Shown here one piece after another: positions 1-38,929 of a stretch of DNA of 38,929 nt (positions are counted from its first letter, which is position 1; each line of letters opens with the position of its first letter). The DNA lies in the NCBI GenBank assembly GCA_043783985.1, contig JAYVYV010000083.1, positions 1 through 38,929 on the forward strand, given 5' to 3'. The translations under genes and the position numbers were made by a program. The notes under the pieces are model-generated. The model saw nothing but the letters and a program-made list of their open reading frames with translations, ran no database searches and was not told the DNA's origin. Source of the DNA: Acidobacteriota bacterium. Lineage in GTDB: Bacteria; Acidobacteriota; Vicinamibacteria; Vicinamibacterales; CAVVIG01.

Positions 1-50
1 TGAGTGATCAGTGACGGATGCTCGAAGTTATTGTTGGAAAGCGATTTAAG

Positions 51-127
51 TGGTGGGCGCTACAGGACTCGAACCTGTGACCTCGTGCGTGTGAAGCACG
101 CGCTCTAACCAACTGAGCTAAGCGCCC
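51..127 (-). tRNA. tRNA-Val (anticodon CAC), CCA encoded
   Basis: Reverse complement folds as a cloverleaf: acceptor GGGCGCT/AGCGCCC, D arm GCTC..GAGC, anticodon stem CGTGC/GCACG with loop TTCACAC, T arm ACAGG-TTCGAGT-CCTGT, 3' ACCA. 77 nt. Confidence 0.95.
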
Positions 128-255
128 TCGGAAAACCGGGGAAGCGAAAATTGTACTGCGACTTGCGCCCTTCGGGCAACCGGCGCTGGACGCGCGTCGT
201 GGGACAGCCCGGACACCGCCGACGAAGAAACGTCAGTGAAGGAAGCGTCGTGGCC

Positions 256-1098
256 TCAGGCTTTGCGGCCTTCGGGCAACCGGCGCTGCGCGGCGCCGTC
301 GTAGTCGGCGTCCTTTGGATCGATCTGCCGCATCGGCGTCTGGCGCGTGCGCTCCTCGTGGGCGTGCGCGATCAGGCCGGGCAATCGTGAGATCAGAAAA
401 ATAGCGTTGCCGAGCTCGTACGCGAAGCCGAGGTCGGTGCAGATGGCCGCAATCGCGCCGTCCACGTTCACCGGCAGCGGCCGCCCGAAATGCGATGCGT
501 GCGCTTCTATCGCCCGCTCGGTCGCCCGGATCAGCCGCACATGTTCTCCTTCGAGCTCGAGCTCCAGCGCCATCTGAAAAAGCCTGGCGGCGCGCGGGTC
601 GCGCGTGTGGAAACGGTGCCCGAACCCCGGCGGCTCGTTGTGACTCGTCACGCACTCCTCGACGATCGCGTCCGCCGCCTGTTTCTCCGTCTTGCCGGCG
701 CGCATCAGCGTCAGCCCGCCATCGAGAAACCGCATGCACGACTCGATATCGCCCCCGTGGTGCGGCCCGAACGCCAGAATCCCCGCCGCCACGCAATCCT
801 TCAACGGCGCCCCGGTCGTCGCGACGTTGCGCGCGGCGAGCGTCGAGGGCGGAGTGACGCCGTGGTCAATCGACGACACGAGCACCGCGTTCAGCATCCG
901 CCCGATCGCCGGCGTCGGCAGCTCGCCCATTAGGAGCAGATAGACCGCCTCGGCAAACCCGAGACGCCCCATCATCTCGTCGAGCGGATAGCCGCGTACG
1001 AGGATCTTGTTCGGCTCGACGTCGGTGAGCGACGACTGCCAGTTCTCGCCTTGGGCGCGAGGCTGCAGGCGACGTTCGGTGGCGCTGGTTTTTGCCAT
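256..1098 (-). CDS. citrate-synthase-family protein, short form (citryl-CoA lyase-like)
   Basis: 280-aa ORF with the citrate-synthase catalytic region GFGHRFHTRDPRA and a LISRLPG..AH motif. Its length fits the short citryl-CoA-lyase subgroup rather than full citrate synthase. Confidence 0.7.
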   Translation of the reverse strand: MAKTSATERRLQPRAQGENWQSSLTDVEPNKILVRGYPLDEMMGRLGFAEAVYLLLMGELPTPAIGRMLNAVLVSSIDHGVTPPSTLAARNVATTGAPLKDCVAAGILAFGPHHGGDIESCMRFLDGGLTLMRAGKTEKQAADAIVEECVTSHNEPPGFGHRFHTRDPRAARLFQMALELELEGEHVRLIRATERAIEAHASHFGRPLPVNVDGAIAAICTDLGFAYELGNAIFLISRLPGLIAHAHEERTRQTPMRQIDPKDADYDGAAQRRLPEGRKA

Positions 1099-1100
1099 AA

Positions 1101-1143
1101 GCTCTCAGCCCTCAGCTCTCAGCCGTCAGTCTTCTGTCCGTCA
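1101..1143. repeat. 7-bp tandem repeat, family C (GCYCTCA on + strand; TGAGRGC on - strand)
   Basis: gctctca gccctca gctctca gccgtca gtcttct gtccgtca. Fills the spacer between the upp stop and the upstream gene's start. Confidence 0.9.
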
Positions 1144-1764
1144 GATCGTCCCGTACAGCCTGTCGCCGAAGTCGCCGAGGCCGGGAACGATGTACTTCTG
1201 ATCGTTGAGCTTGTCGTCGACGACCGGCGTATAGATAGCCACGTGCGGATGATGCTTCTCGACCAGCGCCACACCCTCCGGCGCGGCGACAATGCAGATC
1301 ATGCGGACCACCGTTGCGCCGGCCTTCTGCAGCAGGTCCAACGCGGCGACCGCGCTGCCGCCGGTGGCGAGCATGGGATCGATCATCAGCACGTAGCTCC
1401 CGCCCAGGTTCGACGGCAGCTTCGAATAGTACTGCGACGCGACCGCGGTCATCTCGTCGCGCTGCAGCCCGATGTGTCCCACGCGCGCGCTGGGGACAAG
1501 CTCCAGCACCGCATCGAGCATCCCCAGCCCGGCGCGCAGCACCGGCACGACGACGACATCCGATCCCGCCCGGCGTCCGGCCGCGGGACCGAGCGGCGTC
1601 TCGACGGTGACGTTCTGGGGCGTCAGGTCTTTCAGTGCTTCGGCGATCAGCAGCACGCTGATGCGCGTCGCCGCGCGGCGGAAGTGCTCCGGCGTCGTGG
1701 TCCTGTCGCGCAACGTGACGAGCGCGTCATGCACCAGCGGGTGGTCGACGATGTGGACGGGCAC
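1141..1764 (-). CDS. upp: uracil phosphoribosyltransferase
   Basis: PRPP-binding motif VLMIDPMLATGGS and C-terminal YIVPGLGDFGDRLYGT. I place the start at GTG 1764 (VPVHIVDHPL..) for a canonical ~207 aa. The ORF-track extension to 2043 runs through the repeat region and overlaps the divergent gene. Confidence 0.9.
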   Translation of the reverse strand: MPVHIVDHPLVHDALVTLRDRTTTPEHFRRAATRISVLLIAEALKDLTPQNVTVETPLGPAAGRRAGSDVVVVPVLRAGLGMLDAVLELVPSARVGHIGLQRDEMTAVASQYYSKLPSNLGGSYVLMIDPMLATGGSAVAALDLLQKAGATVVRMICIVAAPEGVALVEKHHPHVAIYTPVVDDKLNDQKYIVPGLGDFGDRLYGTI

Positions 1765-1793
1765 AGGGCGACTATACAACGGGAGGCGCTGTC

Positions 1794-1854
1794 GATTGCG
1801 GATTGCGGATCGAGGGTTGAGGGTTGCGGATTGAGGGTTGGATTGCGGATTACA
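1794..1854. repeat. 7-bp tandem repeat, family A (GATTGCG / GGTTGAG variants)
   Basis: gattgcg gattgcg gatcgag ggttgag ggttgcg gattgag ggttg gattgcg gattaca. Occupies the divergent spacer between upp and the amidohydrolase gene. Confidence 0.95.
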
Positions 1855-1864
1855 ATCGACTGCG

Positions 1865-3259
1865 ATGAAAACGTTCGTTTCCGCAATCCTGGTCCTTGCC
1901 GCGCTGATGGCGGCGTCCGCCCAGCCGGCCCGGCGGCGGGTGTCGTTGATCGTCGTCGGCGGTCCCGTGCTCACGCAGAACGCCGCCCACCGAATCCTGA
2001 CGCCCGGCGCCCTCGCCATCGACGGCACCGACATCATTGACATCGATACACCGGCGGCGATCGGTGCGAAGTATCGGGCGGCGGAGACGATCGATGCGCG
2101 CGATCAAATCGTCCTCCCGGGCCTCATCAACACGCACTCGCACGCGCCGATGGTGATGTACCGGGGCCTCGCCGACGACCTCGCGCTGATGGACTGGCTG
2201 CAGAAGTACATCTTCCCCGCGGAAGCCAAGACGGTGTCGCCTGAACTGGTCCGCGTCGGCACGCGCCTGGCCGCCGTCGAGATGATCGAGTCGGGGACGA
2301 CGGCTTACGTCGACATGTATTACTTCGAGGAGGAGATCGCGAAAGCGACCGTCGAAGCCGGGCTGCGCGGCGTCCTCGGCGAGACGATCATCCAGTTCCC
2401 GGTCGCCGATGCGAAGACGCCAGCCGACGCGCTCGCGCGCGCGGAACGGTTCATCAAGGAATACAAGGACAACAACCTGGTCGTGCCGGCGGTCGCGCCG
2501 CACGCGCTCTACACGAACGACAAGACGACGCTCGCCGCGTCCGCGGCGCTGGCGCGCAAGTACGGCGTGCCGATCCTGATCCATTTCGCGGAGACCGAGG
2601 ATGAAGTCAAGATCGCGCGCGAGCGGTATCAGATGACGCCGACCGCCGCGCTCGAATCGATCGGCGTGCTGGGCCCGACCACGATCGGCGCGCACGGCGT
2701 GTGGGTGAGCGACGCGGACATCGCCATCCTCCAGCGCACCGGCACCGGCGTCGCGCACAATCCGGAAAGCAACATGAAGCTGGCGAGCGGCGCCGCCCCG
2801 GTGACGAAGTACCTGGCCGCCGGCGTCAAGCTCGGACTCGGCACCGACGGCGCGGCGAGCAACAACGATCTCGACATGTTCGAGGCGATGCGTCAGGCGT
2901 CGTTCCTCGCCAAACACTCCACGCACGATCCGACCGCCGTCCCGGCGCAAACCGCGCTCGACATGGCGACGATGGGCGGCGCGCGCGTGATCGGCATGGA
3001 TAAGCTGATCGGGTCGCTGGAGACGGGCAAGCGTGCCGACCTGATCACCGTTTCGACGCGCTCGGCACGCCAGACGCCGATGTACGACCCGGTCTCCCAC
3101 CTGGTGTACGTGACCCGTGGTGAGGATGTGCGGAGCACGATCGTGAACGGCAAGGTGTTGATGAGCGAACGGAAACTGAGAACCCTCGATCGCGAGCAGG
3201 TGATTGCCGACGCTAACCGCCTGGCTGCGCGAGTCAGAGAGGCGGTTACACCGCGATGA
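1865..3259 (+). CDS. metal-dependent amidohydrolase (MtaD / chlorohydrolase-like deaminase family) with N-terminal signal peptide
   Basis: LPGLINTHSHAPM metal-binding HxH motif, HF.ET, and GTDGAASNN near the C-terminus. ATG 1865 gives MKTFVSAILVLAALMAASAQ, a signal-peptide-like N-terminus. Confidence 0.8.
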   Translation: MKTFVSAILVLAALMAASAQPARRRVSLIVVGGPVLTQNAAHRILTPGALAIDGTDIIDIDTPAAIGAKYRAAETIDARDQIVLPGLINTHSHAPMVMYRGLADDLALMDWLQKYIFPAEAKTVSPELVRVGTRLAAVEMIESGTTAYVDMYYFEEEIAKATVEAGLRGVLGETIIQFPVADAKTPADALARAERFIKEYKDNNLVVPAVAPHALYTNDKTTLAASAALARKYGVPILIHFAETEDEVKIARERYQMTPTAALESIGVLGPTTIGAHGVWVSDADIAILQRTGTGVAHNPESNMKLASGAAPVTKYLAAGVKLGLGTDGAASNNDLDMFEAMRQASFLAKHSTHDPTAVPAQTALDMATMGGARVIGMDKLIGSLETGKRADLITVSTRSARQTPMYDPVSHLVYVTRGEDVRSTIVNGKVLMSERKLRTLDREQVIADANRLAARVREAVTPR

Positions 3260-3369
3260 GATTTCAGATTTCAGAGTTCAGAATTCAGATTGATTTCAGA
3301 TTGATTTCAGATTGGATTCTGATTGGATTCTGATTGGATTTCTGAAATCTGAACTCTGAAATCTGAAAT
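3260..3369. repeat. 7-bp tandem repeat, family B (TTTCAGA / TCTGAAA) forming a composite palindrome
   Basis: The whole 111-bp convergent spacer is repeat. A 22-nt perfect inverted repeat is present: 3261-3282 atttcagatttcagagttcaga versus 3348-3369 tctgaactctgaaatctgaaat. Confidence 0.95.
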
Positions 3370-3370
3370 A

Positions 3371-3895
3371 TCACGGTTCTAACACCGCGATGTGCGGCAG
3401 GTTCCGGTATTGCTCGTCGAAGTCGAGTCCGTAGCCGACGACGAATCTGTCCTCGATGGTAAAGCCGATGTAGTCGACCGTGACGTCCACCTTGCGGCGC
3501 GACGGTTTGCTCAACAGGCACGCGGTCCTCAGCGATTTGGGGTGGCGCTCGCCGAGGATCTTCTGCAGGTAGCTGAGCGTCAGCCCGGTGTCGACGATAT
3601 CCTCGACGATGATGACGTGGCGGCCGTCGAGCGCGGTGTCGAGGTCCTTGACCATCTTCACCTCGCCGGAGGATGTCGTCCCCTTGGCGTAGCTGGAAAC
3701 GGCCATGAAGTCGAGCGACACGTGACCGGGCATGTGCCGCGCGAGGTCCGAGAGAAAGATGAACGCGCCTTTGAGCACCGCGATCACGTGCAGGTCGCCG
3801 GGGTAGTCCTTCCGGATCTCCTGCGCCATTTCGGCCACGCGCTTTTGAATCTGTGCTTCGGACAGTAGAATCTCTGCAGGGCGCAAGTCGGCCAT
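3371..3895 (-). CDS. hpt: hypoxanthine phosphoribosyltransferase
   Basis: PRPP motif VIIVEDIVDTGLT and FVVGYGLDF. Start taken as ATG 3895 (MADLRP..). The ORF-track start at 3916 is a TTG that collides with the rpiB ATG. Confidence 0.9.
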   Translation of the reverse strand: MADLRPAEILLSEAQIQKRVAEMAQEIRKDYPGDLHVIAVLKGAFIFLSDLARHMPGHVSLDFMAVSSYAKGTTSSGEVKMVKDLDTALDGRHVIIVEDIVDTGLTLSYLQKILGERHPKSLRTACLLSKPSRRKVDVTVDYIGFTIEDRFVVGYGLDFDEQYRNLPHIAVLEP

Positions 3896-3915
3896 AGGGA
3901 CGAAATCATACTTCA

Positions 3916-4560
3916 ATGAAACGGTTCGAGATCATCACGGAGACCGACGCGCGCGTGCTGGAGCGCGGCGAGATGGTGATGCTCGCGAAAGGCGGACACG
4001 TCACGCCGCTCGCGCAGGACACGCTGCGCGAGCGCCGGGTGACGCTGGTCCACGAGGGGCGCGCGACCGACGATGCGGCCGCCCTGGTGCCGCGCGCCGA
4101 CATCCGCACGGTCGCGATCGCCAGCGATCACACCGGCGTCAAGTTGCGGAAGAGCCTGGTGGAGTTCCTGCGCGGCCGTGGGCTGACGGTCCAGGATCTG
4201 GGCACCGACGGACCGGACCCGGTGGACTATCCTGATGTCGCGGCCTCGGTCGCCGACGCCGTGATCCGGCGCGAGGCGGATGGCGGGATCGTCATCGACG
4301 GCGCCGGAATCGGATCGGCGATCGCGGCGAACAAGATCAACGGGATCCGCGCGGTGATGGCGGCGACCGAGACGATCGCGCGTTACGCCCGCGAGCACAA
4401 CGGCTGCAACGTGCTCACGCTGGGCGCGACGCTCGTGAGCGCCGAGGAAGCCACCGCGATCGTGACGATGTGGCTGACGACGCCGATGCGGGAGCCGAGA
4501 TACATCGCGCGGCTTGCGAAGATCCGCGCGCTCGAAGACAGGACCGGCCCGAAGGGCTAG
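3916..4560 (+). CDS. rpiB: RpiB/LacA/LacB-family sugar-phosphate isomerase with ~60-aa N-terminal extra domain
   Basis: Core VAIASDHTGVKLR..GGIVIDGAGIGSAIAANK..RAV..ARYAREHNGCNVLTLG matches ribose-5-phosphate isomerase B. Residues 1-60 (..GGHVTPLAQDTLRERRVTLV..) are additional. Confidence 0.85.
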   Translation: MKRFEIITETDARVLERGEMVMLAKGGHVTPLAQDTLRERRVTLVHEGRATDDAAALVPRADIRTVAIASDHTGVKLRKSLVEFLRGRGLTVQDLGTDGPDPVDYPDVAASVADAVIRREADGGIVIDGAGIGSAIAANKINGIRAVMAATETIARYAREHNGCNVLTLGATLVSAEEATAIVTMWLTTPMREPRYIARLAKIRALEDRTGPKG

Positions 4561-4568
4561 GGCCAAAT

Positions 4569-4645
4569 AGGGCTGAGGGCTGAGGGCTTAGGGCTTAGGC
4601 TGTGGGCTGAGGGCTTCTGAAACGCTGAGAGCCGATCGCTGAGAG
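4569..4645. repeat. 7-bp tandem repeat, family C (AGGGCTG / AGGGCTT), G-tract rich on + strand
   Basis: agggctg agggctg agggctt agggctt aggctgt gggctg agggctt, then ctgagag variants. Fills the rpiB-deoC spacer. Confidence 0.95.
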
Positions 4646-5524
4646 TTGATGACCAGAGACGACCTGCAAAAGCTGATCGACACCATCGTCAGCGAGCTGA
4701 TGCCGGCCCTGACGCGGCAGCCGCAGGGGCGGTGCGCGTGCCATTCGGTGCTCGACGACTGCTGTCCGGATCGCCTGCGCGGCGTCATCGATGCGGGCGC
4801 CTGCCGCGTGGGGATGTACGCCGCTGGCGGCGCGCCGACGGGCGTGGCGTCGATGATCGATCACACGCTGCTCAAGCCGGACGCCACGCGGGCCGACATC
4901 GAAGCGCTGTGCCGCGAGGCGGCGCAGTTCAAATTCGCTACGGTCTGCGTGAACCCGACGTGGGTCGCGACCGCAGCCAGGCTGCTTGCAGGAAGCGGCG
5001 TCGGCGTCTGCTCGGTGGTCGGCTTCCCGCTGGGCGCCACCACCCCTGACGTCAAGGGCTACGAGACGCGCCGGGCCATCTTCGACGGTGCGCGCGAGAT
5101 CGACATGGTGATCAACGTCGGCGCGCTCAAGTCGGGGGACCTCCGCCTCGTCGAAACCGACATCGAAGCGGTGACGACGCCGTGCCGCGAGGCGGGCGCA
5201 CTCAGCAAGGTGATCATCGAGGCGGCGCTGCTGACCGACGAGGAGAAGATCACCGCGTGCACGCTGGCGAAGGCGGCGGGCGCCGATTACGTGAAGACGT
5301 CGACCGGCTTCGCATCCGGCGGCGCCACCGCCGCGGACGTCGCGCTCATGCGGCGCGTGGTCGGCGCCCAGATGGGCGTGAAGGCGGCCGGCGGGGTGCG
5401 CGACCTCGAAGGGATGCAGGCGATGATCGCGGCCGGCGCGACGCGCGTGGGCGCGAGCGCCGGGGTCAAAATCGTGCAGCAGGCGCGCGGCGAGAACACG
5501 TCAGCCGCGCCCAGCGGCTACTGA
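4646..5524 (+). CDS. deoC: deoxyribose-phosphate aldolase with ~65-aa N-terminal extension
   Basis: [11 protein letters not shown].., VCVNP, and the Schiff-base lysine context [10 protein letters not shown]. The N-terminal extension holds an amphipathic helix and a Cys/His-rich stretch. Confidence 0.9.
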
Positions 5525-5563
5525 CGTCACGCCGCATTCGACTCCACGAAAAGGCGCGACGGA

Positions 5564-5599
5564 GACACGGAGACGCGTGCCGCTCCATGCCTCCGTGTC
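5564..5599. terminator. possible bidirectional hairpin between convergent deoC and the Mo-enzyme operon
   Basis: gacacggag (5564-5572) pairs with ctccgtgtc (5591-5599), with an 18-nt loop. No clear U tract. Confidence 0.3.
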
Positions 5600-5627
5600 C
5601 CTGTGGCCTTCTTCAGGACCGGTGCGC

Positions 5628-6647
5628 TCACAGCATCTGCTTCGACAGCGTCCTCCGCCACTCCCGCACATCATCGCCACGCACCTCGCGGAGCGCGTAC
5701 GTGACGACGTCCTTCGTGACGCGCTTGCGCCACGTGAGATCGAAGTCGGTGTTGTCCATCGGCTTCGCCGGGCGCGCGGCTTCGCCGGCCGCGTGGGCGA
5801 TCACGTCGTCGGTCAGCCGGTGGCCGATGACCGCCTTCGCTGCGTCGGCGGCGGCGATCGGCCGTGAGGCGACGGCGCCGAGGATGATCCGCGCGGCCTC
5901 GACGGTGCCGTCGTCGCCGATTTTCACGGCGGCGGCGACCGAGAGCACGGGGAAGTCGAACGAGCCGCGGCGGCGCAGCTTCCAGTAGACGCTGCGCCAG
6001 CCGTCCGTCGGCGGTACGTGCACGGCGGTGAGGATCTCGTCGGGCCTTCGCGTCAGGTACTGGATACCGTCGTTCTGGTAGAGATCGGTGGCTGCGACCT
6101 GGCGCGTCGCGTTGGCGGACACGAGGGTGACCCGCGCGCCGAGCGCCAGCAGCGCGGGCGCGGTGTCGGTGGAGGAGACGGCGAGGCACTTCGGACTGCC
6201 GGTGGCGACCCAGCAGATCGTGCCGTCCTTCTTCATGCAGAAGTCGATCGACTTGCGCCACTCGTAGGTCTGATCGTAGTAGTTGCAGCGCGTGTCGAGG
6301 CAGAGGTTGCCGCCGAGCGTTCCCATGTTGCGCAGATGCGGCGTCGCCACCTGCGAGGCGGCCTGCCACAGCGCACCGTAGGAGTCGCGCACGCGTGGGT
6401 CACGAACGAGTTCGGTCAGCGTGACGCCGGCGCCGATGGTCAGGCCGGAGCCATGGGCGATCCCCCGGAGCTCGGCGATGCGGCGCAGACCGATGAGCGT
6501 CGGCGGCGCCTGTTGACGGCGTTTCATGTTCGGCAGCAGATCGGTCCCGCCGGCGACCAGCATCGCGCCGCCTGGCGCGGCCAGCAGCTCCGCGGCCTCG
6601 CGCACTGTGCGCGGCGAGTGGTACGTGAAGTGCGGCAGCCGCATCAT
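5628..6647 (-). CDS. molybdenum hydroxylase FAD-binding (medium) subunit with Cys-rich insertion (HcrB-like)
   Basis: CO-dehydrogenase flavoprotein-type N-terminus (LVAGGTDLLPNMK) plus the insertion C116-x4-C121-x15-C137-x7-C145-x8-C154. Its ATG overlaps the large-subunit stop (ATGA). Confidence 0.85.
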   Translation of the reverse strand: MMRLPHFTYHSPRTVREAAELLAAPGGAMLVAGGTDLLPNMKRRQQAPPTLIGLRRIAELRGIAHGSGLTIGAGVTLTELVRDPRVRDSYGALWQAASQVATPHLRNMGTLGGNLCLDTRCNYYDQTYEWRKSIDFCMKKDGTICWVATGSPKCLAVSSTDTAPALLALGARVTLVSANATRQVAATDLYQNDGIQYLTRRPDEILTAVHVPPTDGWRSVYWKLRRRGSFDFPVLSVAAAVKIGDDGTVEAARIILGAVASRPIAAADAAKAVIGHRLTDDVIAHAAGEAARPAKPMDNTDFDLTWRKRVTKDVVTYALREVRGDDVREWRRTLSKQML

Positions 6648-9112
6648 CGGTGCGTACCGTATTGAGGATTGCGGACTGCGGAGTGCGGATTCGAGCCCTC
6701 AGCCCTCGGCCCTGAGCCCTTCGCCTTTCCGTCCCCGCCCTCCCACGGGGGGGGGACATCGAGAGGCTCGGGGTACGGGACATCCGGAAAGCGCGTCGGG
6801 CCGTAGCGCGGCGTTTTGCCCGCGGCCTTGGCATCGAGCGCCTTCCGGATCTTCTCCGGCGTGATGGGCACCTCGTCGATGCGCACGCCGATCGCGTCGT
6901 AGACGGCGTTGGCCACCGCGGGCATGACCGGCAGCAGCGGACCCTGGCCGACTTCCTTGGCGCCGAAGGGACCACGCGGATCGGGGTTCTCCACCAACTC
7001 CGTCACCACCTCCGGCATGTCGAGCGTGGTCGGGCTCTTGTATTCGAGCATCGACGGAAACTTGTGCACGAGCGCATGAGACATCTTCGGCGGGAGTCGG
7101 CGGAACGTCTGCTCCTCCATCAGCGCCTCGCCGATCGCCATGTAGACGCTGCCCTCGACCTGCCCGCGCACCAGCGTCGGGTTCAGCGAGCGGCCGATGT
7201 CGTGCGCGATCCAGACGCGCGGCACGTGGATCCAGCCGGACGAGGGATCGACCTCGACTTCGACGATCGCGGCGGAGTAGGAGTAGGTGGGGGAGGGACC
7301 GACGCCGCCACCCTTGAATCTCGCGGCGGAGCGCGGCGGCGTGTACGAGCCGGTCGAGCCGATGGTGCCGAACATCGCCTCCGCGAGTTGCACCGCCTCG
7401 GCGAAGGTGACGCCGGCGTCGGCGTTCTCGGTGTCGAAGACGCGGCGGTCGGCGAAGACGAGACGGTCCGCGGCGACCGAGAGCTTCTTCGACACTGCGT
7501 CGGCGAGCAGATCGCGCGCCCGCTCGGCCGCCTGGATCGCGGCGTTGCCCATCATCAGCGTGACGCGGCTGGAGTAGGAGCCGAGATCCACCGGCGTGAG
7601 ATCGGTGTCGCCTGTGACCGGACGGATGTCGATCGGCTCGATGCCGAGCACTTCCGCCACGCACGCGACCAGCACGTCGTCGGATCCCTGGCCGATCTCG
7701 GTGGCGCCGCAGAAGACGGTGACGCCGCCGCTGCGATCGAGCTTGAGCTGCACGCCCGAGTGCGGCATGTCGTTGTAGTAGATCGGCAAGCCGGCGCCGG
7801 AGAGGTACGACGAGCAGGCGATCCCGACGCCGCGGCCGGGCGGCAGCCGGCCGAAGGTGTTCGTCCAGTCGGCGGCCTTCGTCACGCGGCGGACGCACTC
7901 GGCGAGACCGATGGTGCCGACGCGCAGGTAGTTCGCCGTCAGCGTGTCGGGCTTCTCGACGATGCGGAGGCGCAGTTCCGCCGGATTGATCGCAAGGGAC
8001 TCGGCGATCTTGTCGAGCTGGATCTCCTGGCCGAAGCGGCTCTGCGGCGTGCCGTGGCCGCGCTTGGGGCCGCACGGCGGCTTGTTGGTGAAGACGCGGC
8101 AGCCCTCGAAGTGGTAGGTCGGGATGTGGTACGTCACGGTCTGCAGCGCGCCGGTGTAGAACGTGCTGGCCACCCCGTACGACCCGTAGGCGCCGCCGTC
8201 GAGCAGCGTCTTCACGTGCATGCCGGTGATCGTGCCGTCGTTCATCACGCCGGTCTTGAACGTCATCAGCACCGGATGGCGTCCCCGGTGGCAGTAGAAC
8301 ACCTCCTCCCGTGTGAGGCAGATCTTCACGGGCCGATCGAGCATCAACGCCGCCTTTGCCACGACCATTTCATGGTTGAACGGATCGCTCTTGCCGCCGA
8401 AGCCGCCGCCGTTGGGCGTGGCGATCACGCGGATGTGCGCCGCCGGCATCGCCAGCGCCTTGGCGAGCGCGCGATGGACGTAGTGCGGGGTCTGCGTGCT
8501 CGACCACAGCACCAGCTTGCCGTCGGGATCTTTCGCCGCGACCGCGGCATGCTGCTCGATCGGCAGGTGGGTGTTGCCTTGGTAGAAGAAGGTGTCCTCG
8601 AACACGCGGTCGGCCTTGGCGAACGCCCGCTCGACGTCGCCGAAGCGCAACGACACGGCCTTGTGGATGTTGCCGGAGTCGCCGTAGTCGTGGATGCGCG
8701 GCTCGGGGAAGGCGAGGCTCTCCTCGGGTTCGGCGAACGTGCGCAGCGGCTCGTACTCGACGTCGATGAAGTCGAGCGCATCGACCGCCGTGATCTCGTC
8801 GCGCGCGACGACCGCCGCCACCGGGTCGCCGATGAAGCGCACGCGGTCCACCGCGAGGGCGTGCTCGTCCTGGCTCACCGGGAGGATGCCGTACGAGATC
8901 GGGAAATCCGCGCCGGTCAGCACGAGGTGGACGCCAGGGCGCGCGCGCGCGCGCGACACGTCGATCCGCACGATGCGCGCGTGCGGCAGCGTCGAGCGCA
9001 GCAGCTTGCAGTGCACCGTTCGCGGCAGCATCAGATCGTCCGCGAAGCGCGTTTGTCCCGTCACCTTCGCTCGTCCGTCCACGCGGCGCCGCGGCGTTCC
9101 TATGATCCTCAT
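6644..9112 (-). CDS. molybdopterin-binding large subunit of xanthine-dehydrogenase-family enzyme (HcrA-like)
   Basis: MRIIGTPRRRVDGRAKVTGQTRFADD.., NGGGFGGKSDPF, GATEIGQG. Start at ATG 9112 overlaps the small-subunit stop (ATGA). The ORF-track extension to 9352 is out-of-frame overlap with the 2Fe-2S gene. Confidence 0.9.
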   Translation of the reverse strand: MRIIGTPRRRVDGRAKVTGQTRFADDLMLPRTVHCKLLRSTLPHARIVRIDVSRARARPGVHLVLTGADFPISYGILPVSQDEHALAVDRVRFIGDPVAAVVARDEITAVDALDFIDVEYEPLRTFAEPEESLAFPEPRIHDYGDSGNIHKAVSLRFGDVERAFAKADRVFEDTFFYQGNTHLPIEQHAAVAAKDPDGKLVLWSSTQTPHYVHRALAKALAMPAAHIRVIATPNGGGFGGKSDPFNHEMVVAKAALMLDRPVKICLTREEVFYCHRGRHPVLMTFKTGVMNDGTITGMHVKTLLDGGAYGSYGVASTFYTGALQTVTYHIPTYHFEGCRVFTNKPPCGPKRGHGTPQSRFGQEIQLDKIAESLAINPAELRLRIVEKPDTLTANYLRVGTIGLAECVRRVTKAADWTNTFGRLPPGRGVGIACSSYLSGAGLPIYYNDMPHSGVQLKLDRSGGVTVFCGATEIGQGSDDVLVACVAEVLGIEPIDIRPVTGDTDLTPVDLGSYSSRVTLMMGNAAIQAAERARDLLADAVSKKLSVAADRLVFADRRVFDTENADAGVTFAEAVQLAEAMFGTIGSTGSYTPPRSAARFKGGGVGPSPTYSYSAAIVEVEVDPSSGWIHVPRVWIAHDIGRSLNPTLVRGQVEGSVYMAIGEALMEEQTFRRLPPKMSHALVHKFPSMLEYKSPTTLDMPEVVTELVENPDPRGPFGAKEVGQGPLLPVMPAVANAVYDAIGVRIDEVPITPEKIRKALDAKAAGKTPRYGPTRFPDVPYPEPLDVPPPWEGGDGKAKGSGPRAEGSNPHSAVRNPQYGTHR
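6661..6725. repeat. 7-bp tandem repeats, family A followed by family C (C-rich on + strand)
   Basis: attgagg attgcgg actgcgg agtgcgg attcgag ccctcag ccctcgg ccctgag cccttcg. Lies inside the last ~25 codons of the large-subunit ORF, just upstream of the FAD-subunit start. Confidence 0.95.
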
Positions 9113-9654
9113 CGCGCCTCCCGCTCGGCTAAAGCCTTCGCGCTGCGGGCGTGATCGGCGCCTTGATGTAGCGCGACGGCGTTGGTCGAGCGTTCGACCG
9201 CGGCTTCTACGGCCTCGAAGATCTGCTGGTAGCCCGTGCAGCGGCAGAGGCAGCCGGCGAGCGCCTCCCTGATCTGATCGCGCGTCGGGTTGACGTGTTC
9301 GTCCAGCAGCGCCTTCGCGGTGATCAGAAATCCCGGCGTGCAGTAGCCGCACTGCGCGGCGCCGAGGTCGGCGAACGTCTCCTGCAGCGGGTGGAGGCGG
9401 CCGTCGGTGACGAGTCCTTCGACGGTGAGCACCTCACGCCCGCCGCACTCGACGCCCAGCACGAGGCAGGAAAGGACGGGCTGGCCGTCGAGCAGCACGG
9501 CGCACGCGCCGCATTCCCCGAGCTCGCACCCGTGCTTGGTCCCGCAGAGATGCAGGTCCTCACGCAGCACCTCGAGGAGAGTCTTGTAGGGGGCGAAGGC
9601 CACGTCGACCGGTTCGGCGTTCACGACCAGGGAGATCTGGATCATGGGATTCAC
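9109..9654 (-). CDS. (2Fe-2S)-binding small subunit of molybdenum hydroxylase (HcrC/CoxS-like)
   Basis: Two cluster motifs: CELGECGACAV..C and CGYCTPGF..CRCTGY. Start is GTG 9654 or ATG 9645. Confidence 0.9.
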   Translation of the reverse strand: MNPMIQISLVVNAEPVDVAFAPYKTLLEVLREDLHLCGTKHGCELGECGACAVLLDGQPVLSCLVLGVECGGREVLTVEGLVTDGRLHPLQETFADLGAAQCGYCTPGFLITAKALLDEHVNPTRDQIREALAGCLCRCTGYQQIFEAVEAAVERSTNAVALHQGADHARSAKALAEREAR

Positions 9655-9656
9655 GC

Positions 9657-9707
9657 TTTCAGAATTCGGATTTCAGATTGGTGTTCAGAGTGGATTTCAG
9701 ATTGGTG
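9657..9707. repeat. 7-bp tandem repeat, family B
   Basis: tttcaga attcgga tttcaga ttggtgt tcagagtgga tttcaga ttggtg. Spans the tetR 3' end and the tetR/2Fe-2S junction. Confidence 0.9.
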
Positions 9708-10294
9708 AGGCCGGCGACGGCATAATCGGCGACCAGCGCGGCGATCTGCTGCGGCGACTGGGATCCTTCAGGTCGAAACCAGTGCGCGGTCCAGTTCAGC
9801 GCGCCGAGAAACGCGCGCGTCGCGATGGTGGCGTCGGTCGCGTGCAGCGCCCCCGACCGGACGCCGCCGGCCACGAGCGCGCGTACGCCGCGCTCGTACG
9901 TGTCCCTCTTGGACACGATGCGGGAGCGGAGGCCGGGCTGGAGGGCGTTGAGTTCCAGGTGCGCCGCCGATCCTTCGACTTCGTCGACGAGGCACAGGAC
10001 GTGCGCGACCGCCATGTCGTGCAGGCGCGCGGGCAGCGGCCGGCGACCCTTGCGCGCCGCGGCGAGGGCTTCGAGCAGCCGGTCCGCGGCGCGGTCCTGG
10101 CAGAAGAAGAGGAGCTCGTCCTTGCCGCGGAAGTAGTGATAGAGGTTGGCTGGGGAGAGATCGGCGGCGACGGCGATGTCGCGCATGCCCGCGGCGGCGA
10201 AGCCGCGCGCACGGAAGACACGCGCCGCCGCGCGCATGATCGCCACGCGGCGGGCCTCGGCGCGAAGTGAACGGCGGTTCGAAAAGTGAACCAC
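9659..10294 (-). CDS. TetR/AcrR-family transcriptional regulator
   Basis: N-terminal HTH RRVAIMRAAARVFRARGFAAAGMRDIAVAADLSPANLYHYFRGKDELL. First gene of the Mo-hydroxylase string. Confidence 0.85.
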   Translation of the reverse strand: MVHFSNRRSLRAEARRVAIMRAAARVFRARGFAAAGMRDIAVAADLSPANLYHYFRGKDELLFFCQDRAADRLLEALAAARKGRRPLPARLHDMAVAHVLCLVDEVEGSAAHLELNALQPGLRSRIVSKRDTYERGVRALVAGGVRSGALHATDATIATRAFLGALNWTAHWFRPEGSQSPQQIAALVADYAVAGLTNLKSTLNTNLKSEF

Positions 10295-10299
10295 CGTTC
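10263..10299. promoter_or_regulatory. candidate operator: two tandem AAGTGAAC-N4-GTTC half-palindromes
   Basis: gaagtgaacggcggttcg (10263-10280) and aaagtgaaccaccgttct (10282-10299), 19 bp apart, straddling the tetR start codon. Confidence 0.3.
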
Positions 10300-10452
10300 T
10301 ACTCTAGCAGAGCCGGCGGCGCGCGGGCCAGGGACCACGGCGGTGGCCGGGCGCGCGGCCAAACGACCGGGATCCGTGGGCGTTCCGCATTCGGCCGGCG
10401 TCGGAGCCCCGCGCCCGTGCGGGTGGAGACGCACCCGGGCCATAATCGACGG

Positions 10453-11637
10453 ATGCGGTGGTTGAAACTCGTCGCGGCGGCGGCGACGGTCGCGCCGATC
10501 GTGCTCGCGCTGCGGCTGTTGTCGGTCAGCTTCGCCGGCATCGCCGCGCCGCTGCTGCTCCTCGACGTCGTCGTCGTCGCGCGGCTGTGGGGAACGGGGC
10601 CCGCACTGGTCGCGGCGGCCTCGGGCGCCGGCGCGTATTCCTATTTCTTCCTCCCGCCGGCCGGATTCAAGATCGAGGACGCCGAGGACTGGATCGCCTT
10701 TGTCACCTTCATCGTCACGGCGGTCATCGCCGGCGAACTGGCGTCGCGCGCCGAACGACGCGCGGCGGAGGCACAGGCGGGACGCCAGGAGATCGAGCGG
10801 CTGTATCAGGAACTGCGGGGCGCGTTCGAACGCGCGAGCGAGGCGGAGGCGGCGCGGCGCAACGAGCAGCTGAAGGCGGCGCTGCTCGACGCCCTCACCC
10901 ACAACCTGCGGACGCCGCTGACCTCGATCAAGGCGGCGGTCACGGCGCTCATCTGCAGCGACGTCCGGAACCCGGTCTCGGAGTTGCCGGCCGAAGGGCG
11001 GCGGGAGCTCCTGCAAGTCATCGACGAGGAGTCGGATCGCCTCAACCGGTTCATCGGAGGACTCGCGACGCCGGAGCGCACCGAGCCGGGGCAGCCGATC
11101 CACCTGCGCGCGGTCGCCATCGACTCGATCGTCGCGTCCGGGCTGCACCGCGCCGAAACCGTCACGCGGGATCATCGTGTCGTCGTCTCGATGGACGAGG
11201 AGATCCCGGCCGTGTCGGCCGACGCGGCGTCCATCACCGAGGTGGTCTACATCCTGCTCGACAACGCGAGCAAGTACGCGCCGCCCGGCACCACGATTAC
11301 CGTGAGCTCCGCGCGTGAAGATGGGCGAACCGTCCGGATCACCGTGTCGGATGAGGGACCCGGAATTCCCGCGGCGTTGCGCGAGCGGGTGTTCGAGAAG
11401 TTCTTCCGCGTGCCGGTGCGCGAATCGCACGACCCGAACCGGGGCGGCGTCGGACTGGGCCTGCCGATCGCGCGGCGCCTGGTGGAGACGCAAGGCGGAC
11501 GCATCTGGATCGCCGAGCCCCTGTTCGGGCGGGGGACGACGGTCGCGATGACGTTGCCCGCGGCCGCGGACGCCGACGTGGAACGCCTGAAGTCTGAAGT
11601 CAGAAGTCTGAAATCTGCGGAGCAAAGGACGGCGTGA
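10453..11637 (+). CDS. sensor histidine kinase, KdpD C-terminal type (DUF4118-like membrane domain + HisKA + HATPase_c)
   Basis: Hydrophobic N-terminus. H-box LLDALTHNLRTPLTSIK, N-box LLDNASKYAP, G-boxes DEGPGIP and GGVGLGLPIA. ATG 10453 chosen because the upstream ORF-track part is Arg/Gly-rich noise. Confidence 0.85.
   Translation: MRWLKLVAAAATVAPIVLALRLLSVSFAGIAAPLLLLDVVVVARLWGTGPALVAAASGAGAYSYFFLPPAGFKIEDAEDWIAFVTFIVTAVIAGELASRAERRAAEAQAGRQEIERLYQELRGAFERASEAEAARRNEQLKAALLDALTHNLRTPLTSIKAAVTALICSDVRNPVSELPAEGRRELLQVIDEESDRLNRFIGGLATPERTEPGQPIHLRAVAIDSIVASGLHRAETVTRDHRVVVSMDEEIPAVSADAASITEVVYILLDNASKYAPPGTTITVSSAREDGRTVRITVSDEGPGIPAALRERVFEKFFRVPVRESHDPNRGGVGLGLPIARRLVETQGGRIWIAEPLFGRGTTVAMTLPAAADADVERLKSEVRSLKSAEQRTA
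11587..11617. repeat. 7-bp tandem repeat, family B (CTGAAGT/CTGAAAT orientation)
   Basis: ctgaagt ctgaagt cagaagt ctgaaat ctg, inside the last codons of the kinase ORF. Confidence 0.85.
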
Positions 11638-12335
11638 TGACAACGATCCAGGAGAAATCGCGGGTGCTGGTGGTGGACGACGAGGCGCAGATCACGCGGG
11701 TGCTGCGGACGGTGCTGACCAGCCAGGGCTACGAGGTGCGTACGGCGGCGGAAGGGCAGGCGGCGCTGGCGAGCTTCGCGGAGTTCAGGCCGGAGCTGGT
11801 CATCACCGATCTCTACATGCCGCACATGGACGGCCTCGAGCTGTGCAGGCGGATCCGCGCGCTGTCGGGAGTGCCGATCATCGTCTTGTCGGTGAAAGGC
11901 GAGGAGCGCACGAAAGTGGAAGCACTCGACTCCGGCGCCGACGACTACGTCACCAAGCCATTCGGGATCGACGAGCTGCTCGCGCGCGTCCGCGCGGCGC
12001 TGCGGCGGGCCGGGGACGAGACCGAGATGGCCTCGTTCGAGGCGGGGGAGTTCCGTATCGACGTCGAAGGCCGGCGGGTCAACGCGCGCGGCCACGAAGT
12101 CCGTCTCACGCCCAAGGAGTTCGAGCTGTTCGTCTACATGGCGCGGCACCCGAACCGCGTGATCACGCACCGCACGCTGCTCGAAGCGGTGTGGGGGGAA
12201 GGGTCGCAGGAACAGCCCGAATACCTGCGCGTGTTCATGGGGCAGCTGCGAAAGAAGCTCGAACCGGACCCGTCCAACCCGCGCTTTCTGGTGACGGAGC
12301 CGTGGGTGGGCTACCGGTTCAACCCCAACGGGTGA
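11634..12335 (+). CDS. OmpR/KdpE-family response regulator
   Basis: Receiver domain (VLVVDDE, ..ITDLYMPHMDG, ..SVKG) plus winged-helix output (LTPKEFELF..., VGYRF). GTG 11634 or ATG 11637 overlaps the kinase stop. Confidence 0.9.
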   Translation: MMTTIQEKSRVLVVDDEAQITRVLRTVLTSQGYEVRTAAEGQAALASFAEFRPELVITDLYMPHMDGLELCRRIRALSGVPIIVLSVKGEERTKVEALDSGADDYVTKPFGIDELLARVRAALRRAGDETEMASFEAGEFRIDVEGRRVNARGHEVRLTPKEFELFVYMARHPNRVITHRTLLEAVWGEGSQEQPEYLRVFMGQLRKKLEPDPSNPRFLVTEPWVGYRFNPNG

Positions 12336-12340
12336 TCGCG

Positions 12341-12375
12341 TCCGAATCTGAAGTCTGAAGTCCGAAATCTGAAAT
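12341..12375. repeat. 7-bp tandem repeat, family B
   Basis: tccgaat ctgaagt ctgaagt ccgaaat ctgaaat, immediately left of the island boundary. Confidence 0.9.
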
Positions 12376-12376
12376 G

Positions 12377-12401
12377 GTGGAGCGGGCTACGGGGATCGAA
12401 C
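12377..12401. repeat. distal att direct repeat (duplicate of tRNA-Gly 3' end)
   Basis: Identical to 20512-20536. Similarity stops abruptly on both sides. Confidence 0.85.
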
Positions 12402-12529
12402 TCTGTTAACGCGTGTTTTCCAAGTGGTGGTGGCGCGCGACTTCTGGCGATAAGAGTTTGATCCTCAGCGATGTGCGACGTTGAGGCAGTTCACGTGAGT
12501 GCTCCACGTTCTCCGGAAATCTCCCCACG

Positions 12530-12552
12530 TTCTGGAGATATTCTGGACACGC
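12530..12552 (+). promoter_or_regulatory. candidate integrase arm-type site (tandem TTCTGGAnA), partner at 20449-20471
   Basis: ttctggagatattctggacacgc versus ttctggagacattctggacacgc (22/23 identical). The two copies lie 129 bp and 41 bp inside the att repeats. Related copies ccacgttctccgga / ccacgttctggaga lie at 12504-12538. Confidence 0.4.
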
Positions 12553-12748
12553 TCGGTTTCATCATCGGCGGCGTTTCGCTTGCTCAACCCTCGCCGTCCT
12601 TCGGCCACTGCAGGCCGGTCGATTGCTACCACGAAGCGTCGTCCTCATCCAAGTTTTCGATGGTTACTGAGAACTGATGTGGTCGTCGGGGGCCGTTACC
12701 GGTTTTCGGGCAGAGGACCGGATCGCTCCGGCCCTCACCCTCGAACGG

Positions 12749-13993
12749 CTAGCGCGACGAAGGCGCCGCCGGCGTCACATGGATCAAGGTGCCGGGATTG
12801 CCGTCTTCCAGCATCCACAACGAGCCATCGGGAGCTTGTTCCACATCGCGAATGCGCTTGCCCACGTTCCAGCGCTCGGCGGACTTCGCTCCGCCGTGGC
12901 CGTTGAAGACGATGCGGTTGAGGGAGGTGGTCGCCAGGCCGCTGACGAAACCGCTGCCGTTCCACTGCGGGAAGGTCTGCGTGCCGGTGTAGAACATCAG
13001 ATTGCCGGGCGCGATCACTGGCGCCCAATAGAGCACCGGCTTCGCCAGATCGGATCGCGTGTCGGGGCTGGCGATGGGCACGCCGTTGTAGTTTGGACCG
13101 TAGGACACGAGCGGCCAGCCGTAGTTCTTTCCCTTCTCGATCAGGTTCAGCTCGTCGCCGGCCCGGGGGCCATGCTCCACCTCCCACAATTCGCCATTGG
13201 GCGAAAACGCCAGGCCGTAGGGCGTGCGGACGCCGCTCGCCCAGGTTTCAGCCGGCGTCATGTTCTCTCGGGGAAACGTATAGGTGCTCACCACCTTCTC
13301 GGTCTTGGCGACTTCAGTGTCCATGGGCGGATCGATCAGGGAAATCGTCGCCGCGCCGGTCTTGCCAAAGTTGGGATTGCCCGGCGCAGGTTTGCCATCG
13401 AGCGTGAGGCGCAGGATCTTGCCCACCGGCTGATCTGGCTCCTGAGCAGGAGTCATGCGCTGGCGGTCGCCGACCGCGAGGAACAGAGACTGGCCGTCGG
13501 GCGAGAAGGCCACCGCCGCACCTTCCTGCCCGCCCTTGCCCCTGGGCATCTGGCGCCAGAGGACTTCGAAGTTTTGCAGTCTCGCGGAAGTGGCGGTGGC
13601 AACGAGCTTCGCGCGCGCCAGCGCCAGGCCGCCGCCGTAGTCACCCGGCTCCGCATACGTCAGATAGATACTCTGGTCGGTGGCGTACGTGGGCGAGATG
13701 AAGACGCCGTGCATGCCGTTTTGACCGCTCCAATAGACCGCGGGCGTGTTGGCGACCGGGCTGATCTTTTGACCCTGTGCGGAAACCAGCCATACCGGTC
13801 CGACCTTTTCGGTGATCAGCATGCGGCCGTCGGGCAGGAAGGCTATCCGCCACGGTAGTTCAAATGTTGACACCGTCGTCATGATGAAGGGCAGGCTGGC
13901 CTCGGCCTTCTGTTGGCCAACATTGACCTGAGCCAGGGCCGCCGACGAGCCCAGAGTGCACAGCAGCGTCACTCTCGCTAATTTCACAGTCAT
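12749..13993 (-). CDS. PQQ-dependent sugar dehydrogenase (soluble glucose/sorbosone dehydrogenase family), secreted
   Basis: GLAFSPNGELWEVEHGPRAGDELNLIEKGKNYGWP and other beta-propeller motifs. Signal peptide KLARVTLLCTLGSSAALAQ. AAGGAGAG Shine-Dalgarno lies before ATG 13993; GTG 13987 or GTG 14020 are alternative starts. Confidence 0.85.
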   Translation of the reverse strand: MTVKLARVTLLCTLGSSAALAQVNVGQQKAEASLPFIMTTVSTFELPWRIAFLPDGRMLITEKVGPVWLVSAQGQKISPVANTPAVYWSGQNGMHGVFISPTYATDQSIYLTYAEPGDYGGGLALARAKLVATATSARLQNFEVLWRQMPRGKGGQEGAAVAFSPDGQSLFLAVGDRQRMTPAQEPDQPVGKILRLTLDGKPAPGNPNFGKTGAATISLIDPPMDTEVAKTEKVVSTYTFPRENMTPAETWASGVRTPYGLAFSPNGELWEVEHGPRAGDELNLIEKGKNYGWPLVSYGPNYNGVPIASPDTRSDLAKPVLYWAPVIAPGNLMFYTGTQTFPQWNGSGFVSGLATTSLNRIVFNGHGGAKSAERWNVGKRIRDVEQAPDGSLWMLEDGNPGTLIHVTPAAPSSR

Positions 13994-14016
13994 CTCTCCT
14001 TGTTTCAGCATCTCCG

Positions 14017-14907
14017 TCACTTCGGCATCGGGATCGAAACGGCCTTACCGCTGCCGCGCTCGGCGATCCAGATCGTATCGCCCGCCGGTTCGACGGCGGT
14101 CGGCGTGTTGAGTCCTTCCTTGAGCACTGTGACGATTCCCTTGTCGCCGGTGACCGCGATCGCCGAGATCTTCCCGGCGCCATTCTCCGCAACGAGGAGT
14201 TTGCCGTTGGCTGCGCGCATCCCGTCCGGCCCTTTCAGCGGTTGATCCAGCACAATCTCGATTGCCGGCGCCGCCTTGCCCCTCGCGTCGACCGGCACGC
14301 GGTACACCTTGTTCGTGCGGACGTTGTTCACGTAGAGCGTGCCGTTCAGAAACGTGATCCCGTCGACGCCGGCGAGCGCCGCGCGGTCCTCCAGGAACAG
14401 CTCGGCCGCAGACGCGCCGGCCGCCAGCTTGAAGATTTTGGCATTACCGGTGTCAGTAATGTACAACGCCTTGTCGGCGCCGATCGCGAAGTCATTGCAG
14501 ACACTGTTGTCGCCAGGCAGATCCCAGCGGAGCTTCTGGGCGCCCGTCGCAATGTCGAACCCTCGTAGCGCGGTGTGGCGCTGCGCCGGCATGCTTGGCA
14601 CCGGCGTCAGCTGACAGGTCCACAACGTGTTGGTCGACGCATCCGCGAGCATGCCGAGGAAAAAGGTGCCTGGGCCTTCGCCGCTGGCGTCAATGAACTT
14701 CTCGGCGGTGGTCGAGCCGGCGCGGACCTTGTACACGAACGGCGTGCTGGCGCTTCCCACGATCAGCACTCGGCCTGGTGCGACAGTCAAACTCTCAGGA
14801 TTTGATTTCGCGTCGGCGATCAGAATGTCAGCGGCGGCGACGGTTTGCGCAGCGCCCGCCATCATGGCAACGCAAAGTGCAAGGCGTCGTACGTTCGAAA
14901 TGAGCAT
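14017..14907 (-). CDS. secreted beta-propeller protein (SMP-30/gluconolactonase/LRE-like or NHL-like)
   Basis: Signal peptide MLISNVRRLALCVAMMAGAAQTVAA. Repeated blade-like motifs (ALYITDTGNAKIFKL, TLYVNNVRTNKVYRV, KLLVAENGAGKI). AGGAG lies 8 nt upstream of ATG 14907. Confidence 0.6.
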   Translation of the reverse strand: MLISNVRRLALCVAMMAGAAQTVAAADILIADAKSNPESLTVAPGRVLIVGSASTPFVYKVRAGSTTAEKFIDASGEGPGTFFLGMLADASTNTLWTCQLTPVPSMPAQRHTALRGFDIATGAQKLRWDLPGDNSVCNDFAIGADKALYITDTGNAKIFKLAAGASAAELFLEDRAALAGVDGITFLNGTLYVNNVRTNKVYRVPVDARGKAAPAIEIVLDQPLKGPDGMRAANGKLLVAENGAGKISAIAVTGDKGIVTVLKEGLNTPTAVEPAGDTIWIAERGSGKAVSIPMPK

Positions 14908-14938
14908 CGTCAAATCTCCTGAAAGTCGTTCGTGGAAG

Positions 14939-15500
14939 TTATCTGGATGAGTGCGCACCGGCGACGAGCACCGGAGCCGCGCGATACAGGTCGGGCGACA
15001 GCCGCTTGAGATCGTCGATCTTCGGGAGATCGTTGATGGCGATGTAGCGGTACGTCGGGTTCGGCGTCAGGAAATCCTGGTGATAGCCCTCGGCTGGATA
15101 GAACGGACGGTCGGGTTCGATTTTGGTCACGATCGGTTTCTTGAATGCGTGCGTTTGATCGAGCTGGGCGATGTAAGCCTTTTGCGACCTCCGCCTGCTC
15201 GCCGCTCGTGGGGAAGATCGCCGAGCGATACTGCGTGCCGATGTCCGGCCCCTGGCGATTCAGCTCCGTCGGATCGTGGACGACCGAGAAAAAGATCTGT
15301 AGCAGCCGTCCGTAGCTGATCTGGCGGGGATCGTAAGTGACCTGCACGCATGCCCCGTCCTGCCGGTGCTGACCAAGTCGTACGCGGTCTTCTTCTCGCC
15401 GCCGGCATCGCCGGAGACTGCGTTGCTCACGCCTTTGACGTGCTGGAACACGCCCTCTAGCCAAGAGTGAACGCGTAGACATGGACGCCGGGGCCGGGGA
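14939..15500 (-). pseudogene. msrA: peptide methionine sulfoxide reductase MsrA, disrupted
   Basis: MsrA homology is split over three frames: [24 protein letters not shown], then [45 protein letters not shown], then [36 protein letters not shown]. The catalytic GCFWG region is missing or interrupted by TAG. Confidence 0.7.
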
Positions 15501-15774
15501 AGTGGCGCGCTTCGCGAGGTCGCCGCTGGCCGAATTGGTTCGCAAGGAGCTTGAACCGTAATGAACGTCGTCAGAGTACACGGCGACGTGTACGACGCAT
15601 ACGAAGCACCGTCGCCAGTGTCGTCTCCCGCGTGCAAACGAATCATCGGGCAAATCGTCCAAGGCACGAGTCGTAACGGTTACCGTGCGTGTGGCCTCGC
15701 CTTAGCACTGCTTCGAGCGGAGCGCGGTCTTGGCTCGGCGAGGAGGCTAGACGGTTCGCAAGCGTGAACATCGG

Positions 15775-15960
15775 TGGTGCTCAATGTTCCATCGTAGTTC
15801 CTTATTAACAGACATAAGAGGACTTTGTATTCTACAAATGTCCATTAACGAACATGTTGCTTGTAAATGGAACACGCGGACATATCTGCGTTTTATGGCC
15901 TGATAATGAGTTATTTGTCCTGTACTACCAATTTTAGTGTTCCGTAATGAGAATCCATCG
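15775..15960. other. AT-rich non-coding patch upstream of the S8 peptidase gene
   Basis: My hand count gives 67 G+C in 180 nt (about 37%) over 15781-15960, in a much GC-richer context. It contains the nested palindrome tccattaac-gAACATGTTgctt-gtaaatgga at 15840-15871. Confidence 0.6.
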
Positions 15961-16079
15961 CGGATCATCGCCTTTTGTTAGGCGACGGCGCGGTCGCGTA
16001 ATCTCCATCACCTCAACGACTTATGCGAGACGCACGGCCGAAGCTCGAACTGGCCGCCGCTTTGCGATGCCTTATCACG

Positions 16080-17969
16080 ATGTCAACTGTGCGATCGAGG
16101 CCGAAAGCGACGTGGGGACGGACCGGTCCGGGCGCCTGCGCCACTCCTTTTGTGCTCGCCACGCTCCTCATGGTCGGAGCGCGCCCAGCGAGCGCGCAAG
16201 ACTCCCCGCATCACGCGAAAATGGACGCGGAGGTGGAAGCGGCGGTCCATGCGGCGAGCCCGTCGACGCGCGTCATCGTCCAATTCGCCGACGCGACCGC
16301 GCGGGAAAACGGCCGCCGCGTTGCCGGCGCCTACGGCGCGGCCGTGGCGCGCGACCTGAATTCCCTCACTGCGCTCAGTATCAGCGGCCCGGCGAGTGCC
16401 ATCGATGCGATCGCGCTCGACCTGGGCGTTTCGCATGTGTCGCTCGACGCCGCCACCAGCGCGTCCGACCTCGCGTTCCAGCAAGTGGGGGCGCAGGCAG
16501 ACAGCGGCGGCAATTACGAGGCGCGTCAGCGGTACAACAAGAACGGGCGCGGCCTCACCGTCGCCGTGATTGATTCGGGCATCGCGCCGCATAGCGATCT
16601 GGGAAGCTCGCGCCTCCTGGCTTTTGTCGACTTCGTCAACGGGCGCACGCTGCCGTACGACGATTACGGCCACGGCACGCACGTCGCCGGCATCATCGCC
16701 GGCAGCGGCGCGGCCTCCAGCACGCAGCTCTCCCCCTTTGCAGGCGGGGCGCCGGGGACGAATCTCATCGCGTTGAAAGTGCTGGACGGGCGTGGGACGG
16801 GCCGGACGAGCGACGTGATTGCCGCGTTCGAATGGGTGCTCGCCAACGCCGCGGCCTACAACATCAAGGTCGTCAATCTGTCGCTGGGCCATCCGATTTT
16901 CGAACCCGCCGCCCTGGACCCGCTCGTGAAAGTGGTCGAGCAGGCCTCGCGGCGTGGCATCGTGGTGGTGGTGGCCGCCGGCAATCGTGGTCTGCATCCC
17001 ACGACGGCCGCGACCGTCTACGGGGGGATTGGGTCGCCGGCCAATGCGCCCTCGGCCATCACCGTCGGCGCGGTCAAAACGCAGGGCACGCCGCAGCGCA
17101 GTGACGACGCGGTCGCCTCCTACAGTTCGCGCGGTCCCACGCGGTTCGACCTGCTCGCCAAGCCCGACCTCGTGGCGGCGGGCGACCGGATCGTGTCGCT
17201 GTCGGCGCCGGGCAGCTATCTGTTTCAAACCTATCCGGCGCTGCAGGTCTCCCCGGCGGGTGAGACCCCGGCGGCGTATTTGCGGCTGAGCGGCACCAGC
17301 ATGGCCGCGCCGGCGGTCGCGGGGACGGCGGCGTTACTGCTGGAAGCGAATCCACGGCTGTCCAGCCACACGATCAAAGCGGTTCTCCAGTTCACCGCGC
17401 AGCCACTGCCTAACACCAACGCGCTGACGCAAGGCGCCGGATACCTCAATGCGTTGGGCGCGCTGCGCCTGGCCCAGTTGATCAACCCGGCCGCGCCGCA
17501 CGACACCTATTGGCTCCGCGACTCGAACGCGCCGGTGCCGAGCGACGTCCTCTTCAACGAGACGGTGCTCTGGAGCAAGACGCTCGTCTGGGGCGACAGA
17601 CTGCTGGTCGGCGATTCGGCGTACGTCCACCTGCGCGCCTTCGACGATGTCACGGCGTGGGGCGCACCGGTGGCGCTCCCGACGGCTCCTCTCAGGGCGG
17701 CGATGGCCTATAGCCTGCTCGACAACATCGTGTGGGGCACGGTGTTGACCGCCACGAACATCGTGTGGGGTACCAATATCGTCTGGGGCACCAATATCGT
17801 CTGGGGCACCAATATCGTCTGGGGGACCGCGCTCGCGCCCGGCTTCTCCACCAGCACGAACATCGTGTGGGGCACCAATATCGTTTGGGGCACGGGTCTG
17901 CTTGACAACATCGTTTGGGGCAGCAACATCGTCTGGGGCACGCTGGCGATTCTGATCGGGGGACTGTAA
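16080..17969 (+). CDS. secreted S8 (subtilisin-family) serine peptidase with C-terminal NIVWGT hexapeptide repeat array
   Basis: Catalytic triad contexts VAVIDSGI (Asp), HGTHVAGIIAG (His), SGTSMAAPAVAG (Ser). Signal peptide after ATG 16080; ATG 16023 is an alternative start. I9-like propeptide VIVQF... Confidence 0.9.
   Translation: MSTVRSRPKATWGRTGPGACATPFVLATLLMVGARPASAQDSPHHAKMDAEVEAAVHAASPSTRVIVQFADATARENGRRVAGAYGAAVARDLNSLTALSISGPASAIDAIALDLGVSHVSLDAATSASDLAFQQVGAQADSGGNYEARQRYNKNGRGLTVAVIDSGIAPHSDLGSSRLLAFVDFVNGRTLPYDDYGHGTHVAGIIAGSGAASSTQLSPFAGGAPGTNLIALKVLDGRGTGRTSDVIAAFEWVLANAAAYNIKVVNLSLGHPIFEPAALDPLVKVVEQASRRGIVVVVAAGNRGLHPTTAATVYGGIGSPANAPSAITVGAVKTQGTPQRSDDAVASYSSRGPTRFDLLAKPDLVAAGDRIVSLSAPGSYLFQTYPALQVSPAGETPAAYLRLSGTSMAAPAVAGTAALLLEANPRLSSHTIKAVLQFTAQPLPNTNALTQGAGYLNALGALRLAQLINPAAPHDTYWLRDSNAPVPSDVLFNETVLWSKTLVWGDRLLVGDSAYVHLRAFDDVTAWGAPVALPTAPLRAAMAYSLLDNIVWGTVLTATNIVWGTNIVWGTNIVWGTNIVWGTALAPGFSTSTNIVWGTNIVWGTGLLDNIVWGSNIVWGTLAILIGGL
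17721..17943 (+). repeat. 18-bp in-frame tandem repeat encoding (D)NIVWGT, 9 copies
   Basis: Four uninterrupted units at 17757-17828 (aacatcgtgtggggtacc, aatatcgtctggggcacc x2, aatatcgtctgggggacc). Five more copies are separated by short linkers. Differences are mostly third-codon positions. Confidence 0.95.
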
Positions 17970-18622
17970 TGGAAACGATGCTCTACCGTCCCGCGCTCGA
18001 GACGCTGGCGACGACGCAGCCGTGGGCCGAGCCGGTCGTCAGCTCGGACTGGCGCGCGGGTCTGCCGGTGCTGGCCGGGCACGGCGTAACGCTGCGCGAG
18101 CTGCGAGTCTCCGATGCGGTGTCGCTCTGCGCGCTGCTCACGACCGAGGAAGTCGCGCGCTTCATTTCGCCGCCGCCGACCACCGTGGACGGTTTCGAGC
18201 GCTTCATCCAGTGGGCGCACCGGCAGCGCGCTGCCGCCAGTTACGTCTGCTTCGCCGTGACGCGGACGGGCACCGACACGGCCATCGGGATCTTCCAGCT
18301 CCGCGCGCTGGGCGACAGCTTCTCGACCGCGGAGTGGGGTTTTGTCCTGGGCTCCCCCTACTGGGGCACGGGGGTGTTCGCGGCGGGCGCTGACTTGGTC
18401 CTGGATTTTGCGTTCGGCACGATCGGCGTGCAACGCCTCGAGGCGCGGGCCGCCGTGCGCAATGGCCGGGGGAACGGCGCGCTGCAGAAGGTGGGCGCGG
18501 TTCAGGAAGCGCGGTTGCGAAAATCCTTCCACAAGAACGACGAGTACCTCGACCAGGTCCTGTGGGCCCTCTTCCGGGACCAGTGGGAGAGCTCGCGGCC
18601 AGCGGCGGGGCTGATTCAGTAA
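17969..18622 (+). CDS. GNAT-family N-acetyltransferase (RimJ/RimL-like)
   Basis: LRELRVSDA.., ..IGIFQL.., WGFVLGSPYWGTGVF.., QRLEARAAVRNGRGNGALQKVGAVQEARLRKSF. ATG 17969 overlaps the peptidase stop (TAATG). Confidence 0.85.
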   Translation: METMLYRPALETLATTQPWAEPVVSSDWRAGLPVLAGHGVTLRELRVSDAVSLCALLTTEEVARFISPPPTTVDGFERFIQWAHRQRAAASYVCFAVTRTGTDTAIGIFQLRALGDSFSTAEWGFVLGSPYWGTGVFAAGADLVLDFAFGTIGVQRLEARAAVRNGRGNGALQKVGAVQEARLRKSFHKNDEYLDQVLWALFRDQWESSRPAAGLIQ

Positions 18623-18862
18623 AGGCGATTTTCGCTGGTGTGCGAGGCCGACCTTCAGGCCGTTGTCGTCAAATCCTGAACCCTGCACGACGGCGTTGTG
18701 ACTAGGCGAGGAAACTCGGACTATCAATAGGGCCACCGCACACGGCAGGCGCGTCCATCCCCTCGAGCCGACACGCGGCGACCACCGTCGTGATTTTCTC
18801 CGCGAACGGCCGGCGGGACTGACTCCGCAGGGTAAAATTTCGTCTCGCCGCGTAGCCTCGGC

Positions 18863-19264
18863 TCACCGCAGCCAACGCTCCAGTTCATCTCTCAAGCGAA
18901 CGGCCTCGTCGCGCCTGGGAGGACCAACACCGGCCGTGTGTTTCTCGGCGATGACCGTTTCCCCCGTCTCGCTCTTCAGCACCATGACGCTCCGACTGCC
19001 GACAGCACTCCCGTAGTTCCGTTGTCGCGGTCCAAGACGGTCAACGACTCGAAGTCCCGGAATGCTCTCCAAGATTTGAAACCACGGCGCGCCGAAGGCG
19101 AAGACAGGTGCGCCAAGTTCCGCGACCGGTCGCCAAACGAACTCCTCGACGGTCCCTTTGTCCGGGCGCATCTGACCAGTCACGCTCTGGCTGTGCCACG
19201 GGTAAAGCTCGAAGCCGACTATCGCGCTACACGGCAACTGAGAATCGCCGAACCAGTTACGCAT
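18863..19264 (-). CDS. hypothetical protein (island cargo, no recognisable family)
   Basis: ORF with lower GC than its surroundings. Start set at ATG 19264 (MRNWFGDSQL..) because the longer 185-aa form overlaps the integrase start. No motif I can assign. Confidence 0.4.
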   Translation of the reverse strand: MRNWFGDSQLPCSAIVGFELYPWHSQSVTGQMRPDKGTVEEFVWRPVAELGAPVFAFGAPWFQILESIPGLRVVDRLGPRQRNYGSAVGSRSVMVLKSETGETVIAEKHTAGVGPPRRDEAVRLRDELERWLR

Positions 19265-19367
19265 GAATTGAAGCCGGCTTGAGTGGTGCCGGTTCTTTCC
19301 CTTCTTTGCGACCCAGGGATCTCGCAGATACGGCCAAGACGCAGCGCAGGCGGAGGAGTAATGGGCG

Positions 19368-20497
19368 ATGAGCGTCACACTACGACCGTACCGAAGCGGA
19401 GGCTGGGAGGTGGACATCACCTTGCGGCTTCCCGACGGGTCGCAACATCGAGAACGGAAACGGGCGTCACATTTCTCGAAGTCGGCGGCTCAGCGATGGG
19501 CGCAGGATCGTGAGCGGTACTTGCTGCAGCACGGCCCGCCCGCACCAAAGATGGAGGTGCCCACACTTGAAACATTCGCGCCGAGATTCGTCGACGGCCA
19601 CGCACGGGCGAACCGTCACAAACCGAGTGACATTGCAGCGACGGAATCGATCCTGAAGTGGCATCTGATTCCAACGCTCGGTGCTCGACGCCTCGACGCG
19701 ATCACGAACGAGCAGGTGCAGCGTATGAAGCTCGCTTTGGCGCATCGCGCGCCGAAGACGGTCAACAACGTGCTGACGGTATTGAGCACGCTGTTGAAGA
19801 AGGCCGTGGAATGGGGCGAGCTCGAGCGGTTGCCGTGCGCGAACAAGTGCTGCCCAATCCGAAAAAGACGATGGGGTTCCACAACTTCGATCAGTACGAG
19901 CGGCTGTTGACGGTGGCCAGCAAGCGCGGTGTGGAGACGTACCTGATGGTGTTGTTGGGCGGTGACGCGGGGCTGCGGCTCGGGGAAATCGTCGCGCTGG
20001 AGTGGTGCGACGTCGATCTGCCGGCCCGGCGGCTCACCGTGCAGCGATCCGATTGGCTGGGACACGTGACCGTACCGAAGGGCGGGCGGTTGCGCCAGCT
20101 GCCGATGACGCAGCGGCTCACGGCAGCGATGAAGGCGGCGCGCCATCTCCGATCGGCTCGCCTGTTGAGCCTGCCGGATGGATCCGCGCTCACGCGCGAT
20201 CGCGTGATCAAGGCCGTCCGCGGTGCACAGCGTGTGGCGGGGCTGGCCGAGCAGGGCGTGCACATCCTTCGGCACACGTTCTGTTCGCACCTGGCGATGC
20301 GTGGCGCGCCGGCGCGGGCCATTCAGGAGCTCGCCGGGCACGCCGATCTGTCAACGACGCAACGCTACATGCACCTGAGCCCGGCAGCGACCGAGGACGC
20401 GATTCGGCTGTTGGACGGACGCCCGATTGAGGCTGGATCCGCGAAAAATTCTGGAGACATTCTGGACACGCGATCAGCGGAAGCGGGAAGTAATTGA
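19368..20497 (+). pseudogene. tyrosine recombinase / phage-type integrase with one frameshift near 19840
   Basis: The N-terminal arm-binding and SAM-like part (MSVTLRPYRSGGWEVDITL.. to ..AVEWGELERLPC) is in the frame of 19368. The catalytic domain (GLRLGEIVAL, HILRHTFCSHL, LAGHADLSTTQRYMHL) is in the frame of 19658-20497. GGAGGAG Shine-Dalgarno lies upstream of ATG 19368. Confidence 0.8.
20449..20471 (+). promoter_or_regulatory. candidate integrase arm-type site (partner of 12530-12552)
   Basis: ttctggagacattctggacacgc, within the last codons of the integrase gene and 41 bp from the tRNA-proximal att core. Confidence 0.4.
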
Positions 20498-20512
20498 CTG
20501 GTAGATGTTTAG

Positions 20513-20586
20513 TGGAGCGGGCTACGGGGATCGAACCCGTGTCCGAGGCTTGGGAAGCCTCTGTACTACCATTGTACTAAGCCCGC
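20513..20586 (-). tRNA. tRNA-Gly (anticodon CCC), CCA encoded
   Basis: Acceptor GCGGGCT/AGCCCGC, anticodon stem GAGGC/GCCTC with loop TTCCCAA, T arm ACGGG-TTCGATC-CCCGT, 3' TCCA. 74 nt. Confidence 0.95.
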
Positions 20587-20609
20587 GCAGGAGGTCGCCC
20601 GGCCCGCTA

Positions 20610-20703
20610 GGCTGAAGCCTTCGCGCTACGCTCGGCTGAAGCCTTCGCGCTACGGTCGGCTGAAGGCTTCGCGCTACGGTCGGCTAAAGCCTTCGCGCTG
20701 GGG
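20610..20703. repeat. 24-bp tandem repeat, about 4 copies (GGCTGAAGCCTTCGCGCTACGGTC)
   Basis: Units at 20610-20633, 20634-20657, 20658-20681 and partial 20682-20703. Each contains the near-palindrome GGCTGAAGCC. A 21-bp identical solo copy lies at 9125-9145. Confidence 0.95.
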
Positions 20704-20724
20704 CCGCTCTACAGCCGGAATATA

Positions 20725-22086
20725 TCACGCGCGGATGAGCGTCAGCACCTCGTCGCGTTTTTCGGCCATCTTCTCCGGCGTCGTCGCCTCGAGGTTCAGC
20801 CGGAGCAGCGGCTCGGTGTTCGACGCCCGGACGTTGAAGTGCCAGTCGGGGTACTCCACCGAGATGCCGTCCAGCTCGTAGACGTTCGGCGCGTCGGCAT
20901 ACTTCGCGGCGAGCGCTACCAGCTTCGGCGGCACCTCCGACATGTTCTTGAGCTTGGTGTTGATCTCGCCGGAGATGAAATACTTCTGCGCCAGCGGCTT
21001 CAGGAGCTCGTGCAGGCTCTGGCCCTTCTTCGACATCAGCTCCAGAATCAGCAGCGCCGGGATGAAGCCGTTGTCGGCGAAGAAGTTGTCGCGGAAGTAA
21101 TAGTGGCCGGTGACCTCGCCGCCGAAGACGGCGTTGGTCTCACGCATCCGCGTCTTGAAGAACGCGTGGCCGACGCGGTTCATCAGCGACGTCCCGCCCA
21201 GCCGCGCCACGGTGTCCTTCACCGCATAGCTGGCGCGCAGATCGTAAATCACCGTCGCGCCAGGGTGCTTCAGGAGGAATGCCTCGGCCAGCAGCGCGGT
21301 GACGAAGTCGCCGGAGACGAACTCGCCGGCGCCGTCGATGAAGAAGCAGCGATCCGCGTCGCCGTCCCACGCGATGCCGACGTCGGCTTTCTCGGCGACG
21401 ACGCGTGCGACGATGTCCTTGCGGTTGTCCTCGATGAGGGGGTTCGCCTCGTGATTCGGGAACCGCCCGTCGATGTCGAAGCAGAGCCGCGTCGTCTTGC
21501 AGGGCAGCCGCTCGAACAGCCGGGGTGCGACCAGGCCGCCCATGCCGCTGCCGGCGTCGAGGACGACGTTGAACGGCTTGACGACCGGCGCGTCGATGAA
21601 CGACATCACGTGCTCCACGTACGGCTCGAGCACGTTCTTCGTGGTGACCACGCCGCGGCGCGCCGCGGCCGGGGGAATGGCGCCGTCCATGATCATCTGG
21701 CGGATCTCGGCCAACCCTTCGTCGCCGCTGAGCGGCCACGCGCCCTTGCGGACCATCTTCATGCCGTTGTACTGCTTCGGGTTGTGCGAGGCGGTGATCT
21801 GGACGCCGCCGTCGTGCGCGTCCTTCGCCACCGCGAAGTAGAGCATGTCGGTCGCCATCATGCCGTAGTCGACGACATCGCAGCCCTGCGACGTGGCGCC
21901 GTCCACGAAGGCGGCCGCGAGGGCCGGCGATGACAGTCGCATGTCGCGGCTGACCGCGATCCGTGTCGCCTGCAGGTAGACGACAAACGCGGCGCCGATG
22001 GCCCGCGCGGCATCCTCGTCGATCTCGCCCGGATACACGCCGCGGACGTCATACGCCTTGAAGATGTCGGGGTTCAGGGGAGGCAT
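20725..22086 (-). CDS. phosphomannomutase / phosphoglucomutase
   Basis: Active-site serine loop QITASHNP, metal loop AWDGDADRCFFID, sugar loop GGEVTGH. Confidence 0.9.
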   Translation of the reverse strand: MPPLNPDIFKAYDVRGVYPGEIDEDAARAIGAAFVVYLQATRIAVSRDMRLSSPALAAAFVDGATSQGCDVVDYGMMATDMLYFAVAKDAHDGGVQITASHNPKQYNGMKMVRKGAWPLSGDEGLAEIRQMIMDGAIPPAAARRGVVTTKNVLEPYVEHVMSFIDAPVVKPFNVVLDAGSGMGGLVAPRLFERLPCKTTRLCFDIDGRFPNHEANPLIEDNRKDIVARVVAEKADVGIAWDGDADRCFFIDGAGEFVSGDFVTALLAEAFLLKHPGATVIYDLRASYAVKDTVARLGGTSLMNRVGHAFFKTRMRETNAVFGGEVTGHYYFRDNFFADNGFIPALLILELMSKKGQSLHELLKPLAQKYFISGEINTKLKNMSEVPPKLVALAAKYADAPNVYELDGISVEYPDWHFNVRASNTEPLLRLNLEATTPEKMAEKRDEVLTLIRA

Positions 22087-22156
22087 AGGGTTTAGGGCTT
22101 AGGGCTCAGGGTTAAGGGCTCAGGGCTCAGGGCTCAGGGCTCAGGGCTAAGGGATT
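22087..22156. repeat. 7-bp tandem repeat, family C, exactly 10 units (AGGGCTC-type)
   Basis: agggttt agggctt agggctc agggtta agggctc x4 agggcta agggatt. Starts at the base after the PMM start codon. Confidence 0.95.
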
Positions 22157-22168
22157 ATGGTTGGTCGC

Positions 22169-23233
22169 TCAGAGCCGGCTGTAATCGGTGACCACGGATT
22201 TGTCGCCGAGGACGACGCCGTCCTCGACGAGCGCGTTGCGGCCGATGTGGCAGTGGCGGCCGAGGATCGAACGGCGGACCACCGCGTCCTGGCTGATGCG
22301 GCTGTTGGCCCAGACGATCGCGTTGTCCAGAACCGCATGCTCCTCGATGTGGCACTGGCGGCCGACGACGCTGTAGGGGCCGATGTGGGCGCCGGCCTTC
22401 ACGACGACCCCTTCGTCGATGAAGCAGGGGCCCTGGACGATCGCGCCTGCTTCGACGCGCGCGTCCGGCGAGATCCAGGCGGCGCCCGGATGCGCGGCGA
22501 ACGGCATCGCGCGATGCCCGGTGTAGCGGCCGTCCATGATGTCGCGGTGAACCTGCATGTACTTCTCAGGCGTCCCGATATCGATCCAGTAGCCGCGGTA
22601 GACGTAGGCGACGAACGTCTCCGCACGCTCGATCAGCGAGGGGAAGAAGCTGCGCTCGATCGACCAGGGCGTGTCTCTGGGGATACGGTCGAAGGTGTCT
22701 GGCTCGAGGACGTAGATGCCGGCGTTGATCGTGTCGCACGTGATCTCGTCGGCGTTCGGTTTCTCCAGGAAGCGCGTGACGTTTCCGCGCGCGTCGGTCT
22801 CGACGAGCCCGTACGCGGACGGGTTGTCCACCGGCGTCAGGACGATGGTCGCCTTGGCCTTGCGCTCGCGGTGCAGCGCGATCACCGCCGCGAGGTCGAG
22901 CTGCGTGAGGACGTCGCCGTTGAACACGACCACCGAATCGCGCATCGCCTCGCTCGCAAACCGGATGGCGCCACCGGTGCCCAGCGGCGCCGGCTCGACC
23001 ACGTAGCCGATGGCGAGGCCCGAGTCGCCGCCGTCGCCGAAGACCTCCTCGATGCGCCGCGGCTGGTAGTTGAGGCTGAGAATTACCTCGTCGATTTCCG
23101 GCACCTGCTTGAGCAGGTCGAGCTGGTAGTGGAGGAACGGCCGGTCGAAGATCGGGACGATCGGCTTGGGCGTGTGAACGGTGAGCGGGCGCAGGCGCGT
23201 CCCTTTGCCGCCCGCGAGCAGAATCGCCTTCAT
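22169..23233 (-). CDS. sugar-1-phosphate nucleotidyltransferase (mannose-1-phosphate guanylyltransferase-like) with C-terminal left-handed beta-helix
   Basis: MKAILLAGGKGTRLRPLT signature, ..GTGGA.., and C-terminal hexapeptide-repeat region. ATG 23233. Confidence 0.85.
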   Translation of the reverse strand: MKAILLAGGKGTRLRPLTVHTPKPIVPIFDRPFLHYQLDLLKQVPEIDEVILSLNYQPRRIEEVFGDGGDSGLAIGYVVEPAPLGTGGAIRFASEAMRDSVVVFNGDVLTQLDLAAVIALHRERKAKATIVLTPVDNPSAYGLVETDARGNVTRFLEKPNADEITCDTINAGIYVLEPDTFDRIPRDTPWSIERSFFPSLIERAETFVAYVYRGYWIDIGTPEKYMQVHRDIMDGRYTGHRAMPFAAHPGAAWISPDARVEAGAIVQGPCFIDEGVVVKAGAHIGPYSVVGRQCHIEEHAVLDNAIVWANSRISQDAVVRRSILGRHCHIGRNALVEDGVVLGDKSVVTDYSRL

Positions 23234-23271
23234 GACAACCACCGATGTTATCATGCTGAAGCCGGCCGCCG

Positions 23272-23871
23272 ATGAACCTCCCGAACTCGCTGACCGTCAC
23301 GCGCATCTTCCTCGTGCCGCTGCTCGTGGTCGTGCTGCTGACGAAGATCAAGGGACCGCTCGTTCTCGGCCTGCCCAAGGACGTGGTCGGCGCGATCATC
23401 TTCGCGCTGGCGTCGCTCACCGACTGGGCCGACGGCTACCTCGCGCGTCGGCGCAAGCAGATCACGCCGCTCGGCCAGGTGATCGATCCGCTCGCCGACA
23501 AGCTCCTCACCTCGGCTGCGCTCATCTCCCTCGTCCAGCTCGATCTCGCGCAGTCATGGATGGTCGCCGTGATCATCGGCCGCGAGTTCGCCGTCACGAC
23601 GCTGCGCAGCCTCGCGTACGCCCGCGGGGTGGCGATGCCGGCGTCGCCGCTGGGCAAGATCAAGATGGTGGCGCAGGTGGTGGCGATTCTGGCGCTGATC
23701 CTGGCGCACGGCCAGCCCTGGCCGTTCTACTGGATCGGTCAGGGCGCGCTGTGGGTCGTCGTGATCGCGGCGCTCGTGTCCGGGGCCGACTACTTCCGCC
23801 GATTCAACGACATCATCAGCCCACGCGTCGCGGAATTTCGCGCGCCCGATACAAATCGGAAAGTCGGCTAG
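23272..23871 (+). CDS. pgsA: CDP-diacylglycerol--glycerol-3-phosphate 3-phosphatidyltransferase
   Basis: CDP-alcohol phosphotransferase motif DWADGYLARR...G...DPLADKLL. Multi-pass hydrophobic protein. Confidence 0.9.
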   Translation: MNLPNSLTVTRIFLVPLLVVVLLTKIKGPLVLGLPKDVVGAIIFALASLTDWADGYLARRRKQITPLGQVIDPLADKLLTSAALISLVQLDLAQSWMVAVIIGREFAVTTLRSLAYARGVAMPASPLGKIKMVAQVVAILALILAHGQPWPFYWIGQGALWVVVIAALVSGADYFRRFNDIISPRVAEFRAPDTNRKVG

Positions 23872-23892
23872 GAACGCACGAGCCGCAACGTC

Positions 23893-23925
23893 CGCGAAGA
23901 GCAGATGTGCCCTGCGGGCTTCGCG
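23893..23925. terminator. possible hairpin between convergent pgsA and a secreted-protein gene
   Basis: cgcgaag..gcag-atgtgcc-ctgc..cttcgcg. No U tract. Confidence 0.25.
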
Positions 23926-23935
23926 CGCTGTGCGT

Positions 23936-24682
23936 TCATCGTCTGAGCGCGATGTAGTCGCCGCTGATGACGGCGTCGCGCGCGCGGGTGACGCGCGTGA
24001 GCGCCATCGCGTGGCTGGTGGAAATCACGACGCCTTCGCCGATGCCGGTGAGCGGCAGCCCCGCGATGCCGACGTCCCGGTAAATCGCGAACCGCGCCCC
24101 CGGCGTCAGCCCCTGCGCTTCGCCCCAGTCGATCAGCACGAAGTCGCCGGCGCCGACCGACCCCCGATCCTCGTTGCCGACGAGGATGTGGCCGAGGGTG
24201 GTGAAGTCCGGCTGCCCGGGCGTGTCGTCCCTCTCGATGGCGGCCGACACCACCGGCTCCACGAACGGCTCGAGGTAATCGCTGACCACGATGCCGCCGC
24301 AGACGTGATCCACGAGCGCAATGGCCGTCGAGTCGTTGACCGCGACCACGCGCAGCCAGCCCAGCGTCTTGGCGCCGCGCGAGGTGCGGTTCCCGCCAAA
24401 AGTGATCGTCCGCCGGACGAAGAACTGCTGGCCCAGCTGCACGCCGGCGGCGGTGCCTCCGCCGATGACGAGGAGATCGCGGTTGCCGAACAGGCCGCGC
24501 GGCGCGGGGTCCTGTGCCCCGATGATCCGCAGCGCGTGGGCCGGCGCAGCGTCGAAGGAGGGCGGCGGCGCGCAGGCGACCGCCACGGCGAGGGGCGACA
24601 GGGCGCTGCCGCCCTGCGCGGAGGCGGCGCCCGCCGCGCACGTCAGGAAGATCGCCGCAAGAACCAGGCGGGAGCGTCGCAT
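23936..24682 (-). CDS. secreted protein of unknown function with an internally duplicated ~90-aa domain
   Basis: Signal peptide MRRSRLVLAAIFLTCAAGAASAQ. GGAGG lies 6 nt upstream of ATG 24682. Both halves share the pattern G..D..VI..G...G...G..F.I/V.R ... A.AL/V... I..GDY. Confidence 0.6.
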   Translation of the reverse strand: MRRSRLVLAAIFLTCAAGAASAQGGSALSPLAVAVACAPPPSFDAAPAHALRIIGAQDPAPRGLFGNRDLLVIGGGTAAGVQLGQQFFVRRTITFGGNRTSRGAKTLGWLRVVAVNDSTAIALVDHVCGGIVVSDYLEPFVEPVVSAAIERDDTPGQPDFTTLGHILVGNEDRGSVGAGDFVLIDWGEAQGLTPGARFAIYRDVGIAGLPLTGIGEGVVISTSHAMALTRVTRARDAVISGDYIALRR

Positions 24683-24718
24683 CGCTAGCCTCCACAAGGC
24701 GGGTCTGAAACGCCCGCG

Positions 24719-25561
24719 CTACGTGCTGGGTTTGTTGAGAACCTGCGCTTTCAGGTCGGTGATCATCTTCTGCGCGAGGACGAGGTGCTCGCTCTTCTCG
24801 AACTCCTCCACCAGCTTCTCGAGGTAGGGGAGCGCCTCGGCTTCCTTCTTCACTTTCACCAGCGCGTCGGCGAGATAGAAATAGACGCTGTCGCGCAGGG
24901 TGAAGCCGGGATCGTCCTTGAGCACCGACTTGAAGCGGTCGATCGCGCCCGGGTACCACTTCTGGCGGTAGTAGAAATACCCGACCTGGAAGTCGGCCTC
25001 GCTCAGACGGTCGCGCGTCTCGCGCAGCCGCGCCTTCGCCTCCGGCAACAGGCTGCTGGCGGGATACCGCGCGATGAAGTTCTCGAACTCCTTCAGCGCC
25101 GCCCGGGTCTCGGTCTGATCGCGCTGAGCCAGGCGCATCTGGCGGAAGTGCGCCATGCCGAGCTTGTACTGGGCGTAGTCGGCGCGCCGGTTGGTCGTGT
25201 AGAACGAGAGAAACTCGCTGAACTCGTTGATCGCGAGGACCAGCGCTTCCGAGGTCCCCTCCCCGAGATACGTGTCGCCGATGCCGAGCTTGGCGTCGGG
25301 CCGGTAGGGGCTCGCGGTGTACGTTTCGGTGACCTGCTTGAAGAACTCGCGCGCCGTCAGCCACTTCTTGCGGTTGAGCGCGTCGGTCCCCTTGTCGAAG
25401 AGGAACTTGTCGGGCTCGACGGTGCCGGCCGGAACGGTGCCGCGGGGGGCGGACGCACAGGCGCCCGCGGAGGCGAGCGCCACGGCGACGGCGCCCACGC
25501 GCACCCACGATGTCAGACGGAGACCTTGTCGCGTGTGAATCACAGTATTCCAGTCAGCCAT
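24719..25561 (-). CDS. bamD: outer membrane protein assembly factor BamD (TPR lipoprotein)
   Basis: Lipobox-like ALASAGAC. BamD/YfiO-type TPR helices (YAQYKLGMAHFRQM.., FENFIARYPAS.., DFQVGYFYYRQKWYPGAIDRF). The exact start is uncertain. Confidence 0.85.
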   Translation of the reverse strand: MADWNTVIHTRQGLRLTSWVRVGAVAVALASAGACASAPRGTVPAGTVEPDKFLFDKGTDALNRKKWLTAREFFKQVTETYTASPYRPDAKLGIGDTYLGEGTSEALVLAINEFSEFLSFYTTNRRADYAQYKLGMAHFRQMRLAQRDQTETRAALKEFENFIARYPASSLLPEAKARLRETRDRLSEADFQVGYFYYRQKWYPGAIDRFKSVLKDDPGFTLRDSVYFYLADALVKVKKEAEALPYLEKLVEEFEKSEHLVLAQKMITDLKAQVLNKPST

Positions 25562-26481
25562 TGATACTCGGCGGCGAGACCCGCTTCGAGTCCGATCTCG
25601 GGCGCATAGCCCAGGTCCGCGCGCGCACGCGACGTGTCGGCGTAGGTGTGCCGCATGTCGCCTTTCTGCGCGGGATCGACGTTCACCGGGGCCCGGCGCC
25701 CGGTGACGCGCTCGATCATCGCGAGCACGTCCTTCACCGAGACCCGCGATCCGCCCCCGATATTGTACACGCGCCCCGCCACCCCGCGCGTGGCGGCCAG
25801 GACGTTGGCCGCGACGGCGTCGGAGACGAACGTGAAGTCGCGCGTCTGGTCGCCGTCGCCGTAGACGCCGATCGGCTCGTCGAGGATCGTCGCGCGCAGG
25901 AACTTGTGGAACGCCATGTCGGGCCGCTGCCGCGGCCCGTAGACGGTGAAGTAGCGCAGCGAGACCGTCGGCACCTGAAAGTTGGCGAAGTACAGGTAGC
26001 AGAGCTGTTCGGCCGCCAGCTTCGACACGCCGTAGGGCGAGACCGGCTCCGGCAGCGCGTCCTCGCGCATCGGCATCGCGACGCGATCGCCGTACACGGA
26101 CGAGCTCGAGGAGTAGACCAGCCGCTCGAGCGCCGGCATCCTGGTCGCGGCTTCGAGCAGGACCTGCGTGGCCTCGATGTTGTTGACCGTATAGATCGCG
26201 AAATCGCGGCCCCAGCTCTTTCGCACCCCGGCCTGCGCCGCGAGGTGGAACACATGCGTGCGATCGTGGAGGACGGCAGTCAGGTCGAGGTCCTGAATGC
26301 GCGATTCGATGAAGCGGAAGCGCGCATGGCTCAGCGCGGCGGTAAGATTCCGCTCCTTGACGGCCCTCGGGTAGTAATCGGTGAAGCAGTCGACGCCGAC
26401 GACGTCCGCGCCGTCTGCGAGGAGCCGGTCCGTGAGCGTCGAGCCGATGAAGCCGGCGCAGCCGGTGACGAGCGCGTTCAC
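25540..26481 (-). CDS. NAD-dependent epimerase/dehydratase (UDP-sugar 4-epimerase / decarboxylase family)
   Basis: Rossmann motif VTGCAGFIGS and catalytic YGVSK. GTG 26481 overlaps the upstream stop (GTGA). The rest of the 509-aa ORF-track entry is read-through noise. Confidence 0.9.
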   Translation of the reverse strand: MNALVTGCAGFIGSTLTDRLLADGADVVGVDCFTDYYPRAVKERNLTAALSHARFRFIESRIQDLDLTAVLHDRTHVFHLAAQAGVRKSWGRDFAIYTVNNIEATQVLLEAATRMPALERLVYSSSSSVYGDRVAMPMREDALPEPVSPYGVSKLAAEQLCYLYFANFQVPTVSLRYFTVYGPRQRPDMAFHKFLRATILDEPIGVYGDGDQTRDFTFVSDAVAANVLAATRGVAGRVYNIGGGSRVSVKDVLAMIERVTGRRAPVNVDPAQKGDMRHTYADTSRARADLGYAPEIGLEAGLAAEYQWLTGIL

Positions 26482-26879
26482 GACAGCACGACCCGCACGC
26501 GATCCGGCAGCCGGCAGGGACGTCCGCTGCGGTCGATCGTCGCGTGGACCGTCGTCCCGGTGGCCAGCGTGGCGGCGTCGGCCGTTCGCACGACTTCGTA
26601 GGTGAACTTCACGCGCACGGGCGACAGCATCTCGCCGGTCGTGCGGATCTCGATCTCGTCGTCGTACTTCGCCGACTCGCGGTACGTGCAATGTGCGTCG
26701 ATCACGGGCAGGCCGAAGCCCTCGGTCTCCATCTGGCGGTAATTCCAGCCGGATTCCCGGAGCAGATCGGTCCGGCCCACCTCGAACCAAACGAAGTAAT
26801 TCGCGTAGTACACAACCCCCATCTTGTCGGTTTCGGCATAGCGCACGCGCACCCGGGAAATGGATGGAGCAGGGCTCAC
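26478..26879 (-). CDS. acyl-CoA thioesterase, 4HBT/YbgC family (hotdog fold)
   Basis: VRVRYAETDKMGVVYYANYFVWFEVGRTDLLRE. GTG 26879 overlaps the rpe stop (GTGA). Confidence 0.85.
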   Translation of the reverse strand: MSPAPSISRVRVRYAETDKMGVVYYANYFVWFEVGRTDLLRESGWNYRQMETEGFGLPVIDAHCTYRESAKYDDEIEIRTTGEMLSPVRVKFTYEVVRTADAATLATGTTVHATIDRSGRPCRLPDRVRVVLS

Positions 26880-27559
26880 CGGGTGACCGGCGAGGTGAGG
26901 GCGCCGATCGCGGCCGCCTTGAGCTCGCGGGTGGCGCGCTCCGGGTCCGGCGAGTTGAACACCGCCGATCCGGCGACGACGATGCGCGCGCCGGCCGCCA
27001 CGACGCGTGCGATGTTGAGCTGATCCACCCCGCCGTCGATCTCGACCGGCGCAGGATTTCCCGCCGCATCGAGCAGGGCGCGCACCTCCCGGAGTTTGGA
27101 CTCGCTGCGCGGGATGAAAGTCTGTCCCCCGAAGCCGGGGTTGACCGACATCACCAGGATGAAGTCGACGTCGCGGGCAATCTCGGTAAGGGCCGCGACC
27201 GGCGTGCCCGGGTTGATGGCGACGCCCGCCTTCACGCCCAGCGCCTGGATCGCGTGGACCGTACGATGCAGGTGCCGGAGGGTTTCGACGTGCACCGAGA
27301 TCATCGCGGCGCCCGCCTCGGCAAACGCGTCCAGGTAGCGATCGGGATCCTCGATCATCAGGTGCACGTCGAGCGGCACCGTCGCGATCCGCTTGAGCGA
27401 CCTGACGACCGGCACCCCGATCGTGATGTTCGGCACGAAGTGGCCGTCCATCACGTCCACGTGAATCAGATCCGCGCCGCCGCGCTCCGCCGCGGCGACG
27501 GCATCGCCCAGCCTGGCGAAATCGGCCGACAGAATCGACGGCGCGATGAGCACGCTCAC
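26876..27559 (-). CDS. rpe: ribulose-phosphate 3-epimerase
   Basis: IAPSILSADFARLG, HVDVMDGHFVPN, MSVNPGFGGQ.FI. Confidence 0.95.
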   Translation of the reverse strand: MSVLIAPSILSADFARLGDAVAAAERGGADLIHVDVMDGHFVPNITIGVPVVRSLKRIATVPLDVHLMIEDPDRYLDAFAEAGAAMISVHVETLRHLHRTVHAIQALGVKAGVAINPGTPVAALTEIARDVDFILVMSVNPGFGGQTFIPRSESKLREVRALLDAAGNPAPVEIDGGVDQLNIARVVAAGARIVVAGSAVFNSPDPERATRELKAAAIGALTSPVTR

Positions 27560-28278
27560 CGGCTGACCTCGAGGGAAATGGGCTCGCCCGGCCCAATCTG
27601 GAATCCGCCCTGCGGGCTCTGCCGGATCACGACGCCGGCGGCCACTCCGGGATACGGAACCGATCCGACCACCGCGACGCGGAAGTTGCGATTGCGCAGG
27701 ATGTCGGCGGCGCGGTCGCCGTCGACGCCGATGAGATCGGGCATCACGTAGCTGGCGCCGCGCTCGCCGCGGTTCACCAGCAGCGCCACGTGGCCCGCCG
27801 GGCTCTTGGCCGGGGGCGTCTGCGCGACGACGACGTCAGGAGCGAAATCCTGCGAGCGCATCTCGGAGATGTCAGACACGGTGAGGCCGTCCTGCGAAAG
27901 GCGCAGCTGGGCGGTCCGCTCCGTTTCGCCGACGAGCAGCGGCATCGTCGCCGATCGCAGGCCCGCGCTCAGCCAGATCTTGACGCTGCGCTGGCGCCTG
28001 GCGACCGAGCCCGGCGCCGGCTCCTGCGCGAGCACGCGTCCGGCGCCCACCTTCGGATCCGGACGCCGGCTCTCGTCCACGTTCATCGCGAGCCCGAGGT
28101 TCGCGGCAAGCGCCGTCGCTTCGTTCGCCGTGCGGTTGGTGAAGTCGGGGACCTGGACCTCGCGCGCGCGCAGGGCGACGCGCATCGACGCGGCGGCAAA
28201 GAGCACGTAGGTCGCCAGCAAGCCGCCGCCAAGCAGCACGAGCTTTCCCGCGCTCCAGACGCGCGTTCTCAAGGCCAT
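27556..28278 (-). CDS. membrane-anchored protein with three PASTA domains and no kinase or transpeptidase domain
   Basis: One TM helix (KLVLLGGGLLATYVLFAAASM), then three ~65-aa PASTA-like units (VPDF..A...L, MPLLVGE..A...L, MPDLIG...A..IL). Only ~120 nt separate it from rsmB. Confidence 0.8.
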   Translation of the reverse strand: MALRTRVWSAGKLVLLGGGLLATYVLFAAASMRVALRAREVQVPDFTNRTANEATALAANLGLAMNVDESRRPDPKVGAGRVLAQEPAPGSVARRQRSVKIWLSAGLRSATMPLLVGETERTAQLRLSQDGLTVSDISEMRSQDFAPDVVVAQTPPAKSPAGHVALLVNRGERGASYVMPDLIGVDGDRAADILRNRNFRVAVVGSVPYPGVAAGVVIRQSPQGGFQIGPGEPISLEVSR

Positions 28279-28399
28279 GGATGTCCCAAAGCGTACTACA
28301 GCTGACGGGCCGACACACGGGCCGGCCCCTGCGGGCATGATGGAAGGCGTACCCGCGGCTGCCACGAACGGGTTGGTGGGGCGGACGCGTGTGACTTTC

Positions 28400-29758
28400 C
28401 TACCCCCGGCGTTGGAACACGGCGCCGAAGAACGCCTCGAGACCGTGGAGGTGCGGTTGCGTGCGGAGGTGGCCGCGCCGATCGATCAGCGTCGCCGCCA
28501 GGCGCGACGTCGCCTCGCCGGCGTGCAGTGGCGTGAAGCCGGGCGTCGTCGCGAGAAACGCGGCGGTGACCGCTTCATTCTCTTCGGGCTCGCTGGAGCA
28601 GGTCGCATAGACGAGGCGGCCGCCGGGCGCGACCTGGTCGGCCGCGCGCTGAAGCATCGTCAACTCGGCGGCGGCGAGAGACGGCAGGTCCTGTTCGCGC
28701 CGGCGCCAGCGGATGTCCGGATCGCGCCGCAAGGTGCCGAGGCCGGAGCAGGGCGCATCCACCAGCACGCAATCGAATACCGGTCCGAAGGGGAGCGGCT
28801 CCAGCAGATTCGCCTGGACAATCCGGACGTTGCCGGCCCCGCTCGCGGCGACCGTGCGGCGAAGGAGGTCGATGCGGCGACTGCGGACATCGCAGGCGAC
28901 GACGAGGCCGCGACCTTCCAGCAGGGCCGCCAGCGCCGTCGTCTTGCCGCCGGGCGAGGCGCACGTGTCGAGCAGGCGCGGCAGCGCGCGGTCGCCGGCC
29001 AGCAGCGTCACGAGCTGCGACGCTTCGTCCTGCACGACGAACCAGCCGTGCTCCTTCCCGGCGCCGCGCAGCGGGTGCCCTTCGTCGACGACGAGGCCGT
29101 CGGGCGCATAGGCGGTGGGATGCACGCGGATCTCGTCCTTCGCGAGCCACTCGATCAGCGCCTCGCGGGTCGTCTGGAGCCGGTTGGCGCGCAGCGTCAC
29201 CGAGCCCGGCGTGTTGTTGAACTTCATCCACGCCTCCGCCGTGTCGAGCCCGAGGCGCTCGTACCATCGGCCGGCGAGCCAGCGTGGGTGCGACAGCGTC
29301 ACGCTCAGATACTCGAGCGCCGACTCGCGGTCGGCCGGATCGGAGGGCCGCGGCGGCAGCGGCAACGACGCGCGGCGTCGCGAAATGGACCGTAGCACGG
29401 CGTTGACGAACCCGCTGGCGCTTCGCTTTCCAGCGCGCTTCGTCAAGTCGACCGCATCGTCGACGACGGCGGCGGCCGGGACGCGCGTGAGGTAGAGCAG
29501 CTGGTAGGCGCTGAGACGAAGGATCTCGACAATCTCCGGGTCGAGACGATCGATCGCGCGTCTGGAGAATTCGACGATCAGGTGATCGAGCGCCGCGCGC
29601 CAGCGCTGGACGCCGCTGGCGATTTCCGCGGCGAGCGCGCGATCGCGCTCGTCGGTGAGGCCGCCGCGCGCCAACGCCGTCGCCGTCGGGAGATCGGAGT
29701 GGCCGGCGGAGACGGCGCAGAGAATGTCGTACGCCGCGACGCGCGCCGGCGCGATCAT
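28400..29758 (-). CDS. rsmB: 16S rRNA (cytosine-C5)-methyltransferase RsmB
   Basis: NusB-like N-terminal domain, SAM motif DTCASPGGKT, catalytic DAPCSGLGTLRR and YATCS. Confidence 0.9.
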   Translation of the reverse strand: MIAPARVAAYDILCAVSAGHSDLPTATALARGGLTDERDRALAAEIASGVQRWRAALDHLIVEFSRRAIDRLDPEIVEILRLSAYQLLYLTRVPAAAVVDDAVDLTKRAGKRSASGFVNAVLRSISRRRASLPLPPRPSDPADRESALEYLSVTLSHPRWLAGRWYERLGLDTAEAWMKFNNTPGSVTLRANRLQTTREALIEWLAKDEIRVHPTAYAPDGLVVDEGHPLRGAGKEHGWFVVQDEASQLVTLLAGDRALPRLLDTCASPGGKTTALAALLEGRGLVVACDVRSRRIDLLRRTVAASGAGNVRIVQANLLEPLPFGPVFDCVLVDAPCSGLGTLRRDPDIRWRRREQDLPSLAAAELTMLQRAADQVAPGGRLVYATCSSEPEENEAVTAAFLATTPGFTPLHAGEATSRLAATLIDRRGHLRTQPHLHGLEAFFGAVFQRRG

Positions 29759-30873
29759 GATGCGTCGGGAGGATTCGGCTTTCCGCTCCCGCCGACGCCG
29801 TTGGACGGCGAAGGCGGAAGCCGGGCCGCGGTCGTGAAGCGGTCGCCGGCGGTCAGGCGATGACCGGCCAGGAACTCGCGCGCGCCCATCGAACGCTTGC
29901 CCTCGGCCTGGATCTCGACGATGCGCAGGAGGCCGTCGCCGGTCGAGACCGTCAGCCGATCGCCCTCGGCTTCGAGGATGGTGCCCGGCGGCGCGGGAGC
30001 GATTCCGCCTGCGTCAGCCGGCAGGGGGCCGGGGCCGTCAGTCCCCGGCGCCTCCAGCCTCGAGCGCCGGAGGATCACCCGCTTGCCGTGGATGACGCTG
30101 AAGGCATGCGGCCAGGGATGCAGGCCGCGAATCAGGTTGTGCACGCGGACCGCCGGCCAGTTCCAGTCGATCGCGCCGTCGTCTTTCGTCAGCCGGTGCG
30201 CGTACGTCGCCAGCGCGTCGTCCTGCGGGCGTTCCACCGCGTGGCCGCCTGCCATCTGATCGACGACGGCGACGAGCAGCCGCGCGCCGATCCGCGCGAG
30301 CGCGTGCTCGACCTCGTCGCTCGTGTCGTCCGGCCCGATCGGATGATGCGCCGTGACGATGATGCCGCCGGCGTCCAGCGCCTTGACGACCCGCATGATC
30401 GTGACGCCCGTACCCGTCTCCCCGGCGATCACGGCGCGATGCACCGGAGCGGCCCCGCGATAGCGGGGCAGCAGCGAGGCGTGGACGTTGATCATGCCGA
30501 GCCTCGGCGTGGCCAGCATGACGTCGGTGAGGATCCGCCCATACGCGGCGACGACGCCGAGGTCCGCGCGCCACTCGGCGAGGCGCTCGAGAAACGCGGG
30601 ATCCCTCATGCGATCCGGCTGCAGGATCGGCAGGCCGGCGGCGAGTGCCCTCGCCTTCACCGGCGCATCGGACGTTTTCTGACCGCGGCCGCGAGGCCGA
30701 TCCGGCTGCGTCACGACGCCGACCACCGTGTGCGGGGCTGCCGCGAGCAGGGCGTCGAGCGACGGCACCGCGAAATCGGGCGTGCCGAAGAACACGAAGC
30801 GCAGCGGTGGAACCGCCGGCACGGGCGTTCTCCGCACGTCGCGATGCGGCGCGGTCCCCGACCCGGTCACCAT
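29755..30873 (-). CDS. fmt: methionyl-tRNA formyltransferase
   Basis: FFGTPDFAVPSL, NVHASLLPRYRGAAP. ~45-aa low-complexity C-terminal tail. Stop overlaps the rsmB ATG (ATGA). Confidence 0.9.
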   Translation of the reverse strand: MVTGSGTAPHRDVRRTPVPAVPPLRFVFFGTPDFAVPSLDALLAAAPHTVVGVVTQPDRPRGRGQKTSDAPVKARALAAGLPILQPDRMRDPAFLERLAEWRADLGVVAAYGRILTDVMLATPRLGMINVHASLLPRYRGAAPVHRAVIAGETGTGVTIMRVVKALDAGGIIVTAHHPIGPDDTSDEVEHALARIGARLLVAVVDQMAGGHAVERPQDDALATYAHRLTKDDGAIDWNWPAVRVHNLIRGLHPWPHAFSVIHGKRVILRRSRLEAPGTDGPGPLPADAGGIAPAPPGTILEAEGDRLTVSTGDGLLRIVEIQAEGKRSMGAREFLAGHRLTAGDRFTTAARLPPSPSNGVGGSGKPNPPDAS

Positions 30874-31376
30874 TTGCCGGCGCGCGTGAGCTTCTGGATC
30901 TTCCGCACGATGAGATCGCGCTTGATCCCGCGCAGCCGGTCGACGAACAGGGCGCCGTCGAGGTGATCCAGCTCGTGTTGAAAGGCGCGGGCCAGGAGGC
31001 CCGTGCCCTCGTGTTGCTGCGGCTCGCCGTGCCGGTCGAGGCCCTTGACGACGGCGCGCATCGGACGCATCACCGTCGCGTTGAAGCCGGGGACGCTCAG
31101 GCAGCCTTCTTCTTCCAGCTGCACGCCGTCGCGCTCGACGAACTCGGGGTTGACCATGACAATCAGCCCATTCGGATCACGGCCGACCGAGATGTCGACG
31201 ACGAAAATCCGCAGCGGCACGCCGATCTGCGTCGCGGCCAGCCCCACGCCGGGCGCGGCATACATCGTCTCGATCATGTCGTCGATGAGGCGATCGATGT
31301 CCGGGGTCACGGCGTCCACGGGACGGGCTTTGTCGTGGAGCAGGGAGTCGCCGTATTTGAGAATCGGTCGAATCAT
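30867..31376 (-). CDS. def: peptide deformylase
   Basis: GVGLAATQIG, EGCLS, HELDHL motifs. Confidence 0.95.
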   Translation of the reverse strand: MIRPILKYGDSLLHDKARPVDAVTPDIDRLIDDMIETMYAAPGVGLAATQIGVPLRIFVVDISVGRDPNGLIVMVNPEFVERDGVQLEEEGCLSVPGFNATVMRPMRAVVKGLDRHGEPQQHEGTGLLARAFQHELDHLDGALFVDRLRGIKRDLIVRKIQKLTRAGKW

Positions 31377-31386
31377 TAATTGACGT

Positions 31387-31899
31387 GGGAACGCAAAACG
31401 CGCAAAGGCCGCAAAGAATACTTTACTCGGGAAAGCCGTTCACGACCCGTTTGACGCCGTCCTGCAGCCATCTGACGTTGAAGTTTATCAACAGGCCAAG
31501 CGCGAGCTTCAACTGCCGCAGGTATGACAGCAACTGGGCACTGTGGACCCGTTCGAGCCGTTCGATGGCCTTGACCTCCACCACGACAGAATCGTCAACG
31601 AGCAGATCCAAGCGGTAACCGCAGTCCAGATGATGTCCACGGTACACAAGGGGCAGGGATTTCTGGCGCTCGATCTTATGGCCGAGAGCACTGAGCTCAA
31701 AACAGAGGCAGGCCTCGTAAGCAGACTCGAGCATCCCGGCCCGAGTTCGGTATGAACGCGCAACGCAGCGCCGATGATGACGTTGGATAGGTCGTTGAGG
31801 CGGTCTCGCTCGGATTGCTCTGGCATCCGGCCGCTCGATGCAAGAATCGTGGCGGCGGCGAAAGGTGTTTTTTGCGGGCTTAGCGGTCTTTGCGTTCCC
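31387..31899. mobile_element. ~513-bp lower-GC cassette bounded by 35-bp imperfect inverted repeats, carrying the GxxExxY gene
   Basis: Left end gggaacgcaaaacgcgcaaaggccgcaaagaatac (31387-31421). Reverse complement of the right end (31865-31899) is gggaacgcaaagaccgctaagcccgcaaaaaacac. 27/35 positions are identical, including a perfect 11-bp terminus. Confidence 0.55.
31423..31826 (-). pseudogene. GxxExxY-family (PD-(D/E)xK-like) protein, frameshifted
   Basis: N-terminus MPEQ..VIIGAALRVHTELGPG in one frame. The remainder (L)LESAYEACLCFEL..LPLVYRG..LDCGYRLDLLVDDSVVVEVKA..AQLLSYL..GLLINFN is in another frame. A one-base discontinuity lies near 31735-31740. Confidence 0.7.
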
Positions 31900-33102
31900 C
31901 TAGGTGCGGGTAAACCGTGCCGCGGTGCGGGTAGCGAACGCCTTCCAGTTCACTACGATTTCCTCGACCGAGTCGCCGCCGAATTTTTCGAGGACGGCGT
32001 CGGCGAGCACGATCGCGACCATCGCTTCGCCGACGACGGCGGCGGCGGGGACCGCGCAGACGTCGCTGCGCTCGATCGCCGCAGGGCTCGCGGTCATCGT
32101 CGTCAGGTCGACGGAGCGGAGCGGCTTCATCAGCGTCGAGATCGGCTTCATGTACGCCGTGACGCGCAGGTCCTGGCCGTTGGTGACGCCGCCTTCGAGG
32201 CCGCCCGCGTTGTTGGTCGGCCGCGCGAGCGGGATCGGCGTGTCGGCGGCCGAGCCCGGCAGGATCTCGTCGTGAACGCGCGAGCCGGGTACATCGGCGA
32301 CGGCGGGTCCGCGGCCGATCCCGACGGCCTTGATCGCCGGAATCGACATCAACGCCTGCGCGAGCCGGCCGTCGAGCTTCCGATCCCAATGGACGTAGCT
32401 GCCGAGGCCTGGTGGGACGGCGTGCGCGATGACCTCGAAGGCGCCGCCCATCGTGTCGCCGGCCTCGCGCGCCTTGTCGATCGCCGCGATCATCTGCTGC
32501 TCGACCGTGGCGTCGGCGCAATGCAGCGGCGCATCGGCCGCAATGGCGCGCGCCTGGGCGAAGGTGATCGCCAGCGGATCGGCCAGCGCCGCCGCGCCGA
32601 TCCGCACGACGTGGCTGACGATCTCCGCGCCCACGCACCGCAGCAGCTGGCGCGCGATCGCGCCGACCGCCACCCGCGCGGCGGTCTCCCGGGCGCTCGC
32701 GCGCTCGAGGACGTTGCGCATGTCCTCGTGCCCGTACTTGACGAAGCCGGCGAGGTCGGCGTGCCCGGGGCGCGGCCGCGTGACGGGCGTTCGATCGGCG
32801 CCCGACGCCTCCGGCGGCATCTCGGCCTGCGAGTACATCGTGCGCTGCCAGTTGTCCCAGTCCTTGTTGGGAATCATCAGGGCGATCGGACCGCCGGTGG
32901 TCAGGCCGTGGCGGATGCCGCTGAGCGGCTCGGCGCGGTCCGACTCGATCAGCATCCGGCGTCCGCGGCCGTAGCCGGTCTGGCGCCGTCGCAGCTCGGA
33001 GGTGAGCGCGTCCATGTCGATCGCCAGGCCGGCAGGGACGCCTTCGATGATCGCCACCAGCGCCTTGCCGTGCGACTCGCCGGCGGTCAGAAAACGCAAC
33101 AT
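31900..33102 (-). CDS. aroC: chorismate synthase
   Basis: MLRFLTAGESHGKALVAIIEG.., GRGRRM.., full-length 400 aa. Confidence 0.95.
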   Translation of the reverse strand: MLRFLTAGESHGKALVAIIEGVPAGLAIDMDALTSELRRRQTGYGRGRRMLIESDRAEPLSGIRHGLTTGGPIALMIPNKDWDNWQRTMYSQAEMPPEASGADRTPVTRPRPGHADLAGFVKYGHEDMRNVLERASARETAARVAVGAIARQLLRCVGAEIVSHVVRIGAAALADPLAITFAQARAIAADAPLHCADATVEQQMIAAIDKAREAGDTMGGAFEVIAHAVPPGLGSYVHWDRKLDGRLAQALMSIPAIKAVGIGRGPAVADVPGSRVHDEILPGSAADTPIPLARPTNNAGGLEGGVTNGQDLRVTAYMKPISTLMKPLRSVDLTTMTASPAAIERSDVCAVPAAAVVGEAMVAIVLADAVLEKFGGDSVEEIVVNWKAFATRTAARFTRT

Positions 33103-33202
33103 GAGCCGTTCATTCTATCCGAAATATTTGCCTCGTCTGGACGGCGAACCCGCGATCGGCCGAGCGATTCTCGCGGGCCACCGTCTTGCACCGGCGATCG
33201 CC

Positions 33203-36445
<3,243 letters not shown>

Positions 36446-36460
<15 letters not shown>

Positions 36461-36517
36461 GAATGCAGCATGCAGCATTCGCGCGAAGTCCAAATTCCAA
36501 ATTCTGAATGCCGAATT
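36446..36517. repeat. family-B-related palindromic spacer between convergent genes (probable terminator region)
   Basis: ggaattcaga ... gaatgcagcatgcagcattc ... tctgaatgccgaattcc. Outer arms are ggaattc/gaattcc, with an inner imperfect palindrome. Confidence 0.6.
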
Positions 36518-36523
36518 CCTCCT

Positions 36524-37903
36524 TCAGCGGACGCGGCCGGCGAGCAGGAGGAGCGCTTTGTTCTTCGGCTCCTTTTCGAGGCCCCGCGCGATCGTGGCAC
36601 GGGCCGCTGGCCGGTCGCCCGCGCGGAGCTCGGCGTCGGCGAGCGACGTCATCAGCCGTAGGTCGTTCGTGTTCGACCGAACGGCCTTGGTCAGCCATCG
36701 GACGGCCGTGTCCGGATCGTTCAAGCGCAGCGAGAGTGACGCGATCCGCGTCGCGCGCGGCACCAGGTCAGCGGCGTTCGCCGTCAGCCCGCCGTATTGA
36801 ATCAGTGCCTGGCGCGCCGGGTCCAGGTGGCTCTGCTTCTCGGCGGTCGAGGCGTAGAGCAGCAGCGCCTGCGGATCGATCGGGAACCGCAGCGTCGCCT
36901 GCTGCAGCGCGTGCTCGGCGCCGTCCACGTCACCTTCCTGAAGCAGCGCGCGCCCGTACAGCGTGAGGGTCTCGCTCGTCGCCGCGGGGCTCGACGCCAC
37001 GCGCTGGAGCGCTTCGCGCGCCTTGCTGAGGAACGCGCGGTCGTCGCGAGGCCGCTCGAGCCACACTTTGCCCAGCGCGCGGTAGATCTCCGGCTCGTTC
37101 GGACTGCGCTCGAGCGCGCCGCTCAGCGTCAGCACCGCCAGATCCCAGCGTCCCGCGCGTGCGTGGGCGAGGCCGATCGCGACCTGCCGCGTCACACGAT
37201 CGCGATCGAGGCCGGCGAGGATCTGGAGCTGGTCGAGCTCTTCGCCGTGCCGGTCGAGCGATCCGTAGAGATCCGCGAGCTCTTCGCGCGCCGGCACGTG
37301 GCCGGGCGCCAGCGCCAGCGCTTTTTCGAGCGCCGCCAACGCGTCGGGCAGGCGGCGTCGCTCGCGCAGGCAGACGCCGAGAAGGTACTGCGCATCCGCC
37401 AGGCGGTCGTCCAGCCTCACGGTGTCCTTCAGCGCCGCGATCGCGCCATCGACGTCGCGGTCGCGGTAGCGCGCGAGCGACAGCTTGTAGGTCACGCGGG
37501 CGGATCGGTCGTCGAGCCGCACGCACCGCTCGTACGCCGAGGCCGCGCGCGCGTAGATCTGCGACTGAAAGAGGGCGTCGCCGAGCGCTTCCAGGGGGCG
37601 GGTCGCGGTCGGGTCGAGCCTGGCGGCGGTGCGGAAGTCGCGCGCGGCGGCGTCGAGGTCGCCGCGGTCGCCGCGCCGCAGGTACGTCTGCCCGCGACGC
37701 AGGTAGGCCAGCATCGAGTCCGGCCGCACGGCGATCGCGCCGCTGTAGGCCTCGATGGCGTTGAACGTCAGGTCGTCCCGCAGGGCGGTGTCGCCCCGGT
37801 TCAGCAGCGCGCTGTAATTGCGCTGGGCGACCGCCTGATACGCGGCGGCGCCTCCGGCGACGGCGAGCGCCAGCACCGCCAGCGCGAAGATCATCCGCTT
37901 CAC
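36524..37903 (-). CDS. membrane-anchored/secreted TPR-repeat protein
   Basis: N-terminal hydrophobic MIFALAVLALAVAGGAAAY, followed by ~10 TPR-like 34-aa units (..A...Y..A...P....A...LG..). Confidence 0.75.
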   Translation of the reverse strand: MKRMIFALAVLALAVAGGAAAYQAVAQRNYSALLNRGDTALRDDLTFNAIEAYSGAIAVRPDSMLAYLRRGQTYLRRGDRGDLDAAARDFRTAARLDPTATRPLEALGDALFQSQIYARAASAYERCVRLDDRSARVTYKLSLARYRDRDVDGAIAALKDTVRLDDRLADAQYLLGVCLRERRRLPDALAALEKALALAPGHVPAREELADLYGSLDRHGEELDQLQILAGLDRDRVTRQVAIGLAHARAGRWDLAVLTLSGALERSPNEPEIYRALGKVWLERPRDDRAFLSKAREALQRVASSPAATSETLTLYGRALLQEGDVDGAEHALQQATLRFPIDPQALLLYASTAEKQSHLDPARQALIQYGGLTANAADLVPRATRIASLSLRLNDPDTAVRWLTKAVRSNTNDLRLMTSLADAELRAGDRPAARATIARGLEKEPKNKALLLLAGRVR

Positions 37904-37928
37904 GATGGCTCTATCCTACCAGCGGAGC

Positions 37929-37956
37929 GGAACTTTCGGGCCGCGGCGGGGTCTAA
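37929..37956 (+). promoter_or_regulatory. ECF-type promoter candidate GGAACTT-N16-TCTAA
   Basis: ggaacttt cgggccgcggcgggg tctaa, ending about 10 nt upstream of the ECF sigma ORF start. Typical of autoregulated ECF sigma genes. Confidence 0.45.
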
Positions 37957-37965
37957 CTTGATATA

Positions 37966-38583
37966 GTGGAATGCTCTGTGAAACAGGTCCGCGCCGCCAG
38001 TTGGTTAGACGTCGGCGGCCGCGAGGCGGCGCTCGTGCAGCGGTGCGCGGTGGGGGAGCAGCAGGCCTGCACCGAGTTGGTCGCCGAGCATCAGCGCATG
38101 GTGATCCAGCTGGCGATGAACCTGCTGAGCGACCGCGACGAAGCGCTCGACCTGTCCCAGGAGGTCTTCCTCCGGGTGTTCCGCACGATCCAACGCTTCC
38201 GCGGCCAATCGAGCCTTCGCACCTGGATCTACCGGATTGCGGTCAACCAGGCGCGCAACCGGCACCGGTTCTGGCGCCGGCGCCACCGCGCGGATCAGGT
38301 CTCGCTCGATCAGCATATCGCCGCGCACGGCGAGTTCCGATCGAACGGCGACTCGACGCCCGATCGCGTGTTCGCACAGAAGGAGTTGGGGGAGCGCCTC
38401 CAGACCGCGCTCGACCATCTGCCGTTCGACCAGCGCACCGCGATCGTGCTGCGCGAGATCGACGGCTTGAGCTACGAAGAGATTGCGTTTTCGCTCGGCG
38501 TGGCGGTGGGCACCGTCAAGTCGCGCCTCACACGGGCCCGTCAGGCGCTGCGTCTCGAGTTGCGCGAGGCGAGGATCTCATGA
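37966..38583 (+). CDS. ECF-family RNA polymerase sigma factor
   Basis: Region 2 (EALDLSQEVFLRVFRTIQRFRGQSSLRTWIYRIAVNQARN) and region 4 (IVLREIDGLSYEEIAFSLGVAVGTVKSRLTRARQAL). Start is GTG 37966 or GTG 37978. Confidence 0.85.
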   Translation: MECSVKQVRAASWLDVGGREAALVQRCAVGEQQACTELVAEHQRMVIQLAMNLLSDRDEALDLSQEVFLRVFRTIQRFRGQSSLRTWIYRIAVNQARNRHRFWRRRHRADQVSLDQHIAAHGEFRSNGDSTPDRVFAQKELGERLQTALDHLPFDQRTAIVLREIDGLSYEEIAFSLGVAVGTVKSRLTRARQALRLELREARIS

Positions 38584-38929
38584 AGTCGCTGAGTTGCGCA
38601 TCCGCCCGGCGGCGGCTGCAGGCGTTTCACGACCGCGAACTCGCCATCCCCGAACACATCGCCGTCAGTGCGCACGTCGAATGGTGCCGGCGCTGCACCC
38701 GGGCGCTCGCGGAGATCCGCGAGGTCGGCGCGGCGCTGCAGTCCGTCCTGCCCGGACGCCTGGTGCTGTCGCAGGAAGACGCCGCGGTGTTTACGGGCAC
38801 CGTCGTCAACCGGCTCAAGGCCGAAGACGATGCGTCGCTGTTTGCGCGCATGCGGGTCATGTTCGAAGACATGCGTCTGGGCTACGCCGGACTCGGCGCC
38901 ACCGCCGCCACGATTGCCTGCATCGTCGT
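38580..38929 (+). CDS. anti-sigma factor, zf-HC2-like N-terminus (partial, runs off the window)
   Basis: My translation: MKSLSCASARRRLQAFHDRELAIPEHIAVSAHVEWCRRCTRAL.., showing an H-x3-C-x2-C motif. ATG overlaps the sigma stop (ATGA). No stop before the window end. Confidence 0.65.
   Translation, partial: MKSLSCASARRRLQAFHDRELAIPEHIAVSAHVEWCRRCTRALAEIREVGAALQSVLPGRLVLSQEDAAVFTGTVVNRLKAEDDASLFARMRVMFEDMRLGYAGLGATAATIACIV

Follow-up and report, generated by a model that had tools for sequence, protein, structure and literature searches.

A conserved N-I-V-W-G repeat array at the C-terminus of secreted S8 peptidases of Vicinamibacteria: a candidate strand-turn module for binding or assembly

What is the short peptide that is repeated in tandem at the end of a secreted protease of Vicinamibacteria, and what could it be for? 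The question arises from the window analyzed here, a 38,929-nucleotide stretch of DNA from an Acidobacteriota bacterium, in which an S8 peptidase ends in nine copies of a six-residue unit. Vicinamibacteria (Acidobacteria subdivision 6) are common in soil, few of them are in culture, and secreted peptidases are believed to play a central part in their feeding. We infer that the tail is probably a binding or assembly domain, neither a part of the enzyme nor an accident of slippage. That it forms a C-terminal strand-turn beta-rod which serves binding or assembly on a large family of secreted S8 peptidases in this class is a proposal to which we give about an even chance.

The gene occupies 16023..17969 (forward strand, as are all features described for this locus) and encodes 648 amino acids, with translation likely to start at the ATG at 16080 (Met20). 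Reading of the translation by eye gave a predicted Sec signal peptide at 16080..16196 (MSTVRSRPKATWGRTGPGACATPFVLATLLMVGARPASA, then QD), with a basic n-region, a core of hydrophobic residues and the motif A-S-A. The open reading frame also contains an N-terminal propeptide and a Peptidase_S8 catalytic domain (aa 175-471, 16545..17435), which Pfam PF00082 recognized with 169.5 bits against a threshold of 21.8, bearing out the subtilase assignment of the initial annotation. The catalytic residues are D184 (DSG), H217 (HGTH) and S426 (GTSM), with N321 (AGN) as the oxyanion residue. Propeptide and catalytic domain were modeled by AlphaFold2 with pLDDT above 90. A Foldseek search with the full window model returned subtilisins only; the top matches were pro-subtilisins, the best being 3afg (ProN-Tk-SP, E=7e-36).

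The C-terminus reads AYSLLD-NIVWGT-VLTAT-(NIVWGT)x4-ALAPGFSTST-(NIVWGT)x2-GLLD-NIVWGS-NIVWGT-LAILIGGL, followed by the stop codon. As delimited by sequence, TRF and shuffles, the array spans 17721..17942 and consists of an Asp and nine units (eight NIVWGT, one NIVWGS) with the spacers VLTAT, ALAPGFSTST and GLLD. This translation matches exactly the layout described earlier, of which the first bound, 17721, is the Asp codon before unit 1, but the last, 17943, lay one base too far. The units are in-frame 18-bp segments, located at 17724-41, 17757-74, 17775-92, 17793-810 and 17811-28 (units 1-5) and at 17859-76, 17877-94, 17907-24 (NIVWGS) and 17925-42 (units 6-9), which places successive units 11, 6, 6, 6, 16, 6, 10 and 6 residues apart. 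All nine occurrences of the degenerate 17-mer AAYATCGTNTGGGGNAS in the window lie inside the array, and 100 dinucleotide-preserving shuffles contained none. TRF detected repeats with a period of 18 bp at 17760-17828 (3.8 copies, 94% matches), 17854-17893 and 17906-17940. Degenerate leading copies, whose presence upstream had been claimed before, were located by AlphaFold2 and motif positions at aa 507-537 (SDVLFNETVLWSKTLVWGDRLLVGDSAYVHL, 17541..17633), with TVLWSK / TLVWGD at aa 514-525. They were modeled as four 4-residue strands, 6-7 residues apart and with pLDDT 93-94, at model residues 488-491, 494-497, 501-504 and 507-510 (add 19 for ORF numbering). Behind the last unit, the non-repeat end LAILIGGL and its TAA stop (17943..17969) were compared with homologue termini, 77 of 112 of which, in full-length proteins, end in a motif of the type hydrophobic-[VLI]-L-T-[GE]-[GE]-x-[RQ]. 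Judged by this comparison, LAILIGGL is the window version of the family's conserved terminus.

The array is the window copy of an undescribed exported module that is shared across a large family of secreted S8 peptidases in Vicinamibacteria. Of the top 120 full-length homologues (41-53% identity), every one that is complete has a C-terminal NIVWG-type array, and the array layout of the homologue P0077 is orthologous to that of the window protein. GTDB species genomes contain at least 580 relatives, and the top 79 GTDB loci come nearly all from Vicinamibacterales, Vicinamibacteria or Acidobacteriota MAGs. Five or more units were found in 82 of the 86 S8 ORFs examined within the top GTDB loci, and a genome often carries several paralogues of the gene. 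Searching the repeat alone against 1.84 billion cluster representatives yielded 332 proteins at E<=0.001. Ten long matches to this repeat-only query were without obvious S8 motifs, and in these Pfam found S8 in seven, only GNAT in two and nothing in one. Metagenome assemblies often carry such arrays in frameshifted form. Three apparent repeat-GNAT fusions (P0251, P0262 and P0305) were rejected as frameshifted assemblies, in which the repeat is read in its +1 and +2 frames (RTSSGAP, QHRLGH) and segments of GNAT are scrambled. The consensus over 3391 units from 316 proteins was D-N-I-V-W-G-x, with frequencies of 0.69 for D, 0.86 for N, 0.82 for I, 0.87 for V and 0.92 for G; Trp was obligatory in the pattern that collected these units. 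In the same 316 proteins, copy number ranged from 5 to 21 and unit spacing from 6 to 16 residues, mostly 8-13, and C-x4-C loops made up 66% of the 13-residue and 69% of the 14-residue spacers in homologues. The strict period of six that the initial annotation had emphasized can be seen in the window runs, but within the family it is a local variant found in the window protein and a minority of relatives, so that arguments resting on it do not generalize.

Does such an array owe its existence to the peptide or to the DNA? Differences between units do fall mainly at synonymous third positions, as first described (AAC/AAT, GTG/GTC/GTT, GGC/GGT/GGG, ACC/ACG), and the sole nonsynonymous difference in the window replaces Thr by Ser (ACC to AGC). 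At the DNA level, unit 4 is an exact copy of unit 3 and unit 5 is one base away, so that the array includes a recent duplication. Between alleles more than 90% identical, array length differs by a single unit (20 vs 19 and 14 vs 13), and the probability that two units share the residue after Gly is 0.63 within a protein and 0.18 overall. Selection at the peptide level had been proposed in place of recent slippage. The first half of that claim is upheld by the retention of N-I-V-W-G at 41-53% identity, but the second was too strong in light of the near-identical units 3-5, the whole-unit allele differences and the homogenized post-Gly residue. Since close alleles gain or lose whole units, slippage and purifying selection both act, and to judge from these alignments they act together: copy number shifts by whole units while selection maintains the sequence of each. 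A functionless low-complexity tail made by replication slippage, or an assembly artefact, could draw on the same near-identical units and unit-number polymorphism, on the array frameshifts seen in metagenome assemblies and on the low AlphaFold2 confidence across the array described below. Against it stand the conservation of the motif across homologues at 41-53% identity in a family with at least 580 relatives in GTDB genomes, the synonymous character of the differences between units, a frame that stays open through the conserved terminal motif and the layout orthologous to that of P0077. We give this reading next to no chance; on the sequence comparison it is effectively refuted by conservation.

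The repeat module has no name or dedicated HMM and is new to the searched literature. Whether given the whole protein or just its tail, Pfam and NCBIfam reported S8 only, with WKTW_rpt far under threshold, and neither in homologues nor in small repeat proteins did an NCBIfam model cover the repeat. For NIVWG-type sequences the searched literature returned unrelated strings only, and nothing relevant was found on Vicinamibacter subtilases. The initial annotation had stated that the array does not fit the left-handed beta-helix hexapeptide consensus, and indeed PF00132 (Hexapep) was absent at E<=10 from both protein and tail, while the same library gave 44.4 bits for this model in the window ORF 22169-23251 as a positive control. 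Its further statement that the array could not be assigned to a named domain holds for the window protein, but at the level of the family a relative was found through homologues with heptad spacing. Heptad runs occur in homologues such as P0115 and P0133, and PF21300 (LbR_Ice_bind, 'Grass antifreeze beta roll'; gathering threshold 30 bits) scored 50.8 bits in P0084, 55.9 in P0115, 49.1 in P0133 and 44.0 in P0081. P0077 and P0134 remained below threshold with 20.9 and 14.4 bits. Searched against the PDB, the P0115 array had a single match, 3ULT (E=2e-6), in which the N, V and G positions keep register; the in-register match to PF21300 and 3ULT is ~95-110 residues long. A profile of pure heptad runs for PDB search was discarded, as it comprised only six distinct runs and gave nothing beyond PF21300. 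The closest named relative of the module thus appears, by way of its heptad-spaced homologues, to be the grass ice-binding beta-roll.

Structure prediction of the array itself was unconfident. With a 125-sequence alignment, AlphaFold2 gave the window array pLDDT 27-35, and the array of the heptad-type homologue P0115 reached 23-36 with a 50-sequence subfamily alignment chosen for better alignment of the tail. The initial annotation had named predicted disorder together with a lack of conservation in homologues as grounds against its view; confidence of the prediction is indeed low, but conservation is very strong. The mean hydropathy of the array is 0.59, above the fold/disorder boundary of 0.42 and also above the catalytic domain. 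Together with the C-x4-C spacers, the leading copies modeled as strands and the signal peptides read by eye, this hydropathy suggests a structured exported module rather than a disordered one.

We infer the following architecture for it. In each unit, N-I-V-W would form a short beta-strand and G-x...D a turn. Stacked laterally, the units would build a long rod, as a beta-sheet or of solenoid type, that extends from the degenerate copies packed beside the catalytic domain. In the NXVXG repeat of LpAFP the X positions are solvent-exposed (PMC5744647). If the register were that of the grass N-x-V-x-G beta-roll, then Asn and Val should point inward, while Ile and the near-invariant Trp should point outward as continuous hydrophobic and aromatic stripes. 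Such a non-catalytic rod could hold the protease on the cell envelope, the matrix or an insoluble substrate, or it could self-associate. Several observations weigh against the beta-roll in particular. AlphaFold2 is unconfident for the window and P0115 arrays alike. The window tail matches neither relative: PF21300 was absent from protein and tail at E<=10, 3ULT was not matched in the PDB search, and a pairwise BLASTP of the tail with LpIBP was weak (E=0.009), needing a gap in every unit. Regular solenoids seldom show spacings that vary from 6 to 16 residues within single proteins, a coil of 12 residues built from two hexads would be very tight, and Ile and Trp on both faces would make a monomer strongly aggregation-prone.

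An antiparallel beta-meander would accommodate the variable spacing more readily. Here N-I-V-W hairpins would be joined by 2-9-residue loops with no parallel roll, and the PF21300 match would be a coincidence of periodicity. The pairs Gly-Thr, Gly-Ser and Gly-Asn, which typically form hairpin turns of two residues, could serve as such in the array, the C-x4-C spacers resemble disulfide-closed hairpin loops, free variation in loop length is better tolerated than by a solenoid, and the confident leading strands lie just 2-3 residues apart. The conserved Asn and Gly with alternating hydrophobics are, however, a hallmark of solenoid rungs, and the in-register match extends over about 95-110 residues. 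We consider the meander unlikely.

The proposed strand-turn rod may not depend on the protease. The initial annotation had asked whether IVWG arrays are always fused to S8 domains; protease-free secreted proteins of 122-148 aa exist, which consist of a signal peptide (read by eye) and 5-6 repeats. They fill slot X of the gene order ruvAB-fabH-DUF4112-LigD-[X]-queA-tilS-ftsH, where other lineages carry S8-repeat genes. These stand-alone proteins in the same slot suggest that the module may function independently of the protease, and the protease-free versions would use the same surface as the rod. A further candidate, gene 3979-4314 of locus L004, was rejected as a remnant of a decayed S8 gene.

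The small proteins also bear on whether the same strand-turn units fold only as an obligate oligomer, such as a beta-helix or fibre with its chains intertwined or set face to face, comparable to the phage gp5/VgrG needle or to functional amyloid subunits. Neighboring chains would then bury the Ile/Trp faces between them, and protease-bearing and protease-free subunits could co-assemble. We rate this as rather unlikely, though several findings speak for it. AlphaFold2 monomer runs fail on a region that is very hydrophobic and highly conserved. NIVWAT/NIVWST-type homologues matched DUF2345, which we take to be the VgrG beta-helix region, with 25.3 and 21.0 bits, both under the threshold of 30.7. 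The layout of a signal peptide and 5-6 repeats is comparable to that of curli-type subunits. There is also a precedent among S8 peptidases in Bacillus Vpr, which forms extracellular fibrils (PDB 8jmw; PMC10657474). Evidence to the contrary comes from the sub-threshold DUF2345 scores, from the irregular spacing, which sits badly with a strict intertwined helix, and from the lack of assembly or secretion partner genes adjoining the gene in the window, L001, L003 and L004. A more specific form of this reading is improbable. In it, the D-N-I-V-W-G arrays would be a self-assembling extracellular beta-structure that folds only in the oligomer or fibre, and subunits of ~650 aa and 122-148 aa, from one conserved locus beside a dedicated GNAT, would co-assemble into a protease-decorated surface layer or fibre.

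The GNAT gene directly follows the protease gene. It lies at 17969..18622, encodes a RimJ/RimL/SpeG-like acetyltransferase of 217 aa with no signal peptide (PF13302 Acetyltransf_3, 76.7 bits) and starts with an ATG that overlaps the S8 stop codon (TAATG), an arrangement of translational coupling. The same order of S8 and then GNAT was found at L001, L003 (twice) and L004, and GNAT was paired with 46 of 82 S8-repeat genes in GTDB genomes. Two of four small repeat proteins have no GNAT neighbor, and the others adjoin the same GNAT. A correlation between having repeats and having GNAT was dropped, as with a broader motif nearly every S8 gene is repeat-bearing (Fisher p=0.32). PADLOC anti-phage models showed a generic subtilase/IetS likeness over the catalytic domain only and left GNAT unmatched. 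A simple anchor model leaves the GNAT partner unexplained.

Could the tail instead be removed after export? A C-terminal pro-region would aid export, folding or latency and be cleaved and degraded after secretion. The tail is the very last part of a secreted S8 peptidase that also bears an N-terminal propeptide, its non-repeat terminal motif is conserved, and some Gram-negative subtilases of the aqualysin type have C-terminal pro-sequences. Yet the protease-free secreted repeat proteins are conserved at the same locus, and 5-21 copies with strict conservation of surface residues exceed the needs of a disposable pro-peptide. We regard a pro-region as distinctly improbable.

A related idea, raised as a speculation in the initial annotation and not favored here, is that the array serves as a precursor containing many copies of short NIVWG-type Trp peptides, which would be freed by the protease in cis or by its paralogues, with GNAT providing modification or self-protection. 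In yeast, the repeats of prepro-alpha-factor are cut by Kex2, an S8-family enzyme. In the window, tandem identical cores are fused to an S8 domain with intact catalytic motifs, GNAT is translationally coupled to and co-duplicated with the S8 gene, the small repeat proteins include some beside the same GNAT, and the post-Gly residue, uniform within proteins and different between them, would fit specificity variants. The array nevertheless has no conserved cleavage sites, only Asp at -1 being conserved (0.69), and its spacers run from 0 to more than 10 residues, often with Cys pairs. The degenerate copies belong to a confidently folded region, and the array is exported whereas GNAT lacks a signal peptide. 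Genes for a receptor, a transporter or another maturase were absent nearby in the window, L001, L003 and L004, and half of the four small repeat proteins do without GNAT. We consider a peptide precursor very improbable.

In GTDB species genomes, at least 580 S8 peptidases terminate in this module, which occurs as well in small stand-alone secreted proteins. Its fold and ligand, once defined, would show how the peptidases of Vicinamibacteria are positioned or assembled outside the cell. If the beta-roll proposal is true, a relative surfaced with Trp would join the NxVxG beta-roll class. If the array is merely a conventional anchoring tail, the result is a useful annotation and no surprise. The conserved and translationally coupled GNAT is a concrete experimental puzzle.

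Among known systems, Tk-SP of Thermococcus kodakarensis (PDB 3AFG) is the best match in sequence and fold to propeptide and catalytic domain, with a sequence match of 161.6 bits to P0115 at an identity of just 34-38%. In Tk-SP, also an S8 enzyme, the catalytic domain is followed by a non-catalytic one at the C-terminus, a globular beta-jelly roll, in contrast to the array of short repeat units in the window protein. Serralysin-type proteases with an RTX beta-roll (GGxGxDxUx) have a comparable plan, in which short strand-turn units with Gly and Asp form a C-terminal array behind the protease; the spacers in the Vicinamibacteria arrays are acidic. Serralysins, however, have another motif and a C-terminal type I secretion signal, whereas the window protein appears to have an N-terminal Sec signal (by eye); RTX PF00353 was not matched in the window protein by Pfam, and the homologue P0233 reached 18.6 bits, under the threshold of 23. 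Trimeric autotransporter heads (YadA/BpaC) build a left-handed parallel beta-roll, an oligomeric adhesin, from short N-x-V-x-x-G-type units; the head repeat is NSVAIG-like and 14 residues long. These heads have an anchor and Trp-free repeats, whereas the window protein has no autotransporter anchor and a Trp in each unit, and Pfam matched neither Hep_Hag nor YadA_head in it or its homologues. The yeast alpha-factor/Kex2 system and the multi-core precursors of fungi and plants share exported tandem Trp peptides and an S8-family protease with the window protein, in which, unlike there, conserved dibasic or other cleavage sites are lacking, spacers are irregular and the protease is in cis. The Lolium perenne ice-binding protein and the module described here are both secreted, repeat-only beta modules, with the beta fold of the latter a proposal. 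The N-x-V-x-G core of the grass beta-roll (PMC5744647) recurs in all nine N-I-V-W-G copies of the window array. The grass half-coil measures 7-8 residues (14-15 per coil), where the window runs have 6, and it exposes Thr, Ser and Val on a flat, rather hydrophilic face, where the present repeat would expose Ile (0.82) and a near-invariant Trp. The Vicinamibacteria module differs from the grass protein also in its irregular spacing and in its fusion to a protease, and it gives no sign of ice binding.

The S8 peptidase gene of the window (16023-17969, + strand) encodes 648 aa, and translation of the ORF gave a C-terminus reading ...AYSLLD-NIVWGT-VLTAT-(NIVWGT)x4-ALAPGFSTST-(NIVWGT)x2-GLLD-NIVWGS-NIVWGT-LAILIGGL*, which confirmed the layout described in the initial annotation. 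The coordinates proposed there marked the right array, but took in the Asp codon before unit 1 and ended one base too far. The nine 18-bp units lie on the + strand at 17724-41, 17757-74, 17775-92, 17793-810, 17811-28, 17859-76, 17877-94, 17907-24 and 17925-42. Their 18-bp period was picked up by TRF, and a degenerate 17-mer of the unit occurred 9 times in the window, compared with 0 in 100 shuffles. Unit-to-unit differences are synonymous third-position changes, save one Thr to Ser change; units 3 and 4 have the same DNA sequence, from which unit 5 departs at a single base. The protein carrying the array has a Pfam Peptidase_S8 match (aa 175-471, 169.5 bits), with the triad D184/H217/S426 plus N321 in canonical motifs. 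AlphaFold2 modelled the N-terminal propeptide and catalytic domain with pLDDT above 90, and the best structural match was pro-Tk-SP, 3afg. Read by eye, the N-terminus from Met20 resembles a Sec signal peptide. Given the S8 domain, the canonical catalytic residues and the predicted signal, we read the protein as a putative active, exported subtilase.

The array is a family feature and no local oddity. Of the 8000 candidates scored in a full-length search with the window protein, 7562 passed E<=1e-20, the top homologue sharing 53% identity. Every complete protein of the top 120 has an array at its C-terminus, built of [D]NIVWG[Q/T/M/F/N], NIVWAT or NIVWST. The array of the best hit, P0077, is laid out as in the window (LLD-NIVWG, a 5-residue spacer, adjacent copies, then a longer spacer, 2-3 more copies and a short non-repeat end). 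Scanning one genome per GTDB species brought the number of relatives to at least 580; nearly all of the top 79 loci came from Vicinamibacterales, Vicinamibacteria or Acidobacteriota MAGs, the few under other labels resembling mis-binned contigs, and 82 of the 86 S8 ORFs examined at top loci had at least 5 units. With the repeat alone as query, phmmer found 332 proteins at E<=0.001 (72 at E<=1e-10) among 1.84 billion cluster representatives; ten long hits without obvious S8 motifs were assigned by Pfam to S8 in 7 cases and to GNAT only in 2, with none in 1. The motif, tallied over 3391 units from 316 proteins, reads D(0.69)-N(0.86)-I(0.82)-V(0.87)-W-G(0.92)-x, in which Trp, Asn and Gly are near-invariant, the Trp being fixed by the search pattern. 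Core spacings of 6, 7, 8, 9, 10, 11, 12 and 13 residues were counted 221, 79, 334, 430, 385, 359, 210 and 308 times. The strict period of 6 noted at the outset is thus present in the window, and also in P0213, P0203 and P0228, but is a minority variant in a family whose spacings are mostly larger. After the last repeat, 77 of 112 homologues (C-termini of P0077-P0196) share a non-repeat motif, hydrophobic-[VLI]-L-T-[GE]-[GE]-x-[RQ]; its window counterpart, LAILIGGL (17943-17966), is too short to span a membrane as an anchor. Many database entries (P0010, P0017, P0052, P0068, P0262, P0305) change frame within the array, NIVWGT becoming RTSSGAP or QHRLGH, so that in public metagenomes the family's arrays frequently carry assembly or gene-calling errors.

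Slippage and selection both act on the array. The initial annotation had favoured selection on the peptide rather than slippage; the conserved peptide and synonymous differences bear out its first half, but whole-unit gain and loss and a homogenised residue after Gly do not allow slippage to be set aside. The peptide is kept among proteins of only 41-53% overall identity, and a functionless slippage product is extremely improbable. Alleles within clusters of >90% identity differ by one unit, in one pair 20 vs 19 units (7 residues) and in another 14 vs 13 (10 residues). Two units share the post-Gly residue with probability 0.63 within a protein vs 0.18 overall, a uniformity that indicates concerted evolution of the array.

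At 17967-17971 the S8 stop codon overlaps, in TAATG, the ATG of a 217-aa GNAT acetyltransferase (17969-18622, +), whose start is preceded by a Shine-Dalgarno-like GGGGGA run. This GNAT scores 76.7 bits against PF13302 (Acetyltransf_3) and is RimJ/RimL/SpeG-like by PDB and NCBIfam, without specific assignment. The same arrangement, with a 0-3 nt gap, recurs at the P0077, P0091 and P0128 loci; the P0091 locus holds two tandem pairs, a co-duplication, and in the GTDB genomes a GNAT lies beside 46 of 82 S8-repeat genes. At locus L004 a decayed S8-repeat gene, in fragments in several frames (3428-4314), is followed by an intact GNAT (4311-4943) upstream of an intact pair. Apparent repeat-GNAT fusion proteins were rejected as frameshifted assemblies. 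The P0077, P0091 and P0128 loci share the slot ruvCAB-fabH-(DUF4112-x-LigD)-[pair]-queA-x-tilS-ftsH, and in four other lineages the ruv-queA slot holds a 122-148-aa protein in place of the pair (L005, 6001-6438; L087, 5001-5447; L006, 1933-2337; L088, 5001-5369). These small proteins comprise a signal peptide, a short segment with two Cys and 5-6 DNIVWGT units, and end in an aromatic residue (...LEF, ...IEF, ...YDF, ...FDW); a GNAT follows at P0011 and P0033 and is absent at P0047 and P0025. IVWG arrays are therefore not always fused to S8 domains, as had been asked, and the repeat module is the constant element of the locus, needing no protease in cis. That the array is a multi-copy peptide precursor tied to the GNAT we consider very unlikely, and it is the one reading that accounts, weakly, for the GNAT partnership.

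The neighbourhood of the window pair differs: it is bordered on one side by a split msrA, and on the other by an uncharacterised ORF, followed by a split integrase and tRNA-Gly. The msrA (PMSR) signal is split over two frames (14910-15662, -), a 250-aa ORF carrying only part of the domain and ORF 14939-15130 its C-terminal part; this is a frameshift, pseudogene or sequencing error. The tyrosine integrase spans two overlapping ORFs (SAM-like N-terminus 19368-19910, catalytic part 19658-20497, +) adjoining tRNA-Gly(CCC) (20513-20586, -), and probably represents what is left of an integrative element directly downstream of the pair. Beside the tRNA, a 24-bp unit (CGCTCGGCTGAAGCCTTCGCGCTA) is repeated four times at 92% identity (20605-20699). 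Short 7-bp tandem arrays (AGCCCTC/AGGGCTC, GATTGCG, AGATTTC/TCTGAAA and others) are unusually frequent in the window and seem to sit mostly at gene boundaries (1100-1129, 1794-1851, 3259-3369, 4569-4615, 6666-6720, 11587-11617, 12345-12375, 22082-22157, 33457-33519 and 36489-36519).

We then consider whether the tail is folded. AlphaFold2 gave the window array a pLDDT of 27-35, and that of P0115 23-36 despite a subfamily alignment; structure prediction, suggested earlier as a check, thus returned low confidence, yet the repeat is strongly conserved in homologues. Besides the near-invariance of Trp, Asn and Gly, three features argue against a disordered linker. Mean hydropathy of the array is 0.59, exceeding that of the catalytic domain and the 0.42 boundary. 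The degenerate leading copies (aa 507-529) appear in the model, with pLDDT ~93, as four strands of 4 residues each at intervals of 6-7 residues; these may run parallel, as in a roll, or antiparallel, as in a meander. Finally, C-x4-C loops occupy 66% of 13-residue and 69% of 14-residue spacers in homologues (QCxGxxCD in P0078-P0131, DCGGxDCD in P0305/P0012, none in the window protein), which suggests small disulfide-closed loops in a disulfide-stabilised exported structure. Low monomer confidence together with such features would fit a structure requiring a partner, oligomer or bound ions, and would also fit a failure on poorly alignable repeats. An obligate-oligomer beta-helix or fibre, consistent with this modelling failure, with sub-threshold DUF2345 hits in homologues and with the fibril precedent of the S8 peptidase Vpr (PMC10657474), is unlikely.

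No Pfam or NCBIfam model named the window tail, and a literature search gave no match to the NIVWG motif. The Pfam Hexapep and RTX models did not match the window protein, while the same search found Hexapep in another window ORF, which upholds the earlier placement of the array outside the left-handed beta-helix hexapeptide family. That the array could not be assigned to a named domain holds for the window tail, but heptad-spaced homologues pass the 30-bit gathering threshold of PF21300 (LbR_Ice_bind, 'Grass antifreeze beta roll'), namely P0115 (55.9 bits), P0084 (50.8), P0133 (49.1) and P0081 (44.0). Against the PDB, the P0115 array matched solely 3ULT (E=2e-6), an ice-binding protein from Lolium perenne, and the N, V and G positions of the two line up. 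The window tail itself matched neither PF21300 nor 3ULT, and pairwise BLASTP with the Lolium protein gave E=0.009, each unit needing a gap. In the grass protein LpAFP, the X residues of NXVXG are exposed to solvent (PMC5744647). Transferred to N-I-V-W-G, the 3ULT register would turn Asn and Val towards the core and Ile and Trp to the surface, so that the tail would display Ile/Trp stripes; this grass-type beta-roll register is the best model at hand, an antiparallel meander being unlikely.

From the established repeat, its conservation, export features, unit turnover and context we infer the architecture, topology and role of the tail. There is about an even chance that it is an exported strand-turn repeat module, an elongated beta structure through which the protease binds, is retained or associates with itself; a disposable C-terminal pro-region is distinctly doubtful. 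The module is widespread and uncharacterised in a major soil lineage, and its conserved GNAT partner is puzzling. The repeat domain has neither a name nor a description, but its kind is familiar: it extends a secreted protease by a beta repeat of short units, and its motif is related to the NxVxG beta-roll.
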